Below, piece by piece: positions 1 through 64,000 of a DNA stretch of 64,000 nucleotides. The position numbers and the translations under genes were made by a program. Origin of the DNA: an uncultured Methylomirabilota bacterium. GTDB taxonomy: Bacteria > Methylomirabilota > Methylomirabilia > CAVQYV01. How positions within the stretch are numbered: the stretch's first letter is position 1; each line of letters starts with the position of its first letter. Where the stretch lies: positions 11,442-75,441 of the forward strand of contig CAVQYV010000008.1 in the NCBI GenBank assembly GCA_963718295.1. Direction: 5' to 3'. The notes beneath the pieces were generated by a model. That model saw only the letters and a list, made by a program, of their open reading frames with translations. It made no database searches and had not been told where the DNA came from.

Positions 1-1353
1 CTACTCAGGGATCGGGACATCATACGGGAGCTGGACCTCACTGCGGGCCTCAAAGCCCTTTCGGTCAGGTTGACCACGGCTGATAAGAAGCGTGTAAGGG
101 TAAACGAGATATCGACGCCGAAGCCGGTGAGGGTGGTGATGGAGAAGGGGTTCAAGAAGATGAATCTCGGTGGTGCGGTTTCAGCCTCCATCCAAGAACT
201 CCCCTATCTCGGAAATCTGAAGGAACCCCTTCGGGTAGCCTTTGACGTTATCGGTCTAAAGGCTGACATGAACAGGAGTAAGGTTACGATCGACAAAGGA
301 GAGTTCCGATTCCTCGAAAGGAGCGTGATTTCATGGCACGGCTCGATGGAAAAGACCGACGCCGGGGCCATAGCGGATGTTACCGTAGGTCCCATATCCG
401 TCGACCTGGACGAGGTGTACCGGACGGCAAAGCCTTTTCTCCCTGAAGACGTCGGTCTCAATCTCCAGGGCCTGTCCCGGTCCCATGCGCTCACCATTGG
501 GACAATCAAGCTTTCCGGCCCTGTCCCCAAGGGTCCTTTAACGATCGCCCTCGACGATCTCACCTTGCGTGTCCCGATGGTGAACCTGAAACAGAAAGAG
601 ATGTCGGTCTCTTCCAGGGAATCTTCCCTTTCAGCAAAAGACCTGAGGGTGGTCCTGAAGGATCTCTTCCCGTCTCAGGCGACTGGTGCCATGACTCTCC
701 ATATCGATGACCTCCGGGTCGGGGGACCGAAGGGAGTCCCCTATCTCGGAAATCTGAAGGAACCCCTTCGGGTAGCCTTTGACGTTTCCGGAGGTGGGGA
801 CATGCTGAAGACATTCACCATCACACAGTCGTTGCGGGTGTCTCCACTCAACCTAAAACAGGAGGCCCGCGTCTCGGTCTCGGGGCTCGACAAACTCATG
901 AGCAAGGGCCAAAACCGGCCTTTGGCGGAGCTTCTCGAATTTATGGGTGGGAAGGCCAAATTCTCACTCGACATAGACAACACGGATGTTTCGTTCGTAG
1001 CAAAGGACGCCGCTGTGGCGGGGAAGATCGCAATCGGTGCGGATATTGACCTCCTTCCCCGTCGTGAGATCGGTCTGAGAGGGTGGATGCAGGCTCCGGG
1101 TTTGGATCTGACGTACGGGAAAATTGTGGACATAAAGAATCTCAAAAGCAGCCTCGCCGTGGCAAAACGGTATCGCCTCTCCATAAAGGAGGAGGGAGGC
1201 CCCACCGGTCCTCCTTCGGCCTTACCTTTCCGTCCAGGTGCTCAAGCCATCGGCGGAGGCGCCGCGCCGGACCGGAACCGAAGGCCCGGTGGTGGACAGG
1301 CTCATGAGCGATATCAGGGCGAAGGGAGGAGACCGAAGGACGTTCTCCGCTGA
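1..1353 (+). CDS. large envelope protein, 5' end outside window; possibly YdbH/AsmA-like (first reading-frame segment)
   Basis: Frame 1 is open from base 1, with no stop before the ORF-track start at 70. No catalytic motif recognised. The assignment rests on synteny with the DUF1318/YdbL-like gene at 2048. The last ~50 codons (GGPTGPPSALPFRPGAQAIGGGAAPDRNRRPGGG...) look out of frame. Confidence 0.35.
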   Translation, partial: LLRDRDIIRELDLTAGLKALSVRLTTADKKRVRVNEISTPKPVRVVMEKGFKKMNLGGAVSASIQELPYLGNLKEPLRVAFDVIGLKADMNRSKVTIDKGEFRFLERSVISWHGSMEKTDAGAIADVTVGPISVDLDEVYRTAKPFLPEDVGLNLQGLSRSHALTIGTIKLSGPVPKGPLTIALDDLTLRVPMVNLKQKEMSVSSRESSLSAKDLRVVLKDLFPSQATGAMTLHIDDLRVGGPKGVPYLGNLKEPLRVAFDVSGGGDMLKTFTITQSLRVSPLNLKQEARVSVSGLDKLMSKGQNRPLAELLEFMGGKAKFSLDIDNTDVSFVAKDAAVAGKIAIGADIDLLPRREIGLRGWMQAPGLDLTYGKIVDIKNLKSSLAVAKRYRLSIKEEGGPTGPPSALPFRPGAQAIGGGAAPDRNRRPGGGQAHERYQGEGRRPKDVLR

Positions 1354-2032
1354 ATCCGTCCACATCGGTCTAAAGCCCCTTCCGATAGACATCACACACA
1401 CGGCCCTCGATTTCAGCCTCGAAGAGGGTCTTCCTTCGGTCGATTTTTTCCAGACCGACATTATGGGGGGTACGGTGCGGGGCTCCCTTTCGATCAAGCG
1501 AAGGAATGGCGTCTTCTTTGCCGATTTGAGATCCGCCTTCTCAGGGCTCAATGCACAGCGCTTGATCCCGGGGCCGCCGAGTGATATACGGAACGAAGAG
1601 GCCGAGGTGAGCGGTATGCTTTGGGTCGGGTTGCCCCTTTCGACATCCATAGACCGTCTCTTGCAGGACATGGAGTTCGAACTGGAGATCACCCGTATCG
1701 GTACGCGCGCACTGGAGAGGATGCTCTACGCCCTCGATCCTTATGAAAACAACGAGTCGATCGTCCGGCAGAGGAAGGTTCTCAGGATGGGCTCGGTCAG
1801 ATGGGTACGGGCGGGCCTGAAGGACGGCATGCTCTCCACCTCAGGACAAGTGGAGGTGAAAGGTGTGAAGTTGGATCTTCCCAGGCTTGAGCGGCTTAAT
1901 GTGGGGAGCCTGCCCGGCCTCGGCGGGTTCGAAGAGCGGCTCGCAGTCATCGGACCGGCCATCAAGATGCTCAACATCCTCTCCGCCAATACGATCGTGA
2001 TTGAAAAGGACGGAAAGATAAAACTGCTGTAA
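1238..2032 (+). CDS. second reading-frame segment of the same YdbH/AsmA-like gene (C-terminal part)
   Basis: Frame 2 is open from 1187 and overlaps the previous ORF by more than 100 nt. The sequence is protein-like (DRLMSDIRAKGG...LEEGLPSVDFFQTDIMGGTVRGSLSIKRRNG...). It ends 15 nt before the lipoprotein gene. Confidence 0.4.
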   Translation: MLKPSAEAPRRTGTEGPVVDRLMSDIRAKGGDRRTFSAESVHIGLKPLPIDITHTALDFSLEEGLPSVDFFQTDIMGGTVRGSLSIKRRNGVFFADLRSAFSGLNAQRLIPGPPSDIRNEEAEVSGMLWVGLPLSTSIDRLLQDMEFELEITRIGTRALERMLYALDPYENNESIVRQRKVLRMGSVRWVRAGLKDGMLSTSGQVEVKGVKLDLPRLERLNVGSLPGLGGFEERLAVIGPAIKMLNILSANTIVIEKDGKIKLL

Positions 2033-2047
2033 CGGAGACGAAGGCCT

Positions 2048-2635
2048 ATGAAGAACGCTTTGTTGTTGCTCATGGTAGCTGCCCTCTGTGCTGGCTGCAC
2101 GCTCGCGCGGGTGAAAGTCGATGTGGTGAGCGAGCGGACCTCCCTTGAAAACCAGGTGCTCGGCACTTACAACGCCCTCGATCGAGAAATGCTTCTTGTG
2201 GCCTCCGTTCGCGGTGTCGATACCGAAGGACACGTTCAAACCCCGCCCAGACAGAGTCGGGAACAGCAAGATGTCCTTCTGGCGATGCAGGTCTTGTCCT
2301 TTCATGAGGACGACCTCCAGGCCTTCAAGCAGCTCGGTTGGGTGGGCGAGAATAAAGAAGGGCTTCTCACCGTCTTTCCCATGACGAAAGAAAAGGTGCC
2401 CCAGGAATTGAAGGAATTCGCCGAACGCTATAAGGAGGAAGAGTTCGGATCGGTTGTCGGAAAGATCAACTCGGCCAGGGAGGTCGTGATGCAGAGGGTG
2501 ATCGCGCTAAACGAGAACTTCACAGAGGCCGACCTCCCGGCGGTCCGCGGCGTCTTTGCAAAGCTTAACGCCGAAAACGCCAGGTCAGGGGAGAAATACC
2601 AGGCCGAAGACGGAACATGGAAGGTTAAGCCCTGA
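2048..2635 (+). CDS. lipoprotein with C-terminal DUF1318/YdbL-like domain
   Basis: Lipobox LLLMVAALCAGC. The C-terminal half aligns by eye with E. coli YdbL (GWVGENKEGLL vs GRVGETFYGYL; SGEKYQAEDGTWKVK vs PGEYVQGINGKWVRK). The stop overlaps the next start (TGATG). Confidence 0.7.
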   Translation: MKNALLLLMVAALCAGCTLARVKVDVVSERTSLENQVLGTYNALDREMLLVASVRGVDTEGHVQTPPRQSREQQDVLLAMQVLSFHEDDLQAFKQLGWVGENKEGLLTVFPMTKEKVPQELKEFAERYKEEEFGSVVGKINSAREVVMQRVIALNENFTEADLPAVRGVFAKLNAENARSGEKYQAEDGTWKVKP

Positions 2636-3597
2636 TGGGCCACGAAAAAAGAATTCCATTTTTCATTGCATTGTTTCTCGTCTTCGCTCTTGATTCCCCG
2701 GTCTCTGCAAAAAAGGAAGGCCCCCTCCCCTTGCCCGTCAATAGCCCCATACAGGTCACCGCCGAAGCAGACTCCATTCTCTATGCCGATGTGTCGCGGG
2801 ACGGGAAGAAACTCATCTATACGACCGGGAGGGTTGAATTCACCGATCTCTATCTGCGCTCCGCCGACCCTTCGGTCGTGATCCTCCCAGTGCGACTCAC
2901 CGCCGACCCCGCCTCCGAGTCCGCACCCGCGTGCTCCCGAGATGGAAACCTCATTGCCTTTGTGGGCTCCGATTACGACGCGAAGGGAGACATTTACCTC
3001 GTGGATCTCAGCACAAAAGAGAAGGCGCCGAAGAGGCTTACTGGAAGGGAGACGGAAGATGGCGCCCCGGCTTTCTCGCCTGACGGAAAGAGGATCTATT
3101 TTCACCAATCGAGGCCTGGCGAGGAGGGAAGAAGGATGGTCGTCCTCGATCTCTCCTCAACTGACAAGGCACCGGAGGTCATCGACACCCGTGGGGACGC
3201 ATCGTTTCCAGCGGTCTCTCCAGACGGGACCAAGATCGCATTCGTCTCCCACAGAAGCGATCCCAACGGCGACATCTTTTATCTCGACACAAAAGGCGGC
3301 AAGGTCGTCCAACTCACCAAAGCAGCTGAGATCGACCTCCATCCCGCCTGGGCTCCAGACGGCAGGTACGTCTATTTCACCAGGTTCGGCCTCGATACCG
3401 ACCGCGACGGAAAGATCGCACCCAAGGATAACGCCTCCATCTTCCGCGTCGCGGTTGACGAGGACAATCCTACTGCCTATCCCGTGACCTCCGCTGCCTA
3501 TTCCTGCTTTCAGCCGAAGGTCGCGGCAGGTCGGCTCTTCTTTCTCATCCACCAGGGGAGGCGTCAGCAACCTCTGGTCCCTGCCTGCCGAAGGTGA
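2635..3597 (+). CDS. signal peptide + TolB-like PD40 beta-propeller (N-terminal segment of the giant TPR-CHAT protein)
   Basis: Signal peptide MGHEKRIPFFIALFLVFALDSPVSA. Repeated PD40-type blades (SRDGKKLIY, SRDGNLIAF, SPDGKRIYF, SPDGTKIAF, APDGRYVYF). The ORF tail after ...GRLFF looks out of frame. Confidence 0.8.
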   Translation: MGHEKRIPFFIALFLVFALDSPVSAKKEGPLPLPVNSPIQVTAEADSILYADVSRDGKKLIYTTGRVEFTDLYLRSADPSVVILPVRLTADPASESAPACSRDGNLIAFVGSDYDAKGDIYLVDLSTKEKAPKRLTGRETEDGAPAFSPDGKRIYFHQSRPGEEGRRMVVLDLSSTDKAPEVIDTRGDASFPAVSPDGTKIAFVSHRSDPNGDIFYLDTKGGKVVQLTKAAEIDLHPAWAPDGRYVYFTRFGLDTDRDGKIAPKDNASIFRVAVDEDNPTAYPVTSAAYSCFQPKVAAGRLFFLIHQGRRQQPLVPACRR

Positions 3598-3628
3598 GAT
3601 CCCGACCCGCCTAAGCGCGGCCGAACAG

Positions 3629-6600
3629 TTGGAGCTGGCGGATGGGATCGCAAACAAGGTGCCGCCCGATCCCTATCTCTGCCTTCTCGCCTACTACCGC
3701 GTCCTGGAAGCCTTCTCTTCGGAAGAACCCTTTGCCGGGAGGGCCGCTTATGAAACGGGAAGGCTCTATGTAAAGGTCGACATGCCAGAAGCAGCGGAGG
3801 CCGCTTTCAGGGTGTCGAGTACGGCCCACGGCCGGACGCTTCCGGAGGCCGCCCTCTCGGAAATTGAAACGGTTGTGATCGAGGCGAAGGGGAGATACGC
3901 TTCCGCTGAGACCTCCGCTCTGAAAGAGGAAGCCCTGAACAAGGGACTCACCGCCATCGATGGGATCGCTTCGCGACACCAGGGACTGCCGAAGGTCCAG
4001 GCACGGGCTGGCGTCGAGAAGGCGAAGCTTCTCCTGGTATTGAGCCAGAATCCTCCGTCGATTTTGAAGGCGATAGGATTCCTCGACCGAGTCATCGCCG
4101 AGTACAAGAACGAGAGGATCGAAGCGGCTGAAGCGCTGGTCCTCCGGGCCGACGCTTACGGCCAAGTGGGAATATCCGAACAGGTCTATCCCGAATACAT
4201 CAAGGTGATCGACGACTATCCCGATATCGAGGAATGGGCAGACAGGGCCGTCGAACGCATTCTCGAAAAGATCCTGAAGGAATCCAAAAAGGGCAGGCTG
4301 GAGTACCAGGCCGAGGTCCTCCGGGGGATTGCCGAGAAGAACCGTTCCTCCCATCCGAGACTTGCCATGGGCGCGCTCAACCGGGTGGGAGATCTCTTCT
4401 ACCGGGGGGACGAGTGGGAGGGGGCCAAGGCAGCATACCGGCAGGTGCTGGTTCAGTACCCGGTGGAGACAACCCAGACGGCTGCTGCAAGGCTCGCGCT
4501 GGCCGAGATCCTCTATAGGCAAGAGCGCTTCCGCGAGGCGATCGACCTCTATGAAAGGGAGCTTGCTCTGCGGTCCTACCAGGATCCTATTTACCTCCTC
4601 GCACGGGCCGGCTACATCCGAAAGTCCGTCGACTCAGGGGAGTTCCTCTATCGCATCGGAGAGGTGGCTTCGGCACGGAAGATCTTCAAGGAGCTGATCG
4701 ATTACGATGGGTCAATCATCGAGGCCCACCGGGGCTATATCAAGTGCGCGGCAGCGCAGAAAGAGGTCCTCCCTCTCCTCGCGTCGTACAGAGACCGGCT
4801 AAAGCAGAGGCCCGACGATCCCGTGGCCAATTACACCCTGGGCCTTGGCCTCACCTATCTTGAAGACAGGTCCTCGCTCGTGGAGGCGAAGCCCCTCATC
4901 CTCAAGGCGATCAGCATCTACGGACAGTCCGAATTTTTCCACCAGACCCTCGGTTACATTTTTGAGGTTCTGGAAACGGTTTATGGAGAAATGGGGAACC
5001 TTGAGTACGCGATCGAATCCTACCAGAAGGCCTTTTTCCTGAATGACCCGAGGAATAACCCAACGAATCACGCCAATCTGCTCCTCAATCTCGGGAACGT
5101 TTATCATCTTCTCGGACAGCACCAAAGAGCCTACCAGTTCTACCGGAGGCGTTTGGAGTCCCCTATTCCCTTCGACAATGAGGAGACGGAGATCCTCTTT
5201 TACCGCCGTTTCGGTGCGTCGGCATTTCAGGTTCGGAAACCGGCCGAGACGATCGAGGCTTACAAAAAAGCGCTCTCCCTCATGGAGAACCGCGTGAGGC
5301 CGAAACAGGCCTCGGATGCCTTTGACAGGATCTCAAAATACATCAAGGACAACTTCCTCATGCCGGCATCGAAGGTTGAAGCGCTGAAGAAAAAGGCCGA
5401 TGAAGTCGGTGAAAGACAGGCATCCATAAACCGTAGGCTCTTCAAACTAAGCCAGGCCGATCTGGCGTCGATCCGCGATCCCGGCTGGGAAGAATACCGG
5501 AGGGGCATGGAAGCGCTTCTCGCAGAGGAAAAGGCCCTCTTCCCCGCCATCACGTCCCTGGGCGAGGCGACGGCTATGCAGGCACCTGAGAGGGAGAAGG
5601 CAGTGCAGGATCTTAACTTCATGGCCCTGAAGGTATCGGACGCCTTGCGTTCTCCGGTCCGGTTCGCCGAACTTCAGGCTGAGATGTTCGACCGCCTCGG
5701 TCTCGCCTATCAGGAGGCGGGTGAATGGAAAAACGCGATAGAGACGTTCGAGAAGGTCTACGGCCTCAATCAGGCACTCGGACTCACCGTTAACCTGGCG
5801 AGGAACAGACGCTCGGCTGCATACAATCGCTACCTGCTTGCGGGGCAGCTCTCGGGAGACGAGCGTGTCGCTCAGCTCAGGAAGGCCTCCGAGGAATTCC
5901 AGGAGGCGCTCTCCCTCGTCCAAAAATATGGCGTGGTGAAGAAAGGAGAGGAGAGGGATAAGGCCCTGATCAGCGTTGCCCTCCAGGTCTCACTCGACAC
6001 GGCCGCCGCCACAGAGGCTGCCTATGGCTTTTCCAAGGAGCAGGAGGAGCGGCTGGCCGAAGCCTTCATCACGCGCATCCTGACCGAACTGGGCGAGCTG
6101 GACCCCGCTCTGGAGATGACCCAAAAACAGCTCGGACGCTATCCGCCGGACAAAAGCATCGCCGAAAGAGATGTCTACGGAGTATCGCTCCTCTACCACA
6201 GGGCGGGCCATCTCTTCGCTGCCGAGGAAAGACCGGCCGATGCCTTTGACGCCTTCGGCCGCTCAGCTGAACTTGCCCATCGGATGGGAAATCCCGTGAA
6301 CGCCGCAATCAACACGATGAATATGGCCCATGTCCTCGCTGCCATGCCCGAAGCCGATCCTGTCTTTGACACATTACGGCAGCGCCTTTACCAAGCGGAT
6401 GAAAAGACCACTGGTCTCGTTTCCGGCGATAAAGCAATCGAGGGCTTGGCCATCCTCCCATATTACCATAACATCATGGGAGTCTACCTCATCGCCCTAG
6501 CCCCGGCTGCTGGAAAGGCCGACGTCGTATCGGCATCGACGCGAATGGACGCACTCCGGCGTGCCCTAGCCCATTTCGATAGAGGGCTCCGCTTCTTTAA

Positions 6601-9600
6601 GGAGACGGGCTATGACAGAAAAATGCTCTCCCTTGAGGCCGCACTCCACCTGAACACGGCCGCCGCCGCGTCCATGATGGGCGATGCCACAGGCGCGGCC
6701 ACATGTTTCGAAAAGGCGCTGAAGGTCGCAATGGATGCGTTCCTTCCCGAGATCGAATGGAGGGCATTGAGCGGCCTCGGCCGGACCAAAGAGGCGCTCC
6801 ATACGCTTTCGGCCATGACGCTCATTCGCGCCGGGGCAGGGCCGGAGGAGATCCTCCCGGCCTTTTCAGGACTCGTTCAGGCGAAGATAGAGAATGGGAA
6901 GACCGAAGAAGCCTTCAACCTTGCGGAGCGTCTTTCCGAGCTTGACAGGGTGCAAAGGCTTGCGTCTTTCGTGATCGGAGAGATCCCGGAAAGGGAGAGG
7001 ACGCTTTATCGCGAAAGCTATCAAAGGGTCATTCGCATACAACAACTGAAGAAAGATATGGCTTCCGCAAAAGGTGAGGAAAGGGAGTATGTGAAACGCC
7101 GATTGGACCAGGAGACCGATCTTCTGTCGGAAAAATTGGGGAAGCAACGCGAGCGCATTCAGTATCTCAATGAGTTGGTGAAGGACCCGGGGTTTCAGGA
7201 TGAAGTGATGATCTTGATCGCGCTCGCGATGCGAGCCGAGGAGGTAGCCGACGCCGCGGTTGCGACCGATGACGAGGAACGAAAAAAGGTCCTCAGTCGC
7301 GAGCACGCAGACCTGAGTGATCAATACGGAAAGACCCTGAGCCGAATTCTGTCGAGAGGCGAGGAGGAAGACGCCCCCAACATGGCTCCTCTCTTCGGAC
7401 CGAAACCGGTCGAGGCCATCGATGTCATGGAAACCCTTTCGGAGGACGAAACCCTCTTCAGGCCTTTCAGGATGAGGGGCGATCCATCGGGATTCCTCGT
7501 CTTCAGGGTCACGAAGGAAGACCTGGAGGTTAAAAAAGTGTCTTCACTGGATCAGATCAGACTCCCCGAAAAAGGGAAAGCCACGATCGCCTATGAAGAT
7601 AGGACGGCACTTCCCGGTGGACTCAAGCCATCGGCCTGCGCCTTGAGCGCGACGCATCTCATCAGGTCAACCCAAAACAGAAAACCGTTCAAGAGAACGC
7701 TCCTCGCCGTATCCTATGAAGGTTCGATCCCACCCTCCTATGCCGTGAAGACCCTTCCATCTTCTGCCGTCGAAAAAGATATCCCCGACGCGATGACGGG
7801 ATCCCATCTCCTCCTTTTCGGCGGTTCCATCGCCCCTGCCCAGACCGTTCCGACGCGAGCAGCCGAGGTGCCCACTCGTTTCATCGGAATGGGATTTGAC
7901 CGAGGCAGAAGACTCAGCCTACGCATGCTCGCAGCTGGGCTCCGCGATGTCTCCCTTGCGCTTCTGCCCGGGCTCCACCGTGAGGGCGTCTACGCGGCTG
8001 GGCATCTCTTTTCGATCTTCGGCTGTCCTACGATGATCCTTCCAGAGCGGACCGGAAAGGACTCCAATTTCATCGGAAAATTTATGGAGGCCTACGAGAC
8101 CCAGGCGGCGGATGAGGCGCTAAAGAGCGCCCTTTCGCATACGACGGACTCATGGATGTTGCTTGGCTACCGGGGCATGGGTCCGGCCGAGGCGCGCAGG
8201 TTTGCCGAAGGGAATTTCGTGAAATACGTGAAAAAGGGACAGGTGGCCTTTGCGGCGAACGAGCCGGCCCGTGCCCTTTCGTACTTTGAGAACGCATTGG
8301 CCGTCGCGAAAGAGACCGATTCCCTCAAGACCCACCTCCCCAACCTCTATCGCTTAAGCCGTGAGTGTGCTTATAGGGCAGGTGACATGAGAAAGGCCGC
8401 TGAATATGCCTCGGCCCTTGTGGACTTGATCCAAAAGAAGGAACCCGATTCGAAGGACCATGCCGAGGCCCTGCTGAACTATGGCTTGGTGCTGTCGCGT
8501 CTCGAGCAATACGGGGTGGCGGCACCGCCTCTCGAGAAGTCTCTGGAGATCATGGCCAACCTCGAACTGGAGAGCGAACAGGTGAGCGCCCTCGCGAGTA
8601 CGGGCCTCGTATTCGAGAATGCCACCGAGTACGACCGGGCCCTCGTCCATTTCAGGTCAGCCCTCGATCTCAGCCTGAAGCTCGACAAGAGAGAGCTGAC
8701 CGCGCGTCAACACATGAATATCGGCCGCCTTTACGACCTCCGATTGAGCCGATACGCGGTGGCGAGGCAACACTACGAAAAGGCCCTCGGCCTCTACCTC
8801 GACCTGCGGGATGCGGCGGCCGCCGCACAGGCTCATCTCGACATAGGCCGCTGTTGCCGTCTGATGGGGAACTTCCCTGACGCCGAACTCCATTACCGTG
8901 AGGCGCTGAAGCTCGCCGGGGCGGCTTCGTCTGGGGACAGGCTGCGGGCGAAGATTGTCATCGAACAGGCCAACAACGCCTGGTTCCAGGCGCGATACCA
9001 GGAGGCCTTCGACCTACGGCAGGATGTCTACCAGGCGGCCGTGAAGGGCCAATGGCCCCTCGAGCAGGTGATCTCCCTGAACACATCTGGACTGATCTGG
9101 TGGACCCTGAACGAGAACGAACGCGCCTTGCGGGAGCTGAGGGAGGCCCTTTCCCTTGCGGGAAAGCTTGAGGTTCGGAGCGATGAGATTGCGACAACGC
9201 TCAATAACATCGGCGTCGTTTACCGGGAGATGGGGCGGTACGATGAGGCGCTAAAGACCTTCGACGAAGCCCTTGCGATAGACAAAAAACTGAAGTCCCG
9301 CTGGGCCATCGCTTACGACCTGCGCAATACGGCCCTGACCTATCTCCGGATGACACGTCCCGATCAGGCCTTACCGCTCCTGGAGGAAGCGGCGGCGGAG
9401 TCGCACGACATCGGTGACCGTGTCAACGAGGCCAAGTCTCTCCTGGGCCTCGGTGAGGCCCACTCCTTGGCGGGCAATGTTCCGAAGGCAAGGGAGGCCT
9501 TCGAGAGGGCACTGACCCTCTCCCACTCTATGGCGATACGCGAGACCGAGTGGCGGGCGCTCTACGGGCTCGGCAGACTTGCGCTTCGGGAAGACAAGAA

Positions 9601-11053
9601 GAAAGAGGCGAAGGAATGGCTCTTTAGATCGATCGACGTGATCGAGGGGATGCGAGCCGATATCAAGATCGAACAGCTCAAGGACGGCTTCATCACGAAC
9701 AAGGTCGATGTCTACGAAACACTCGTCACGCTACAGTCAGACCTGGGCGAGACCGAAGCCGCCTTCGAAACCGCGGAGCGCTCCCGCGCCAGGAACTTCA
9801 TTGATCTCCTCGGCAACCAGAGGCTGAGCCTGCAGAACGCTGTCGACCAGGAGCTTTACGAACGCCAGCTCAGAATGAGGGCGCGGATCGTGGAATATGA
9901 AGCCCTCGTGGCCCAGGCGGAGGATAAAAAGACGGCGGAGGTATACAGGACGTCTCTTGCACGGCTCAACGACGAACTGCGTGATCTCATGCTTGAAATA
10001 CAGACGAAGAACCCCCAGCTCGCGAGTATCGTCTCCGTCGACCCCCTCAAGACGGACGAGGTGCAGAAGCTCCTTGAGCCGGGAGTTGTCCTGTTGGCTT
10101 ATTATATCGTTCCTGATCAGGTACTCTGCTGGGTGGTGAAGAGAGAGGGGGTGAAGCTCTTCAGGACCCCTTTGAACCGGTCGGCCCTCGGGGAGTCGAT
10201 CCTGGCATTTCGCCAGACGATCCAGAACCTCGAACCGATCGAAAAGCTTTCAAAGGAACTCTTCAGTAAACTGATGTCGGCCGTCGTACCTGAGGTCGAA
10301 GGTGCGAAATACCTCGGAATCGTGCCCCACAGCTTTCTCCATTACCTTTCCTTCGCAACCCTTTACGACGGTGCCCAGTATGCAGCCGACCGCTTTCCGC
10401 TCTTCTATCTCCCAAGTGCGAGCGTGCTCAAGTATACGCTGAGCAGGAGGACGGACAGTAAAAACCCCCAGGTCCTTGCCATCGGAAATCCCAACCTCAA
10501 CGACCCGGCCCTGAACCTCCCCTTTGCCGAGCAGGAGGTCGAGACGATCCAGTGGAATTTTGACAAGGTCACCCTTTTGACAAAAGAGAGGGCCACCGAG
10601 AGCTGGGTCCAGGGGAACATAGGGAAATTCGGAATCATCCACATCGCATCCCATGGCACATTCGATCCGATCAACCCGCTCTTCTCGGCGATCAAGCTCG
10701 TCAAGGACGAGAAGGCCGACGGCAACATGGAGGCGGCCGAGGTTTTCGGTCTTGGGATCAATGCCGATCTAGTGCTCCTGAGCGCCTGCCAGACTGGCCT
10801 AGGTCGAATCACCCAAGGAGACGACGTGATCGGCCTGAACCGGGCCTTCTTCTATGCGGGCACGCATTCAATCATTTCGAGCCTCTGGCGCGTGAGTGAC
10901 ATCTCGACCGGGGTGCTGGTGAAACAGTTCTACCGTCTTTACAGCTCTTACAACAAGGCCGAGAGTCTCCGAAGGGCCATGCTGCATGTTAAGAACCGTT
11001 ATCCCCATCCCGGCTACTGGGGCGCCTTCATTCTCTCGGGCGATTATTACTAA
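3629..11053 (+). CDS. giant TPR-repeat protein with C-terminal CHAT (caspase-like) protease domain
   Basis: 2,474-aa ORF with many TPR-like repeats (e.g. LNNIGVVYREMGRYDEALKTFDEALAI). C-terminal CHAT motifs are IHIASHG (His codon 10652-10654) and LLSACQTG (Cys codon 10787-10789). The frame is open upstream to 3488 and encodes SSTRGGVSNLWSLP, which continues the propeller ORF. Confidence 0.9.
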   Translation: MELADGIANKVPPDPYLCLLAYYRVLEAFSSEEPFAGRAAYETGRLYVKVDMPEAAEAAFRVSSTAHGRTLPEAALSEIETVVIEAKGRYASAETSALKEEALNKGLTAIDGIASRHQGLPKVQARAGVEKAKLLLVLSQNPPSILKAIGFLDRVIAEYKNERIEAAEALVLRADAYGQVGISEQVYPEYIKVIDDYPDIEEWADRAVERILEKILKESKKGRLEYQAEVLRGIAEKNRSSHPRLAMGALNRVGDLFYRGDEWEGAKAAYRQVLVQYPVETTQTAAARLALAEILYRQERFREAIDLYERELALRSYQDPIYLLARAGYIRKSVDSGEFLYRIGEVASARKIFKELIDYDGSIIEAHRGYIKCAAAQKEVLPLLASYRDRLKQRPDDPVANYTLGLGLTYLEDRSSLVEAKPLILKAISIYGQSEFFHQTLGYIFEVLETVYGEMGNLEYAIESYQKAFFLNDPRNNPTNHANLLLNLGNVYHLLGQHQRAYQFYRRRLESPIPFDNEETEILFYRRFGASAFQVRKPAETIEAYKKALSLMENRVRPKQASDAFDRISKYIKDNFLMPASKVEALKKKADEVGERQASINRRLFKLSQADLASIRDPGWEEYRRGMEALLAEEKALFPAITSLGEATAMQAPEREKAVQDLNFMALKVSDALRSPVRFAELQAEMFDRLGLAYQEAGEWKNAIETFEKVYGLNQALGLTVNLARNRRSAAYNRYLLAGQLSGDERVAQLRKASEEFQEALSLVQKYGVVKKGEERDKALISVALQVSLDTAAATEAAYGFSKEQEERLAEAFITRILTELGELDPALEMTQKQLGRYPPDKSIAERDVYGVSLLYHRAGHLFAAEERPADAFDAFGRSAELAHRMGNPVNAAINTMNMAHVLAAMPEADPVFDTLRQRLYQADEKTTGLVSGDKAIEGLAILPYYHNIMGVYLIALAPAAGKADVVSASTRMDALRRALAHFDRGLRFFKETGYDRKMLSLEAALHLNTAAAASMMGDATGAATCFEKALKVAMDAFLPEIEWRALSGLGRTKEALHTLSAMTLIRAGAGPEEILPAFSGLVQAKIENGKTEEAFNLAERLSELDRVQRLASFVIGEIPERERTLYRESYQRVIRIQQLKKDMASAKGEEREYVKRRLDQETDLLSEKLGKQRERIQYLNELVKDPGFQDEVMILIALAMRAEEVADAAVATDDEERKKVLSREHADLSDQYGKTLSRILSRGEEEDAPNMAPLFGPKPVEAIDVMETLSEDETLFRPFRMRGDPSGFLVFRVTKEDLEVKKVSSLDQIRLPEKGKATIAYEDRTALPGGLKPSACALSATHLIRSTQNRKPFKRTLLAVSYEGSIPPSYAVKTLPSSAVEKDIPDAMTGSHLLLFGGSIAPAQTVPTRAAEVPTRFIGMGFDRGRRLSLRMLAAGLRDVSLALLPGLHREGVYAAGHLFSIFGCPTMILPERTGKDSNFIGKFMEAYETQAADEALKSALSHTTDSWMLLGYRGMGPAEARRFAEGNFVKYVKKGQVAFAANEPARALSYFENALAVAKETDSLKTHLPNLYRLSRECAYRAGDMRKAAEYASALVDLIQKKEPDSKDHAEALLNYGLVLSRLEQYGVAAPPLEKSLEIMANLELESEQVSALASTGLVFENATEYDRALVHFRSALDLSLKLDKRELTARQHMNIGRLYDLRLSRYAVARQHYEKALGLYLDLRDAAAAAQAHLDIGRCCRLMGNFPDAELHYREALKLAGAASSGDRLRAKIVIEQANNAWFQARYQEAFDLRQDVYQAAVKGQWPLEQVISLNTSGLIWWTLNENERALRELREALSLAGKLEVRSDEIATTLNNIGVVYREMGRYDEALKTFDEALAIDKKLKSRWAIAYDLRNTALTYLRMTRPDQALPLLEEAAAESHDIGDRVNEAKSLLGLGEAHSLAGNVPKAREAFERALTLSHSMAIRETEWRALYGLGRLALREDKKKEAKEWLFRSIDVIEGMRADIKIEQLKDGFITNKVDVYETLVTLQSDLGETEAAFETAERSRARNFIDLLGNQRLSLQNAVDQELYERQLRMRARIVEYEALVAQAEDKKTAEVYRTSLARLNDELRDLMLEIQTKNPQLASIVSVDPLKTDEVQKLLEPGVVLLAYYIVPDQVLCWVVKREGVKLFRTPLNRSALGESILAFRQTIQNLEPIEKLSKELFSKLMSAVVPEVEGAKYLGIVPHSFLHYLSFATLYDGAQYAADRFPLFYLPSASVLKYTLSRRTDSKNPQVLAIGNPNLNDPALNLPFAEQEVETIQWNFDKVTLLTKERATESWVQGNIGKFGIIHIASHGTFDPINPLFSAIKLVKDEKADGNMEAAEVFGLGINADLVLLSACQTGLGRITQGDDVIGLNRAFFYAGTHSIISSLWRVSDISTGVLVKQFYRLYSSYNKAESLRRAMLHVKNRYPHPGYWGAFILSGDYY

Positions 11054-11114
11054 GTTTTCCGAAACAGGTTAGAATAATGAGGCGAAAATGGATTCTATTT
11101 TCATGGAGGATACG

Positions 11115-11631
11115 ATGATGCGTCGAAAGAAATTTTTTGTCCCGATCGTTGCTCTTGCCCTCATGATGACCGGCGCGGTCATGGCCGCGGAGATGTTATG
11201 GGTTGATCTCCGAGGGGGCCAAGCTCAAGATGGAACCGAGCGCTTCTTCCGAGACCATCGAGGGACTGCCGGTGGGGTCGGAGCTGATGGTGGATTCCTC
11301 AGAGGGAAGCTGGTACAAAGTCACGACGAAGTCGAATAAGACGGGATGGATATACCGTGGCAAGGTATCCTCCACGCAGCCTGAGGGAAAGGAGGACAAG
11401 GGCGGAGGCGGTCTCTTCGGGGCATTGCCCGGAAGCAGCATCCAGGTGAGCGCTGCTGACACGTCGAGGAGCATAAGGGGGCTCTCGCCTGCGGCAAAGG
11501 AATATGCTGCAAGTGCAAATACGCCCGAGGCATATCAAAAGGCCCTCGACAGGGTCCTGGCCCTGAGGGTTACCGATAAGGAAATCGAGGATTTCCTTAT
11601 AGAGGGAAAGATAGGGGAATACAGCAGATAA
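11115..11631 (+). CDS. secreted SH3b-domain protein (frame break at a G5 run)
   Basis: GGAGGA lies 5-8 nt upstream. The signal peptide MMRRKKFFVPIVALALMMTGAVMA is in one frame. The SH3b core (GSWYKVTTKSNKTGWIYRGKV) is in the next. The frames join cleanly if the G5 run 11214-11218 were G4. Confidence 0.65.
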
Positions 11632-11657
11632 GACTCCCATGATGGAGGAGAGGAATC

Positions 11658-12639
11658 ATGAAATCACTTCGCTTGTTGGCTCTGATGATCATCTGTTTTC
11701 TTACGACAGGCTTTCAGCTGGGTGACTTTCTCGGCGATACGCTGACGGGTCAGGAAGAACAGGAAAAAAAGGAGACCTATCAGAAAGAATACAAAAAGGC
11801 GCGTGAGAGGGGCATGAGCGAAACGGAGGCCGATCGTCACGCCCGGGAGGCTGCTGAGAAAAAGGCCGGAAAGCGCAAATCATTGATTGAAGGCGTTGGT
11901 GCAATTTTGAGCAGCACCGGAGAGATCGACTACGAATCGGAGATGGCCATCGGCGAGAGCCTTGCCCTCGAGGGATTCAAGCGGTACGGCGTTCCAGTGA
12001 ACGACGAGGGTTTCCAAAGGTACGTTAATCTCCTTGGCAACGCCGTAGCGCGAAACTCGATCAGGCCTGAGATTCTTTACCGATTTGTTGTCATCGAAAG
12101 CCCGCTTTATAACGCCTTCGCCTGTCCTGGCGGCATCATCTTCATCTCCTCCACCCTCGTCAAATCCATGGCGAACGAGTCCCAACTTGCAGGAGTCCTT
12201 GCCCACGAGGTTTCCCACGTGGGTCATAAGCACGCACTCAAGTCGATCAGGCGCGCCAAGTTTTTCGAAGGTGTCGGCAAGATCACGGCAGGCCAGCATG
12301 AAGGGCGATAAGGGCAAGGAGTTCCAGGGAATGATCGGTGACCTGCAGGGTGTTCTTTTTGACAAGGGCCTCGATAAAGAGATGGAGTTTGAGGCCGACC
12401 TCTCGGGCATGGAGGCTGCCTACAGGACGGGCTACGACCCGTCGGCAATGATCGAGGTCCTGTACACGCTCCGGGAGAAGGAGAGCGGGGCGACCAAGGA
12501 AGGATCTTGGTTCTCGACCCACCCACCCCTCGAAAATAGAATCGAAAAATGCCAGTCAGCGATGGGAAAATATCCCGACGCTAAGAGCCTGGCCAAGGAA
12601 GAGAAGCGCTTCGCGTCCTACAGGACGAAATTGCCATAA
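11658..12639 (+). CDS. M48-family zinc metallopeptidase (frame break near 12290)
   Basis: N-terminal anchor MKSLRLLALMIICFLTTG and HExxH (HEVSHVGHKH). After ~12290, in another frame, come the EFEAD third-ligand region and STHPPLENR. Confidence 0.75.
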
Positions 12640-12702
12640 AGGAAGGAGGCTGGTGCCCCCGCATGATTTGACCTGCCGCACCCACAGCTTAATTACAGTC
12701 GG

Positions 12703-12742
12703 CAAAAAAATGGCCTCTTTGGAATTGCGAGGCAAAGAGGCC
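12703..12742 (-). terminator. rho-independent terminator downstream of selC
   Basis: On the minus strand: GGCCTCTTTG, an 11-nt loop, CAAAGAGGCC, then ATTTTTTTGCC. Confidence 0.6.
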
Positions 12743-12765
12743 AGGTTTGTAAGTGATTGAATTTA

Positions 12766-12786
12766 TTGGCGGAGGCGCGTGGGAGT
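12766..12786. repeat. 21-nt duplicate of the selC 3' end
   Basis: TTGGCGGAGGCGCGTGGGAGT is identical to 12864-12884 (3' half of the T-arm, acceptor 3' strand and CCA). The similarity ends abruptly after it. Confidence 0.9.
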
Positions 12787-12864
12787 TCCTTCGTTTCGCT
12801 CAGGACAGGCTCACCCGCACCTCACGCACTCCCCATCTTCCCGGAGCAAAACAGCCAGCTATGT

Positions 12865-12962
12865 TGGCGGAGGCGCGTGGGAGTCGAACCCACCCAAGGC
12901 ACCGCGAAGGGCCTCGCACTGGATTTGAAGTCCAGGAGCAGCACCGGCCACAACCCGCCTCC
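12865..12962 (-). tRNA. selC: tRNA-Sec (anticodon UCA)
   Basis: 98 nt. The anticodon arm CTGGACTTCAAATCCAG is identical to E. coli selC as I recall it. Extended acceptor stem GGAGGCGG/GCGCCTCC, long variable arm, T-arm GTGGGTTCGACTCCCAC, encoded CCA. Confidence 0.93.
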
Positions 12963-13162
12963 AGGTTTCAGACTTGCAGCGCTCTGATATCAAGACTCCA
13001 AGGCTTCAAGACTTCGCTGCTCACGACAGGAAGAAACCTCTCCTGAGCGCCCATCTTTACCTTTAGTTTTTTCGGGGGCTTTTGTCAAGGTGAAAGTGGA
13101 AGCGATCCCTCTCTGCCGCTGAATCCATTCCCCGTTTTTCTTCCTTTCCTTGCGCCCCGATC

Positions 13163-14584
13163 TTATTCCGGCTGGAATCTCTCGATCTGAAGCTCACCCA
13201 GGCCCAGATCCTGAAGTTGCCCCTGGATCTTTTCCCCATCTCCCAACACCGCAATGAGCAGGCTGTCATAGGGAAAGAGATCGCGGGCAGCGGAGTTGGC
13301 TTCCTCCAGGGTCACCGCTTCAATCCTCTTCTGATAAGTGTCGATATAATCGAGCGGCAATCCGTAGAATGCGACGTCTGCCAACTGGGCCACCAAGGCC
13401 CCGGCTCTTTCCAGGGCGATATAGTAGATTCCCTTCTTATAGGTCTTGACCTTTGCCAGCTCTTCGGGGCTAAGGCCTCCCTCACGGAAGATTCGTACTT
13501 GCTCCAGGATGGCGGATATGGCCTTTCCCACATTCCCGTTCTGCGTCGAGGTCTCGATCACGAAAGAGCCCCCGGCCTTTCCCATGGAGAAATGGCTATC
13601 AATACTATAAGTGAGTCCCAGGTTCGCCCGGATTTGATCCATCAGACGCGAGCTGAACCCCATGCGACCCAAGATGCCATTGGCCAAAGAGAGAGGGAAG
13701 TACCGAGGGGTATCGCGGGGTACCCCGATATTTCCCATGAAGATCTGGGCCTGGGTCACATCGGGCTTATCGATCAGGATCACCCTTCGGCCTCGGAGGG
13801 AGGCGGGTGGAGGCACGGAGGCCATCTTAAGCTCCCCCTGAGCCCAGGGGGAAAACAGGGCCCTTAACTTCTCTGCCATACCGGCGGCATCGAAGTCGCC
13901 CACTACCACCAGGATGGCTTGATTGGGCAAGAAGAAGCGGCGATAGAAGGCCTCCACATCCTCCCGCTGAATGGAGGCCAATGACTGGCGGGTCCCGTTC
14001 AGGGGATGGCCATAGGGGTGATCCCGATAGAGGAGGGAGCGAAACTTCCTCTCAATAATGGTCCCTGGGTCCTCGTTGGCCTGCGAAAGAGCGGCCAGGG
14101 CCTGCGCGCGCTGGCGGTCCAACTCCTCCTGGGGGAAGGTGGGATGCAGCAGGCAATCGAGCAAAAGATCTAAGCCCCGGTCGATATCCTTGGAGAGCAC
14201 CTCCAGGGAGATGGAGCAATAGTCATAATTGGCACCAGCGGAGAGGCTTCCACCCAAAAAGTCAATCTCCTCCGAGATCTGACTGGCATTTCGCTCGGTG
14301 GTGCCCTTGAGCAGAAGGTCCGCAGCAAGGGATGCCAGGCCCGCCTTGTTCGTCGCTTCCTGGGAGGCTCCACCCGGCAGGATGAGAAGGAAATTCGCAA
14401 TGGGGATCTTACGGTATTCCTTCAACACTAGGGTAAGGCCATTAGGGAGTTGGGTGCGGGATACTTCCCCCAGCATGGCCCAGGCCGATGGGGCAAAGGA
14501 AAGGAAAGTGGCGAGTATGCAAAAGGCGCAGGTCCAGATCCAGGTAATGGCTCTTCTTCTCTTCAGACCGCTTCTCGTCCCCAT
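13163..14584 (-). CDS. M16 (pitrilysin/insulinase) family peptidase-like protein, non-catalytic type
   Basis: M16-like sequence without HxxEH. Signal peptide present. Start chosen at MGTRSG (14584), 4 nt after the upstream stop. Confidence 0.8.
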   Translation of the reverse strand: MGTRSGLKRRRAITWIWTCAFCILATFLSFAPSAWAMLGEVSRTQLPNGLTLVLKEYRKIPIANFLLILPGGASQEATNKAGLASLAADLLLKGTTERNASQISEEIDFLGGSLSAGANYDYCSISLEVLSKDIDRGLDLLLDCLLHPTFPQEELDRQRAQALAALSQANEDPGTIIERKFRSLLYRDHPYGHPLNGTRQSLASIQREDVEAFYRRFFLPNQAILVVVGDFDAAGMAEKLRALFSPWAQGELKMASVPPPASLRGRRVILIDKPDVTQAQIFMGNIGVPRDTPRYFPLSLANGILGRMGFSSRLMDQIRANLGLTYSIDSHFSMGKAGGSFVIETSTQNGNVGKAISAILEQVRIFREGGLSPEELAKVKTYKKGIYYIALERAGALVAQLADVAFYGLPLDYIDTYQKRIEAVTLEEANSAARDLFPYDSLLIAVLGDGEKIQGQLQDLGLGELQIERFQPE

Positions 14585-14588
14585 GACC

Positions 14589-15971
14589 TCACCTCCCCTC
14601 CCGAATCGGAACCAGGACCAGCGTGGTACGGCGATCCGGATCAAAGTACTTTTTTGCCACCCGCTGGATATCCTCCAGCCGCACTCGATTCAACTTGTCC
14701 AGGATCTGGAAGAGCTGCTGGTAGTCTCCGAAGACCACCTGGTGATAGCCCAGCATCCGGGCGCGGGAGGCGTTGCCCTCCATGCCCCGAATGACTTGAG
14801 CCTGGGCGATATTTTTGGCCTTCTGCAGATCCTCCTCCCGGACTCCCTTTCCTTGGATTTCCTGCAGGATCTGGTTCAGGGAATCCTCCGCCTCCTTCAA
14901 CTCGTGATCGGGTTTCATCTGGGCATAGAAAAGGAAAAGGCCCGGATCGATGGCGTCGTGAAGGCCAGCCCAGGCAGAGGTTGCGATCTGTTGCTCATAA
15001 ATGAGACGCCGATAGATCAGGGAACTTTCTCCTGAGGAGAGGATGCCCTCCAGCAGCGAGAGGGGATAGGTATCCTCCGACTGCACGGAAGGACCTTGAT
15101 AGGCAATCATCAGGGCAGGGAGCTCTGCCTCCTTCTTGATCGAAACGCGCCGCTCCCCGCGCTGCGGGGGCTCCGCATTGACCACCGAAGGCGGAGCAGG
15201 CTGGGCGGGAATTCCAGAAAAATATCTCTCCATCAGGGCCAGGGCAGGGGCCTCCTCCACATCCCCCACCAGGATGGCTACTGCGTTGCTGGGCGAATAA
15301 TAGCTTGCCAGATAGGCCTTCACCTGCTCCAGGGTAATGGCATCCAGATCCCCCATCCAACCGATGACCGGCCAGCGGTAAGGATGGGCCAGGTAAGAAT
15401 TGGCGTAGAGCTGCTCATACATCGTGCCGAAGACATCATTCTCGGTCCGCATCAGCCGTTCCTCTTTGACCACCCGCCGTTCCCGGGCGAAATTGGCTGC
15501 CTCGATCTTCAGATGCTCCATCCGGTCGGCCTCCAACTCCAGGACCTTTTCCAAGGCCGAGCTGGCAAACTCCTCCCAGTAGAAGGTATAGTCTTTGGTG
15601 GTGGCCCCATTGGTGTACCCGCCGGCTGCCTCGATGATGCGGTCGAATTCCTTGGGAGGAAACTTGTCGGTGCCGCTGGAAAATCGGAGATGCTCTAACA
15701 GATGGGAAATCCCAGTGGCCCCCGGCATCTCATTGCGAGATCCAACCTTGAAAAAGACGCAGAAGCAGGCAATGGGCAGGGAGTGATCCTCCGAGATCAG
15801 CACGGTCATGCCATTCTTCAAGGTGTGCTGGGAGACCGGGAATTGCTGGGCCTCTGCTGGTGCCCAGGGACTGCTCACAAGGAACAGGAGGAGCCCCAGG
15901 ATCGGCAACAGGAGGAGCAAGATTTTCAGCGAAGGAAACGAATTCCGGAAAGACCTCATGCGCATCCACAT
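14589..15971 (-). CDS. M16 family zinc peptidase, catalytic type
   Basis: HxxEH motif in GISHLLEHLRF. N-terminal signal peptide. Adjacent to the inactive M16 partner. Confidence 0.85.
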   Translation of the reverse strand: MWMRMRSFRNSFPSLKILLLLLPILGLLLFLVSSPWAPAEAQQFPVSQHTLKNGMTVLISEDHSLPIACFCVFFKVGSRNEMPGATGISHLLEHLRFSSGTDKFPPKEFDRIIEAAGGYTNGATTKDYTFYWEEFASSALEKVLELEADRMEHLKIEAANFARERRVVKEERLMRTENDVFGTMYEQLYANSYLAHPYRWPVIGWMGDLDAITLEQVKAYLASYYSPSNAVAILVGDVEEAPALALMERYFSGIPAQPAPPSVVNAEPPQRGERRVSIKKEAELPALMIAYQGPSVQSEDTYPLSLLEGILSSGESSLIYRRLIYEQQIATSAWAGLHDAIDPGLFLFYAQMKPDHELKEAEDSLNQILQEIQGKGVREEDLQKAKNIAQAQVIRGMEGNASRARMLGYHQVVFGDYQQLFQILDKLNRVRLEDIQRVAKKYFDPDRRTTLVLVPIREGR

Positions 15972-15995
15972 CCTTTCTTTCTTTTGTTCATTGCT

Positions 15996-17492
15996 TCATT
16001 GGATGATCTTGAACTGGGCCAAGATCCAGATCAGGCACGCCACCCCACTGCCCAGGATACAACCCACCCAGAGTACGAGCTTCGTATACCAGGGCGGCTG
16101 GAATTCTCTGGGTATCCACCTCTTATTGGCATAGAGGATGTGGGCCGCGCCGATCCCCCGGGCGAGAAGGGCCAGGAAGGAGGCCATGAGCCAGAGGGTG
16201 AAGGGGGGGGCGACCCGGACCAGATAGAAGCCGGCCCCAATGGAGAGGAACACCGCCAGGAAATAATAGAAACGATAGGAGTGCTTCTTCCGCAATCTGG
16301 GAGTGGTGGCCACGGCATCGGCCACGGTGCGGCCGATGAAGCCATCGAAAACAGCGAATTCCGCATCGTAGAGGGTGACGAAGATGAAGATCAGGAAGAT
16401 GGCGGAGGCCAAGGGGCCGAACTGGCCGGCGATGGTGGCCATCTGCAGGGGGACCTCCAGGCCCTTTGCCACGATCCCATTTCTATAGAGGTAGGCATGT
16501 CCGGCCACCCCATAGAGGTAGGTTCCGAGCATGGCTCCAATGATGGCCCACCAGAGGATCAGGCTCCATTTGGCCACTTTGCACCACTGCTTCATCTTGG
16601 CCATCTCGGATGGGTCATGCACATCGAAGGTGATGGGATCGGTGCTGATCTCCTCCGGGGGACGGAGGGCGCCGGTCATCCGGCCCGTGTGCTTGCCCAT
16701 GCCCCATCCGGCCTCCAACACCCAGAAGGTGATCCACATCAAGGCGCCGCCGGGCTGCTGAAAGAGGGAGAAGGCCAATTGGAGGGGGAAATCCTTGGGG
16801 TAGCCGGCCAGGCCAAAATTGAAATATCCCCAGAGGACGTCCAGGTAATCCTTGGGAGTGGCCACCAGGGCGGCAATGATGATCACGCACACCAGGTTGA
16901 TGATCATGACGAAGGTGAAGATGGTGGCGATCACCTTGTAGATGTAGCGGGAAAAGGCGAAGACCAGCATGACCAGGATGAGTGCCGCGACGCACCACCC
17001 ATAAAAGGTGCCCCAGTGGGTAAGCTTATGCATCGCTGCTGCGGATCCGGACAGGTAGGAAGGCCACACATAGCAGAGGATGGCGTAGGCCCCCCAGAAC
17101 CAGGGCCAGAGGCCCCGCGGAGGGATATCCCGGGTCATGGAGAAGAAGGATCTGCCCGTGAGCATAGTGTACTTGATGCATTCATAGACCATGAAGGCTT
17201 CAAAGAGGGTGGAAAGGGTCATGAACCAGAATAGCTTGTACCCTCCTAAGGAGGCGGCGTAAGGGATGAGCATCGTCTCCCCTCCGCCCACCGAGACCCC
17301 AAAGTTGATGGCCATGGGGCCCAGGGCGGCGGTGATCCCGATGAGGGTCAAGGGAAATGGATCCGGAACCTTGAAGACCTTCTGATTTTGGGCCACGACT
17401 TCCTCCTCTCCACCGATCGGTGATGGATTGGTCCGTTCCGCGCCGGCGAGACCAATCGGGGACATCTTGCCCGATTTGCCTTCTCTTGTCAA
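15996..17492 (-). CDS. polytopic membrane transporter, Nramp/MntH-like fold without the DPGN motif
   Basis: Hydrophobic throughout. The TM1-like segment GVSVGGGETMLIPYAASLGGYKLFWF resembles Nramp TM1, but GGGE replaces DPGN. Confidence 0.45.
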   Translation of the reverse strand: MTREGKSGKMSPIGLAGAERTNPSPIGGEEEVVAQNQKVFKVPDPFPLTLIGITAALGPMAINFGVSVGGGETMLIPYAASLGGYKLFWFMTLSTLFEAFMVYECIKYTMLTGRSFFSMTRDIPPRGLWPWFWGAYAILCYVWPSYLSGSAAAMHKLTHWGTFYGWCVAALILVMLVFAFSRYIYKVIATIFTFVMIINLVCVIIIAALVATPKDYLDVLWGYFNFGLAGYPKDFPLQLAFSLFQQPGGALMWITFWVLEAGWGMGKHTGRMTGALRPPEEISTDPITFDVHDPSEMAKMKQWCKVAKWSLILWWAIIGAMLGTYLYGVAGHAYLYRNGIVAKGLEVPLQMATIAGQFGPLASAIFLIFIFVTLYDAEFAVFDGFIGRTVADAVATTPRLRKKHSYRFYYFLAVFLSIGAGFYLVRVAPPFTLWLMASFLALLARGIGAAHILYANKRWIPREFQPPWYTKLVLWVGCILGSGVACLIWILAQFKIIQ

Positions 17493-17701
17493 TCACCTTG
17501 GGGTGTTACCGCGGGACTCCTGGTAGCCACTTCCGGGCTCAGCGTTCCTGGGCTGCACCACAAAAATGTTGCATGATGGGCTGCTTTGCATTATCTTGAG
17601 ATGGTCTTTTCTGGTTTCTTGACCTCATGCGGGGATAGGAATTTCTCCGAAGAGGGTTTTTCTCTGATTCTTTCTAAGGATGGGAACAGGAGGTAGCGCT
17701 C

Positions 17702-19060
17702 ATGGCAGCATGGACCGCGACGGAGCTGACACAAAGGGACCGGCAGCATCTCATACATCCCCTCTATCATCCCAATGACCATCAGACGCCCCTGATCTTC
17801 GCGCGGGGCGAGGGGATTTACCTGGAGGATGTGAATGGCAAGCGCTATATCGATGGTCTCTCCGGCCTCTGGAATGTGGTGCTGGGCCATGGTCGGGCCG
17901 AGCTGGCCGAGGCGGCCGCAGCCCAGATGAAGACCTTAGCCTACTGCTCCTCCTATGTGGGCTCCTCGAATATCCCTGCCATCGAGCTGGCCAACCGCCT
18001 GGCGGAGATTACCTATCCCAGCCTCAATATGGTCTTCTTCACCAGCGGAGGATCAGAGTCCACCGAATCGGCCTTCAAGACCGTCCGCTATTATTGGAAA
18101 GTGAAGGGTAAACCGGAAAAGATCAAGATCATCGCCCGGGAGCACGCCTATCATGGGGTCACCCTGGCATCCATGAGCGCCACTGGCATCACCCCCTACT
18201 GGACCATGTTCGAGCCGAGGGTTCCAGGATTCTTACACTGCGCCTCTCCTTATTCCTATCGCTTTGAGGGCGCCCGCCCCGGGGAGAGCATCGGAGAGGC
18301 GGCGGCCCGCTCCCTGGAGGAGATGATCCTGCGGGAAGGGGCGGACACGGTGGGGGCCTTCATCGCCGAGCCGGTGCAGGGAGCCGGAGGGGTCATCCCC
18401 CCACCCGATGACTATTTCCCCCGCATCCGGGAGATCTGCACCCGCCATCAGGTCCTCTTCGTTGCCGATGAGGTCATCACCGGATTCGGTCGCACCGGCC
18501 GTCGCTTTGCCCTGATGCGCTGGGGAGTCGAGCCGGACATCATCGCTTTCGCCAAGGCGATCACCAGCGGGTACATCCCCCTGGGCGGGATCATCGTCTC
18601 CGACGAGATCAAGGATGCGATCCTCTCCGCTCCTCCCGAGAAGCGCTGGATGCACGCCTTCACCTATTCGGGGCATCCCACCTGTTGTGCCGTGGCCCTG
18701 CGGACTCTGGATATCATCGACCGGGAAGGGCTGGTGGAGAGGGCAGACAAGATGGGGGCCCGGCTGATCCAGGGATTGAAAGGATTATCGGATCTGCCCA
18801 TGGTAGGGGATGTGCGGGGATTGGGCCTCATGGCCGCAGTGGAATGCGTGAAGGACAAGGCCACCAAGGCCCCCTTCGATCCGAAGCTCAATGTGGGGGT
18901 GAGGGTGCACAAGGCCGCCATCAAGAGGGGCCTTTTCTCCCGGGTGAAAGGGGATTCCTTCCTCCTGGCCCCGCCCCTGATCATCAACGAGGAGCAGGTG
19001 GATCAGATCGTGAACATCCTGGGCGAGGCCATCCAGGAGGTGGCCAAAGAGGTGGTGTGA
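17702..19060 (+). CDS. class III (omega-type) PLP aminotransferase
   Basis: FIAEPVQGAGGVIPPP, DEVITGFGRTG and AKAITSGYIPLGG (PLP lysine). Confidence 0.9.
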   Translation: MAAWTATELTQRDRQHLIHPLYHPNDHQTPLIFARGEGIYLEDVNGKRYIDGLSGLWNVVLGHGRAELAEAAAAQMKTLAYCSSYVGSSNIPAIELANRLAEITYPSLNMVFFTSGGSESTESAFKTVRYYWKVKGKPEKIKIIAREHAYHGVTLASMSATGITPYWTMFEPRVPGFLHCASPYSYRFEGARPGESIGEAAARSLEEMILREGADTVGAFIAEPVQGAGGVIPPPDDYFPRIREICTRHQVLFVADEVITGFGRTGRRFALMRWGVEPDIIAFAKAITSGYIPLGGIIVSDEIKDAILSAPPEKRWMHAFTYSGHPTCCAVALRTLDIIDREGLVERADKMGARLIQGLKGLSDLPMVGDVRGLGLMAAVECVKDKATKAPFDPKLNVGVRVHKAAIKRGLFSRVKGDSFLLAPPLIINEEQVDQIVNILGEAIQEVAKEVV

Positions 19061-19130
19061 GCCCACCATCCCTTCCCTGATCTGAATGCTCCGTCGTCCC
19101 TTCGCAGGAGGTAAAAAGACGCAAAAGATG

Positions 19131-19180
19131 AAGGCACCGGAAAGATCTCTGGTCAGAAAGCCCCGGTGCCTTCCTATTTG
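19131..19180 (+). terminator. possible rho-independent terminator after the aminotransferase gene
   Basis: AAGGCACCGG (19131-19140) pairs with CCGGTGCCTT (19163-19172), followed by CCTATTTG. The loop is long (22 nt). Confidence 0.45.
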
Positions 19181-19204
19181 CGGGAAAGGGGATGCCTGGA
19201 CGGA

Positions 19205-20008
19205 ATGGATGAGATTAGTACAAGGAGGGCAAGCGTGATTGACCATGAGGGGCGCAGCAGGGAGTTTGAGCGCCAGATCATCCAACTCCTCGAGGCCTCC
19301 GGATTTCAGGTCCAAACCAATGTGACTGTGGGCGGGGTCCAGCCAGATATCGTAGTGGCCGTTCCCGACGGCAGGATCTACGTGGTAGAGGTCAAAGCCT
19401 GGGAAAAGAGGCCAGGGTTTACGGTGCGTGCCGCCCGCCAAGTCCAACTCTTCCAGCAGGAGATCGGTGTGGACGGGGCCTATGTAGTCGTCAAGGATCT
19501 GGAACGGAGCCGCCCGCAGACTGGCGTTGTCATGGCGAAAGACCTCGTCAGCGCCCTACGCAAGGATGTAAGCGAGGCCAAGGGCGAGGCGAGGAGGCAG
19601 CCACCCTCCCTGAAATCTCCCGGAAAGATCGTCTTTGCCGCCATGCCCTTCTCAGGGGACTACGAGGATGTTTTCTTCGTGGCCATGGCGCCGGCTGCCG
19701 AGGCGGTGGGCGCCGTATGCAAGCGGGTGGATCGTGAGGAATACGCGGGGAATGTCGTGGAAAAGGTCAGGTACATGATCCGGGAGTCCATCGCCGTAAT
19801 CGCCGATCTCTCGGAATCGCGGCCTAATGTATTGTATGAGGCAGGCTTCGCTCACGCCCTCGACAGGCCGACTGTCCATATCTGCTCCACGCCCCTGAAG
19901 GACCTCCCCTTCGATATGGCCCAATGGAGCACCATCGAATACCAGAAAGGGCAGACCCACAAGCTGCGATCCATCCTCACCAACCGCCTCCGCACCATAC
20001 TGGCCTGA
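19205..20008 (+). CDS. fusion protein: N-terminal PD-(D/E)xK (Mrr/restriction-endonuclease-like) domain + C-terminal nucleoside 2-deoxyribosyltransferase-like/TIR-like domain
   Basis: Asp at 19346-19348 (QPDIVVAV) and E-x-K at 19388-19396 (VVEVK). The C-terminal ~130 aa reads KIVFAAMPFSGDYEDVF...IADLSESRPNVLYEAGFAHALDRPTVHI. Start set at ATG 19205, because the ORF-track TTG 19166 lies inside the terminator hairpin. Confidence 0.55.
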   Translation: MDEISTRRASVIDHEGRSREFERQIIQLLEASGFQVQTNVTVGGVQPDIVVAVPDGRIYVVEVKAWEKRPGFTVRAARQVQLFQQEIGVDGAYVVVKDLERSRPQTGVVMAKDLVSALRKDVSEAKGEARRQPPSLKSPGKIVFAAMPFSGDYEDVFFVAMAPAAEAVGAVCKRVDREEYAGNVVEKVRYMIRESIAVIADLSESRPNVLYEAGFAHALDRPTVHICSTPLKDLPFDMAQWSTIEYQKGQTHKLRSILTNRLRTILA

Positions 20009-20085
20009 AAGGGAAGGCCCATCCAATCTGAATTGGGAACCTGGATTACGGACACATCCCCATTGCATTATCGGGCCAGGGATGC

Positions 20086-20157
20086 TCACCGCGGAAGGCC
20101 GGCCTTGATGTAGCCCTCCAGAAGGTGCTGTCGATCCTTTTCATGAAGGTTCCATTG
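20086..20157 (-). pseudogene. 23-codon 3' remnant of a TPR-type gene
   Basis: Encodes QWNLHEKDRQHLLEGYIKAGLPR then TGA. Its DNA closely resembles 20692-20760. In-frame stops lie immediately upstream. Confidence 0.5.
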
Positions 20158-20222
20158 TCTCTTTGCAGGCGGCCAAGGCGCGGACGGTCTCGACGGTGTT
20201 CTGGCTCTTCAGGCGGGTTAGG

Positions 20223-20411
20223 TCAGAATCGCGGTTCCAAGCCAGCTTGCTTGCACAGTTCGTTGGCCGTCACCCTGTCCAGTGCACGGTGTCTCTTTAT
20301 CGGAATCGTCTTTTCACTATTTGTATAGATCGAGTGTTTCTTGCCTTCCCGCAGCAGGGTAAACCCATTTTCTTCGAGATATTTGATCAAGTCTCGCCGT
20401 TTTACCGACAC
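20223..20411 (-). CDS. hicA: HicA-family mRNA-interferase toxin
   Basis: VSVKRRDLIKYLEENGFTLLREGKKHSIYTNSEKTIPIKRH matches the YcfA/HicA pattern. The GTG start at 20411 lies 1 nt after the hicB stop. Confidence 0.8.
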   Translation of the reverse strand: MSVKRRDLIKYLEENGFTLLREGKKHSIYTNSEKTIPIKRHRALDRVTANELCKQAGLEPRF

Positions 20412-20412
20412 C

Positions 20413-20631
20413 TCAAATCTCGACGGGTATTTGTTCCAGGAGGGCCCTCCCGACAGGGATTTCCCTATGCTGCTGTCGATAAGCCTGAACCATTTCCTGC
20501 AGAGCATCGCGAAGCATCTCTCTGCAATCCTCCAAGGTCCTCCCCTCTGTGATTACCTCCGGCCATTCTACCAATTGGCCCATGTACCCTGAGTTTATCT
20601 TGGTATACTTCGCCATATAGGTGTTAATCAT
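20413..20631 (-). CDS. hicB: small HicB-family antitoxin
   Basis: GYMGQLVEWPEVITEGRTLEDCREMLRDALQEMV matches the HicB N-terminal domain pattern. Tightly coupled to hicA. Confidence 0.7.
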   Translation of the reverse strand: MINTYMAKYTKINSGYMGQLVEWPEVITEGRTLEDCREMLRDALQEMVQAYRQQHREIPVGRALLEQIPVEI

Positions 20632-20691
20632 TTCACGCTCTCCTATGCTTCGAAATCAGGGGGAATTACGGACCCTCCCCCATTTCCTCTT

Positions 20692-21054
20692 TTACCGCGG
20701 AAGCCCGGCCTTGATGAAGCCCTCTACGGCGTGCTGTCGATCCTTCTCGTGGAGAAACGGCGCGCGACTGGCCCAATCGGAAGCAGAGAAGGAGGGGTTA
20801 TCCTTCAGGAATTTCTCTGCCTCGGCACGGGCTTCCTCCATCCGACCCAGATAGGCGAGGCAAGCGGCCAGGAGTCGCCTGGGAGAGAAGCAGCCAAAGG
20901 GGTCAGACCTACACTTTGCACAGGCTCGAGTCCTGGCGAAGGCTGCGAGTCCGATGGTGGTTGAAACATCTGCGCAAACACGAAAAGGCACAGTATATTT
21001 ACACCCAAAAGATCTAATCCGATGCCTTCCTTTGCCTTCCTTTTTCCCTCTCAC
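20692..21054 (-). pseudogene. truncated 3' portion of a TPR-type gene
   Basis: Only the last ~60 codons look protein-like (LLAACLAYLGRMEEARAEAEKFLKDNPSFSASDWASRAPFLHEKDRQHAVEGFIKAGLPR). The upstream part of the ORF is not protein-like. Confidence 0.5.
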
Positions 21055-21322
21055 CTCCCGCGGAAAACGGAAGCATCCACAGAACTCGCCAAAGGAATCG
21101 GAGTCATGAGACTTGCGCCAAGCGGTGGAAAAAACTTCGCTCTCAGGTTCTATCTACTCTCATCCACTTGCGTTGTCAATCCTTTTTCCAGTTGATTAAA
21201 GAGAGATTATTCGGTAAAAGGTACCCGTTGTTGTTTCCCGTGGAACGAGCATTTGGATCAAGCCACCTCTGATCGAGAGGGGGAAATCCGCTGAGAGAGC
21301 ATGAATCAGCGAAACATAGAGG

Positions 21323-22021
21323 ATGGAGGAGATCAAAGAGATGAGGAAAGTGATTAACCGGGCACCGATGCCAGAGGAAAAGACCCTTGAACAATACCGG
21401 GGCTTCCTGAAACTGTTCAGCCCCAGCTGCGTCATCGCTGATTCCATGGAGCGGTCGGGAATCATGCGAAGCTGCATCAAACCCGTAGATCCGTCCAATT
21501 GCCGGATCTGCGGCCCGGCCCTTACGGTTCGCCTCTTTCCGGGCGATCTGGTGGATTGTCTGGATGCCCTGGGGGTGGCCCGGAACGGCGATCTGATCGT
21601 GGTGGACGCCCGGGGAGAGACGGAGACCTCGATCTGGGGAGGCCTGATGGCCGGACTCTGCAAGCAGAAAGGCGTGGTGGGGGCCGTGATCGATGGGGCC
21701 TGTCGCGATATCGACGAGGTGAAGTATCACAAGTTCCCCCTCTTCTCCCGGGCCATTGTGCCAAGATCTACCCACACCCCCTACTCCAAACGGATGGAGC
21801 CCATCGAGATCAATGTCCCCATCGAGTGTGGCGGGGTGATCGTTTACCCCGGCGATCTGGTGCTGGCTGATGAGATAGGCGTGGTCGTGATCCCCATGGC
21901 CGAGGCGGCCCTGGTTGCGGAGAGGGCAAAAGATCTCTTCGATCAGGAAGAGCTCACCCGGCAACGGATCGCGGAGGGCAAGACCCTGGAGCAGATCCTG
22001 GAGGAGTTCGGAAGGCTATAG
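21323..22021 (+). CDS. RraA-family protein (RNase E regulator / 4-hydroxy-4-methyl-2-oxoglutarate aldolase family)
   Basis: GDLIVVDARGETETSIWGGLMAGLCKQKGVVGAVIDGACRD and FPLFSRAIVP. Confidence 0.85.
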   Translation: MEEIKEMRKVINRAPMPEEKTLEQYRGFLKLFSPSCVIADSMERSGIMRSCIKPVDPSNCRICGPALTVRLFPGDLVDCLDALGVARNGDLIVVDARGETETSIWGGLMAGLCKQKGVVGAVIDGACRDIDEVKYHKFPLFSRAIVPRSTHTPYSKRMEPIEINVPIECGGVIVYPGDLVLADEIGVVVIPMAEAALVAERAKDLFDQEELTRQRIAEGKTLEQILEEFGRL

Positions 22022-22162
22022 TGGGTGCTACCAATTCGAAGAAAGGCCTTCTTTATCCCTCAAAGGATGCAGTCTGCCCTTGCAGAAATCACGGCAGAGA
22101 GGAGAGGGATGGGTAAATGGGAGAGGCGAGTCCCCACCATACATGGAAAGGCTGCAATAAAG

Positions 22163-22462
22163 ATGGAGAAGAGGCCGATTAACAGGTCAGGATCGAGCCC
22201 GAGCGAGGGAGAAGTGGATCTGAAGCTCATGGAGATCCATCGGGCGGCCAATGACGAGGAGGCCCTAGTAATCAGGGGTCTGCTGGAGAGCCAGGGCATC
22301 CGCTGTATCCTGCGCTCGGGGGTCGTCCACGCCGTCCACCCCTTCAGCATTGATGGCTTGGGGGAAGTCCGAATCCTGGTAGCAGAAATGGATGTCCCGG
22401 AGGCGAAGGCCCTCCTTGTCACCCCCTGGAAGAGAGTCCCTCCTCGAAATTCCGCCCGTTAG
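22163..22462 (+). CDS. DUF2007-like small protein (start uncertain)
   Basis: EALVIRGLLESQGIRCILRSG...VRILVAEMDVPEAKALL. Candidate starts at 22163 or 22229. The ORF-track start 22025 adds a non-protein-like extension. Confidence 0.55.
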   Translation: MEKRPINRSGSSPSEGEVDLKLMEIHRAANDEEALVIRGLLESQGIRCILRSGVVHAVHPFSIDGLGEVRILVAEMDVPEAKALLVTPWKRVPPRNSAR

Positions 22463-22603
22463 ATCGGGTCCAAGAAAAAGGGGCGGCCTCTGCTCTGTAT
22501 CTGGGGTACCTTGCAGAGGTCTGTCCGTCTTTCGAGGCTTCGCGTGGGCAGGGGGATCCCGGGATGTCCTTTGGAGGTCATGACGCAATAGGAGGAGCAA
22601 CCC

Positions 22604-23842
22604 ATGTTGTCTGCCGAAGAGGCTCAAAGAATCATCTTGGAAGACATGAAGGTCTTGGGACTGGAAAAGGTCCCTCTCCTTTGTTCCTTAGGCCGGGTCC
22701 TGGGAGAAGATGTAGCCTCGGAGACGGATATCCCGCCCTGGGATAACTCCGCAATGGATGGCTACGCCGTGCGGGTGTCGGATCTGGAGGGGGCGTCCCC
22801 GGAGAGGCCAGTATCCCTGCGGGTAGTCGAGGATCTTCCCGCAGGGAAGCTTTCGAGCCGCCTCTTGAAAGAGGGGGAGGCGATCCGAATCATGACCGGC
22901 GCCCCCGTGCCAGCAGGAACGGATGGGGTGGTACGGGTGGAGGACACGGCAAGGGATGGAGAGAGCGTCCGGATCTTGCAGAGGATTGGGGAGGGTGAGA
23001 ATATCCGGCGCAGAGGAGAGGATATAAGGGCAGGGGCAAGGGTCCTCTCCCCGGGTACTCTGTTAGGGGCGGCTGAGGTCGGAGTGCTGGCCTCCGTGAA
23101 TCGAGGGGCGGTGTATGTCCATGGGAGGCCGCGGGTGGCGATTCTGGCTACCGGGGATGAGCTGGTGGATGTGGGGCAAAAAAGGGCCCCCGGCCAGATC
23201 ATCACCAGCAACAGCTACACGTTGGCCTCTCAGGTAAGGCAGTGTGGGGCAATTTCCATCGACCTGGGTATTGCGAAAGATGACCTCCAGATCCTGCGAA
23301 GCAAGATTGCAGAGGGATGCAAGGCCGATATCCTGATCTCCTCCGGTGGCGTATCCATGGGTGATTACGATCTGGTAAGGGATGCCCTGATCGACATGGG
23401 CGGGGAGGTAAAATTCTGGCAGATAGCGATTCGGCCCGGCATGCCCACCACCTTCGGTATCCTGCAGGGGACGCCCTTCTTCGGGCTTCCCGGCAACCCG
23501 GTCTCCTCCATGGTCTGTTTCGAGATCTTCTGCCGTCCTGCTCTGCTGAAGATGAGCGGCCATTCTCATCTATTTCGTCCCTGGATCGAGGCTGTGACCC
23601 AGCAGGACATCAAGACCAAGGCAGGAAGGAGGCATTTTCTCCGGGTCCGATTGGAGAGAAAAGATGGGGAGATACGACTGCAGCTTACGGGGGATCAGGG
23701 GTCGGGAATCCTCACTTCCCTCAGCCATGCCCACGGGCTGGCAGTGATTCCAGAAGAGACCTCCGTGGTCAGGGCAGGGGAGCGGGTGAAGGTGTTCCTC
23801 TTGGACCAGGGCTTGGAGATCCTGGGGGACGAGCCGGCCTGA
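22604..23842 (+). CDS. moeA: molybdopterin molybdenumtransferase
   Basis: N-terminal LSAEEAQRIIL...DIPPWDNSAMDGYAVR, plus the SGGVSMGDYD and PGNPVSS motifs. Confidence 0.9.
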   Translation: MLSAEEAQRIILEDMKVLGLEKVPLLCSLGRVLGEDVASETDIPPWDNSAMDGYAVRVSDLEGASPERPVSLRVVEDLPAGKLSSRLLKEGEAIRIMTGAPVPAGTDGVVRVEDTARDGESVRILQRIGEGENIRRRGEDIRAGARVLSPGTLLGAAEVGVLASVNRGAVYVHGRPRVAILATGDELVDVGQKRAPGQIITSNSYTLASQVRQCGAISIDLGIAKDDLQILRSKIAEGCKADILISSGGVSMGDYDLVRDALIDMGGEVKFWQIAIRPGMPTTFGILQGTPFFGLPGNPVSSMVCFEIFCRPALLKMSGHSHLFRPWIEAVTQQDIKTKAGRRHFLRVRLERKDGEIRLQLTGDQGSGILTSLSHAHGLAVIPEETSVVRAGERVKVFLLDQGLEILGDEPA

Positions 23843-23857
23843 TCCCTTGATTTCCCC

Positions 23858-25744
23858 CTAGCGCGCCCTCGCCCTCTCTGCTGTCCGATCCGCAGGCCGA
23901 GCGGGCGCCCCGCGAAGTCCCGGGAATCCCAGGGAGGTGCGGATCAGTTCGGCCAGGACGGCGGAGATCCCTGGCACTTCCTGCAACTCTTCGAGGGAGG
24001 CCTCCTTCAATCTTGCTACGTTCCCGAAGCGTTTGAGCAGGGCCTTCTTTCTCTTTTCCCCAATTCCTGGGATCTCATCCAATGCCGAATGGATGCCCCG
24101 CTTTCGGCGCAGCAGGCGATGGTAGGAGAGGGCGAAGCGATGGGCCTCGTCCCTGACGCGCTGCAACAGGTGAAGAGCGGGCGAATCAGGAGGCAGGCGC
24201 AGCGGGGCCTGTTTGCCTGGCAACCAGATCTCCTCCTCCTCTTTGGCTAGGGCCAAGATCGCCGCATCAGAGACCCCGTAAGCCTTCAGGACTTGGAGTC
24301 CCGCGTGGAGCTGTCCCTTGCCTCCATCCAGCAAGATGAGGTCGGGCAGCGGGACCTCTTCCCGATGCTGCAGGCGCCGCCGCAGCACCTCCTCCATCAT
24401 TGCGTAATCGTTGGCTCCCAGGACGGTCTTGATCTTGAAGCGGCGATAATGATCCTTTCTCCAATCTCCTTCTTTCCAGGCGATCATGGAGCCGACCGCC
24501 AGGGTGCCGGAGATATTGGAGATATCGTATGCCTCCAGGGTGCGGATCGGTCCGGACAGACCGAGCGCCATTTGGAGGCCTCTGGCCCCCTCCTCCTGGT
24601 CGGTGGTGGAAGACAGGGAACCGGGGAGGACCTGCCCTGCGTTGGCCAGGGCCATCTGGAGAAGCCTGAGTTTCTTCCCTCGGCTGGGTACCACGATCCT
24701 GACCTGCTTCCCGCTCTTTCCCTTCAACCATTCCCTCACCAGTCCCTCCTCTGGAATGGGAAAGGGAAGGACAATCGTCTGGGGGATGCTCCGGTTTCTC
24801 GAATAATATTGCTGGAGGAAGGAACCCAGAAGGATCTCCTTCTCCCCCTCCTCGGTGCCGCGAAAGAGAAACGATTCCCTTCCCAGGAGCCTGCCCTCCC
24901 GGAAGGTGAAGCCCTGGATGGATGCCGCCTCTCCCTGGAAGGCGAGACCGAAGACATCCAGGTTCTCCCGCCCCGAAGAGATCACCCTCTGTTTCTCCAG
25001 GGCCCTCTTAAGGGAGGTTGCCTGGTCCCGGATCTTGGCGGCCCTCTCGAAATCGAGGCGGGCAGCGGCCTCCTTCATGGAATGTCTGAGCTGACGCAAA
25101 AGATCCCTTCTCTTGCCCTCCAGCAAGGCTTTTGCCTGATCGATCAGCACAGCGTATTCCTCTTCGGAGACGACTCCGGTGCAGGGGCCGAGGCATCGAC
25201 CCATGTGATACTCCAGACAGGGGCGGGGAGAGGGCCTTACCCTCTTGCATTTTCGGAGAGGAAAGGCCTTATGGATCAGGGCTAAGGTATCCCACATGGC
25301 AGAGCTCGGGACGTAGGGCCCGAAGTAGAGGGCCCCATCACCTTTGATCCGACGGGCCACGGCCAGCCGGGGGAAAGGTTCCTTCCGGTCGATGCGGATG
25401 AAGGGATAATGCTTGTCATCGCGGAGGATGATATTATATCTGGGTTTTTGCTCCTTCACCAGGTTGCTTTCGAGGATGAAGGCCTCCAATTCGCTGTTGG
25501 TGAGGATGAAGTCGATATTGCGAATCTGGGAGACCATGGATCGAAGCCGGGGAGTAAGGGTGGCAGAGTCCTGGAAGTAGGAGGCTACCCGCTTGCGGAG
25601 GGATAGGGCCTTGCCGATGTAAAGAGGCCTTCGCCGGCCATCTCTCATGGCGTAAACCCCCGGTGCGTCAGGGAGGGCCTGGATCTTCTCCCGGAGTGAA
25701 ATCAGGTCTTTCGTATTCGAATACGTGGTGTGCTCGGCCATCAA
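23858..25744 (-). CDS. uvrC: excinuclease ABC subunit C
   Basis: GIY-YIG N-terminus (GVYAMRDGRRRPLYIGKALSLRKRVASYF) and a C-terminal HhH region. 628 aa. Confidence 0.95.
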   Translation of the reverse strand: MMAEHTTYSNTKDLISLREKIQALPDAPGVYAMRDGRRRPLYIGKALSLRKRVASYFQDSATLTPRLRSMVSQIRNIDFILTNSELEAFILESNLVKEQKPRYNIILRDDKHYPFIRIDRKEPFPRLAVARRIKGDGALYFGPYVPSSAMWDTLALIHKAFPLRKCKRVRPSPRPCLEYHMGRCLGPCTGVVSEEEYAVLIDQAKALLEGKRRDLLRQLRHSMKEAAARLDFERAAKIRDQATSLKRALEKQRVISSGRENLDVFGLAFQGEAASIQGFTFREGRLLGRESFLFRGTEEGEKEILLGSFLQQYYSRNRSIPQTIVLPFPIPEEGLVREWLKGKSGKQVRIVVPSRGKKLRLLQMALANAGQVLPGSLSSTTDQEEGARGLQMALGLSGPIRTLEAYDISNISGTLAVGSMIAWKEGDWRKDHYRRFKIKTVLGANDYAMMEEVLRRRLQHREEVPLPDLILLDGGKGQLHAGLQVLKAYGVSDAAILALAKEEEEIWLPGKQAPLRLPPDSPALHLLQRVRDEAHRFALSYHRLLRRKRGIHSALDEIPGIGEKRKKALLKRFGNVARLKEASLEELQEVPGISAVLAELIRTSLGFPGLRGAPARPADRTAERARAR

Positions 25745-25885
25745 TCAATTATATTATTCCTGGCCTTCTGCGGCGTCAACACTCAAAAGCCAGGTGTGAC
25801 AGCATAGATTGACGGCTCTGGTTGGGGGCCTTGTGGGGACGGCAGGGTTTGATAAGGGAGGCGGCGCACAACCGGGTCAATTGCA

Positions 25886-26890
25886 ATGGGGAAAGAGGGG
25901 GAGGCGATGAAGAGGGATAGGACGGAGGGAATCAAGAGGGTGGGTGTCATCGGAGCAGGCCTCATGGGGCATGGCATTGCCCAGACCTTCGCGGTAGCAG
26001 GCTTCCAGGTGAGCTTGACGGACCGTGCTTCCGAAGTGCTGGCGCAGGCACCCGCTCGCATAGAGAGTAATCTGCGTCTCATGGAGGAGATGGGGCGTTT
26101 AGCCCCTGGTAGGATCTTTGAGATCCTGGCGCGGATCCGCATGGAGGCAGACCTGGCCTCGGCGGTGAAAGAGGCAGACTTCGTGTCCGAGTCCATCTCC
26201 GAGGATCTGAAACTGAAGCAGGAGTTGTTTGAAAAGATGGATGCCATTTGTCCGCCTCATACCATTCTGGCCACCAATAGCTCTTCCTTGTTCCTTTCCC
26301 AGGTGGGAGCCCTGATGGGTCGGCGCGACAGACTCATCGCCACTCACCACCTCAATCCCCCTCACCTGGTCCCATTGGTGGAGGTCATGGGCGACGGGCA
26401 CACCTCGGAGGAAACCCTGCAGAGCACGGTGTCCCTGATGAGGAGGTGCAGATGGGTTCCGGTGGTGCTGAAAAGGCAGGTGGCGGGCTACATCATCAAT
26501 CGCCTGCTGATGGCGCTGTATCGGGAGGCGATCACGATGATTCAAGATGGAATCACCGATGCGGAGGGCTTGGATTTGGCAGTGAAGGCGGGCTTTGGGA
26601 TCAGGATGCCCGTCATGGGCCTTATGGAGGTGGCCGATCTGGCCGGATTGGACCTGATGGAGAAGGTATTGGGCAATCTGATGCCGGAGATCAACTCCCA
26701 GACCAGGCCGCCCGCTCTCCTCTCGGAGAAGGTGAAGAAGAATGAGTTGGGGGCCAAGACCGGCAAGGGCTTCTACGACTGGAGTCAGCGGTCCTTGTCG
26801 GAGTTAATGAGCCAGCGGGATCGCTTCCTCAATCAAATGCGAGCATCCCTTTGGGACCAGGATGATCAGACAATCGGACCCGTGGTGTAG
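25886..26890 (+). CDS. NAD-dependent 3-hydroxyacyl-CoA dehydrogenase family protein
   Basis: VGVIGAGLMGHGIAQTFAVAGFQVSLTD Rossmann motif plus the C-terminal 3HCDH domain pattern. The true start may be ATG 25907. Confidence 0.85.
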   Translation: MGKEGEAMKRDRTEGIKRVGVIGAGLMGHGIAQTFAVAGFQVSLTDRASEVLAQAPARIESNLRLMEEMGRLAPGRIFEILARIRMEADLASAVKEADFVSESISEDLKLKQELFEKMDAICPPHTILATNSSSLFLSQVGALMGRRDRLIATHHLNPPHLVPLVEVMGDGHTSEETLQSTVSLMRRCRWVPVVLKRQVAGYIINRLLMALYREAITMIQDGITDAEGLDLAVKAGFGIRMPVMGLMEVADLAGLDLMEKVLGNLMPEINSQTRPPALLSEKVKKNELGAKTGKGFYDWSQRSLSELMSQRDRFLNQMRASLWDQDDQTIGPVV

Positions 26891-28047
26891 ATGTTAGTGG
26901 AGCCGCTGTAGCCCAGGGTCTCGGCCTTGGTCCCTTTCCCGGAGGCCACTGCTAGGATCTCGGCAAAGATGCGATCCCCAGCCTCTTCCAGCGATTCCTC
27001 TCCCGAGATCACACCGGAGACATCGAGGTCGATGAAATCCGGGAGGCGGGCTACAGTCTTCCAGTTGGCGCAGATCTTGAGGACCGGCACGAAGGGGAAT
27101 CCCTGGGGTGCTCCCAGCCCCGTGGCAAAGGCGATGATCTGGGAGCCCGCGGCAGAAAGGCCGGCCATGATTTCCGGCTCCCGGCCCGGGGAATCCACGA
27201 AGAAGAGCCCTCGTCCCCGTTTCCTCTCCCCATATTCATAGGCGTCCTGGATGAGGGAGGACCCACTCTTCACAATGGATCCGAGGGACTTCTCCTCCAG
27301 GGTGCTGATCCCTCCTGCGATATTGCCGGCGCTGGGGTTTCCCCCCCGGATATCGGAGCCGCTGGCCTTGACCCTTCTCTCCAAGCCATCCACAAAGGAG
27401 AGCAGCTTTTCTGCCACTTCCCTGCTCTTGGACCTTTTGGCCAGGATGTGCTCGGCACCGATGACCTCCGTGGTCTCGCCGAAGATGACCGTACCGTTGA
27501 GGCCGATCAAACGGTCCACCGCCTTTCCCAGGGCAGGGTTGGCGGCCAAACCCGAGGTGGGATCGGAAGCCCCGCATTTCAGACCCAGGACCAACTCTTC
27601 AATTCCTACTTCTTCCCGCCTGAGGGTCGAGATCGCCTGGGCCATTTTTTGAGCCTTGAGGCCAGCCTCGGCCATAGCCCCAAAATATCCCCCCTCCTGC
27701 TGAATCCTGACGATTTCCACGGGCTTTTTCGATTGGCCCATTTCCTCTGCGATGCGGCTCGGATTCAATCCTTCACATCCCAGGGAAACGAGCAAAGCGG
27801 CGCCTACATTCGGGTTCTGGCCGAGATGAATCAGGGTCCGACTCACCATCTCCATATCAGCCTGTGTCTGTCCGCATCCGTTCTGGTGGGTGAAAACTGC
27901 GGCCCCCGGCACCTGGTGGGCGACGTGGATGGCCGCCTCGTTGGCGCAGGTCACCAGGGAGAAGACGGCCAATTGATTGCGGACCCCCACCTCCCCGTTA
28001 GCCCTTCGAAATCCCATAAAGGTAAGATTCCCTTCCATCTTCCTCAT
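26866..28047 (-). CDS. UxaA-family (altronate/galactarate dehydratase-like) large subunit
   Basis: FMGFRRANGEVGVRNQLAVFSLVTCANE... is the typical UxaA C-terminal domain. ATGA start/stop overlap with the SAF-domain gene. Confidence 0.85.
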   Translation of the reverse strand: MRKMEGNLTFMGFRRANGEVGVRNQLAVFSLVTCANEAAIHVAHQVPGAAVFTHQNGCGQTQADMEMVSRTLIHLGQNPNVGAALLVSLGCEGLNPSRIAEEMGQSKKPVEIVRIQQEGGYFGAMAEAGLKAQKMAQAISTLRREEVGIEELVLGLKCGASDPTSGLAANPALGKAVDRLIGLNGTVIFGETTEVIGAEHILAKRSKSREVAEKLLSFVDGLERRVKASGSDIRGGNPSAGNIAGGISTLEEKSLGSIVKSGSSLIQDAYEYGERKRGRGLFFVDSPGREPEIMAGLSAAGSQIIAFATGLGAPQGFPFVPVLKICANWKTVARLPDFIDLDVSGVISGEESLEEAGDRIFAEILAVASGKGTKAETLGYSGSTNIYTTGPIV

Positions 28048-28358
28048 CGGCCTTGCCCTCTGGATCGCTGGCTCACCAGGTTGTGGATATGCACGAGGCC
28101 CCCGGGATGGATATCCTGGCTCGCTTCGCCGATCAATTCCCCATACTTACGCACTTCTCCCGCCTGAGGGATAAAAGTGGTGGCGAACTTATGGGCGAAG
28201 GGAATCGATTCCGTCAGCGTGATGGATGAACTCCCTTTTCCGGAAGCAAGCGGAAGGATCTCCCCTTTCTGCAGATCGGCGAGGGCGGTCGCCGTATTAT
28301 CGGAGGGATGGAGCAGGATATGCCTCCTTCCTTGGCCCTGAGTCTGCTGCTCGACCAT
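28044..28358 (-). CDS. UxaA-family small subunit (SAF domain)
   Basis: ILLHPSDNTATALADLQKGE...IPFAHKFA...GEVRKYGELIG is the SAF-domain pattern. Confidence 0.75.
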   Translation of the reverse strand: MVEQQTQGQGRRHILLHPSDNTATALADLQKGEILPLASGKGSSSITLTESIPFAHKFATTFIPQAGEVRKYGELIGEASQDIHPGGLVHIHNLVSQRSRGQGR

Positions 28359-28425
28359 TTCCGCTCCTTTCTAAAGACCATGGGCAAGACCTATGCACCG
28401 GGCCTTCCATTGCCCGAGTTTAGGA

Positions 28426-28872
28426 CTACCATAAATGCTGAAGCCAACCTGACCTCGCACCCGGCCTATCATCGATTTTGGGCACATAGGGCTTGATGTC
28501 CAGGAGGGGCGTGCCATTGAGGACATCGATCCCCGAGACCCGGAGGAAATTCCCTTCCCTTCCGATCAACTCTACGGTAGAGATCCCAATGTGATTGGGC
28601 CTCCTGGGAGATCGGGTGGCGAAGACGCCGTGGATGCTCTCTTCCAGGTAGGATTTCACCATCATCCTGGTCTGCCCCTCCCGGTGGAAGAAGTACAGGA
28701 TGATGAGGTGAGAGAATCCTTCGATATCCTGAAGCCCCGGCTCGTACTCCTGGAATATCTCCAGAGTCGCCAAAGCCTGAGACCGAATGGACTGGAGCGG
28801 GGTCTCGTCCATCTCCTGGAAGGGGGAATGAATGATACCGATGGGGGAGATGATGATCTGTCTGGGATTCAT
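28426..28872 (-). CDS. trmO: tRNA (N6-threonylcarbamoyladenosine37-N6)-methyltransferase TrmO/TsaA family
   Basis: ISPIGIIHSPF, EGFSHLIILYFFH, GVFATRSPRRPNHIGIS and LDGTPLLDIKPY-type motifs. Start set at ATG 28872; the ORF-track extension to 29085 is not protein-like. Confidence 0.85.
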   Translation of the reverse strand: MNPRQIIISPIGIIHSPFQEMDETPLQSIRSQALATLEIFQEYEPGLQDIEGFSHLIILYFFHREGQTRMMVKSYLEESIHGVFATRSPRRPNHIGISTVELIGREGNFLRVSGIDVLNGTPLLDIKPYVPKIDDRPGARSGWLQHLW

Positions 28873-28925
28873 AACCGACGATTCCAACTGGGATTTGCAG
28901 GGAAGGGAGGCATGAGCCTTGTCAC

Positions 28926-29828
28926 CTAAGCGTTTCTTCCTACCACCTTTGCCACCTGCCGGATATGCTCGGGAAGCACTCCGCAGCAGCCACCGATGAC
29001 GGAGACCCCAAGATCCAGAAGATCCTGCACCTTGGCCGAAAAAGCCTCGGGCTCCTGGGCATAGACCGTCTTTTCGCCGATCCATTGGGGCGTTCCGGCA
29101 TTGGGCTGAGCAGCCAGATATCCTGAATCCAGGCCTCTCATTTCCGCCATCAGGCCCACCATCTCCTCCATGCCCTGTCCGCAGTTGGACCCGATCACTT
29201 GGACGCCCTCCTCGCGCAGGGCCCGGACGGCGGTCTCAGGATCGATTCCCATCATGGTTCGATATCCCTTCTGTCCCAAACTGAAGGACATGGTGGCGAT
29301 GATGGGAAGATTCGTACTCTCCCTGGCGGCGCGGATGGCGATCTGGATCTCCTCCAGATCGGACATGGTGCGAAAACAGAGGACATCCACCCCCCCTTCC
29401 GCCAGGGCCAGGGACTGCTCCCGGAAGACACCATACACCTCTTCCTGGGCAAGGGCCCCCAGGGGCGCCAAAAGCTCTCCGGTGGGCCCGACAGAGCCAA
29501 AGATGAAGCAAGATCTGGGCAGGGCCTGACGGGCGATCGCCGCTCCCCTCCGGTTCATTTCATAGGTCCTCTCCTCCAGGCCGAATCTTTTCAGTTTGAT
29601 CCGGTTGGCGCCGAAGGTGTTGGTGCCAATGAGCTCTGCTCCCGCCTCGTGGAAAGAGTGATAGACCTCGGCGACCTCCTCGGGATGTTGGATATTCCAG
29701 ATCTCAGAAGTCTCACCGGCAGGCAGACCCCGGTCTTGTATCAGGGTGCCCACTGCGCCACTGGATACTATGGGGCCGAGGGAGAGACGATGCAGGAAGG
29801 TGTTCATCTTAGGAGGATTCCTTTTCAA
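28926..29828 (-). CDS. homocysteine S-methyltransferase domain protein
   Basis: GAELIGTNTFGANR and a C-terminal GGCCG zinc-binding motif. Confidence 0.8.
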   Translation of the reverse strand: MKRNPPKMNTFLHRLSLGPIVSSGAVGTLIQDRGLPAGETSEIWNIQHPEEVAEVYHSFHEAGAELIGTNTFGANRIKLKRFGLEERTYEMNRRGAAIARQALPRSCFIFGSVGPTGELLAPLGALAQEEVYGVFREQSLALAEGGVDVLCFRTMSDLEEIQIAIRAARESTNLPIIATMSFSLGQKGYRTMMGIDPETAVRALREEGVQVIGSNCGQGMEEMVGLMAEMRGLDSGYLAAQPNAGTPQWIGEKTVYAQEPEAFSAKVQDLLDLGVSVIGGCCGVLPEHIRQVAKVVGRNA

Positions 29829-29997
29829 GGGATGGCTGGGACCTGAACCCGATCAGGGAGGAAGAGGTCTTTTGGCTGAGTGAGGCCCAGGAGCCCGCTG
29901 ATAGAGGTGATCTTCCGAAACGTGCTTGGATAGGCTTGAGGAGCTTCCAGGGGTTTGCGGCGAAATGTTCCAAAGACAATGGGGGAATCAATGGGCC

Positions 29998-30270
29998 TTA
30001 CCAGATCCTGGAGGGGATACGGGAGCCTTCGCCCCTGACCAGGATGTCCACCAAAGCCTGGTCGAAATAATTGGACTGAGGAGCGAGATCAGAGCTGACA
30101 TTAGCTTCGTAATAGCGCCTTCCCGCCAGGATATCTTGGGCCAAAACATCGAATAGGGTGTCGCTTTCGATGCCCCGTTTGACCTTTTCCCTGTTGTAGA
30201 GGATGATTTCTTCTACGATGAGCCGGGCGAGACGTTCGGCTCGTTGTTCCGGACCCGGTGCTTCCGCCAT
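29998..30270 (-). CDS. small conserved-looking hypothetical protein
   Basis: Protein-like sequence (RLARLIVEEIILYNREKVKRGIESDTLFDVLAQDILAGRRYYE). No family recognised. Start at 30270 avoids overlap with purF. Confidence 0.4.
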   Translation of the reverse strand: MAEAPGPEQRAERLARLIVEEIILYNREKVKRGIESDTLFDVLAQDILAGRRYYEANVSSDLAPQSNYFDQALVDILVRGEGSRIPSRIW

Positions 30271-30293
30271 CGCATCCTCTCCTTCCGTTTTCC

Positions 30294-31694
30294 TCACTCA
30301 AAGAGCGCCAACTGTGCCACCAATTCCTGAGAATGGAGGCTAATTGGATAGTCCCCGGTAAAGCAAGCCAGGCAGAATCCATCTTTTCTATCCACTGCCT
30401 TCATCATCCCCTCCAGGCTGAGATAGGAAAGGGTATTTGCCCGGAGATAACGGCATATTTCTTCCTTGCTGTGGGTGGCGGCGATGAGTTCCTTGCGGGT
30501 GGGAGTGTCGATGCCGTAGTAGCACGGAGAAAGGAAAGGAGGAGAGGTGATTCGGAGATGAACCTCCCGGGCTCCCGCGGCCTTCACCATGGAGACGATT
30601 TTTCGACTGGTGGTACCCCGTACGATGGAATCATCTACCACCACCACCCGCCTTCCTTCCAGCACCTGGCGGACCGCGTTCAATTTGATCTTTACCCCGA
30701 AGTGCCGGATCGATTGTTTGGGCTCGATGAAGGTACGGCCTATGTAATGGTTGCGGATCAACCCATATTCGAAAGGGATCCCAGATTGGCGGGAGTAGCC
30801 GAGGGCGGCATATACTCCGGAATCAGGTACTGGCACTACCAGATCGGCTTCCACTGGCGCCTCGTTCGCCAACTGAGCACCCAACCTGTGACGCACCTGG
30901 TGAACGCTCTGGCCGAAAAGGAGACTGTCGGGGCGAGCCAAATAGATATGCTCGAAGATGCACTGCTTGGTTTCTGCCGGAGGGAAGGGGAAATGGGAAT
31001 GGACTCCCTCCTGATTGATGCGCACGACTTCACCGGGCTCCACATCCCGCACGAATCGGGCTTCGATGAGATCGAAGGCACACGTCTCGGAAGCCAAGAC
31101 ATAGCCCCCCTTGAATTTGCCCAGCGAGAGGGGTCGCAGTCCATGGGGATCTCGGATCCCGACCAATTCCTGCTCGTTCATCAGGACGAGGCAATAGGCG
31201 CCCCTCACCTTCTCCAGGGCGTCAATCGTCGCATCCAGCAGGGAGTCGGCGGAAGATCGGGCAATCAGATGTACCATTACCTCAGAATCGGAAGAGGAGG
31301 AAAAGATCGCGCCCTGGCTCTCCAACTCGGCCCTCAAAGGGACGGAGTTGACGAGATTCCCGTTGTGGCCTAAGGCCAGGGATCCCTGCCGGTATGAGGC
31401 AAGGAAGGGCTGGGCATTGGCCAGGTTGCTGGTCCCAGTGGTCGAGTAGCGCACGTGTCCGATAGCGACGGTGCCCGGGAGCTTTCGTAAGTGCTCCTCC
31501 GAGAAGACATCGGCAACGAGACCCATTCCCTTTTCGACCAGAAGAGATTGGCCGTCACTGACCACCACTCCGGCGCTCTCCTGACCTCGGTGTTGCAGCG
31601 CATAAAGTCCCAGATATGCGATGTTGGAGGCCTCGGGGTGCCCATAAACCCCTATGATTCCGCACTCTTCTCTTAGCTTGTCCCCTGTGATCAT
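30294..31694 (-). CDS. purF: amidophosphoribosyltransferase
   Basis: N-terminal ECGIIGVYG (Ntn Cys), YALQHRGQESAGVV and the PRPP-binding VVVVDDSIVRGTT. Confidence 0.95.
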   Translation of the reverse strand: MITGDKLREECGIIGVYGHPEASNIAYLGLYALQHRGQESAGVVVSDGQSLLVEKGMGLVADVFSEEHLRKLPGTVAIGHVRYSTTGTSNLANAQPFLASYRQGSLALGHNGNLVNSVPLRAELESQGAIFSSSSDSEVMVHLIARSSADSLLDATIDALEKVRGAYCLVLMNEQELVGIRDPHGLRPLSLGKFKGGYVLASETCAFDLIEARFVRDVEPGEVVRINQEGVHSHFPFPPAETKQCIFEHIYLARPDSLLFGQSVHQVRHRLGAQLANEAPVEADLVVPVPDSGVYAALGYSRQSGIPFEYGLIRNHYIGRTFIEPKQSIRHFGVKIKLNAVRQVLEGRRVVVVDDSIVRGTTSRKIVSMVKAAGAREVHLRITSPPFLSPCYYGIDTPTRKELIAATHSKEEICRYLRANTLSYLSLEGMMKAVDRKDGFCLACFTGDYPISLHSQELVAQLALFE

Positions 31695-31869
31695 GGCTTC
31701 CCCTCACTTCTCGCAGTATACTCGATTGGACCCAAAATGACAAACGAAAATGCTTGATCCAGTTGGCCAGGTTGGCAATGGATCGTCTTATGGGAGTCCC
31801 AAGTCTCAATTTTGCAGAGAAGGGCAGGGGACGGGATGATGGGGAAAGCGGGAAATCGAGCAGGGCCGA

Positions 31870-33036
31870 TCAGAGGGTGCGCCGAATGCATCGAATCGCC
31901 TGGTGGGTACGATCCTCATTCTCCACCAGGGCAAAGCGCACATGGGAATCCCCGAATTGCCCGAAACCGATGCCGGGAGACACGGCTACCTTGGCCTCCT
32001 TCAACAGGAATTTGGAGAATTCGAGGGACCCCATGGAGAGGTACTGCTCGGGGATCTTCGCCCAGACGAACATCGTCCCCTTGGGCTTGGGAATCTTCCA
32101 GCCGGCTCGATTCAGCCCATCCACCAGGCAATCCCTGCGCGATCGATAAGTGGCCACGATCTCCTGGACGCAATCCTGCGGTCCATTCAATGCGATGATG
32201 CTGGCAATCTGAATCGGTTGAAAGACGCCATAATCCAAATAGCTCTTGATTCGGGCGAGGGCGCTGATGATCTGGCAATTTCCTACGGCAAAGCCCACCC
32301 GCCATCCAGCCATGCTGTAGCTCTTGGAGAGGGTGAAGAATTCGATTCCCACATCCTTGGCGCCGGGGATCTGCAGGAAACTGGGCGCCCGGTAGCCGTC
32401 GAAGACCAGATCCGCATAGGCGAAATCATGGACCACGATCAGGTTGTGCTCTTTGGCCAAGGCAACGACCTTTTCAAAGAAATCCCGCTCTACGACCGCT
32501 GTGGTGGGATTGTGGGGAAAGCTGAGCATGAGGACTTTGGGCAAAGGCCAGCTCTGGCGGAAGGATTCGAGGAGGGATTCAAAGAAATCCGCTTCCGGAT
32601 CCAGCTTGACCGAGCACACACTCGCCCCGGCAATGATGGCTGAATAGGCGTGGATGGGATAGGTGGGATCAGGAACCAGGGCCGAATCGCCCGGCCCCAA
32701 GAGGGCCAATGCCAGATGGGCGATCCCCTCTTTGGCTCCGATGGTGGCAATGGCCTCCGTCTCCGGGTCAAGTTCCACACCGTAGTTTCTGCGATACCAA
32801 TCGGTGATGGCCCCCCTCAACTTTCCAATGCCCCGGGAGGCTGAATACCGATGATTTCTGGGGTTCCTCACCGCCTCGATGAGCTTTTCCACGATGTGAG
32901 GAGGAGTCGGCAGGTCCGGATTTCCCATGCCGAAATCGATGATATCCTCTCCCCTGGCCCTTGCCTGGACCTTTAGCTCATTGACGATGTTGAAGACGTA
33001 AGGGGGAAGCCTCTTGATGCGATGGAATTGCTCCAT
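31870..33036 (-). CDS. class I/II PLP aminotransferase (alanine/aspartate type)
   Basis: [16 protein letters not shown]...[22 protein letters not shown] and [13 protein letters not shown] (PLP Lys). Start set at ATG 33036, with GGAGG upstream. Confidence 0.85.
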
Positions 33037-33262
33037 TTCCCGTCCCTCCCCTATTGCCTGTCGGCCCTGGGCTTTTTGGTATGGCCACAAAAAAGCGTGA
33101 GGCATGATCATACAGCCAAAAGACTTTGTCAAGCCCCTTTTTCTCATCGATTGAACCCTTTGGGAGGAAAATGACCGCTTTCCAACTTGACTAATAGGGG
33201 CAATTGATATAGGCATCTGAACGAGACCAACTTTCATAAATCGTTGTCAAAGGAGGAGATGG

Positions 33263-34907
33263 ATGAAGTGCTCTGACGCTATTGCCGAGATATTGAAACG
33301 CGAAGGAGTCCGGTTCTTGATCGGATACCCGGTGAATCCGGTCTTCGAAGCGGCTGCCAAGGCGGACATTCGAACGATTATCGTTCGCCAGGAGCGGGTG
33401 GGATTACACATGGCCGATGCGGTGAGCCGAATCACCTCGGGACAGCAGATCGGCGTGTTTGCAATGCAATGGGGCCCGGGGTCGGAGAACGCATTTGGAG
33501 GAGTGGCCCAGGCCTACAGCGAGTCGGTTCCCCTGGTGGTTCTGGCTGGAGGCTACGCCCGCCACATGATGAACATCGACCCCAACTTCAACTCCTTCAT
33601 CAACTTTCGCAACGTCACCAAGTGGATCGAACAGGTGCCCCTGGCCCCCCACCTACCCGATATCATGCGTCGGGCTTTCACCCAGGCGAAGAATGGACGT
33701 CCCCGTCCGGCCCTCATTGAGATACCACGGGATGTCTTCGACGAGGAGGTGCCAGAGCCGATCAGCTACGACCTTACGCCCCGGACGCGCTTCGGGCCGG
33801 ATCCCAAGGCGGTCAGTGAGGTGGCACAAGTCATAGCCGCTGCGAAGCGACCCGTCATTTATGCGGGGCAGGGAGTCCACTACGCTCAGGCGTGGCAGCA
33901 GCTGCGCGAGCTGGCGGAGATGCTGGAAAGCCCGGTCATGACCAGCCTCCAAGGGAAGAGTGCCTTTCCGGAGAATCATCCTCTGGCGCTGGGCGCCGGC
34001 AATCGGACCTTTCCCAAGACCGTCCACCATTTCCTCCTGAATTCCGACGTCATCTTCGGCATCGGCTGCAGCTTCACCCGCACCAATTTTGGCGTGCCCA
34101 TGCCCAAAGGCAAGACCCTCATCCAGGCCACGTTGGATCCCATGGATCTGAACAAGGATATACCCGTACAATACGCGCTCATCGGGGATGCTCAGCTCAC
34201 CTTGGAGGCGCTGATCGCCGAATTGAGGGACATTTTGAAGAGCCGAAAAGCGCGAGCCGAACGGCAAGGTGCGGCAGGAGATCAAACAGGTCAAGGATGA
34301 ATGGCTCGCCCAATGGATGCCGAAGCTCACCTCCAAGGAGGTGCCGATTACGCCTTATCGCCTGATCTGGGATCTCATGCACACGGTCGATCGGAGCAAC
34401 ACCATCATCACTCACGATGCGGGCAGCCCGCGCGACCAGATCGCCCCATTCTGGGAAAGCATCACGCCTCTCAGTTACATCGGCTGGGGTAAAACTACTC
34501 AGCTCGGCATGGGCTTGGGATTGGCGATGGGGGCCAAGCTGGCCAAACCCGAAAAGCTTTGCATCAATGTGATGGGCGATGCGGCCATCGGTTTCACGGG
34601 CATGGATTTTGAGACGGCGGCCCGGGAGCGAATCCCCATCTTGACCATCGTGCTCAATAACTTCTCAATGGCGTGTGAGCTGGGGATCATGAAGGTATCC
34701 ACCGAGAAGTTCCGCAGCACCGATATCTCCGGAAATTACGCGGACATGGCCAGGGCCTTCGGAGGCCATGGGGAGCGGGTGGAGAAGCCTGAAGAGATCA
34801 TCCCCGCCATCCAGCGGGCGATCCGGGCAACCGAGGAGGGAAAGCCCGCCCTGCTGGAGATCCTCACCTCCCAGGAGTTGGATTGCTCCATCTTCAAGTG
34901 GGCGTAA
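33263..34907 (+). CDS. thiamine-diphosphate enzyme of the acetolactate synthase / sulfoacetaldehyde acetyltransferase superfamily (frame break 34239-34270)
   Basis: The N-terminal Pyr domain (GVRFLIGYPVNP...GPGSENAFGGVAQAY) and middle domain are in one frame. The PP domain, with GDAAIGFTGMDFETAARERIPILTIVLNN, is in another frame. Confidence 0.75.
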
Positions 34908-35046
34908 CGGAAGCGGTGGAACTGCCTCTGGGAATGGCGACAGTAGCTGTCAAGGGGGGGGCGATCGACGCTGTCAGGAAGTGTATGGTAGCGTGATGAG
35001 ATGAAGTTACATGGCATAGCGACTGGGCGTCGCTATCCGATCTTGA

Positions 35047-35094
35047 GCTGGCTGGCCGACTCGATTTCCGATCCTCGGTCAGCCAGCTTTTCTG
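35047..35094 (+). terminator. rho-independent terminator
   Basis: GCTGGCTGGCCGA, a 15-nt loop, TCGGTCAGCCAGC, then TTTTCTG. Confidence 0.55.
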
Positions 35095-35131
35095 TCCGGG
35101 CCCTCGCCTCTGGCACTTGCATCGGCGCAGG

Positions 35132-35926
35132 TTATGCCGGGCCCGCCAGTTTTCGGTAGACGTAGGCGGTAGCGAGCATGGAGGTGGGGATGGTGGCGAG
35201 CAGGCCGATCAGGAGGGCCATCGCCCCGAGGAGATTGATTCCCATGAGGGCCAATAGGAAGAGGAAGAGTTTTCCCTTGACGCCCTTGGTGATCGCGGAA
35301 CTTCCTTTTAGGGACTCCACGGGTCCGGCCGCCCGGTCCACGATCAGGTAGCTGAAGAACATATACTTGATGCCCCAGATGATGCCTGGGATCACAAGCA
35401 GAATCGTACCCCCCAGAACGATCAACCCATAGAGGATCGAGGCGAGCAGATACGGGAAGAACAGAGGCAGGCAGGAGAAGAGATCGGAGAACTCACCCTT
35501 CTCGTTGTCACAGAATCTGAGGGAGATGCGGATCAAGCCTATCCCTATGATGATTTGCAGCACCCCAGATGCGATTGCCAGGACCAAGGAAAGAATGGGC
35601 GCGCTTTCTTTGGTCATTTCCTGAGCAAATCCTACCAGGACGTAGACCAACCCTACGATCAGCATGAGGATGACGAAAAACCCAGGGTTGCTCATCATCG
35701 TGCTCCATCCGAAGCGGATGGCCTCTCCGATCGAAAACCCCCCTTCCGAGGGAGCAGATGGAGTCGGGGCCGGAGCCGGGGGTGCATAGGCAGTCCCTGG
35801 CTGCGAGACTTGGGCTGTGAACGAGGCGGGTCGAGAGGCAGGGCCGCCCAGCGGTACCCCGCAGGATTTGCAGTTTGGACCAGGCATCTGTAGCAGTCCG
35901 CATTTGGGACATCTTGCGCCGATCAT
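35132..35926 (-). CDS. membrane protein with N-terminal zinc ribbon and Pro-rich linker (DUF975-like body)
   Basis: CPKCGLLQMPGPNCKSCG, then several TM helices. Start at ATG 35926 with GGAGG upstream. Confidence 0.5.
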   Translation of the reverse strand: MIGARCPKCGLLQMPGPNCKSCGVPLGGPASRPASFTAQVSQPGTAYAPPAPAPTPSAPSEGGFSIGEAIRFGWSTMMSNPGFFVILMLIVGLVYVLVGFAQEMTKESAPILSLVLAIASGVLQIIIGIGLIRISLRFCDNEKGEFSDLFSCLPLFFPYLLASILYGLIVLGGTILLVIPGIIWGIKYMFFSYLIVDRAAGPVESLKGSSAITKGVKGKLFLFLLALMGINLLGAMALLIGLLATIPTSMLATAYVYRKLAGPA

Positions 35927-36038
35927 CTTCCTTTGATCCTCCTTCCGGATTCTGATTGATCCAGGGGATGTCTTCGAATGAAGGTCCCAATGCAAAATTC
36001 CTACCAAAGCTACTCAAAAGGAGCGGAGAAATCGGATC

Positions 36039-36887
36039 TCACTTGCCCTTATAGTATTTCATCGCCTCGGGGATCAAGGCCTGGATCTGGCTGATCCGGG
36101 TCTCGGGGGCGGGATGGGTCGACAGGAATTCGGGTGGCCGGCTTCCTCCTCCCTGCTGATTCATCCTCTGCCAAAAGGGAATTGCCTGCCGCGGGTCGTA
36201 TCCGGCCTTGGCCATCAGTATCAGACCGATCCGGTCGGCTTCGGATTCATGGAGCCGGCTATAGGGGAGCAGGAATCCCACATTGGCCGCTGCTCCATAA
36301 GCGGTCATGAAGATTTGACTCGTGGCAGCAGGCTGCTTGGTAAGGGCCACGGACAACGCAGTCCCACCCAGCTGCACCAGCAGGCCCTCGCTCATCCTTT
36401 CGTTGCCATGTTTGGCGATGGCATGGGCGATTTCGTGCCCCGTTACCACTGCCAGCCCGGTATCGTCTTGGGTGAGGGGCAGGATGCCCGTATACACCGC
36501 CACCTTCCCTCCCGGCATGCACCAGGCGTTGACCGTCTTATCATCCTGGATGAGGTTGAACTCCCACTTGTAGTTCTTGAGATCCGCCTCCATTCCGGAT
36601 GCCTTCATGAAATCTTCCGTGGCCCTGGCGATCCGTTCTCCAACTGTCCTTACCATCCGGACCTTGGCCGGGTCGTCAGAGAGTTTGGATTTGTGGAGGA
36701 CCTCATTATATTGCTGGGAGCTCAGGGAGAGCAGTTCTGCATCGGGGACCAGGCTCAGACTCCTTCTTTCGCTAACCGGCACCGTGGTGCACGCCAAAAT
36801 CAGGAGCAGCGTCCCGATCAACCCCGCCCTTGGCACCCACCACAGAAACCTTTTCTTTTTGCTTTGGATATTTCTCATAGGAACCAC
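36039..36887 (-). CDS. M48-family metallopeptidase lipoprotein (LoiP/YcaL-like)
   Basis: Lipobox LLILAC. HEIAHAIAKHGNERMS (HExxH), ESEADRIG and STHPAPETR. Confidence 0.85.
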   Translation of the reverse strand: MVPMRNIQSKKKRFLWWVPRAGLIGTLLLILACTTVPVSERRSLSLVPDAELLSLSSQQYNEVLHKSKLSDDPAKVRMVRTVGERIARATEDFMKASGMEADLKNYKWEFNLIQDDKTVNAWCMPGGKVAVYTGILPLTQDDTGLAVVTGHEIAHAIAKHGNERMSEGLLVQLGGTALSVALTKQPAATSQIFMTAYGAAANVGFLLPYSRLHESEADRIGLILMAKAGYDPRQAIPFWQRMNQQGGGSRPPEFLSTHPAPETRISQIQALIPEAMKYYKGK

Positions 36888-36980
36888 CTCATGTACGTTG
36901 GGAGACTTCTCGGATGCCGTCCCGCCCCATCCAGATTGGCTCCGGCGGAGCAGGGTCCAAAATATCTCTGTTATGCCGGG

Positions 36981-37607
36981 CTACCTGACGGAGAAATAGG
37001 ACTCCCGGGAATCGCTGCTGCTGCCCGCCTGCACGGTAGTGATGACCACATAGGCGCCTTTTGCTGCGGTCGAGGACAGGACCAGCGGAATCCTGCTTTC
37101 GTAGGTGCCACCCTCCCTCTTGACAGTCACTTGAGGTCTCCCTTCGAGGGCGCCACCCCTCCGCACCTCCCGGATCTCGGTCACATCCATTGTCGCATTG
37201 TGCTCTCCGAGAACGGTATAACTCGCCACCAGCTCCACCGTACCCCCCGGGTAGACCTCAGAGGGCGTGGCCCGTGCGCTCTCCACCCTTACCAAATTCG
37301 CCTGAGCCTGGCTATGATCGTAGGCGTATTTCTTCTGAGCCTCTTCCTCATTCTGCCTCTTGTCGTAGAAGTAATGCCCTACTGCCGCACCGGCCAAGCC
37401 GCCGACCAGCGCGCCGATCACGATTCCCGCAGCGGTATGACCGCTCTGGGCCCCGATTGCCCCTCCTGCGGCGCCGCCAGCCACCGCACCTGCGCCTCCG
37501 CCTACCATCGCACCCTTGTGCTCCTGAGTCGTCTGGCTGGCGCATCCCCCCAGCAGCATGGCCGAAAAGACCACCGTCATGCTCAATGCCATGATTCTTC
37601 TCAGCAT
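36981..37607 (-). CDS. lipoprotein with glycine-zipper segment
   Basis: Lipobox MLLGGC. GAMVGGGAGAVAGGAAGGAIGA...GALVGGLAGAAVG. Confidence 0.65.
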   Translation of the reverse strand: MLRRIMALSMTVVFSAMLLGGCASQTTQEHKGAMVGGGAGAVAGGAAGGAIGAQSGHTAAGIVIGALVGGLAGAAVGHYFYDKRQNEEEAQKKYAYDHSQAQANLVRVESARATPSEVYPGGTVELVASYTVLGEHNATMDVTEIREVRRGGALEGRPQVTVKREGGTYESRIPLVLSSTAAKGAYVVITTVQAGSSSDSRESYFSVR

Positions 37608-37783
37608 AGTTTCCTCCTTTCCGAGCCCATGCCATAGGGACTCTCATTGGTTTTTTACTCCTCATGGCCGCGCTTGTCAATTTTTTTCCTTGGGCTCATT
37701 TCCAGGCGAGAAGCGTCCCTCCAACATGCGCCCTGAGGACAGGGAGCCCACCTCCTTACAACAGCCCATTTCCATGAATTCCC

Positions 37784-37811
37784 TTGAAATAGATGTCGAA
37801 TTGCCTATAAT
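37784..37811 (+). promoter_or_regulatory. sigma-70-type promoter
   Basis: TTGAAA (37784-37789), a 16-nt spacer, then TATAAT (37806-37811). It lies ~32 nt upstream of ATG 37843. Confidence 0.5.
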
Positions 37812-37842
37812 GACTGGGCAACGGGAAACCAAGGGGAAAGGG

Positions 37843-38067
37843 ATGTCCTGTTATTTCCGTCACATCCAAGATATCCTGGCCCAAGCGGGCATTGAGGTGA
37901 CGCCCGAGAACAAGAAGAGCATCGATCAGGCGCTGCATGAGATCGTGGGTGTCCCCTACAAGGCCTGCCCGGCGGCCTGGAAGGCCATCAAGGAAGAGTT
38001 TCTGGCCGATGCGGCGGGACGAAAACGGCTTTCTGAGGAGCTTGCCGCCAAGGTCGAATCCCGATGA
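37843..38067 (+). CDS. small hypothetical protein (74 aa)
   Basis: Purine-rich RBS AAGGGGAAAGGG. Protein-like sequence (MSCYFRHIQDILAQAGIEVTPENKKSIDQALHEIVG...). The stop overlaps the next start (ATGA). Confidence 0.45.
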   Translation: MSCYFRHIQDILAQAGIEVTPENKKSIDQALHEIVGVPYKACPAAWKAIKEEFLADAAGRKRLSEELAAKVESR

Positions 38068-38627
38068 GGACTGGCTTAGCCCATCTCCCACTTCATCAGG
38101 GAAAGGCCCCTCCCTGGCTTTTCCAGCTTATGAAATCGCTGGCTCGCGAGATCTCCCTCTCCATCATCTCCTACCAGGGCCTGCATGAGTTCCTTCGCAA
38201 GCTCTTTGACCCTTTCTGGTTTCAGGCCTTCGGCTGTGTCCTGGGATTTGACTGGCACTCGAGCGGGGTTACCACCACCATCCGCGGGGCCCTCAAGGAA
38301 GGGATCAAGGGTCTGGAGAGGGACCTGAAGACCTACGACCAGCAGCCCCAGAGGTTCGAGGAGCTCCTGGGGATGCCGGGGGTGGGGGGCAAGACGATTC
38401 GGGCCCTGGCCCTGATCGCGGAAGTCCTCTACGGCACCGCTGCCTCCTTTCGCGATCCAGCTCGTTATAGCTTCGCCCATGGAGGGAAGGATGGCCATCC
38501 CTACCCGGTGGATCGAGAAACCTATCGGGAGTCCATAGATTTCTTGAAAAGGGCAACGGAGGCCGCCCAGATCGGACACCACGAAAAGGTAAGGGCGCTG
38601 AGGAGGCTCTCCCAATGCTATCTTTAG
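38064..38627 (+). CDS. DUF763-like protein
   Basis: LPLHQGKAPPWLFQLMKSLA, DPFWFQAFGCVLGFDWHSSGVTTT and GGKDGHPYPVD. Confidence 0.6.
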   Translation: MRTGLAHLPLHQGKAPPWLFQLMKSLAREISLSIISYQGLHEFLRKLFDPFWFQAFGCVLGFDWHSSGVTTTIRGALKEGIKGLERDLKTYDQQPQRFEELLGMPGVGGKTIRALALIAEVLYGTAASFRDPARYSFAHGGKDGHPYPVDRETYRESIDFLKRATEAAQIGHHEKVRALRRLSQCYL

Positions 38628-38712
38628 GCGGGCCCGGCAGTGAACAGTGCGTTTTGGATCGTGTTGTGATGGAAAAGATGGAGGCCCACCAGAGAGAGGA
38701 AAGGAAAATCAC

Positions 38713-39834
38713 ATGAAAGTCCTGGGCATCTTTGGGAGCCCTCGTGTGGGAGGGAACACGGATCTCCTCCTGGAGAGATTCCTGGAGGGGGCTGAATCAA
38801 AGGGGGCACAGATCATTCGACTCTACCTGCGGGACAAATCCTTTTCTCCCTGTTTGGAGATCTACGCCTGTCTGAAGGATGGAGAGTGCTGCCTCCAGGA
38901 CGATATGCAAGAGATCTATTCCCTGCTCCGGGAGGCCGATGTCATCGCCCTCGCTTCCCCCATCTTCTTTTATGGGGTGAGCGCCCATGCCAAGGCCATG
39001 ATCGATCGCTGCCAGACTTTTTGGGTGGAAAAGTATATCCTGAAGCGGCCCATTCGCCCTCAGGGAAGGGAGCGAAAGGGGGTCTTTTTGTCGGTGGCAG
39101 GCTCCCGGGGAGAACGGGCCTTCGAGGGTGCCCACCTGACGGTGAAGTACTTTTTCGACTGCCTGGAGGTGGATTTCCATCGGAGCCTCCTCTATCGAAG
39201 GATCGACCGCAAAGGTGAGATCCAGAACCATCCCGCTGCCCTTAGCGAAGCCTATTCCCTGGGGGCCGAGATGGCAGAGGGGACATCCGTGGCTGACGTG
39301 AAAGATCGACAGGGGATGGGTGCCGAGAGGTGGGAGATCTCCTCTCCCTGGATGGGCGTCTTGTCCGATTCCCACGACCACTTGACCCTTTTGCGGAAGG
39401 CGGTCGAGGTCTGCAACAGCACTGAGGTGGGACTGGTCCTTCATGCGGGTGATTTCGTAGCCCCCTTTTCCTTGAAGCCCTTGGAGGGGCTGAAGGCCCC
39501 CTATGTGGGGGTATTCGGGAATAACGATGGAGAAAAGGTAGGTCTGAGAAATCGGTCTGGGGGGAGGCTCATGCCAGGCCCTCGCTACCTGGAGGTCAAT
39601 GGCCGGACGATCCTTCTGGTCCACGATTTGGAAGGGGAATACCCCCAAGGGCCCTCCGGGAGAACCCTGCACCTCTTGGTTCACGGCCACACCCATCGGC
39701 CTGAAATCAAGAGGGAAGGCCAAACCCTCCTTTTCAATCCAGGTGAGGTCGGCGGTTGGTTCACGGGCAGGGCCACCATGGGACTGTTCCACCTGGAGAC
39801 AATGGAAGCGCGGATCATCGATCTGGCCTCCTGA
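38713..39834 (+). CDS. apparent fusion: flavodoxin-like NADPH-dependent FMN reductase / iron-sulfur flavoprotein domain + YfcE/MJ0936-type metallophosphoesterase domain
   Basis: N-terminal part: MKVLGIFGSPRVGGNTDLL...ASPIFFYGVSAHAKAMIDR. C-terminal part: MGVLSDSHDH...LHAGDF...GNNDGE...LVHGHTH. Both lie in one continuous frame. Confidence 0.7.
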   Translation: MKVLGIFGSPRVGGNTDLLLERFLEGAESKGAQIIRLYLRDKSFSPCLEIYACLKDGECCLQDDMQEIYSLLREADVIALASPIFFYGVSAHAKAMIDRCQTFWVEKYILKRPIRPQGRERKGVFLSVAGSRGERAFEGAHLTVKYFFDCLEVDFHRSLLYRRIDRKGEIQNHPAALSEAYSLGAEMAEGTSVADVKDRQGMGAERWEISSPWMGVLSDSHDHLTLLRKAVEVCNSTEVGLVLHAGDFVAPFSLKPLEGLKAPYVGVFGNNDGEKVGLRNRSGGRLMPGPRYLEVNGRTILLVHDLEGEYPQGPSGRTLHLLVHGHTHRPEIKREGQTLLFNPGEVGGWFTGRATMGLFHLETMEARIIDLAS

Positions 39835-39837
39835 ATC

Positions 39838-39874
39838 TTCGCCGGAAATGTCGGGGGTTTCGCCAAAATTGTCG
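39838..39874. promoter_or_regulatory. two direct 16-mers spaced 21 bp apart, candidate enhancer (UAS) for the sigma-54 promoter
   Basis: TTCGCCGGAAATGTCG (39838-39853) and TTCGCCAAAATTGTCG (39859-39874), 13 of 16 positions identical. They lie ~120-155 bp upstream of the -24/-12 element. Confidence 0.35.
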
Positions 39875-39992
39875 TCGCAGCCTCCCTCCCTTTCGCCGTC
39901 CGGTTTTCTCCCTCCGCACCGGACTCCTGGTGGGTCCCCTATCGCGGCGCTCTCCTCTTCCCCTCATCCATCCTCATCGGATCGATCCTGAC

Positions 39993-40007
39993 TGGCACGG
40001 ATATTGC
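39993..40007 (+). promoter_or_regulatory. sigma-54 (-24/-12) promoter
   Basis: TGGCACGGATATTGC fits TGGCAC-N5-TTGC exactly. It lies 36 nt upstream of ATG 40043. Confidence 0.7.
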
Positions 40008-40042
40008 GACTTCTCCCCTTGGGAGAAGGGGAGGTGGGTAAC

Positions 40043-40534
40043 ATGAAGAGGATCCTATTCCTGGGCTTAGCGATGGTGTTCATGATTCCCTCATCCTTGG
40101 CCTTGGGCCAAGGCGCGGTCCGGATGCAACAGGACCAGAGCTCTGCCTTGTGGGCCAGCCTCTCTTCAGCACAAAAGGAAAGGCTTCAGGCCCTCCATGG
40201 TAGATTTCTGACGGAGGTGGCCCCTCTGCAGGGATCGCTCATTGCCCGTCGTCTGGAACTAAAGGCCCTCTGGTCAGATCCCAAGGCCACCCCAGCTGCC
40301 CTCGAAGCCAAGGAACAAGAGGCGCTCGATCTGCTCCGCCAGATCCAGGAGAAGGCCGTCAGGCATAGGCTGGAGGCCAGATCCTTCTTGAGCCCCGATC
40401 AGATCGTTCAATTCCACGGGGGATTTTGGCTTTTCCGGGGCCGGGGTAGAGGCGGCTTGGGGGAAGGTCGAGGCGGATGGGCAGGGCGGAGAGGAGGATC
40501 TGACTGGGGGCACTGGGGCAATCCCAATGAGTAA
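40043..40534 (+). CDS. Spy/CpxP/ZraP-family periplasmic protein
   Basis: Signal peptide MKRILFLGLAMVFMIPSSLALG. LTxxQ-like motifs (LSSAQKERL, LSPDQIVQF). Gly/Arg-rich tail. Confidence 0.7.
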   Translation: MKRILFLGLAMVFMIPSSLALGQGAVRMQQDQSSALWASLSSAQKERLQALHGRFLTEVAPLQGSLIARRLELKALWSDPKATPAALEAKEQEALDLLRQIQEKAVRHRLEARSFLSPDQIVQFHGGFWLFRGRGRGGLGEGRGGWAGRRGGSDWGHWGNPNE

Positions 40535-40790
40535 TCTCCTGAAGCAGGGGAAGATTTAGTGCTCCGTTTCGTAAATGCTGCGGCCCATTCTTTCTCGGAA
40601 AGGGAGCACTTCCATTTGGGCTTACGCCCCTATGGCGCTCCATCACGCTCCTCCTCGTCGCGTGATTCCGCTGAACCCCGCCGGGGGACGGCGGCCCCCC
40701 GTCCACCCCCCCGGCGTGCGCCCATCCACTTTGCATACGTCACCGTATTTGTGAAAGGGCGCACTTAGCTTTGGTGGAGGAACCCAAAGA

Positions 40791-42542
40791 TTGAGAAGAT
40801 ACCAGGGAGCCCCTCTGTACCTGCTTCTCCTCTGCGGATTGGTCCTTGCCCTACTCCTGATCAACGGGCTCTTGGAATTCCGCCGCACCCAGCAGGGCCT
40901 GTGGAAGATCCTGGAGGGACAGGGATTGGCCTATCTGGATCGTCAGGAGAAAGAAATCCAGGCCATCACCGCTCAACTCTCTGCCTTAGAGGGATCTAAC
41001 CAGCCCGCCAATCCTCCCCTGCCACCTCCCTACGGGGATCTGTTGTCCCTGGATTCGGCCCTCGCTGAGCATCTGATGGATGTAGCCCTGGACCTTGACC
41101 GAAGCGAAAGAGAGGGTCGGCTCAGTCCTCCCCAGCTCTCCCTCCTCATGAAGGCGGAGAGGATAGCCCGGGTCGAGTTCTGGGATCGAGCGGGAAAAAC
41201 GCACCTTGCCCAAGGCGAAAAACCCTCCTTGCGGCAGGAGTCCGTGCGCCAAACCCTCCTCCAGGGCAGCGAGGAGATCCTCATCGAGGATTTCCTGCGG
41301 GGGGCGGCCCTGCGGCCCCACTACACCCTGGGTATGAGACGGCGTCATGGACAGGGTTTTCTGCTCCTTTCCCTGACTGGCTCCCAGATGCAATCCCTGC
41401 GGCTGCGATGGCTCCTGGAGGGCTCTCGGGGGCAGCAAGTCCTGGAGGGTAGCCTGCGCTACTTGATATTGCAAGGGGAAGACGCGCTCTTTCTCACCCC
41501 CGGGGGACCCCTTCTTAGGGAGGAGTTCCGCGCCGATCCTTTCCTCATGGAAGCCAAGCAAGGAAAAGGGGCGAGGTCTCGAATCTTCAAGGCCCCCTCG
41601 GGCGAAGAGGTGTACGAGGTGGTAAGGCCGCTGTCTCTGGGCCAGGAGGGGGCGGCTGTGCTCCGAGCCGGGCTTTCCCTGGATGCAACGGGGGCGATTC
41701 TCTCCCATCTGAGGGCCAGCCTCCTCCTCCAACTCTCCCTCTCCATGGCCTTGGCCATACTTGCCACCCTGATCGTCTTTTGGATGCAGAAGCGGCACCT
41801 TCTCCGGATGCAGGAGATGGAAGAGAAGGTCGAGATGGCCGACAGGCTTTCCTCCCTGGGACAGCTGGCGGCCGGGCTGGCCCACGAGATCCGGAATCCT
41901 CTCAATGCCATTTCCATTGGAATCCAGAGGTTGAAGCGCGAATTCACGGAATCTCCAGATGCCCTCGATGCTCATGAGGCGACGGCCCTGTTGGGGGTAG
42001 TCTACAGCGAGATCCGCCGACTCGATTCCCTGGTGGATCGTTTCTTAGGCCTGGCCCATCCCGACCGCATGGTGCGAGAGAAAGGGGATATCGGGAAGAT
42101 CCTCCTTGATCTCATGCAACTCTTTGCTGGGGAGGCCAGGGAGAAGGGAATCCAGCTGCGCTCCATTATCGCTCCCAATTTGCCTGCAATTTCCATGGAT
42201 GGAGAAAGGATCAAGGAGGCCTTTCTGAACCTCATCAGGAATGCGATGGACGCAATGAAAGAGGGAGGCTCTCTCGGGGTAGAGGCCCATCCCCTCGATG
42301 CCCAGCGGCTAAAGGTCGTATTTGCCGATTCCGGTTACGGAATCCCCGCCTCCCAGCGGCGCAAGGTCTTCGATCCTTTCTATACCACCAAGGAGCGTGG
42401 GGTCGGCTTAGGCCTTTCCCTGGCCCATCAGATCATCAAGGCCCATGGCGGCCAGATTCAGATCGAGAGCGAGGAAGGAGAAGGAACCCGGGTCACCGTC
42501 ACCTTGCCCTGCCTCGGGGAGAAAGAAGGCGATAATGGATAG
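40791..42542 (+). CDS. sensor histidine kinase (ZraS/AtoS/NtrB-like)
   Basis: N-terminal TM helix and a second TM helix. H-box LAHEIRNPLNAI. N/G boxes (NLIRNAMDAM, DSGYGIP, GVGLGLSLAHQII). Confidence 0.85.
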   Translation: MRRYQGAPLYLLLLCGLVLALLLINGLLEFRRTQQGLWKILEGQGLAYLDRQEKEIQAITAQLSALEGSNQPANPPLPPPYGDLLSLDSALAEHLMDVALDLDRSEREGRLSPPQLSLLMKAERIARVEFWDRAGKTHLAQGEKPSLRQESVRQTLLQGSEEILIEDFLRGAALRPHYTLGMRRRHGQGFLLLSLTGSQMQSLRLRWLLEGSRGQQVLEGSLRYLILQGEDALFLTPGGPLLREEFRADPFLMEAKQGKGARSRIFKAPSGEEVYEVVRPLSLGQEGAAVLRAGLSLDATGAILSHLRASLLLQLSLSMALAILATLIVFWMQKRHLLRMQEMEEKVEMADRLSSLGQLAAGLAHEIRNPLNAISIGIQRLKREFTESPDALDAHEATALLGVVYSEIRRLDSLVDRFLGLAHPDRMVREKGDIGKILLDLMQLFAGEAREKGIQLRSIIAPNLPAISMDGERIKEAFLNLIRNAMDAMKEGGSLGVEAHPLDAQRLKVVFADSGYGIPASQRRKVFDPFYTTKERGVGLGLSLAHQIIKAHGGQIQIESEEGEGTRVTVTLPCLGEKEGDNG

Positions 42543-43911
42543 AAACAAGGGAAGGGTACTGGTGATAGAAGACGATGAGGCCCAGCGGACGCTCTTGGTT
42601 GGGTTCTTATCACGACAGGGCTTTGAGGCCTCCTCCGCCTCCTCCGGAGACGAGGCATTGGCGAAGCTCAAGGAGGAGCCTTATGATCTGATCCTCCTCG
42701 ACTATCGCCTCCCCGACATGGATGGCCTTCAGGTCCTTTTGCAGATGCGGCGCATTCAGCCCGAGACCCCGGTCATCTTCATCACCGCCTTCGGGACCAT
42801 CGAAGTTGCGGTGAAAGCAATGAAGGCAGGCGCCTCCGATTTCCTCAGCAAGCCGATCGACCTGGATATCCTCCTCCTATCCATGAACCGGATGCGGGAG
42901 AAGTCGGAACTGATGCAGGAAAATCGTGAGCTCCGGGAGCGGCTGGCCGAGCGCTTCCGTCCCTCCCACATCATCTATGCCTCGGCCCGGATGGAGGAGG
43001 TCCTGAGCATCGTCTCCCGGGTGGCGCACTCCTCCTCCACCGTCCTCATCCGCGGGGAGAGCGGGACCGGCAAGGAGCTCATTGCTGCCGCGATCCACTA
43101 TGCAAGTCCACGCCATGATCGGCCTTTCATCAAAGTAAACTGTAACGCCTTGCCGGAGACCCTCTTGGAGAGCGAGCTCTTCGGCCATGAGAAAGGGGCC
43201 TTCACTGGCGCATTCCAGCGTCGCATCGGGAGGTTGGAGGCTGCGCACGGGGGGACCCTTTTCCTGGATGAGGTGGGGGATCTGCCTGGCTCGATTCAGA
43301 CCAAGCTTCTGCGCTTTCTTCAGGAGAGGGAATTCGAGAGGCTGGGAAGCAATACCCCGATTCAGGTGGATGTGCGGGTCATCGCCGCCACCCATCGGGA
43401 TCTGGAGGGGGCCGTCCGGGAGGGAGGCTTTCGCCAGGATCTCTATTACCGCCTGCAGGTGATTCCCATTTTCCTCCCGGCCCTTCGTGAGCGGAAGGAG
43501 GACATTTTGCCCCTGATCGACCACTTCCTGCGTAAATATAGCGAAAGGGACGCCAAAGAGATCCTGGGGATCTCTTTGGAGGCGCGCCATTTGCTCCTGA
43601 CTTACGATTACCCGGGCAACGTGCGGGAGTTGGAGAATATGGTGGAAAGGGCGGTGGTCCTCTCTCGGAGGGGAATCATCGCTCTGGAGGACCTCCCTTT
43701 GCCTCTGCAGGAGGGCAGGGCCCAGATCTCGTCCGCGGCGAGGGCGAGCCTTCCTTCGGCCGTGGCGGCCGTGGAAAGGGATTTGATCGGACAGGCTCTG
43801 CAGGCAAGTGGGGGGAATCAAAGCCAGGCGGCCAGGAGTCTGGGGATCAGCGAGCGGGTACTCCGCTATAAAATGAGGAAATATGGCCTGAGATCACAAG
43901 GTGAGGGGTAA
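42535..43911 (+). CDS. sigma-54-dependent response regulator (NtrC/ZraR family)
   Basis: Receiver domain (VLVIEDDE...[13 protein letters not shown]). AAA+ domain ([26 protein letters not shown]). C-terminal HTH ([26 protein letters not shown]). The ATG overlaps the kinase stop. Confidence 0.92.
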
Positions 43912-43934
43912 GAACCGGAAAGGACCTCCGATCC

Positions 43935-45395
43935 CTACTGCTTCAATCGCTCCTGGAGCAACTGATTCACCAAGGCCGGATTTGCCTTCCCCCGGGAGGC
44001 CTTCATCACCTGGCCCACCAGGAAGGTAAAGCTCTTCTCTTTTCCTGCCCGATACTCCGCCACCGGCTCCGGATTGGCGGCGATGACCTCGTCGATGATC
44101 CGAGTTAGCTCCCCCTGGTCGGAGATCTGGGTGAGGGCCTTCTCTTTCACGATCTGGGGCGCGGATTTCCCCGTCTGATACATCTCCTCGAAGACAGCCT
44201 TCGCGATCTTGCCGCTGATGGCGCCCTGCTCCATCAGGCCTAACATCTCCGCCAGCGCCGGGGGGGCGATGGGACTTTCCTCGATGCTTTTTCCTTCCTT
44301 GTTGAGCTGGCCCCAGAGCTCCACCATCACCCAGTTGGAGACCAGCTTGGGCTGAGGGTGAAGCCTCACGCAGTCCTCATAGTAGTCGGCTGTTGCCTTG
44401 GAAGCGGTGAGGACCCCCGCATCATAATCCGGGATGCCAAACTCCTGTACAAAGCGGGCCCTTCGCCCCTGGGGAAGTTCGGGCATCTTCTCTTGGATCT
44501 CCTCCACCCAGGAGGCCGGGATGCGGAGGGGGACCAGATCGGGCTCGGGAAAGTAGCGATAATCGTGGGCCTCCTCCTTGCTGCGCATGGGGACGGTCAC
44601 TCCTGCCTGTGCATCGAAGAGGCGCGTCTCCTGGACCACCCTTCCTCCCTCGGCCAGCAGCTCGATCTGGCGGGCGATCTCGTACTCCAGCGCCCTCTGG
44701 ATCGCCCGAAAGGAATTCATGTTCTTGACCTCAGCCTTGGTGCCCAACTGAGCGGAGCCCTTGGGCCGCACCGAGACATTGGCATCGCACCGCAGCGAGC
44801 CCTCCTCCATGTTCCCGTCGCAGACCTCCAGGTATTCGAGGATGGCCTTGATCACGGCCAGATACTCCTTTGCCTCCTCCGGGGTGCAAAGGTCCGGCTC
44901 GCTCACGATCTCGATCAGCGGGACGCCACAGCGATTGAAGTCCACGAAACTTGAATCCAGGTTTGGGCCATCGAGGACTCCTTCGTGAACCAGCTTTCCC
45001 GCATCTTCCTCCAGGTGAATCCGGGTGATCCCAATGCGCTTTCTCTCGCCCTTGATATCGATTTCCAAGTGTCCCCCATAGGAGAGGGGCTGTTCATACT
45101 GAGAGATCTGATAGTTCTTGGGGAGATCGGGATAGAAGTAGTTCTTGCGGGCGAAGCGACAGAAGGGAGCGATCTGGCAGTTCATGGCCAGGGCCGCCCG
45201 CAAAGCGAACTCCACCGCCTGCCGATTCAGCACCGGCAGCACCCCCGGCATCCCCTGACAGATGGGACAGGTCTGGACATTGGGGGCTGCGCCGAACTGG
45301 GTGCTGCACCCGCAGAAGATCTTGGATCGGGTCAACAGGTGGGCATGCACCTCCAACCCAATCACTGCCTCATATTCCGCATTTTGGCTCCTCAA
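43935..45395 (-). CDS. gatB: Asp/Glu-tRNA amidotransferase subunit B
   Basis: [23 protein letters not shown]...; full-length GatB pattern. Confidence 0.95.
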
Positions 45396-45480
45396 CTGTT
45401 TCCTTCCAATCCTCTCAGACTAAAGAAGAGATGATTCAAAGAATGCCTGTCAGGGCGTGAGTCCCCATCCCTGGTGGCCT

Positions 45481-45948
45481 CTACCCCAGAGTCCTGATGG
45501 CTTCCAATTGGGCGATGTACGGGTCGGAGAGGTCGTGCTCCTCGGCGCCGCTGATCAGCTTTTCCATGTATCGGCGGGAGGGAGGATAATCGCCTGTGCT
45601 GATGGCGAAGTAGGTAAAGGCCTTCACTTTCTCCCCGGCGAAGGTCTCCACCGTGACTGGCTGGCGAAGGGAAGACCGAGGGTGGTCTTCGACCTGATCC
45701 AGGATCTTCTGATCCGCCTCGCCCACTTCATAGAGGACCCCCTCTGCCACCTTGCCCGGGGCCGACTTCAACCCTGCCATCCCTCCTCCCCAGAGATCGG
45801 AGCGGCGCGGGAAGATCAGTTGGTAACCATGCAGGCGGGCCGCGGAGCGGAAGTGGCTCTCCTTGCAGAGTCGCTTCATCGAGGCTCTCTCCATCAGAGG
45901 ACCGTAAGCAAAGTAGAGCATCAGAGGGCCGGCCTCCGCCGATGCCAT
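45481..45948 (-). CDS. gamma-glutamylcyclotransferase (AIG2/GGACT-like) family protein
   Basis: [19 protein letters not shown]-terminal motif. Overlaps the gatA 3' end by 28 nt. Confidence 0.7.
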
Positions 45949-47381
45949 TCGGTCGCCTGCTGGAAGGCATGCGCCACGCGCAGGACCTTTTCCTCATCGA
46001 AGGGCTTGCCCAGAATCTGCAGGCCGATGGGCAGGCCATCTTTGCTGAGTCCGCAAGGGATGGAGATCCCTGGCAGCCCCGCCAGATTGCAGGGGATGGT
46101 GAAGATGTCCGAGAGATACATCTGTAAGGGATCATCCATCTTCTCCCCGATGCGGAAAGCGGGGGTCGGTGCGGTAGGGGTGATCAGGACATCAAAACGC
46201 TGGAAGGCCTGATCGAAATCCTGGCGGATCAGGGTCCTCACCTTCTGCGCCTTCAGGTAGTAGGCGTCATAGTAGCCCGAGCTGAGGGCGTAGGTACCCA
46301 ACATGATGCGCCGCTTCACCTCCGCCCCAAAGCCCTCGGCACGGGTCGAGCTGTACATGTCCAGCAGGTCAGCAGGTTTGGGACTTCGATAGCCGTACTT
46401 GACCCCATCGTACCGCGCCAGATTGGAGCTGGCTTCCGCGGTGGCGACCAGATAATAGACGGCCACCGCGTATTCGGTATGAGGCAGGGAGACCTCCTCG
46501 CAGCCGGCCCCCAACTCCTCCAGCACTCCGATCGCCTTCTCGATGGAGGCCTTGACCCCCGGGTCCATGCCCTCGACAAAATACTCCGCCGGGACCCCGA
46601 GCCGAAACCCCCTCACCTCCGGCAACAAGGACCGGGTGAAGTCCGGAACTGCCATATTCACGGAGGTCGAGTCCTGAGGATCGTGGCCGCAGATCGCATT
46701 GAGCAGGAGGGCACAGTCTTCCGCATCCTGGCTGAAAGGCCCGATCTGGTCCAAGGAAGAGGCGAAGGCCACCAGCCCGAAACGGGAGACCCTGCCATAG
46801 GTGGGCTTCATGCCGGTCACCCCGCACAGGGAGGCGGGCTGGCGAATGGAGCCCCCCGTATCCGATCCCAGGGCGGCAATCGCCTCGCCTGCGGCCACCG
46901 CCGCCGCCGATCCTCCACTGGATCCTCCGGGCACGCGATCCAGATCCCAGGGATTCCTGGTGGTGAAGAAACCTGAGTTCTCGGTGGAAGAGCCCATGGC
47001 GAATTCATCCATGTTGGTCTTGCCCAAAAAGACCGCCTTCTCTTCTTTCAGTCGGCGGACGACCGTGGCATCATAGGGGGGGACGAAATCCTGGAGGATC
47101 TTCGAGGAACAGGTGGTATTCGTCCCCTGGGTGCAGAGGAGGTCCTTGAGGGCCAGAGGGATGCCGGCAAGGGGTGAAATCGAGTTGCCCCTGGCGATCT
47201 CCTCATCCACGGCCTTGGCCTGGGCCAATGCCGCCTCCGGCATCACCTTGACATAGGCTTTCACCCTCTCCTCTACCGCTTCGATCCTCTGGAGGACCGA
47301 GCGGGTGATTTCCTCCGAGGAAACCTCTCTCTTGTGCAGAAGTCGGTGTAATGCATGGATGCTCATCTGGTAAAGTTCCAC
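45921..47381 (-). CDS. gatA: Glu-tRNA(Gln) amidotransferase subunit A
   Basis: Amidase signature [12 protein letters not shown]...[12 protein letters not shown]. Confidence 0.95.
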
Positions 47382-47394
47382 CTGTGTCTGCCGC

Positions 47395-47682
47395 CTATTC
47401 TATGATCCGGGGGACCTGGAAGAAGCCGTCAGCCCGCTCCGGGGCATTGGCCAGCGCAGCCTCCCTCGGCAGAGAGGGTTGAACCTGATCCTCTCGAAAG
47501 ACATTGACCAGATCCAGGACATGGTAGGTGGGCTCGACCTCGGAGGTATCCAGCTCGTTCAGCTTGTCGATGTAGGTGAGGATGGCATTGAGCTGGTCGG
47601 TGAACTTCTCCAGTTCCCCTTCATCGAAGCGAAGGCGAGCCAGATTGGCAACATGTTTCACCTCATCCCTGCTGATCTTCAT
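47395..47682 (-). CDS. gatC: Asp/Glu-tRNA amidotransferase subunit C
   Basis: [39 protein letters not shown]. Confidence 0.9.
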
Positions 47683-47744
47683 GCTCTTCTTCCCGTCGGC
47701 CCTCGCTGAGATTTCGCCGTATCCGCCTTCACTGCGCCTTCCCC

Positions 47745-50012
47745 TCAGACCCTCTCCAGATTTGCAAACTTTACCGCCAGTCTTTTCTTCCCCGCCTTGC
47801 GGAAAGAGACGGTCACCTTCATCTCTTCCCCTTCTCCGATGCGCTCCTGAATCTTTCCAATTCCAAATTCGGGATGGCGGACCAGGATGCCAGGCCGCAA
47901 AAAGCTACTTCCCGGCTCCGGCTCATCCGAGAACTCCTCGTACCTGGGCATGGGTTGGGGCATGGATTCGACATCCCTCATCAGCCGGCGAACTACCTCC
48001 CTGTCTTCCCGGGCCTTGGGCCTCTGCCGCTCTATCTTGATGATCGATCCCTCGGGTATCTCTTCCAGAAAACGGGAGGGGAGACTAAAACCTTCCGTCC
48101 CATACACCCGCCGGCTTCCCGCGGAGATCAGGTAGAGGCGCTTTTGGGCGCGGGTCATACCCACATAGCAGAGCCTCCGCTCTTCCTCCAGTTCTGCCTC
48201 ATCCGACAGAGATCGGGAGTGAGGGAAGATCCCTTCCTCCATACCCGCTATGAAGACGATGGGAAACTCCAAGCCCTTGGCCGAGTGAAGGGTCATGAGG
48301 GTGACGGCTCCCTGTTCCCTCCCCAGGGCATCCGTATCGGTGATTAAAGTTACGCTGTCCAAGAAGGCCTGTAGGCTGGAGTCTCCCGAAGCGACAGCGA
48401 AATCGCGGCTGGCCTCCACCAGCTCCCGCAGATTTTCGATCCGGGATTGGGCCTCTTCCGTTCCCTCCTCCGCCAGTTCCTTCTGGTATCCTGTCTCCTC
48501 CAGAATCCGGGAAATCAAATCGGGAACCTCGAGGGAGGAGGCAGCATTCCGCAGGCGGGAGACCAGATCACAGAAATCGCGCAGCGCAAATCGACGCCGC
48601 ATGGAGGAAAGTCCATCGCTGCTCGCGACCTCGCAGGCCTTCGCCAGGGAGATCCCCTGCTCGCGGGCCAGATCTTCGATCCGGGTGACCGTGCCCTCCC
48701 CGATGCGCCGAGCCGGGGTGTTGATGATGCGCTTCAAGGCGGAGGCATCAACCGGATTGAGAAGGAATCGCAGGTAGGCCAACATATCCTTGACCTCTCT
48801 GCGCTCGTAAAAACGTACCCCCCCGATGATAACGTAGGGGAGGCTTTGGCGGCGCATCTCCTCCTCGATCACCCGAGACTGGGCATGGGTCCGATACAGG
48901 ATCGCAAATCCATCGTATCCGCACCCCTCCTCCAAACAAAGCCTCTTGATGGTCTGGCCGATGAAGGAGGCCTCATCGTGTTCGTCCCCGGCCATATAGA
49001 GGACGGGAGTCTCGCCCTTCTCGTTCTTGGTCCAGAGGGCTTTCCCCCTCCTTTCCTTATTCTGGGAGATCAGGGAGGAGGCGACCTGAAGGATCCTCTG
49101 GGTAGAACGGTAGTTTTGCTCCAGCCGGATCACCCTGCAGCTCGGATAATCCTCTTCGAAGCTCAGGATATTGCGGATATCTGCACCCCTCCAGCGATAG
49201 ATCGATTGGTCATCATCCCCAACCACGCACAGGTTTTGATTTTTGGCGGCCAAGAGGCCGATGATGCGGTACTGGGCATGGTTGGTATCCTGATACTCAT
49301 CCACCAGGATGTACTGCCACAAGTCCTGATAGGACTCCAGGATTTGCGGTTGCTGGTGAAAGAGAAGGGCTACTGCCATCAGGAGGTCATCAAAATCGAG
49401 GGCATGGGAGGCGGCAAGCTTCTCCTGGTAGCGGGCATAGGCTTGCGCTGTCCTCTCGGAGTAGGTATCGCGGACCAGGAGGGCATAGTCGTTGGGGCCG
49501 TAGAGCTCATTCTTGGCCTGGCTGATCCGAGAGAGCACGGCACGGGGGTTCATGGTCTTCTCGGAGATGTCCATCTCCTTCAGACACTCCCTTACCACCG
49601 ACAGCTGATCCGCCTCATCGAAGATCACGAAATTCGAATTGTGGCCCAAAAGGTGGCTGTGCTGACGGAGTATCCGTAAACAGGTGGAGTGAAAGGTCCC
49701 GATCCAAGGACCGTTCGGTCGTGAATTCCAGGCCGAGGGCTTTCCCAGAGGGATTTCCAGAAAGAAGGAGGCCCGAGACCGCATCTCCTCGGCGGCCTTA
49801 TTGGTAAAGGTCACGGCCAGGATGTTCCAGGGCTTCACCCCCCGCACACCTGCCAGATAAGCAATGCGGTGGGCGATCACCCGGGTCTTCCCCGATCCCG
49901 CCCCCGCCAGGATCAGGAGTGGACCTTGCCCATGCAGGACTGCCTCCCGCTGCCGGGGGTTCAGACGGTCTAACAGGGAGTCCTTGTCTCTCTTTATCCG
50001 CGGCCGGTCCAA
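47745..50012 (-). CDS. pcrA: UvrD/PcrA-family ATP-dependent DNA helicase
   Basis: LNPRQREAVLHGQGPLLILAGAGSGKTRV, VDEYQDTN and a C-terminal Tudor-like tail. Confidence 0.88.
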   Translation of the reverse strand: MDRPRIKRDKDSLLDRLNPRQREAVLHGQGPLLILAGAGSGKTRVIAHRIAYLAGVRGVKPWNILAVTFTNKAAEEMRSRASFFLEIPLGKPSAWNSRPNGPWIGTFHSTCLRILRQHSHLLGHNSNFVIFDEADQLSVVRECLKEMDISEKTMNPRAVLSRISQAKNELYGPNDYALLVRDTYSERTAQAYARYQEKLAASHALDFDDLLMAVALLFHQQPQILESYQDLWQYILVDEYQDTNHAQYRIIGLLAAKNQNLCVVGDDDQSIYRWRGADIRNILSFEEDYPSCRVIRLEQNYRSTQRILQVASSLISQNKERRGKALWTKNEKGETPVLYMAGDEHDEASFIGQTIKRLCLEEGCGYDGFAILYRTHAQSRVIEEEMRRQSLPYVIIGGVRFYERREVKDMLAYLRFLLNPVDASALKRIINTPARRIGEGTVTRIEDLAREQGISLAKACEVASSDGLSSMRRRFALRDFCDLVSRLRNAASSLEVPDLISRILEETGYQKELAEEGTEEAQSRIENLRELVEASRDFAVASGDSSLQAFLDSVTLITDTDALGREQGAVTLMTLHSAKGLEFPIVFIAGMEEGIFPHSRSLSDEAELEEERRLCYVGMTRAQKRLYLISAGSRRVYGTEGFSLPSRFLEEIPEGSIIKIERQRPKAREDREVVRRLMRDVESMPQPMPRYEEFSDEPEPGSSFLRPGILVRHPEFGIGKIQERIGEGEEMKVTVSFRKAGKKRLAVKFANLERV

Positions 50013-51103
50013 AGGTATCTCCGCATTCGGATATTGAGGAGCAAACCGAGAGAGGTCATGGTCATGAACATCGAAGTCCCCCCATAACTCATCAGGGGGA
50101 GGGGGATGCCCACCACTGGCATCAGGCCGGTGACCATCCCGATGTTCACCACGACCTGAAAGGTGATGATGGTCACGATGCCGCTAGCCAGGAGGGCAGA
50201 GTAGAGATCCCTCGCCTGCCGGGCGATCAGGAAGGCCCGCGATATGACCAGGAGATAGAGAGAGAGGATCAGCAGCGATCCCATAAGCCCAAACTGCTCG
50301 GCCGAGACCGCGAAGACGAAGTCCGTATGGTGTTCCGGTAGAAAATTCAGTTGGCTCTGACTCGCAGACAACCAACCCTTTCCCGAGAGCTTGCCGGAGC
50401 CCACTGCGATCTGTGATTGTATGATATGGTATCCGGCCCCCAGGGGATCATGCTGAGGGTTCAAGAAGGTGATGATCCTCTCTTTTTGGTAGTCTCGGAG
50501 GAGGGTCCAGAGGAAGGGAAATGCAAACAGAGCGAGTACGGTAGAGGAGATCACATACCTCCAGGGCACACCGTAGAGAAGCAGCAGAACCAGACTGGTG
50601 AAAAGGAGCACCAATGCAGTTCCCAGGTCAGGCTGACGGAGGACGAAGAGGACAGGCGTGAAGATGAAAAAGGCGGGAAGGAGAAGATCCCTGGGCCGTC
50701 GGATCGCCTCCCCCCTATCGGCCAGGTACTTGGCCAGGGCCAGCATCAAGGCTATCTTCATGAACTCGGATGGCTGAAAGGAGAGAGGTCCGAGGGCGAT
50801 CCAACGTTGGGCCCCCATTCCCGTCCTCCCCTTTAGCGCCACCAAGACGAGGCAGGCCAGGGCAACCCCATAGATACCGTAGGAGAAGCGGGCAATGGTC
50901 CTCCAGTTCACGCTGATTGCCACCAGGAGGCCAAAGAGCCCGAACAGGATCCATAACAGTTGTTTGAAGTGAATCATCCTCCGCCAGGAGGAGTCGGCCA
51001 TGCCCTCGGTGCTATAAATCATGGCTACTCCGAGCAGGGCGAGCAGTACTGCCGAGCCGATGAGGATCCAATCGATTTGGGGGAAAACCCTTCTATCCAG
51101 CAT
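49994..51103 (-). CDS. rodA: SEDS-family peptidoglycan polymerase RodA
   Basis: FtsW/RodA/SpoVE pattern (QPSEFMKIALMLALAKYL, PEHHTDFVFA, GIPLPLMSYGGTS). Confidence 0.9.
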   Translation of the reverse strand: MLDRRVFPQIDWILIGSAVLLALLGVAMIYSTEGMADSSWRRMIHFKQLLWILFGLFGLLVAISVNWRTIARFSYGIYGVALACLVLVALKGRTGMGAQRWIALGPLSFQPSEFMKIALMLALAKYLADRGEAIRRPRDLLLPAFFIFTPVLFVLRQPDLGTALVLLFTSLVLLLLYGVPWRYVISSTVLALFAFPFLWTLLRDYQKERIITFLNPQHDPLGAGYHIIQSQIAVGSGKLSGKGWLSASQSQLNFLPEHHTDFVFAVSAEQFGLMGSLLILSLYLLVISRAFLIARQARDLYSALLASGIVTIITFQVVVNIGMVTGLMPVVGIPLPLMSYGGTSMFMTMTSLGLLLNIRMRRYLWTGRG

Positions 51104-52987
51104 CTACCGGCGAATCCTTTCCCCTGCGGGATCCAGGGAGGAGACCTCGGCAGAACGGGCCTGGGTCCCCGGACTGGGGGGACTGGAAAGGAAAACTCCC
51201 TCCAAGATGTGCCTGGCAACCTGGGCGGCGGCAACCCCCCCGAATCCTCCGTGCTCGACCAGGACCACGATCGCCAGCGTTGGGTCGGTCTCAGGGGCAA
51301 AACAGGTAAACCACGCATGATCCATTACACTCCTCTCCCGCCTTCCGGATCGATCCGAAGATCTCGAGACCACCTGTGCGGTTGAGGTCTTACCGCAGAC
51401 CCCCAGCCCCTCGACTTTGGCCAGACCTCCCGTCCCGCCCTCATTGACAGCTGTCCACATCCCCTTGCGCACCGCAGATAGGATATCCGCCGGAAGGCCG
51501 ATATCCCGGATCACCTCCGCCTCATACTTCTCCACCCAGTCGCCATCCGGGTTCACGATCTCTTTCACCACCATGGGCCGGAAAAGGCGTCCCCCGTTGG
51601 CAATGGCGGAGGTCATCTGGAGAATCTGCAGGGGAGTCGCGGCAATCATTCCCTGACCAATGCCCGCCTGGATCGTATTTCCCAGGTACCACTTCTCCCG
51701 CTTCACTTTCTTCTTCCACTCCGGAGTCGGAACCAACCCGCGAGCTTCCGAACATAGATTTAGGTCCAGGGGCTCTCCGAACCCGAATTCCTTGGCCGTC
51801 CTGGCCAGTTCTTCCATGCCCACGCGCATAGCGACATTATAGAAGAAGACATTGCAGGAGTGGGCGATTGCCTGATTGAGGGAGAGGTTTCCATGTCCCT
51901 CTTTCTTCCAACATCGATACTCGTAGGCCCCCAAGCTGAAGGAACCCTGGCAGAGGAATTTGGTCTCCGGGGTGATGACGCCCTTGCGCAGGCCGGCAAT
52001 GGCGGTGATGAGCTTGAAGATGGAACCGGGAGGATAGGCTGACTGGAGAGCTCGGTTTTGCAGCGGATGATAGGGATTCCTGGTCAGACGGGCCCATTGC
52101 TCGGGGCTGATCCGAGAGGAGAAGAGATTGGGATCATAGGCTGGCTTGCTTACCAGGGCCAGGATCTCCCCATGGCGAGGATCCATGGCCACCACCACCC
52201 CGTTATGCCCCTGGAGGGCCTCCTCTGCCAGCCTTTGAATCTGGGCATCGATGGTCAAGACCACGCTGAATCCGGACTTCGGCTCGATTCGACCCAGGCC
52301 CCGCTTGGCACGGCCCGAGGCATCCACCTCGATCTGCTCGCCCCCCTCTATTCCTCTCAGCAAGGCATCATAGGCTCCTTCGATTCCCCCCTGTCCCAAT
52401 CGATCCCCATGACGAAAATCGCGGTTCTCCTGCCGCGATAGCTGCCTGGGGTTGACCTCGGAGACATAGCCCAAAAGATGGGATGCGAAGTCCCCCCTCG
52501 GGTAGGACCGGAGGGGGCGCAGCTGGAGGATCACGCCTCCCAGCTCATATTTTCTCTCCTGGAGAGCCACCATGGCCACCTCATCCACATCTCGCTTCAC
52601 CAGGATCGGCTCCGAGGGGCGGGCTTTTCCCTCCTCAAGCGCACGGAGAAGCTGAATCGGGTTCACCTTGAGCACCTCGGAAAGCAATCGGCAAATCCCT
52701 TGTGGGTTCTGAACCTCACCCGGTGTCAGCAGGACATCAAAAGAGGGTCGGTTCATCCCCAGGATCTCCCCATTCCGGTCCAGGATCAGCCCTCGGCATC
52801 CCTCCTCGACAAGCAGACGAAGACGATTGCTCCGAGAGAGCCCATCAAACCGGTCACCCTCCAGAACCTGAAGATGCCAGAGTCGAAGCAGCAGGATGAG
52901 AAACACACCTAATGCCAGAATCTGGAAGATCCCAATCCGACGCTGCAGTTCCGGCTGGCTTCTGACCTGTGTATCGCGACTTGCCAT
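51104..52987 (-). CDS. mrdA: penicillin-binding protein 2
   Basis: PBP dimerisation and transpeptidase domains (PPGSIFK with the active Ser, and KTSTAQ). Confidence 0.9.
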   Translation of the reverse strand: MASRDTQVRSQPELQRRIGIFQILALGVFLILLLRLWHLQVLEGDRFDGLSRSNRLRLLVEEGCRGLILDRNGEILGMNRPSFDVLLTPGEVQNPQGICRLLSEVLKVNPIQLLRALEEGKARPSEPILVKRDVDEVAMVALQERKYELGGVILQLRPLRSYPRGDFASHLLGYVSEVNPRQLSRQENRDFRHGDRLGQGGIEGAYDALLRGIEGGEQIEVDASGRAKRGLGRIEPKSGFSVVLTIDAQIQRLAEEALQGHNGVVVAMDPRHGEILALVSKPAYDPNLFSSRISPEQWARLTRNPYHPLQNRALQSAYPPGSIFKLITAIAGLRKGVITPETKFLCQGSFSLGAYEYRCWKKEGHGNLSLNQAIAHSCNVFFYNVAMRVGMEELARTAKEFGFGEPLDLNLCSEARGLVPTPEWKKKVKREKWYLGNTIQAGIGQGMIAATPLQILQMTSAIANGGRLFRPMVVKEIVNPDGDWVEKYEAEVIRDIGLPADILSAVRKGMWTAVNEGGTGGLAKVEGLGVCGKTSTAQVVSRSSDRSGRRERSVMDHAWFTCFAPETDPTLAIVVLVEHGGFGGVAAAQVARHILEGVFLSSPPSPGTQARSAEVSSLDPAGERIRR

Positions 52988-52988
52988 A

Positions 52989-53498
52989 TTATCTTACCTG
53001 CGGATACCTCCACCTGCCGAAGACAGAGAGGATCAGGACCCCCCAGAGTGCAGTGAATAGACTTTCAAGCGAGATCACCCGCAAAAAGGTTTGTCCCAGG
53101 GGACGGGGAATCAAGAAGAAATTGAGAACGAGGAGGCTCGCCAGGCCTGAGATGAGCCCCGCGCCGGAAAGAAGAAGTGTTCGGGTCCAAAAGCTATCCA
53201 ACAGAAGGCCCCTTCTCGCATACCCCAAGAGAAAGCCCACCAGCGAGAAGCCGAAGGCTTTGAATCCCAGGGGAGAGAGGGAGAAGCTGTCCTCCAGAAG
53301 GCCCAACGAGAATCCCATGATCGTGCCCTTTGTCTCACCGCCCCTCAAGCTGAGGTAAGAGACCAATAGGAGGAAGAGGTCGGGCTTGATGTCCCCTATG
53401 GCGAAATAGGGCATCAGCTTCACCTGGACGGCAACCAGAGCCAGGAGGGCGAAAAAAACCAGGATTACCTTTGCTTCAGCCCTGAATCTTCCGGCCAT
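52989..53498 (-). CDS. mreD: rod shape-determining protein MreD
   Basis: Small polytopic membrane protein located between mreC and mrdA. Confidence 0.75.
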   Translation of the reverse strand: MAGRFRAEAKVILVFFALLALVAVQVKLMPYFAIGDIKPDLFLLLVSYLSLRGGETKGTIMGFSLGLLEDSFSLSPLGFKAFGFSLVGFLLGYARRGLLLDSFWTRTLLLSGAGLISGLASLLVLNFFLIPRPLGQTFLRVISLESLFTALWGVLILSVFGRWRYPQVR

Positions 53499-54334
53499 CG
53501 GATCTCAGATCGGGAGGGCTTTGCCAGGATCAACACTTCCTCAATCCGGAATAGGTCCACCCGGGGAAGGATTCGTGCCTCCTGGAACAGAGCGCCCTTT
53601 TTCCTTTCGACTGCAGAAACCGTACCAATGGGGATTCCCTTGGGGCTCAAGCCACCCATGCCGGAGGTGATGATCAGCGCTCCCACTTCGATCTGTGCAT
53701 CTTGGGGTAGGTACTTGAGCCTGCAGTAGGGTCCCACTTCCCCTACCGTCACTCCCGCTACTCGAGTCCCCTGGATCAGGGCACCGGCGGCGTAATTGGG
53801 ATCGGTAATGACTTGAACCCGGCAGGTATGCTCCATGACCTCGGTTACCCTTCCCACCAAGCCTTGGGGACAAAAGACGGTGGTGTTCTTGGACACTCCA
53901 TCGCCAAATCCTTTGTCGAGCAGGATGCTCCGAAACCAATTGCTCGGATCTTTGCCGATCACCCGGGAGGCAATCGTGGGGGCTGGCACGATCGCCCGCA
54001 GCTTCAGAAGCTGATGAAGCCTTTCGTTCTCCCGCTTTGCTTCTGCCAGGAACATCTCCTCCTGCCTCAGGCGGTTGACCTCCTCCTGGAGGGCTTGGTT
54101 CTGCTTTCGGACATGCCTCAGATCTATATATCCACCCCAAATGGAGGTGAAGGCGTCGGAGGTATTTTGAATCCATCCGAGGAACGGGCCGACAACCACC
54201 ATCACCAGCCTCTTTGGCAGACTTGCTTTGACTTCTGAGAGCCTGATTTCGTAGGTAATAAGCAGGAAGGACAGGAGGAGGATGGAAATGAGAACGGAAA
54301 GACCGCGGTGCCTGCGAATCAACCAGAACCTCAA
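53465..54334 (-). CDS. mreC: rod shape-determining protein MreC
   Basis: N-terminal anchor, a coiled-coil (LQEEVNRLRQEEMFLAEAKRENERL) and beta-barrel domains (GLVGRV, VITSGMGG). Confidence 0.85.
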   Translation of the reverse strand: MRFWLIRRHRGLSVLISILLLSFLLITYEIRLSEVKASLPKRLVMVVVGPFLGWIQNTSDAFTSIWGGYIDLRHVRKQNQALQEEVNRLRQEEMFLAEAKRENERLHQLLKLRAIVPAPTIASRVIGKDPSNWFRSILLDKGFGDGVSKNTTVFCPQGLVGRVTEVMEHTCRVQVITDPNYAAGALIQGTRVAGVTVGEVGPYCRLKYLPQDAQIEVGALIITSGMGGLSPKGIPIGTVSAVERKKGALFQEARILPRVDLFRIEEVLILAKPSRSEIRWPEDSGLKQR

Positions 54335-54377
54335 AATGCTGACTTCCCCCGAGCAAGTTTTGGCTCAGCTCGATCTA

Positions 54378-55490
<1,113 letters not shown>

Positions 55491-55644
55491 TCATGTTGGG
55501 TCCATTTCTATTCTGTATCTGAGGATGTTTAACACACTGCGCAGCAAAAAACAAGTCTCTTCCCAAAAATGCATTGCATTCCCTGGCCTTTTGCTCTATT
55601 TTACCTCCGTGAAGTAGGACGAGATAGGGGGAGGAAGTAATCGA

Positions 55645-56655
55645 ATGTTAAAGAGCATGCGAATGAACCTGAAGTCTTTGAGTTTCACCCTATGGTTGGT
55701 CATTTTTGCCTTCATAGGCACTACCTTTCTGGTCTGGGGGATCCGTTCCACGCCCGGTGGAGGCATGGCCAGAGCTGGGATTGTGGCCAACGTGGATAAG
55801 GAACAGATCTCCATGAGCGAATACCAAGAGGCCTATCGAAACCTATACGAGCACTATCGAAAGACTCTGGGAGACAAATTCGATGACCAGACGGTGGAGA
55901 GGATGAAACTAAAGCGGAAGGTCCTCGATGATTTGATCAGCCAACGGCTGATCCAGATCCAGGCGCGGAAGATGAATGTCAGGGTGACCCAAGGGGAATT
56001 GGCGGAGACCATCAAGAATCACCCTGCCTTTGCCGAGGACGGTCAGTTTTCTCGAAAGAGATATCTCGCCCTCCTCGAATACAATCGACTCTCACCGCAG
56101 CAGTATGAGAGAACCCTGGAGCTGGAGATCCTCCTCACCAAGGTGCAAGATCTAATCAAGGACGCAGCCAAGGTGTCGGACGCAGAAGCCAAGGATCTAT
56201 ACTATTTGGCCAGCAACCGGGTGAAGGTGGAGTATCTCGAGCTTCCTTCCAAGGAATTCAAGAAGGAGCAGGTGGAGTCGATCGCGTCCAAGATGCAAGG
56301 GAAAGAAGGGTGGACCAGAGTTGCAGCGGAGATCAAGGTGAAGCCCCGGACCACCGGATACCTCACCTATAACCTGCCCTTCATGGAAGTCCCCGATCCT
56401 GTTCCCTTCATCAAGACGGCCTTTTCCCTGAAGCAAGGAGAGGTGAGTAGTCCAGTGGAGGGCAAAGATCGCTACTACGTTCTCCGTCTGATAGAGATTG
56501 GCCCCGTGAGCGATAAGATATTCCAATCTCCGCAGAAGGAGCTGCTCAAAGGCCAGATCTTGGTGGAGAAGAGAGACCGTCTCTTGAAAGAGTGGCTGGA
56601 GGGAGCCAAGAGGAACTGCAACATCCAGATCGAAGAAAGCCTGATTCAGGGATGA
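55645..56655 (+). CDS. PpiD/SurA-N-terminal-domain periplasmic chaperone-like protein
   Basis: MLKSMRMNLKSLSFTLWLVIFAFIGTTFLVWG anchor followed by a SurA_N-like helical region. Confidence 0.7.
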   Translation: MLKSMRMNLKSLSFTLWLVIFAFIGTTFLVWGIRSTPGGGMARAGIVANVDKEQISMSEYQEAYRNLYEHYRKTLGDKFDDQTVERMKLKRKVLDDLISQRLIQIQARKMNVRVTQGELAETIKNHPAFAEDGQFSRKRYLALLEYNRLSPQQYERTLELEILLTKVQDLIKDAAKVSDAEAKDLYYLASNRVKVEYLELPSKEFKKEQVESIASKMQGKEGWTRVAAEIKVKPRTTGYLTYNLPFMEVPDPVPFIKTAFSLKQGEVSSPVEGKDRYYVLRLIEIGPVSDKIFQSPQKELLKGQILVEKRDRLLKEWLEGAKRNCNIQIEESLIQG

Positions 56656-56759
56656 ATGCAGAAAGGATCGAATGGGGGCCGATAGCCTTTTGATGGCTTC
56701 CATGCGGATGCAGCGCTTGAGGTAGTGAGAGGTGAGGCAGAGAGAGGGATTAGAAAGAA

Positions 56760-56804
56760 AAGGGGTTGCCAGCCATGCTTAAGGCTCACAACCCCTTGAT
56801 TTTT
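56760..56804 (+). terminator. possible rho-independent terminator
   Basis: AAGGGGTTG, a 20-nt loop, CAACCCCTT, then GATTTTT. Confidence 0.4.
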
Positions 56805-56880
56805 GGTGGAGCTGAGGGGATTTGAACCCCTGACCTCTTGACTGCCAGTCAAGCGCGCTCCCAATCTGCGCCACAGCCCC
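56804..56880 (-). tRNA. tRNA-Ala (anticodon GGC)
   Basis: Reverse complement GGGGCTGTGGCGCAGATTGGGAGCGCGCTTGACTGGCAGTCAAGAGGTCAGGGGTTCAAATCCCCTCAGCTCCACCA. G3:U70 pair, anticodon loop CTGGCAG. Confidence 0.93.
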
Positions 56881-56945
56881 TTTGCCTGTCGCTAATCTAA
56901 CTAACAGCAACCCTTTGCCTTGTCAAGGGGAAAGTGAATACCTTC

Positions 56946-56974
56946 TTGACAGGATGGCCCAGAGGCGTTAGAAA
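56946..56974 (+). promoter_or_regulatory. possible promoter for tRNA-Leu
   Basis: TTGACA (56946-56951), a 17-nt spacer, then TAGAAA (56969-56974). It lies 30 nt upstream of the tRNA 5' end. Confidence 0.35.
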
Positions 56975-57004
56975 TAGATAGAAATAGATAGATGATCTTC
57001 TCCT

Positions 57005-57092
57005 GCCGGAGTGGTGAAATTGGTAGACGCACGGGACTCAAAATCCCGCGGACCTCTGGTCCATGTCGGTTCGACCCCGACCTCCGGCACCA
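57005..57092 (+). tRNA. tRNA-Leu (anticodon CAA)
   Basis: GCCGGAGTGGTGAAATTGGTAGACGCACGGGACTCAAAATCCCGCGGACCTCTGGTCCATGTCGGTTCGACCCCGACCTCCGGCACCA. Long variable arm, anticodon loop CTCAAAA. Confidence 0.93.
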
Positions 57093-57531
57093 ACCAACTC
57101 AGATAGTTGAATGATTGGCCTCCCAGCTCCGGAGGCCATTTTCTTTTCCCCTTCCCTCGGTGTGCTTTGGTGGCCGTTGCTGGGTCAGTTTTTCTGGTGA
57201 GTTCGTCCAGATTCGGCACCTGTGCTTCTTCCGCTGCATAAGCTATTCCGTTGACATTCGAAGAGGCCTTTTGCTTCAGTCCTGCGTCGGTGAAAAGGAC
57301 AGCCCCAAGTTGGCAAACCACAAATATCGCAGCCATCATGATACGCGAGTGGCTGCAGATTTTTCTCATCCTTCTCCCTCATTTGGATAGAATTGACAGG
57401 CCATATATCAATGAGCCTCTATGACTTGGGCGCCAGCGGGGGTAAACCTGAATGATTACCTTACCCATTTGACGAAAAGGGGAGGCAGATCTTTGCCTCC
57501 CCTTTGTTCTCATCGTGCTCCCCAGCAGCGT

Positions 57532-58743
57532 TTACCAACGCGGATAGTTGGGCACGCCATAGGCAGGATGGCGATAGTACTGATCCCAGTTGGTGACTTT
57601 CCCGTACAACTCCGGGGTCCAGGGCAACCACCGCGCCGCATAGGGATGGCGTGGGAAGTCCTGGATGATTGCCTCCTCCAAGGGCAGGCCGACCACCTCG
57701 ATCTCGTCGTACTCCATCTTGCCCAGACCATGCTTAGCAGCCAGGCGGGTGCTCCCGATGTTCCTCGGGTTCAGGTTCATGCAAGCAGTACCGATGGCAT
57801 CCGCGGCGACCGGGTCTTTGCTGGCGATGAGCAGTCCCGAGAGGAAATAGGGGGCTACCGGCGTCCAGGTCCCGGCATAGATCGCGTCGATGATGTGCAT
57901 CTGCTTGGGGACTACCTTCTGGGCGATGTAGGTGACATCCGCATTGACCTCGGCCAGCTTGTTGTGGGGCAGCCCAAACTTGTTAGCCCCGATGACCCTC
58001 GAGGAAGGCAGGCCGATGCCCATGTTCTTCAGGGTTAGGGTGACGCCCGCCATAGAATGGGTCTTGAAGGCACAGATGGGGATCAAGCATTGCACCTGCT
58101 TCAGGAGCTTGGGCATGGGATATTGCTTGGAAGCCAATCCCAGTCCCGGCATCATTTCCCAACTCTCGCACAGATCGATCAGCTCATACTTGATGCCCAT
58201 ATCCGCATACCTTTTCTGGGCATAGACCAGGCCGTAGTTCATGTAGGTCGCCCAGGCATCGCCGAAGGCCGGACACTCTGCGATGATAATCCGGCTGGCT
58301 CCCATCTCCTTGCAAATCCTGGCTACTGCCAGGGCCGCGCGGGGATCGGCAAAGGCTCCCTGGATGCTATTGTCGTCCCCATATCCCAGGTATTGCATGG
58401 GATAGTAGCTCAGGACGAAGTTGGGCTTGATCAGGACCGCCTCGCCCTTCTTCAGAGGGATTCCGCCGGCTAGCTCGGTCACTTGCTTGACCAGCTTGTA
58501 CCAGACCTCCTCGCTCGCTACATCCCAGGTGGCCCGGGTGTGATCGCCCTCCGACTCAGCATATTCTTGGACGTTTTTCAAGCTCAAGTCAACCAGCTCA
58601 CGGACGTGGAACTTCCCATCCAGCATCGCCGCTTCTTCCGGCGTCGCCTTCACGATGGCGACTACACTCTTCTCCGCCGCTGCAATCGAGGCGAAGATGG
58701 CGATCATTCCTGCTGCTAAAAGGAGAATTATCATCCGCTTCAT
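57532..58743 (-). CDS. secreted/anchored DUF362-domain protein
   Basis: Signal peptide MKRMIILLLAAGMIAIFASIAAA. GEAVLIKPNFV motif typical of DUF362. AGGAGGT RBS. Confidence 0.65.
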   Translation of the reverse strand: MKRMIILLLAAGMIAIFASIAAAEKSVVAIVKATPEEAAMLDGKFHVRELVDLSLKNVQEYAESEGDHTRATWDVASEEVWYKLVKQVTELAGGIPLKKGEAVLIKPNFVLSYYPMQYLGYGDDNSIQGAFADPRAALAVARICKEMGASRIIIAECPAFGDAWATYMNYGLVYAQKRYADMGIKYELIDLCESWEMMPGLGLASKQYPMPKLLKQVQCLIPICAFKTHSMAGVTLTLKNMGIGLPSSRVIGANKFGLPHNKLAEVNADVTYIAQKVVPKQMHIIDAIYAGTWTPVAPYFLSGLLIASKDPVAADAIGTACMNLNPRNIGSTRLAAKHGLGKMEYDEIEVVGLPLEEAIIQDFPRHPYAARWLPWTPELYGKVTNWDQYYRHPAYGVPNYPRW

Positions 58744-59170
58744 CGGCGCTACCTCCTGTCCGATCCATGGTTTAGGAACCTGATGTATTCCTTCCTCCCC
58801 AACGAATTCATTATGTCATCGACCACCTCCTTTCGCATTCTGAAAGCGCCCCCCATTCTCCCGCAAACACAGGGAGGCACCGCAGTCTTGAGGGCCTGAA
58901 GATCGGTTCGGTGCCTCCATTTTTCACCTCCTGCCGAAATGCTGTTGGGGGGGATAGCGAGACTACAACTCTGGACAAAGGACGCAAAGCCTAATGGGCT
59001 TATCAATCTGGGCAACTGACGCTGGCCTGCAGGGGACTGGCCCTTACGTGGCCAACTATCTACACCTGTCCATTTTCCTTGTCAATCTATTTCTGAATGG
59101 ATTGGGCGGACATCGTTTGAAAACGAAGTCTGGAATTCGAGGCATAAGACGCGAATGGAAGCCAAGGACC

Positions 59171-59507
59171 CCTCGCAGACTTGACTTGTTGGGAGACAAG
59201 CATCTGTGGTATCTTTGCAATGTCCCCCAAACGATCCATGCAGGTTCCGAGCTGAAATCATGCAGGCCTCAAAGGAAGGTAGGGGACGGCCTACGGCTAT
59301 TCGGGGGTCATTTGAGGAGGTTTTGTTCAGGAGAACTTCTTCGGGGAAGCGGTTTGCTTCCGGGAGAGGTGCTCCTTCCTCAATGAGAGGAGGTGATGGA
59401 GGCCAAGAATGAGAATGGAGGGAAAACCCAGGGAGCAGGTTCTATCTTGATGTCGGATCTCTTTAAGGGAAAGGATTGCGAAAGATGAACAAGACTGTGC
59501 TCATCGC
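59171..59507 (+). repeat. copy 1 of a ~337-bp promoter/leader/uORF/first-codons unit
   Basis: Aligns base-for-base with 62671-63006 apart from scattered substitutions and one net 1-nt indel. It ends 8 codons into a truncated MNKTVLIA... ORF. Confidence 0.9.
59396..59488 (+). CDS. 30-codon upstream ORF (copy 1)
   Basis: MEAKNENGGKTQGAGSILMSDLFKGKDCER. Length and frame are conserved with copy 2. The TGA overlaps the next ATG (ATGA). Confidence 0.3.
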   Translation: MEAKNENGGKTQGAGSILMSDLFKGKDCER

Positions 59508-59537
59508 GTTCGCGCCAGTAAATGAACAGGAGCTTGT

Positions 59538-60059
59538 ATGACAGAGAAGGAATTCTTTAACACGGTTTTGAATGGGAGCGAGGACGTACTACAACTATTC
59601 CTTGCAGCCATCTCATTCGCCGGGGTGGGCTACTGTGTCATTGGGGGCCTGGCGGTGAATGCTTATGCGGAGCCAGTTGTTAGCCTCGATCTCGATGTTG
59701 TGGTGGGCGCAGAAGATATCGACCGTGTCTGCAAGGCCATCGAAGGCCATTTCAGGGTGGAGCGTTTCGCGCATAGCGTCAACCTCAGCAGCGACAAGTC
59801 CTCATTGAGAATTCAACTTCAGACCGATCCGCGTTACCTGGATTTCATCGGCAGAGCCACAATGCACACGGTACTGGGATACAAGATGCGGGTCGCGAGC
59901 ATCGAGGATGTTCTACAAGGCAAGATCTGGGCGTATTTGGATGAAGATCGGCGGAAGAGCAAGAGGCAGAAGGATTTGGCGGACGTCGCACGACTGGTGG
60001 AAGCCTTTCCAGATTTGACAGAGCGTCTGCCCGAGGAGATCCGGAAGACACTGCAATAG
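59538..60059 (+). CDS. minimal nucleotidyltransferase-fold protein (pol-beta superfamily)
   Basis: VIGGLAVNAYAEPVVSLDLDVVV fits G[GS]-x(9-13)-DxD. The ATG overlaps the stop of an 18-codon remnant ORF (ATGA). Confidence 0.55.
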   Translation: MTEKEFFNTVLNGSEDVLQLFLAAISFAGVGYCVIGGLAVNAYAEPVVSLDLDVVVGAEDIDRVCKAIEGHFRVERFAHSVNLSSDKSSLRIQLQTDPRYLDFIGRATMHTVLGYKMRVASIEDVLQGKIWAYLDEDRRKSKRQKDLADVARLVEAFPDLTERLPEEIRKTLQ

Positions 60060-60652
60060 CGGCGTGAATCAGGGCCTGGAGTCGGGCACGGCGCAAAAAT
60101 GCGCTGCGCCATCTAGGCGCGGCGGTAGGTCTTTGAATTTGGAGGGAACAACTGGGTGAAAGAAAACCGGTTTCCGATTTTCCTTATCGTCATCCTCCTC
60201 CTGCTGGCCTTGCAATCCATTTCCTTGGCAGCCGAATCAGAAAAATCCACTATCACGCCCCCCCGGGGGTCTGCACGGTGTCTATCGGCAGGGTAGACTG
60301 AGCGAGGAGCGATCCGAGCCCATCGCCAGGCAGAAGTCACTAGAGGACAGAGTAGGTACAGATAGGTGAGGCGAGTGGGGCACCCCAAGGTTGAAAGGCG
60401 AAGAAACAGAGACTTCGAGCCACAGGTCGGCACGCGAAATTCCGAACCGTGGAGCGGAGGCATAGCGCCAGAAAAGCGACTCAGGCCGTCCTCATTAAGG
60501 ATCGAAACCTGCGTCGGCGCAAAAGTCTCCGAAAGCCCAGCTGGTTGCCATCCGGCAGGCTCGCAGAGTCTTCCGCTGCTGCTGCGCGGGGGCGCCTGAC
60601 ACCCGACGGTCTGGGGCGACATCATTGGCATCGTCAAAGAGGAGGCAGCGCT

Positions 60653-62161
60653 ATGAACCAGATACTTATTGGCAAGGGTGAGCAACTCGTCCACTTGCTC
60701 GCCAAGTACGCCAACCGGCATGGCCTGGTCGCCGGCGCCACCGGCACCGGTAAGAGCGTTTCGCTGATCGTGCTGGCGGAAGGCTTCTCGCGTTTAGGCG
60801 TGCCGGTGTTCATGGCGGACGTGAAGGGGGATATCGCCGGCTTGGCGGTGGCTGGTACCACCAACGAGAAGATCCAACAGCGCGTTGCACAGATCGGGAT
60901 CGAGGGTTACGCCCTCGAGGCCAGTCCGGTGGTGTTCTGGGACTTGTACGGCAAGGCAGGCCATCCCGTCCGGGCGACGGTCAGCGAGGTCGGCCCGAAC
61001 CTGCTGGGTCGGATCCTCGAGCTCAACGATATCCAGGGAGGGACGCTGGAGGTCGCATTCAAGCTGGCGGACGACCAGGGCCTGTTGCTGCTCGACCTCG
61101 ACGATCTGCGCGCCCTACTCGGGTTCGTTGGGGCCAACCGCAAGGAGATCTCGACGCAATACGGTCTGGTCAGCACACAGTCCGTGGCTGCCATCCAGCG
61201 CGCCCTGTTGTCGCTGGAGCAGGAAGGTGGGGAAACCCTGTTCGGCGAGCCGGCCCTCGAACTCGGGGACTTGATGCGCACGGACCTCAGCGGGCGCGGC
61301 ATCGTCAACATCCTCGCCGCCGACCAACTGATTTTGAAACCACGCCTGTATTCGAGCTTCCTGCTGTGGCTCCTGTCGGAGCTATTCGAAAACCTGCCTG
61401 AGGTGGGGGACCTCGACCAGCCCAAACTGGTGTTCGTCTTCGATGAGGCCCATCTGCTCTTCGACGACGCTCCGCCGGCGCTGCGTCAGAAGGTGGAGCA
61501 GGTCGTGCGGATCATTCGTTCCAAGGGCGTGGGCGTGTACTTCTGCTCGCAGTTTCCGGACGACGTGCCGAACGAGATCCTGGGCCAGCTTGGGAACCGC
61601 ATCCAGCATGCTCTGCGCGCCTATACCCCCCGTGATCAGAAGGCAGTGCGCACCGCCGCCGAAACCTTCGTTCCCAACCCCAGGATCGACGTCGCCCAGG
61701 TGATCTCCCAACTGGGTGTGGGCGAGGCCCTGGTATCCACCCTCCAGGAGAAGGGCGTGCCAATGCCGGTGGAGCGCACGCTCATCTGTCCACCGCGCTG
61801 CCGGATGGGCGCGATTACACCGGAAGAGCGGGCGGCCGTGCGGGCACGCAGCCCGGTAGGCGGCAAGTACGACTCCCCTGTGAACCGCGAATCGGCCTAT
61901 GAAATCCTGAGCCGGAGGACCGTGTCAGTGGAGGCGGAGGCGGCGCGGCCAGACCAAGCCCCGGCGGGACCGCGCTCCGACCAGGCCCCGGCGTCTAAAG
62001 GCCGCGGGCCTCTGGGCGATTTGCTATGGGGCACCCAGCGCCGCCAGGGCATGGTGGAAGCCATGGCCAAGCAGGCGGCGCGCACCGTGGGGAGCCAGAT
62101 CGGCCGGCAGATCCTACGCGGCGTGCTCGGCGGCATCTTCGGCGGATCACGCCGCCGTTAG
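60653..62161 (+). CDS. HerA-like helicase-domain ATPase (DUF853, YjgR-like)
   Basis: Walker A GLVAGATGTGKSVS. PKLVFVFDEAHLLF (Walker B). RSKGVGVYFCSQFPDDVP. AAAGAGGAGG RBS. Start set at ATG 60653. Confidence 0.85.
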   Translation: MNQILIGKGEQLVHLLAKYANRHGLVAGATGTGKSVSLIVLAEGFSRLGVPVFMADVKGDIAGLAVAGTTNEKIQQRVAQIGIEGYALEASPVVFWDLYGKAGHPVRATVSEVGPNLLGRILELNDIQGGTLEVAFKLADDQGLLLLDLDDLRALLGFVGANRKEISTQYGLVSTQSVAAIQRALLSLEQEGGETLFGEPALELGDLMRTDLSGRGIVNILAADQLILKPRLYSSFLLWLLSELFENLPEVGDLDQPKLVFVFDEAHLLFDDAPPALRQKVEQVVRIIRSKGVGVYFCSQFPDDVPNEILGQLGNRIQHALRAYTPRDQKAVRTAAETFVPNPRIDVAQVISQLGVGEALVSTLQEKGVPMPVERTLICPPRCRMGAITPEERAAVRARSPVGGKYDSPVNRESAYEILSRRTVSVEAEAARPDQAPAGPRSDQAPASKGRGPLGDLLWGTQRRQGMVEAMAKQAARTVGSQIGRQILRGVLGGIFGGSRRR

Positions 62162-62301
62162 TGTGCGGGCACCGTAGTACTGCTGCGGCGTGTCGCCGCC
62201 CCAACAAGCCAATCAAGCTGTTGGTCGTCTTCGGCAGCCGCAGCTTATGGCGATCCGTCTGACCAGGAAATTGAACACAAACTCAATAAAGGAGATTAGC
62301 A

Positions 62302-62550
62302 ATGGGAATTCTATCTTGGATCGTAATGGGGTTAATCGTAGGTTTGCTCGCAAAATTCATCATGCCGGGCAAAGACCCTGGAGGAACTATCATTACCATT
62401 TTGATAGGGATAGCGGGTGCTTTCGTAGGCGGGTTTATTGGGTCCTTTCTGGGCCTTGGGACAGTTACAGGATTTAATGTAGGGAGTATCTTGCTGGCTA
62501 TCGGTGGGGCTGTCCTCCTATTGATTCTGTATCGCACCATAAAGAGATAG
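62302..62550 (+). CDS. GlsB/YeaQ/YmgE-family small membrane protein
   Basis: MGILSWIVMGLIVGLLAKFIMPGKDPGGTIITILIGIAGAFVGGFIG. AAAGGAG RBS. Confidence 0.85.
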   Translation: MGILSWIVMGLIVGLLAKFIMPGKDPGGTIITILIGIAGAFVGGFIGSFLGLGTVTGFNVGSILLAIGGAVLLLILYRTIKR

Positions 62551-62670
62551 CACCCCTTCCAGGCCTAACACTCCTTCGGATGCGCAAAAACCGCGCCCCA
62601 CTGAGCTTCGACGTCGTGCAAGAGTAATAAAATGGAAATCAGTAATGGGGTCAATCAGTAAGTGGGGTCA

Positions 62671-63006
62671 CCTCGCGGACTTGACTTGTTAGGAGACAAG
62701 CATCTGTGATATCTTTGCAATGTCCCTCAAACGATCCATGCAGGTTCCGATCTGAAATCATTCAGGGCGCAAGAGGAGGGGAGGGAGGCCCTACGGCCTT
62801 TCGGGGGTCATTTGAGGAGGACTTGTTCAGGAGACCTCTTCGCGGGAGTTCTCCACTTCCGAAAGGGGCGTTCCTCCCTCTGAGAGAGGAGGTGATGGAG
62901 GCCAAGAATGAGAATGAAGGGACAATCCAGGGAGCAGGTTTTATCTTGATGTCGGATTCCTCTAAGGGAAAGGATCGCGAAAGATGAAGAAGACTGTGCT
63001 CATCGC
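62671..63006 (+). repeat. copy 2 of the promoter/leader/uORF/first-codons unit (functional copy ahead of the amidase gene)
   Basis: See copy 1. The offset between copies is 3,500 bp at the 5' end and 3,499 bp at the 3' end. Confidence 0.9.
62895..62987 (+). CDS. 30-codon upstream ORF (copy 2)
   Basis: MEAKNENEGTIQGAGFILMSDSSKGKDRER. The TGA overlaps the amidase ATG (ATGA). Confidence 0.3.
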   Translation: MEAKNENEGTIQGAGFILMSDSSKGKDRER

Positions 63007-64000
63007 TTTGCTTCTCTCGCTTTCGATCTTGATGGGCATTGCTGCCGCCTGGGCAGCCGAGGCCCAGAAGATCGTCTTCGCCAGCCAGATCGTGGATGTC
63101 ATCGGCCCCTCCTCCAAGATGATCGGGCCCGTGCAGAGCGGGGGGATCATCGTCGCTACTCCGGAGGCCGCCTGCTACGGGCCCATGATTACGCCTCAAC
63201 TGAAAAGTGGACACACGCTGACCATCCCGGTGGCCGTGGAGGGGGCCGAGGTGGGAGACGCCATCGCCCTCAAGATCAAGAAGGTAAGGGTCTTGGCCAA
63301 GGCCACTGCCTCCGGCACGGAAACGGCCATTAAGGATCGCTTCGTCGGTGACCCCTTTGTGGCCAAGCGCTGCCCCAAGTGCGGGATGGTCAATCCGCCC
63401 ACTGAACTCAAGGGAGTTGGCGCGGAGGCCATCCGCTGCAAGATGTGCGGGGCTCCTTGCATCACTTTCCAGGTCACCAACGGCTACACCCTCCTCTTTG
63501 ACGAAGATCGGAGCATCGGGGTTACCCTGCCCAAGGCGGTGACCGATGAGATCGCCAAGCAGGCCTATGAGTTTTCCGCTGTTCCCAGCAAGGGTCTCTC
63601 TTATCCCGTGACCCTGCTCAGCCTGGCCGATATGCCTCCGGGGATCATCGCCCGGGTGCGGGCCATGATCGGGAATATGGGGACGACTCCCGCCATCGAT
63701 ATGCCCACCTCCCACAATGCCGGTGATTACGCCGTCTTCTTGGTGGGCGCCCCCCACAAGCTGGCGATTACCAAGGCGGACTTAGGCCAAGCGCAGCGAT
63801 GCCCATATGGACATCGATAATGTGCGGGAAGGGGCGATCGTCATCACGCCGGTCAAGGTCAAAGGCGGAGGCATCGTGGTGGGCGATGTCCACGCCATGC
63901 AGGGAGATGGGGAGATCTCCGGCCATACCACCGATGTGAGCGCAGAGGTAACCCTGGAGGTGCAGGTGATCAAGGGCCTCAATCTGGAGGGACCGATCCT
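62984..64000 (+). CDS. acetamidase/formamidase (FmdA/AmdA) family protein with signal peptide; frame break 63786-63797; 3' end outside window
   Basis: MKKTVLIALLLSLSILMGIAAAWA, GPVAVEGAEVGDAIALKI-type motif and CPKCGM...CKMCG. After the break, DAHMDIDNVREGAIVITPVKVKGGGIVVGDVHAMQGDGEISGH continues in another frame to the window end. Confidence 0.8.

Follow-up and report, generated by a model that had tools for sequence, protein, structure and literature searches.

Positions 1 to 12639 of the window, by which is meant the whole 64 kb stretch of DNA that was analysed, are coding on the plus strand throughout and hold five genes whose products are all exported (Table 1). Pfam matches across this cluster are to DUF1318, PD40, TPR, CHAT, SH3_3 and Peptidase_M48. 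The stop of the AsmA-like gene at 2032 is followed by a start at 2048, the DUF1318 and giant genes share a TGATG stop/start overlap at 2633-2637, and the stops at 11053 and 11631 are followed by starts at 11115 and 11658. The gene order, spacings and domains reported in an earlier note on this DNA were all found again, as were the four signal or lipobox sequences that it gave for the N-termini. The hairpin that it placed past the end of the cluster is also real (dG -22.5 kcal/mol, z -3.6). The U-run of this hairpin is on the minus-strand side and adjoins a tRNA-SeC at 12865-12962; the hairpin is probably the terminator of this minus-strand tRNA gene, or a bidirectional one. Within the cluster, terminator-like sites are not enriched (13 found versus 14.6 expected from shuffles).

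Table 1. Features of the cluster and its downstream border.
Feature	Position	Strand	Remarks
AsmA-like (bridge-like lipid-transfer superfamily) gene, 3' part	1..2032	+	Truncated at the window edge; rearranged; one base too many at about 1218
DUF1318 (YdbL-fold) lipoprotein, 195 aa	2048..2635	+	Intact, unlike the other four genes
Giant exported protein, 2805 aa after removal of the extra base at about 3547	2635..11053	+	Pfam, orthologues
Middle pseudo-CHAT of the giant	7436..8339	+	Lacks the catalytic His and Cys
C-terminal active-type CHAT of the giant	10076..11050	+	Pfam CHAT, 190 bits
Exported SH3b protein, about 171 aa	11115..11631	+	Broken by extra base at about 11203; conserved C-terminal region
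Exported M48 zinc metalloprotease, about 326 aa	11658..12639	+	HEVSH at 12204-12218; extra base at about 12291
Hairpin	12711..12743	.	Marks the downstream end of the cluster; stable fold

The five genes were thus correctly placed, but four of them are split between frames, a point that the earlier note missed. More specifically, compared with relatives of 84-94% nucleotide identity, the window carries four private single-base insertions, one each in the AsmA-like, giant, SH3b and M48 genes. The reference for these is L081, which is 84% identical to the window at the nucleotide level and has all five genes intact; in the alignment with it, exactly four single bases of the window have no counterpart. 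The one at 3547 is also missing from three contigs with 90-94% identity, and the one at 1218 from the only such contig covering the site. As read, the AsmA-like gene falls into frames 1..1353 and 1238..2032, the giant gene into 2635..3597 and 3629..11053, and the M48 gene into 11658..12311 and 12085..12639, which splits its Pfam model at positions 87/108; the SH3b gene has its signal peptide at 11115 and its SH3 domain (11203..11631) in a different frame. The AsmA-like gene, which also runs off the left end of the window, is rearranged relative to L081: window positions 4-255, 265-733 and 733-2021 correspond to L081 positions 7690-7940, 6601-7069 and 7881-9169, and a perfect 50-nt direct repeat is found at 200-249 and 737-786.

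The four private insertions are more likely to be assembly errors than real lesions. Once the four bases are removed all frames are open, with no stop in about 4,000 codons, and the corrected genes exhibit dN/dS values of 0.11-0.25, indicative of purifying selection. The window contains five frameshifts in all, and every one is a +1 single-base event, including the fifth, in an unrelated TPP-enzyme gene, a pattern that fits systematic assembly error. Alternatively, the module here could be a recently inactivated pseudo-operon, with sequencing error not the cause, and the concentration of four of the five frameshifts in 12.6 kb is suggestive in this respect, as about 30 other genes of the window that were checked look intact. 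The rearrangement of the AsmA-like gene and the lack of the extra bases in close relatives at both of the covered sites point the same way; set against the open corrected frames and the uniform +1 events, this alternative is possible but on the unlikely side. Given four frameshifted genes and one rearranged, the window's own copy may be inactive.

The DUF1318 lipoprotein (Pfam, 40.4 bits against a cutoff of 27) has its lipobox cysteine, Cys17, encoded at 2096-2098. The top Foldseek match of its AF2 model (pLDDT 84.4) is the crystal structure of E. coli YdbL, 28oj (TM 0.87, rmsd 2.1 A), and the YdbL fold occupies the C-terminal half of the protein. The lipobox and the motif G-C-T-L-A-x-V-x-V-x-V-V-S-E-R-T are found in all 60 of 60 orthologues; this invariant N-terminal motif, straight after the lipidated cysteine, is disordered in the monomer model. 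The intact AsmA-like orthologue of L081 is 1221 aa long with an N-terminal TM helix, and its Pfam matches (AsmA at 35.3 bits, DUF748 and YhdP) all lie within residues 8-239; members of this family are about 1000-1360 aa and inner-membrane-anchored. Assignment to the YdbH type was rejected: PF11739, which gives 970 bits with E. coli YdbH, has no match in this protein, and a BLASTP comparison with YdbH gave E = 0.2. At the locus neither a YnbE gene nor a YnbE-like domain was detectable. The earlier description of a YdbH/YdbL-type module therefore stands for the AsmA-like protein and the DUF1318/YdbL fold but not for YdbH or YnbE, and the analogy with E. coli is confined to the YdbL fold and the superfamily.

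The giant protein is made up of a signal peptide, a PD40/TolB-like propeller (to about 3597), a first TPR array, a dead CHAT domain, a second TPR array and an active CHAT domain. The merged protein is matched over 99-100% of its length by more than 60 full-length orthologues, each of about 2800 aa. Signal peptides or lipoboxes are seen in orthologues too. The middle pseudo-CHAT aligns with the C-terminal CHAT in hhalign (probability 98.5%, E 2.8e-15), and its catalytic positions are lost both in the window and in distant relatives. The predicted catalytic codons of the C-terminal CHAT are His 10652-10654 and Cys 10787-10789; both residues are invariant in alignments A1 and A2. This dyad is present in 90 of 91 relatives, and its absence from orthologues, which the earlier note named as grounds for abandoning its proposal, is not what is observed. 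The AF2 model of the domain (pLDDT 87.4) has human separase (4.4e-15), DdvA (1.4e-14) and Csx29 (1.8e-14) as its top Foldseek matches.

The cluster is conserved across sulfate- and metal-reducing bacteria, the genome set comprising 80 loci from Desulfobacterales, Desulfovibrionales, Geobacterales/Desulfuromonadales, Desulfatiglandales and others. The DUF1318 lipoprotein gene lies directly upstream of the giant at 55 of 60 genome loci, and an AsmA-like gene upstream of DUF1318 at 54 of 60. In reciprocal searches of metagenome loci starting from the DUF1318 lipoprotein, the giant is next in 53 of 61 by a strict criterion, or about 57 of 61 after inspection of the eight exceptions by eye rescued four, and the AsmA-like gene is upstream in 53 of 58. 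At 81 of 123 loci the giant has an in-frame start codon that overlaps with the stop of the DUF1318 gene. The order of these three genes recurs at 28% identity in a further locus (L086), and Leptospira exhibits it with a LIC_11026-family AsmA-like protein, a DUF1318-like protein and a giant that keeps the propeller and TPR but in which a CHAT domain is not detectable. In Desulfonema magnum the giant is unlinked from the AsmA-like and DUF1318 genes, yet all three are kept; Nitrospinota-like relatives have no DUF1318 gene adjacent to the giant. The neighbourhood is thus conserved in both directions, as the proposal under examination demanded of itself, and the translational coupling it envisaged corresponds to a conserved trait of the DUF1318/giant junction. 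The earlier note was aware of no described system of such a composition, and the literature searched contained no paper describing this one.

The SH3b protein (Pfam SH3_3, 35.9 bits; corrected frame open) has orthologues of about 175 aa with Sec signals, and a homologue search returned 351 proteins, those among the matches listed being mostly about 165-180 aa. The M48 metalloprotease is of the soluble periplasmic type; the nearest solved structures to it are 3c37 (5e-31) and BepA (about 1e-17), and its orthologues carry Sec or Tat signals. SH3b and M48 genes lie downstream of the giant in 47 of 66 loci and are missing from 29%, the median spacing to the giant being 92 nt; in seven loci (Desulfovibrionales-type) they are fused into one protein. 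Because of this fusion in some lineages, SH3b and M48 form a single functional unit, one that is separable and accessory rather than part of the core. The view of all five genes as one unit is therefore not upheld: the core of the module is three co-oriented, tightly packed genes, encoding the AsmA-like protein, the DUF1318 lipoprotein and the giant.

The explanation towards which we lean is that the locus holds one copy of a cell-envelope module that is uncharacterised and widely conserved, and that is proposed to be a bridge-docked protease scaffold. By analogy with E. coli YdbH-YnbE/YdbL, the AsmA-like protein and the lipoprotein would form a comparable intermembrane bridge. The giant would dock on this bridge, or on its outer-membrane end, via its propeller and TPR surfaces and serve as a scaffold whose caspase-like domain cleaves an assembly component or the giant itself. 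Such cleavage could control bridge assembly or turnover, for which the DegP-controlled YdbL of E. coli offers a precedent, and SH3b-M48 may have an accessory role in quality control, as a protease of the BepA/LoiP kind. Conserved gene order is no proof of a complex among the core proteins. Since no CHAT domain could be detected in the giant of Leptospira, proteolysis may not be the conserved core activity, and the earlier term "protease module" may overstate the core function.

A rather doubtful alternative is that the giant works chiefly without catalysis, as a scaffold or tether in the periplasm with TolB/CpoB-like propeller and TPR surfaces that arranges the AsmA-like bridge at its outer-membrane end or ties it to peptidoglycan, and that CHAT serves only in self-processing or sensing and can be lost. 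The Leptospira core is consistent with this, as are the dead state of one of the two CHAT domains throughout the family, weak TolB and YbgF/CpoB-type matches, and the proposal that the periplasmic TPR-CHAT of DdvA works by autoproteolysis (PMC11506125). However, retention of the C-terminal dyad in nearly all relatives over deep divergence is an argument that catalysis is under selection in most lineages. It is less probable still that the giant, the AsmA-like/DUF1318 pair and the SH3b-M48 pair are independent in function and share an operon only through joint expression of envelope genes. The separation of the giant from the AsmA-like and DUF1318 genes in Desulfonema magnum, the dispensability of SH3b-M48 at the locus and the loose giant-SH3b spacing would be expected in that case, but the association exceeds 90% in both directions and includes a conserved stop/start overlap. 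It also reaches from Desulfobacterota as far as Leptospira and relatives of 26-28% identity, a depth unusual for functionally unrelated neighbours. A conflict or defence system or secreted toxin is highly improbable. CHAT proteases are common in defence systems (Craspase, effector-associated CHAT domains), and the structural likeness to Csx29 speaks for this reading; however, PADLOC matches nothing but a generic TPR model, the surroundings hold no CRISPR, CBASS or sigma/anti-sigma genes, and the score with the NCBIfam Csx29 model is 39.7 bits where the cutoff is 300. The locus is also stable and keeps its synteny from order to order, and all partners are envelope proteins.

[quoted passage not shown] The loci are alike in encoding an AsmA-like inner-membrane protein immediately upstream of a YdbL (DUF1318)-fold protein, and in having a lipoprotein partner; a further parallel is that a periplasmic protease, DegP, controls YdbL levels in E. 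coli. They differ in that the AsmA-like protein is 1000-1360 aa and lacks PF11739 (YdbH is 879 aa), that there is no separate YnbE and a 2800-aa protein is added, and that the DUF1318 protein is lipidated, twice as long as YdbL and has its own invariant N-terminal motif.

The giant resembles separase, the eukaryotic cohesin protease and its best Foldseek match, in its size, helical-repeat scaffold and combination of a pseudo-protease with an active caspase-fold His-Cys domain, a likeness at the level of fold only (11-14% identity). Separase is cytoplasmic or nuclear, eukaryotic and without a propeller, whereas the dead and active domains here are about 600 aa of TPR apart. DdvA, according to its authors the only characterised anti-sigma factor with a TPR-CHAT domain, which is periplasmic (PMC11506125), shares a TPR solenoid with CHAT and a His-Cys dyad in the resting state. 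It spans the membrane once, however, has a zinc anti-sigma domain on the cytoplasmic side and is paired with an ECF sigma factor that regulates a defence island; the giant starts with a lipobox or a signal peptide that can be cleaved, has in addition a propeller and a second CHAT, and has no sigma factor nearby. Csx29, the TPR-CHAT of type III-E CRISPR (Craspase), shares the TPR-CHAT architecture and the fold (Foldseek about 1e-14) and is an allosterically regulated protease, but it is cytoplasmic and bound to gRAMP/Cas7-11.

The M48 protease is exported and has HExxH like the periplasmic BepA, LoiP and YcaL, BepA being its best named relative, but it is without a TPR domain, has an SH3b protein as its partner or fused to it, and falls below the family cutoffs (BepA, 90 versus 570 bits; LoiP, 43 versus 365 bits). 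In NlpI-Prc and LbcA-CtpA, the periplasmic protease receives envelope proteins from a TPR scaffold, and the giant may work like these, an analogy by which homology is not claimed. Adaptor and protease are separate proteins there and the proteases belong to unrelated families, whereas here scaffold and protease are one polypeptide.

The arrangement proposed in the earlier note, in which a YdbH/YdbL-type module, a giant TolB-TPR-CHAT protein, an SH3b protein and an M48 protease form one cluster, has a gene neighbourhood that is conserved in relatives. With one genome scanned per species, 386 stretches were found to encode a relative of the giant protein, and the 80 loci kept include those of Citrifermentans bremense, Geomonas, Geobacter sp. 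OR-1, strain NaphS2, Desulfosudis oleivorans, Desulfonema magnum, Humidesulfovibrio, Desulfatiglandales and Desulfobulbaceae. The DUF1318 gene lies directly upstream of the giant in 55 of the 60 loci with enough flanking sequence (56 if locus L041 is counted), an AsmA-like gene lies upstream of DUF1318 in 54 of 60, and SH3b and M48 genes directly follow the giant in 47 of 66. In reciprocal fashion, a metagenome scan seeded with the alignment of the DUF1318 lipoprotein found the giant next to it in 53 of 61 loci by a strict criterion; reading of the eight listed exceptions adds four (about 57 of 61), and the AsmA-like gene is upstream in 53 of 58. In 81 of 123 loci the giant has an in-frame start codon that overlaps the stop of DUF1318; the median spacing from giant to SH3b is 92 nt, and SH3b and M48 are 30 nt or less apart in 55 of 66 loci. 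The unit therefore splits in two, a core of AsmA-like protein, DUF1318 lipoprotein and giant, and an accessory SH3b-M48 pair. All-against-all clustering of flanking ORFs, which was swamped by shadow ORFs, gave no additional widely conserved neighbour.

The core extends to distant loci. At 28% identity, locus L086 encodes a DUF748/YhdP-type protein (1032 aa), a DUF1318 protein (184 aa) and the giant, with SH3b and M48 absent; at 26% identity, a DUF1318-like lipoprotein and a 525-aa protein precede the giant in L085. The Leptospira locus (L087, 5344-16590) has the same three-gene order as the core. Its first product belongs to the LIC_11026 family (NCBIfam, 1514 bits, "hypothetical equivalog") and has an N-terminus that weakly resembles the AsmA family; the second, of 167 aa, matches the DUF1318-lipoprotein HMM at 2.6e-11 from a gene call that begins past the expected lipobox position and may be truncated; the third is a 2529-aa propeller-TPR lipoprotein. 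Among the exceptions, one Nitrospinota-like genome has a giant without DUF1318, and Desulfonema magnum retains all three core genes with the AsmA-like/DUF1318 pair and the giant 7 Mb apart.

Within the window, plus-strand coding runs along all of 1-12639, as the earlier note described, and the signal and lipobox sequences that it quoted are present. Pfam matches comprise DUF1318, PD40, many TPR families, CHAT (190 bits), SH3_3 and Peptidase_M48. Of the five tightly spaced genes that had been claimed, the junctions stand (stop 2032 and start 2048; a TGATG overlap at 2633-2637; 11053/11115; 11631/11658), and the genes as single reading frames do not, four of them being split between frames in the mechanical ORF list (see table). 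A related metagenome contig, L081, encodes a giant 84% identical and carries all five genes intact, with the giant overlapping DUF1318 by ATGA. Nucleotide alignment against L081 places exactly four extra single bases in the coding sequence of the window, at about 1218, 3547, 11203 and 12291, and their removal leaves every frame open with zero stops. In the corrected frames, dN/dS against L081 is 0.20 for the giant, 0.11 for DUF1318, 0.25 for SH3b and 0.13 for M48. The base at 3547 is missing from three contigs that share 90-94% identity with the window and that at 1218 from the one such contig covering the site; because these close relatives do not have the extra base at covered sites, the four insertions are private to the window sequence, and programmed frameshifting is ruled out.

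Outside the cluster the sole frameshift found in the window is a +1 shift near 34280 that splits a TPP-dependent enzyme, with its N and M domains in one frame and its C domain in a second; about 30 further genes appear full-length by Pfam. That all five shifts are +1 fits assembly error, and that four of the five fall within these 12.6 kb fits real decay. Assembly error is the favoured and probable explanation, and the five genes of the window are not to be taken at face value before the assembly is checked.

Coordinates of features in the window, with the products of the intact gene set of contig L081
Feature	Position	Strand	Product in L081	Remark
AsmA-like gene	1-1353; 1238-2032	+	AsmA/DUF748/YhdP-type, 1221 aa	two frames in ORF list
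50-nt direct repeat	200-249; 737-786			perfect; within AsmA-like gene
DUF1318 lipoprotein gene	2048-2635	+	DUF1318, 195 aa	
Giant gene	2635-3597; 3629-11053	+	2807 aa	two frames in ORF list
Catalytic codons, C-terminal CHAT	10652-10654 (His); 10787-10789 (Cys)			
SH3b gene	11115 (signal peptide); 11203-11631 (domain)	+	SH3_3, 176 aa	domain in a different frame in ORF list
M48 gene	11658-12311; 12085-12639	+	M48, 336 aa	two frames; Pfam model broken at positions 87/108
HExxH motif of M48	12204-12218			HEVSH
Hairpin	12711-12743			11 bp
21-nt copy of tRNA-SeC 3' end	12766-12786			exact match to 12864-12884, 98 nt away
tRNA-SeC gene	12865-12962	-		just downstream of cluster
M16 peptidase genes	13163-14644; 14589-15971	-		tandem, full-length, insulinase-type
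280-aa ORF	19166-20008	+		
TPP-dependent enzyme gene	33263-34300; 34269-34907	+		split
DUF975 membrane-protein gene	35132-36007	-		
Second M48 peptidase gene	36039-36887	-		intact; adjoins DUF975 gene
RodA and PBP2-type transpeptidase genes	49994-52987	-		RodA of FtsW/RodA family

The AsmA-like gene of the window (1-2032) is also rearranged relative to L081, its segments being permuted in order (window 4-255, 265-733 and 733-2021 correspond to L081 7690-7940, 6601-7069 and 7881-9169) and about 800 nt missing. It contains a direct repeat, and its frame remains open; the rearrangement could stem from faulty assembly or from true variation in the length of a putative repetitive groove. The window is without the N-terminal end of the gene, and the features of that end were read from the L081 orthologue, which has a transmembrane helix as an N-terminal membrane anchor and matches Pfam AsmA (35.3 bits, cutoff 29.8), DUF748 (4e-13) and YhdP (1e-8) over residues 8-239, in keeping with membership of the AsmA-like, bridge-like lipid-transfer superfamily. 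The YdbH family model (PF11739) has no match at E <= 1 in the L081 or L086 orthologues, while E. coli YdbH itself scores 969.8 bits, and BLASTP of the AsmA-like protein against YdbH gives E = 0.2. Membership in the YdbH family is ruled out by the absent PF11739 match and the lack of BLAST similarity, and the label "YdbH/YdbL-type" must be amended to "AsmA-like plus YdbL-fold lipoprotein".

The second core protein does belong to the YdbL/DUF1318 family (PF07027, 40.4 bits, cutoff 27). The C-terminal half of its AF2 model (pLDDT 84.4) superposes on the crystal structure of E. coli YdbL (28oj; Foldseek TM 0.87, rmsd 2.1 A); YdbL is soluble, whereas the window protein is lipidated and has an additional N-terminal half. 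A lipobox is found in 60 of 60 orthologues, followed by the almost invariant C-T-L-A-x-V-x-V-x-V-V-S-E-R-T-x-L-E-N-Q. Residues 19-28 are disordered in the model, as expected for a segment that would fold only on a partner. YnbE (PF13617) has no match at E <= 1 (E. coli YnbE itself, 59.3 bits), and the 15-nt spacer between the AsmA-like and DUF1318 genes is too short for a separate YnbE-like gene. A fusion of YnbE with YdbL is not demonstrable, as no PF13617 match exists and the lipoprotein model has no significant similarity to YnbE, the likeness being at the level of the lipobox only.

For the merged giant of 2805 aa, over 60 full-length relatives about 2800 aa long were found (42-84% identity), and since these align at 99-100% coverage, the single polypeptide is the ancestral form; weaker relatives (25-40% identity) come from Nitrospinota-like and unclassified bacteria. 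An N-terminal signal peptide is present in nearly all relatives, and a lipobox in several. The "TolB" of the earlier name reflects PD40 repeats only, the TolB model TIGR02800 scoring 122 bits (cutoff 343), and tol or pal genes are absent next to the cluster. Residues 1270-1570 of the TPR-CHAT ORF are homologous to the C-terminal CHAT (hhalign 98.5%, E 2.8e-15), and this middle CHAT is without both catalytic residues in the window and in distant relatives. From the N-terminus, the order is thus signal peptide, PD40 propeller, TPR, pseudo-CHAT, TPR and a CHAT of the active type. The CHAT score, the His/Cys dyad and the preceding TPR repeats place the protein among CHAT proteases of the separase/craspase TPR-CHAT type. 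The dyad, which the earlier note had expected to be retained, is present in 90 of 91 relatives, and the C-terminal CHAT is quite likely an active protease.

The main rival holds that the role of the giant is mostly structural, and the Leptospira version, which has no detectable CHAT, speaks for it. HMM searching found no CHAT in that protein and hhalign gave a probability of 5%; a degenerate CHAT could thus not be shown there.

The accessory SH3b protein matches SH3_3 (35.9 bits, cutoff 27) and belongs to a small family of 351 proteins found, those listed being mostly about 165-180 aa. The M48 protein matches Pfam with 67.6 and 43.7 bits on its two frame pieces, its orthologues have Sec or Tat signals, and its nearest structures are PDB 3c37 and then BepA. 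It reaches neither the BepA nor the LoiP equivalog cutoff nor any named NCBIfam family, and thus it is a family member and not a BepA or LoiP orthologue. In seven Desulfovibrionales-type loci (L016, at 17472-18704, L017, L021, L058, L067, L070 and L075) SH3b and M48 form one exported ORF of 410-470 aa, which in L017 has lost the HExxH motif. A second M48 peptidase gene is found elsewhere in the window.

Downstream of the cluster, the 21-nt match to the tRNA-SeC 3' end (0 of 100 shuffles) looks like a remnant attachment-site duplication. The nearby hairpin is stable (dG -22.5, z -3.6), with A7 at one side and a weak plus-strand U tail; it looks like a good minus-strand intrinsic terminator, serving tRNA-SeC, and may be bidirectional. 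The two M16 genes converge on the cluster and are not conserved beside it in L081. Further away, the 280-aa ORF weakly matches nucleases of the NERD/Hjc/Mrr type, has a C-terminus that may resemble nucleoside 2-deoxyribosyltransferase, and might be a small defence-type gene. The RodA and PBP2-type genes and what follows look like ordinary cell-elongation genes, of which the ORFs beyond, to 55406, may be mreBCD.

Phospholipid transport to the outer membrane of Gram-negative bacteria is an open question, for which AsmA-like bridges (TamB, YhdP, YdbH-YnbE-YdbL) are the current candidates. The cluster genes are co-oriented and tightly packed, associate in both directions of search, and encode exported proteins with recognizable folds and a conserved dyad; the three core proteins probably work together. 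The AsmA-like protein and the lipoprotein would form a bridge, on which the giant would dock via its propeller and TPR surfaces, serving both as scaffold and as a regulated protease of the caspase-like type that controls assembly or turnover, and SH3b-M48 would serve as an accessory quality-control protease. That the substrate of the putative CHAT protease is encoded in the cluster is possible and rather doubtful. More speculative still, and improbable as it stands, is a role of the giant as a "separase" of the periplasm that acts on intermembrane lipid bridges: it would dock on the complex of AsmA-like protein and YdbL-type lipoprotein and cleave the lipoprotein or the bridge to license or dismantle the contact site. 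If this is true, Desulfobacterota and their relatives would control phospholipid traffic to the outer membrane by a proteolytic switch. In E. coli, YdbH-YnbE is an intermembrane bridge, YdbL binds YnbE and modulates formation of the bridge, and free YdbL is degraded by DegP (PMC11126948, PMC13464000).

All parts belong to known families, and none of the five cluster proteins reaches a curated NCBIfam cutoff; what is undescribed is their combination, in which an AsmA-like gene is tied to genes for a YdbL-fold lipoprotein and for a giant with a propeller, TPRs and two CHAT domains. The literature searched holds nothing linking CHAT with DUF1318 or AsmA-like proteins, does not mention the Leptospira genes (LIC11026-28) and has nothing relevant on DUF1318 by itself or on CHAT with a signal peptide or TolB. 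Across large environmental and pathogenic groups of diderms, Geobacter relatives, sulfate reducers and Leptospira among them, the YdbL-fold protein is lipid-anchored, its gene being almost always paired with those for a distinct AsmA-like protein and a giant propeller-TPR-CHAT protein. This gives a bridge-like transporter a new set of partners that can be tested genetically, and it suggests that regulated proteolysis and bridge assembly may be linked. The module is of interest to the field of outer-membrane lipid transport, an interest tempered by the inferred mechanism and the interrupted window copy.

The last 1185 residues of the giant gave a confident AF2 model (pLDDT 87.4, pTM 0.71), for which the best matches in the PDB are human separase, the anti-sigma factor DdvA and Craspase Csx29. 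The giant scores 39.7 bits with the Csx29 model NF041237, far under the cutoff of 300, and cas genes were absent from every locus inspected. A reading of the cluster as a defence system is unlikely and was rejected: PADLOC matches a generic TPR model only, the Csx29 score is low, sigma genes as well as cas genes are absent, and synteny is stable. DdvA has a cytoplasmic zinc anti-sigma domain, a transmembrane helix and an adjacent ECF sigma gene; the giant, in contrast, passes from a signal peptide or lipobox directly into the propeller, and the loci inspected for sigma genes (L081, L085, L086, L087 and the Nitrospinota-like genome) contain none. DdvA, a periplasmic TPR-CHAT protein, is kept at rest and has been proposed to process itself (PMC11506125); after it, the giant would be a second example of a periplasmic separase-type protease.

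Follow-up and report, generated by a model that had tools for sequence, protein, structure and literature searches.

Two diverged copies of an amidase leader bracket a mosaic gene block in what looks like a local genome rearrangement

Introduction

Promoter capture by tandem duplication is reportedly how the rnk-citT module arose in the Cit+ lineage of the E. coli long-term evolution experiment. Transcription of an amidase gene can also be controlled within its leader, as in amiE of Pseudomonas aeruginosa, where a leader terminator is subject to AmiR/ANTAR antitermination. The locus described here lies near the end of a 64-kb window (the whole stretch of DNA analysed) and touches on both systems: two copies of an amidase-type leader enclose a nucleotidyltransferase gene, a HerA-like ATPase gene and a gene for a small membrane protein. 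A literature search returned no functional study of ATPases of this type (DUF853/YjgR). The features of the locus are as follows.

57532-58743, minus strand: DUF362-family gene, 403 aa (PF04015, 90 bits), pointing away from leader copy 1, with 742 nt between its start and the copy-1 ATG
59166-59507, plus strand: leader copy 1, with TTGACT at 59181-59186, a leader of about 270 nt and 7 2/3 codons from the start of the amidase signal peptide (repeat search, MAFFT, blastn)
59314-59400, plus strand: long imperfect hairpin of copy 1, followed by Shine-Dalgarno-like GAGAGGAGGUGAU (covariance model 69 bits, E 1.7e-14; folds, pair counts)
59393-59488, plus strand: upstream ORF (uORF), 31 codons from the GTG at 59393, its TGA overlapping the amidase-type ATG at 59485
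59485-59541, plus strand: chimeric 18-codon ORF, MNKTVLIA + FAPVNEQELV, its TGA overlapping the NTase ATG (sequence)
59506-59508, no strand: left junction, where codon 8 of the amidase meets position -31 of the NTase cassette; microhomology about 1 nt or less
59538-60059, plus strand: orphan nucleotidyltransferase (NTase), MenT1/AbiEii-like, 173 aa (Pfam AbiEii, PADLOC, AlphaFold, Foldseek)
60060-60652, plus strand: decayed spacer, 593 nt, comprising the 5′ stump of a secreted-protein ORF, unmatched DNA, the end of a YidB-like gene and native HerA upstream DNA
60653-62161, plus strand: DUF853/HerA_C P-loop ATPase (HerA), 502 aa (PF05872, residues 8-501, 716.8 bits; Walker A GATGTGKS)
62302-62550, plus strand: GlsB/YeaQ-type small membrane protein (GlsB), 82 aa (PF04226, Transgly_assoc, 46 bits)
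62551-62665, no strand: spacer before copy 2, with a tandem 16/17-nt repeat (62637-62669) next to where the leader repeat starts (sequence)
62666-63009, plus strand: leader copy 2, with TTGACT at 62681-62686 and a hairpin at 62814-62899, running on into the amidase gene (repeat search, MAFFT, blastn, covariance model 61 bits)
62984-64000, plus strand: amidase of the FmdA_AmdA family, carrying a Sec-type signal peptide (67.6 and 73.1 bits to Pfam for the two frame pieces), passing the window end

Results

The direct repeat pairs 59166-59510 with 62666-63009 at about 86% identity, with one net indel. The repeat search aligned 59166-59337 with 62666-62837 (87%, spacing 3500) and 59335-59510 with 62834-63009 (84%, spacing 3499), in agreement with a MAFFT alignment of both copies. 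A blastn search of the 64-kb window with copy 1 gave 86.2% identity over 341 nt (E 1.4e-111) and found no third copy. Each copy extends from about 15 nt 5′ of the TTGACT box to codon 8 of the signal-peptide ORF, which starts MNKTVLIA in copy 1 and MKKTVLIA in copy 2. Identity is patchy, reaching 90–97% over the initial 80 nt and most of the final 130 nt and only 67–70% in two 40-nt segments in the middle, and the longest identical stretch is about 33 nt. Within the last 130 nt, the leader of the nearest relative (locus L005) matches just one of the copies at 10 sites, siding with copy 1 at nine of them and with copy 2 at one. It is unlike both copies at 17 sites.

Elsewhere, about 25 related loci each have a single leader, directly 5′ of a gene for an FmdA-family amidase (nhmmer, covariance model), and copy 1 is the sole instance that precedes a non-amidase gene. 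Matches to the leader HMM and covariance model are confined to the amidase upstream regions of a clade with at least 77% identity and to the two window copies, with no further significant match in about 1.7 Mb (nhmmer) or about 0.8 Mb (covariance model) of loci. The repeat, its paired TTGACT boxes and their reading as a duplicated promoter/leader/start unit of the amidase, all proposed in a first-pass annotation of the window, are borne out by these comparisons. Relatives carry a promoter-like motif, TTGACT-17 nt-TAATAA. In the window copies TTGACT is followed by a 20–23-nt spacer and a poor -10, and a sigma-70 scan called no promoter in either. Judged from sequence, the uORF is lineage-specific. 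In most relatives, the closest one included, it is missing or not in frame, and the frame there typically holds 4–9 open codons and no start codon; the uORF called earlier stands for the window, but not as a conserved element.

The window hairpin occupies the position of the terminator hairpin in the leaders of relatives. Across 14 distinct leaders, the 15-pair hairpin shows pairing in 78.7% of cells against 73.2% for shuffles (0 of 500 reached the observed value) and a covariation score of 0.238 versus 0.164, with slid controls at 37–68%; these statistics lean towards structure, the alignment having been fitted to the model. The conserved, GC-rich hairpin with covariation in these 14 leaders is what would be expected of an attenuator leader. 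A U-tract follows it in most relatives (e.g., UUUCUCUUU, UUAUCUUUUU and UUUUCUUUUU). The tract is missing from both window copies, which have CUCCUUCCUC / UUCCUCCCUC (CU-rich tract) in its place, and a terminator scan found no terminator at the hairpin of either. The upper small stem differs compensatorily between the copies (GGAAGC/GCUUCC versus GGGAGU/ACUUCC). An upstream segment of the leader can base-pair with the hairpin's 5′ arm. The folding energy of the leader is no better than that of shuffles (z -0.75 and +0.24). A search for known RNA families, as suggested at first pass, gave no match in the region at the Rfam 15 gathering score. At E<=10 only chance matches appear (eukaryotic snoRNA/lncRNA, an L31-Actinobacteria ribosomal-protein leader and a group II intron fragment).

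By the alignments, the left junction is clean and non-homologous, 31 nt 5′ of the NTase ATG. Homology to copy 2 and to L005 stops at 59506-59508, where homology to locus L173 begins (95% over 59507-60274), and the DNA upstream of the L173 NTase is itself unrelated to the leader. Both junctions are placed within a few bases. The short chimeric ORF noted earlier is present, with an ATGA overlap at the NTase start (59538), and its tail is native NTase upstream DNA shared with L173.

The NTase matches PF08843 (AbiEii) at 28.9 bits (cut-off 22.5) over residues 112-172 only, the C-terminal third, and PADLOC returned a weak AbiEii match. No NCBIfam model matched it, and a PDB sequence search gave E 0.24. 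With its AlphaFold model (pLDDT 77), Foldseek ranked MenT1 (8an5/8an4) best (E 4e-6, TM 0.59–0.62) and other NTases next. The catalytic motif GGLAVNAYAEPVVSLDLD, with G36, G37, D51 and D53 invariant in 30 homologues, is that of a pol-beta-type NTase fold with G[GS]-x(n)-DxD. Homologues number about 6900 and are mostly 173 aa long; the NTase is absent from a plasmid collection. The gene retains its own AGGAG Shine-Dalgarno sequence and is flanked by the amidase leader and the chimeric ORF upstream and by gene debris downstream. No antitoxin gene adjoins it in the window or in L173, nor, by gene calls, in the nearest relative, and only in locus L166 does an HTH-XRE gene precede the homologue, as in a toxin-antitoxin pair. 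The modelled structure suggests a MenT1-like, putative toxin-type nucleotidyltransferase without an antitoxin.

The interior is indeed a mosaic, as first described, with separate homology blocks around the NTase (59507/59517-60091/60274) and HerA (60560-62258) and unmatched DNA between them. Positions 60156-60296 are the 5′ stump of a secreted-protein ORF; here the ORF of L173 is longer, and L173 carries about 600 nt more. Homology to locus L170, in which the upstream gene is YidB-like, begins at 60560; the last 40 nt of such a gene (60560-60599) come first, and native upstream DNA of HerA after them. In all, 93 nt upstream of HerA are native and contain a promoter-like site at 60596-60625 (sigma-70 scan). 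A full-length profile match and P-loop place HerA in the DUF853 (HerA_C) family, and homologues 83–95% identical occur across many phyla in unrelated contexts. A HerA-based anti-phage system (SIR2-HerA, DUF4297-HerA or mads) was considered and rejected: PADLOC matches are partial and low-scoring (mad8 55 bits; at most 45 bits for HerA models), NCBIfam HerA_antiphage_2 reaches 17.7 where the cut-off is 850, and no SIR2, DUF4297 or mads partner gene is present beside HerA. In base composition, GlsB (46.6% GC, GC3 0.49) is the only clear outlier against a window of 58% GC with typical GC3 of 0.68–0.79; the contrast first reported for all three genes is only moderate for the NTase (GC3 0.64) and HerA (0.82). 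A composite transposon or genomic island was likewise rejected, since the flanking repeats are an amidase leader and not an IS, no transposase or integrase ORF lies within 57-64 kb, and the 3′ end of the tRNA-Leu is not repeated elsewhere in the window.

The window amidase shares 97% nucleotide identity with that of L005, at a four-fold-site divergence of 5.5%. Its frame is broken at 63782-63784 by one extra base relative to three relatives, which is either real or an assembly error. In the nearest relative (contig of P0002, JGI 3300075153) the order, known from gene coordinates alone, is NTase-48 aa-104 aa-HerA-GlsB-DUF362(-)-746 nt-amidase; the amidase upstream region is of normal length with room for one leader, and gap sizes together with L173 point to a single leader. 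The NTase-to-HerA spacing is 1114 nt there versus 1115 nt in the window, and the HerA-to-GlsB spacing matches at 1649 nt. The NTase-HerA-GlsB block lies 273 nt from DUF362, on the opposite side compared with the window, so it was apparently already a neighbour before the rearrangement. Copy 1 would occupy the ancestral place, because the DUF362-to-ATG distance is 742 nt in the window versus 746 nt in the relative. Beyond DUF362 the window has a tRNA-Leu and not the block, so at least two events are needed to turn the relative's order into that of the window. Except in this nearest relative, the NTase homologues (five contexts) and HerA homologues (two contexts) never occur together, and neither they nor GlsB are found at the amidase loci examined. 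A second amidase within 10 kb is absent from all 164 amidase loci and from the window, tblastn found no amidase-derived sequence past codon 8 of copy 1, and the amidase loci have no conserved neighbouring regulator gene, ANTAR or other.

Discussion

The arrangement looks like an ordinary local genome rearrangement and not a new three-gene system. On balance, a local, non-homologous duplicative rearrangement of the amidase promoter-leader-start unit probably placed a nearby mosaic block between one leader copy and the amidase, leaving the three genes as independent passengers and not a functional system. The two leader copies could have come from a tandem duplication with later deletions or from template switching during replication, the block, already nearby, coming to lie between one of them and the amidase. 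The form of the left junction fits the novel joint of such an event, amidase codon 8, where the segment ends on the right, being fused to its left end, 31 nt 5′ of the NTase. Transcription from copy 1 may then run through the leader hairpin and the chimeric ORF into the NTase, while copy 2 would still head the amidase, frameshifted in the assembly. NTase, HerA and GlsB each have their own ribosome-binding site, and HerA retains native upstream DNA. Capture of foreign DNA, as first proposed, is not supported, since the nearest relative already has the three genes 273 nt from DUF362 with matching internal spacing. A meaningful unit is not supported either, as the genes do not co-occur beyond that relative. 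A simple recent duplication is opposed by the divergence of the copies (14% overall, about 30% in the middle), which does not fit a neutral clock given 5.5% at four-fold sites to the relative. The duplication may be old, one copy may have been imported, or the leader may evolve unusually fast.

Import is rather unlikely but deserves the most weight among the alternatives. One leader copy would be xenologous, a segment from a more distant strain (the block with a leader copy, or copy 2 with the amidase) having recombined homologously at the leader/amidase by a Campbell-type or double crossover. The low identity in the middle of the repeat, set against the neutral divergence, is consistent with this, as are the nine-to-one siding of the relative's leader with copy 1 and the composition of GlsB. 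However, the amidase after copy 2 is no more diverged from the relative than the rest of the locus, and the 17 sites at which the relative's leader is unlike both copies suggest fast or patchy leader evolution in all lineages. A non-homologous left junction is also not the product of a Campbell crossover, and in the relative the block already lay nearby.

There is a small chance that the leader of about 270 nt forms a cis-regulatory RNA not described before. It would act as a promoter-proximal attenuator that switches between antiterminator and terminator, would carry the conserved loop UUYGUUCAGG and would be restricted to one clade of secreted FmdA-type amidases from bacteria of anaerobic sediments; in the window, this element would have been duplicated and recruited to regulate a MenT-like toxin gene that lacks an antitoxin. 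Selected regulatory capture in the wider sense, with promoter and attenuator co-opted over the toxin-like NTase and with DUF853 and GlsB forming a stress or defence operon, is improbable. Copy 1 does retain the TTGACT box, conserved hairpin, start codon and ATGA overlap into the NTase, the upper-stem changes between copies are compensatory, and the NTase is MenT1-like without an antitoxin. Yet the three genes are not together outside this lineage, 593 nt of gene debris separate the NTase from HerA, HerA has kept its upstream DNA and promoter-like site, no sigma-70 promoter was called in the leader, PADLOC gave no system-level match, and in the relative this block is not preceded by the leader (by gene coordinates and L173).

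An assembly chimera of two strains joined at the leader is very improbable: the source is a metagenome-assembled contig and the amidase indel could be an assembly error, but the copies are only 86% identical and their longest identical run, about 33 nt, is not long enough to confuse an assembler, the left junction coincides with the end of the homology instead of falling inside it, and the block-DUF362 linkage recurs in an independent sample. Equally hard to credit is the earlier proposal that the upstream member of a tandem amidase pair was replaced by foreign genes, for which copy 1 offers eight codons of an amidase-type signal peptide; no tandem pair exists in the 164 loci or the window, nothing amidase-derived follows codon 8, and copy 1, not copy 2, stands at the conserved DUF362 distance.

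If the local duplicative rearrangement is the right reading, the locus is a natural example of a regulatory unit duplicated before an unrelated gene, with both junctions located within a few bases. It adds nothing new on the function of the NTase, DUF853 or GlsB, and the suggestion of a new three-gene system is withdrawn. The lead of wider value is the leader itself, a clade-specific, hairpin-bearing candidate attenuator before secreted formamidase-like genes that is in no RNA family database.

Compared with known systems, the ATPase resembles DUF853/YjgR-type HerA_C proteins in its full-length match and Walker A motif, with nothing unusual, and unlike the known HerA defence systems it is not linked to their partner genes. 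The NTase shares with MenT/AbiEii (DUF1814) toxins a small NTase fold, the GG...DxD motif and a TM of about 0.6 over its full length. The closest solved structure is M. tuberculosis MenT1 (Rv0078A, PDB 8an4/8an5), to which it is only 16% identical and from which it differs in having no adjacent antitoxin gene. Like the amiE leader, the leader described here is long and places a GC-rich hairpin before an amidase gene, with a U-tract in most relatives, whereas the two show no sequence relation, no ANTAR gene is conserved and the window copies are without a U-tract. Unlike in the rnk-citT capture, the window copies are 14% diverged, the segment is no simple tandem unit (its second unit lacks DUF362) and there is no evident selective benefit. 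As in that capture, a non-homologous joint sets a 5′ region, promoter and first codons, before a gene formerly upstream, and direct repeats of the regulatory region stand on both sides.

Structure of the duplicated amidase leader

Two copies of an amidase promoter, leader and start region enclose a block that comprises a nucleotidyltransferase (NTase) gene, gene debris, a HerA_C/DUF853 gene and a GlsB gene.

Features of the duplicated region (window positions)
57532–58743, minus strand, DUF362 gene
59166–59510, leader copy 1
59538–60059, NTase gene, weak Pfam AbiEii match
60060–60652, gap of 593 nt between the NTase and HerA genes
60653–62161, HerA_C/DUF853 gene (717 bits)
62302–62550, Transgly_assoc/GlsB gene
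62666–63009, leader copy 2
from 62984, FmdA_AmdA amidase gene

The end-to-end repeat described in the first-pass annotation (offsets of 3500 and 3499 nt, one net indel) was borne out by a repeat search of the window, which returned the pairs 59166–59337/62666–62837 (87% identity, spacing 3500) and 59335–59510/62834–63009 (84% identity, spacing 3499), by pairwise alignment, in which the copies differ by a single indel and dispersed substitutions, and by blastn, in which copy 1 matched the window at 86% over 341 nt (E = 1e-111). No third leader copy was found by blastn in the 64-kb window. Identity between the copies is patchy: it is 90–97% over the initial 80 nt and the greater part of the final 130 nt, and 67–70% in two middle intervals. 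Each copy begins approximately 15 nt 5′ of a TTGACT box (59181–86 in copy 1 and 62681–86 in copy 2), and both stop within codon 8 (MNKTVLIA and MKKTVLIA, respectively). The palindrome CTTGT-N6-ACAAG lies over the box in both copies (59185–59200 and 62685–62700), is not found in the leaders of relatives, and may be a lineage-specific operator.

Both breakpoints, which the first-pass annotation had proposed to define exactly, could be mapped. Copy 1 is homologous to copy 2 and to the leader of L005, the amidase locus of the closest relative, as far as ...CTCATCGC; homology to L173, an NTase locus, starts at CGTTCGCGCC, 31 nt 5′ of the NTase ATG; the window itself reads ...CTCATCGC followed directly by GTTCGCGCC.... 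Since the two homologies end and start at one point, and the 246 nt upstream in L173 are unrelated to the leader, the left junction is placed at 59506–59508, where the microhomology of only ~1 nt indicates a non-homologous join. The NTase retains its own AGGAG Shine–Dalgarno sequence; the amidase frame runs on into the native DNA 5′ of the NTase, and this incidentally produces the ATGA overlap. On the right, the junction falls at ~62660–62670, beside a 16/17-nt tandem repeat, AATCAGTAA(T/GT)GGGGTC, which occurs twice at 62637–62669 and abuts the start of copy 2. Positions 235–263 of L173, just 5′ of the NTase, resemble 62601–62628, just 3′ of GlsB, over 28 nt (CTGARCTTCGACGT...AGTAAT); the score of 24 is borderline against shuffles (16.2 ± 2.2, maximum 25), and the similarity may represent a direct repeat that flanks the block or may be fortuitous.

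The leader in other amidase loci

Amidase homologues at 77–99% identity, taken from metagenomes and GTDB genomes, lie in many unrelated neighbourhoods, yet have a common upstream region of 250–400 nt. From 5′ to 3′, its conserved blocks are TTGACT-17 nt-TAATAA; a stretch rich in purines; a segment that carries the loop UUYGUUCAGG and can base-pair with the element after it; an extended GC-rich hairpin, with a U-tract behind it in most sequences; AAAGGRGGUGAU, a near-perfect anti-16S sequence 5′ of the real Shine–Dalgarno sequence; and that Shine–Dalgarno sequence with the ATG. The window copies carry a CU-rich tract in place of the U-tract, their −10 region and spacing are poor, and promoter and terminator scans called neither element in either copy. 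Across all loci collected, the leader profile (nhmmer) matched only directly 5′ of this clade's amidase genes and at the two window copies, and the hairpin covariance model gave the same pattern of matches (69 bits at 59314–59400 and 61 bits at 62814–62899). Copy 1 is therefore the sole instance found of the amidase leader before a non-amidase gene.

The ~30-codon uORF put forward in the first-pass annotation is not a conserved element: most relatives have 4–9 open codons with no start codon in frame, and the frame of the closest relative differs. A conserved leader peptide was rejected, the frame being closed or without a start codon in most relatives. The hairpin has 78.7% of cells paired against 73.2% in shuffles (reached by 0 of 500) and a covariation score of 0.238 against 0.164, with slid controls at 37–68%, figures that are biased towards structure by an alignment fitted to the model; the pair counts lend modest support to the hairpin. 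RNAalifold recovered just four hairpin-core pairs from the whole 396-column leader alignment because this alignment is too divergent, and a hairpin-only covariance model was used instead. The Rfam search of the leader region, a check suggested at the outset, returned nothing relevant, so that no known RNA family is matched, and the folding energies of the window leaders were no better than those of shuffles (z = −0.75 and +0.24); a riboswitch was rejected on these two grounds. As a modest lead, the leader may be an uncatalogued attenuator-like element that belongs to one clade of genes for secreted proteins of the formamidase type.

In L106, a locus on a MAG chromosome (CP070704.1; 9863–10855), the amidase match ends at residue 289 and the leader is without the hairpin region, which suggests the same locus decaying in another lineage. 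Homologues at 55–62% identity are also present in MAGs of Asgard archaea and Bathyarchaeia (P0037, P0039, P0040, L095, L097, and L099), so that this family of secreted amidases, bacterial in type, extends across domains. Compared with three relatives, the amidase 3′ of copy 2 has one extra base at 63782–84 that disrupts its reading frame (63776–63790: GAC TTA GGC in the window, GAC GAG GCC in the relatives). The frame closes at 63820 and the protein resumes in another frame from ~63786, reflecting a pseudogene or, alternatively, an indel introduced in assembly.

The genes between the leader copies

In blastn searches of the fetched loci, 59517–60091 matched NTase loci L165–167 at 90%, 59507–60274 matched L173 at 95%, and 60560–62258 matched HerA loci L170 and L171 at 92% and 84%, respectively; 60275–60559 and the GlsB region had no match among these loci. 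The ‘non-coding’ gap between the NTase and HerA genes has the length of about 590 bp first reported and is made up of gene debris. A 46-aa ORF (60156–60296) is the truncated remainder of a signal-peptide ORF whose counterpart in L173 is longer; at this ORF, L173 has ~600 additional nt (1015–1616), bordered by CCCCGGGGTC repeats. Positions 60560–60599 correspond to the 3′-terminal 40 nt of a YidB-like gene, of which L170 has an intact version 5′ of HerA. A weak match to group II intron D1-D4 at 60299–60392 (E = 3.6) was read as chance. The differences in base composition noted earlier are moderate: GlsB is a clear outlier (GC3 0.49), while the NTase (0.64) and HerA (0.82) deviate only moderately from neighbouring genes (0.68–0.79).

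Among the loci examined, the three genes were not found together outside the window and the nearest relative. The NTase family has ~6900 homologues, mostly of 173 aa; neither HerA nor GlsB accompanies the NTase in the five contexts examined, among them L166, with an HTH-XRE gene upstream, and L168, where it follows a MNT/HepT pair. DUF853 homologues 83–95% identical occur in Nitrospirae, Deltaproteobacteria, and Acidobacteria, with no NTase or GlsB beside them (0/2 contexts examined), and tblastn detected no DUF362, NTase, HerA or GlsB in any of 164 amidase loci. The NTase structural model (pLDDT 77) best matched M. tuberculosis MenT1 (E = 4e-6, TM ~0.6), and we call the protein a putative orphan MenT1/AbiEii-like nucleotidyltransferase, without an adjacent antitoxin. 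PADLOC and NCBIfam gave only weak, partial matches to the block genes, on which basis a defence system was rejected; PHROGs was uninformative, and a literature search found no functional study of DUF853/YjgR.

Origin of the duplication

The nearest relative is known from gene coordinates of a contig (JGI sample 3300075153) whose amidase, P0002, is 97% identical in protein sequence to that of the window; the nucleotide identity of the window amidase to L005, a member of the P0002 cluster, is likewise 97%. Gene calls on the contig give the order NTase, 48 aa, 104 aa, HerA, GlsB, DUF362 (minus strand), 746 nt, amidase, and the internal spacings of the block agree with those of the window. The block was therefore already a neighbour in the relative, on the far side of DUF362. 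Since the distance from DUF362 to the copy-1 ATG is 742 nt in the window, against 746 nt to the amidase in the relative, copy 1 occupies the ancestral position. The NTase of L173 is the closest to that of the relative, and the gap sizes together with L173 argue that the relative carries one leader only. On an unrelated contig, a 64-aa C-terminal DUF362 remnant with 90% nucleotide identity to 57532–57725 lies beside a patatin gene (L172, 2392–2586).

A local duplicative rearrangement is favoured over four other readings and is rated slightly above an even chance. The left junction has the form of the new joint that a tandem duplication, or a template switch, would leave over the segment from the NTase through DUF362 and the leader to codon 8. 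Extra deletions would be required to arrive at the window's gene order, because tRNA-Leu, and not the block, sits 440 nt beyond DUF362. This gene belongs to a divergent tRNA-Ala/tRNA-Leu pair (56804–57092, 440 nt from the DUF362 stop); the 3′ end of tRNA-Leu has no att-like second copy in the window, and an island at this tRNA was accordingly rejected. Elsewhere, the window carries a tRNA-Sec gene (12865–12962) and a 2474-aa ORF (3629–11053).

Differences at four-fold sites are 5.5% between the window and relative amidases and 10% between the window and L173 NTases; the leader copies are 14% divergent over their whole length and ~30% in the middle. Within the last 130 nt, copy 1 has 1 unique change, copy 2 has 9 and the relative has 17, a pattern that matches no clock-like tree, and dating of the duplication was abandoned. 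These contradictory signals indicate that the duplication is old, that one copy was acquired through recombination, or that the leader evolves fast and patchily. Import of one leader copy, an option consistent with these signals, is on balance unlikely, and selected regulatory capture is a decidedly improbable reading. An assembly chimera, to which the possible assembly indel in the amidase might point, and a replaced paralogue, where none of the 164 amidase loci holds a second amidase, are both given very little credence.

If the TTGACT promoter is active, copy-1 transcripts would pass the hairpin, without its U-tract in the window, and then reach the NTase, and an 18-codon chimeric ORF would be translated before it. 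Because HerA is still preceded by 93 nt of its native DNA, promoter-like site included, and GlsB by a Shine–Dalgarno sequence of its own, a three-gene operon is not implied.

The first-pass reading, a three-gene mosaic captured behind a duplicated amidase leader/uORF unit, is thus sound as an observation and only partly supported as an interpretation. With local duplicative rearrangement preferred, the locus is an ordinary but neatly resolved duplication of a regulatory region around a mosaic of unrelated genes.
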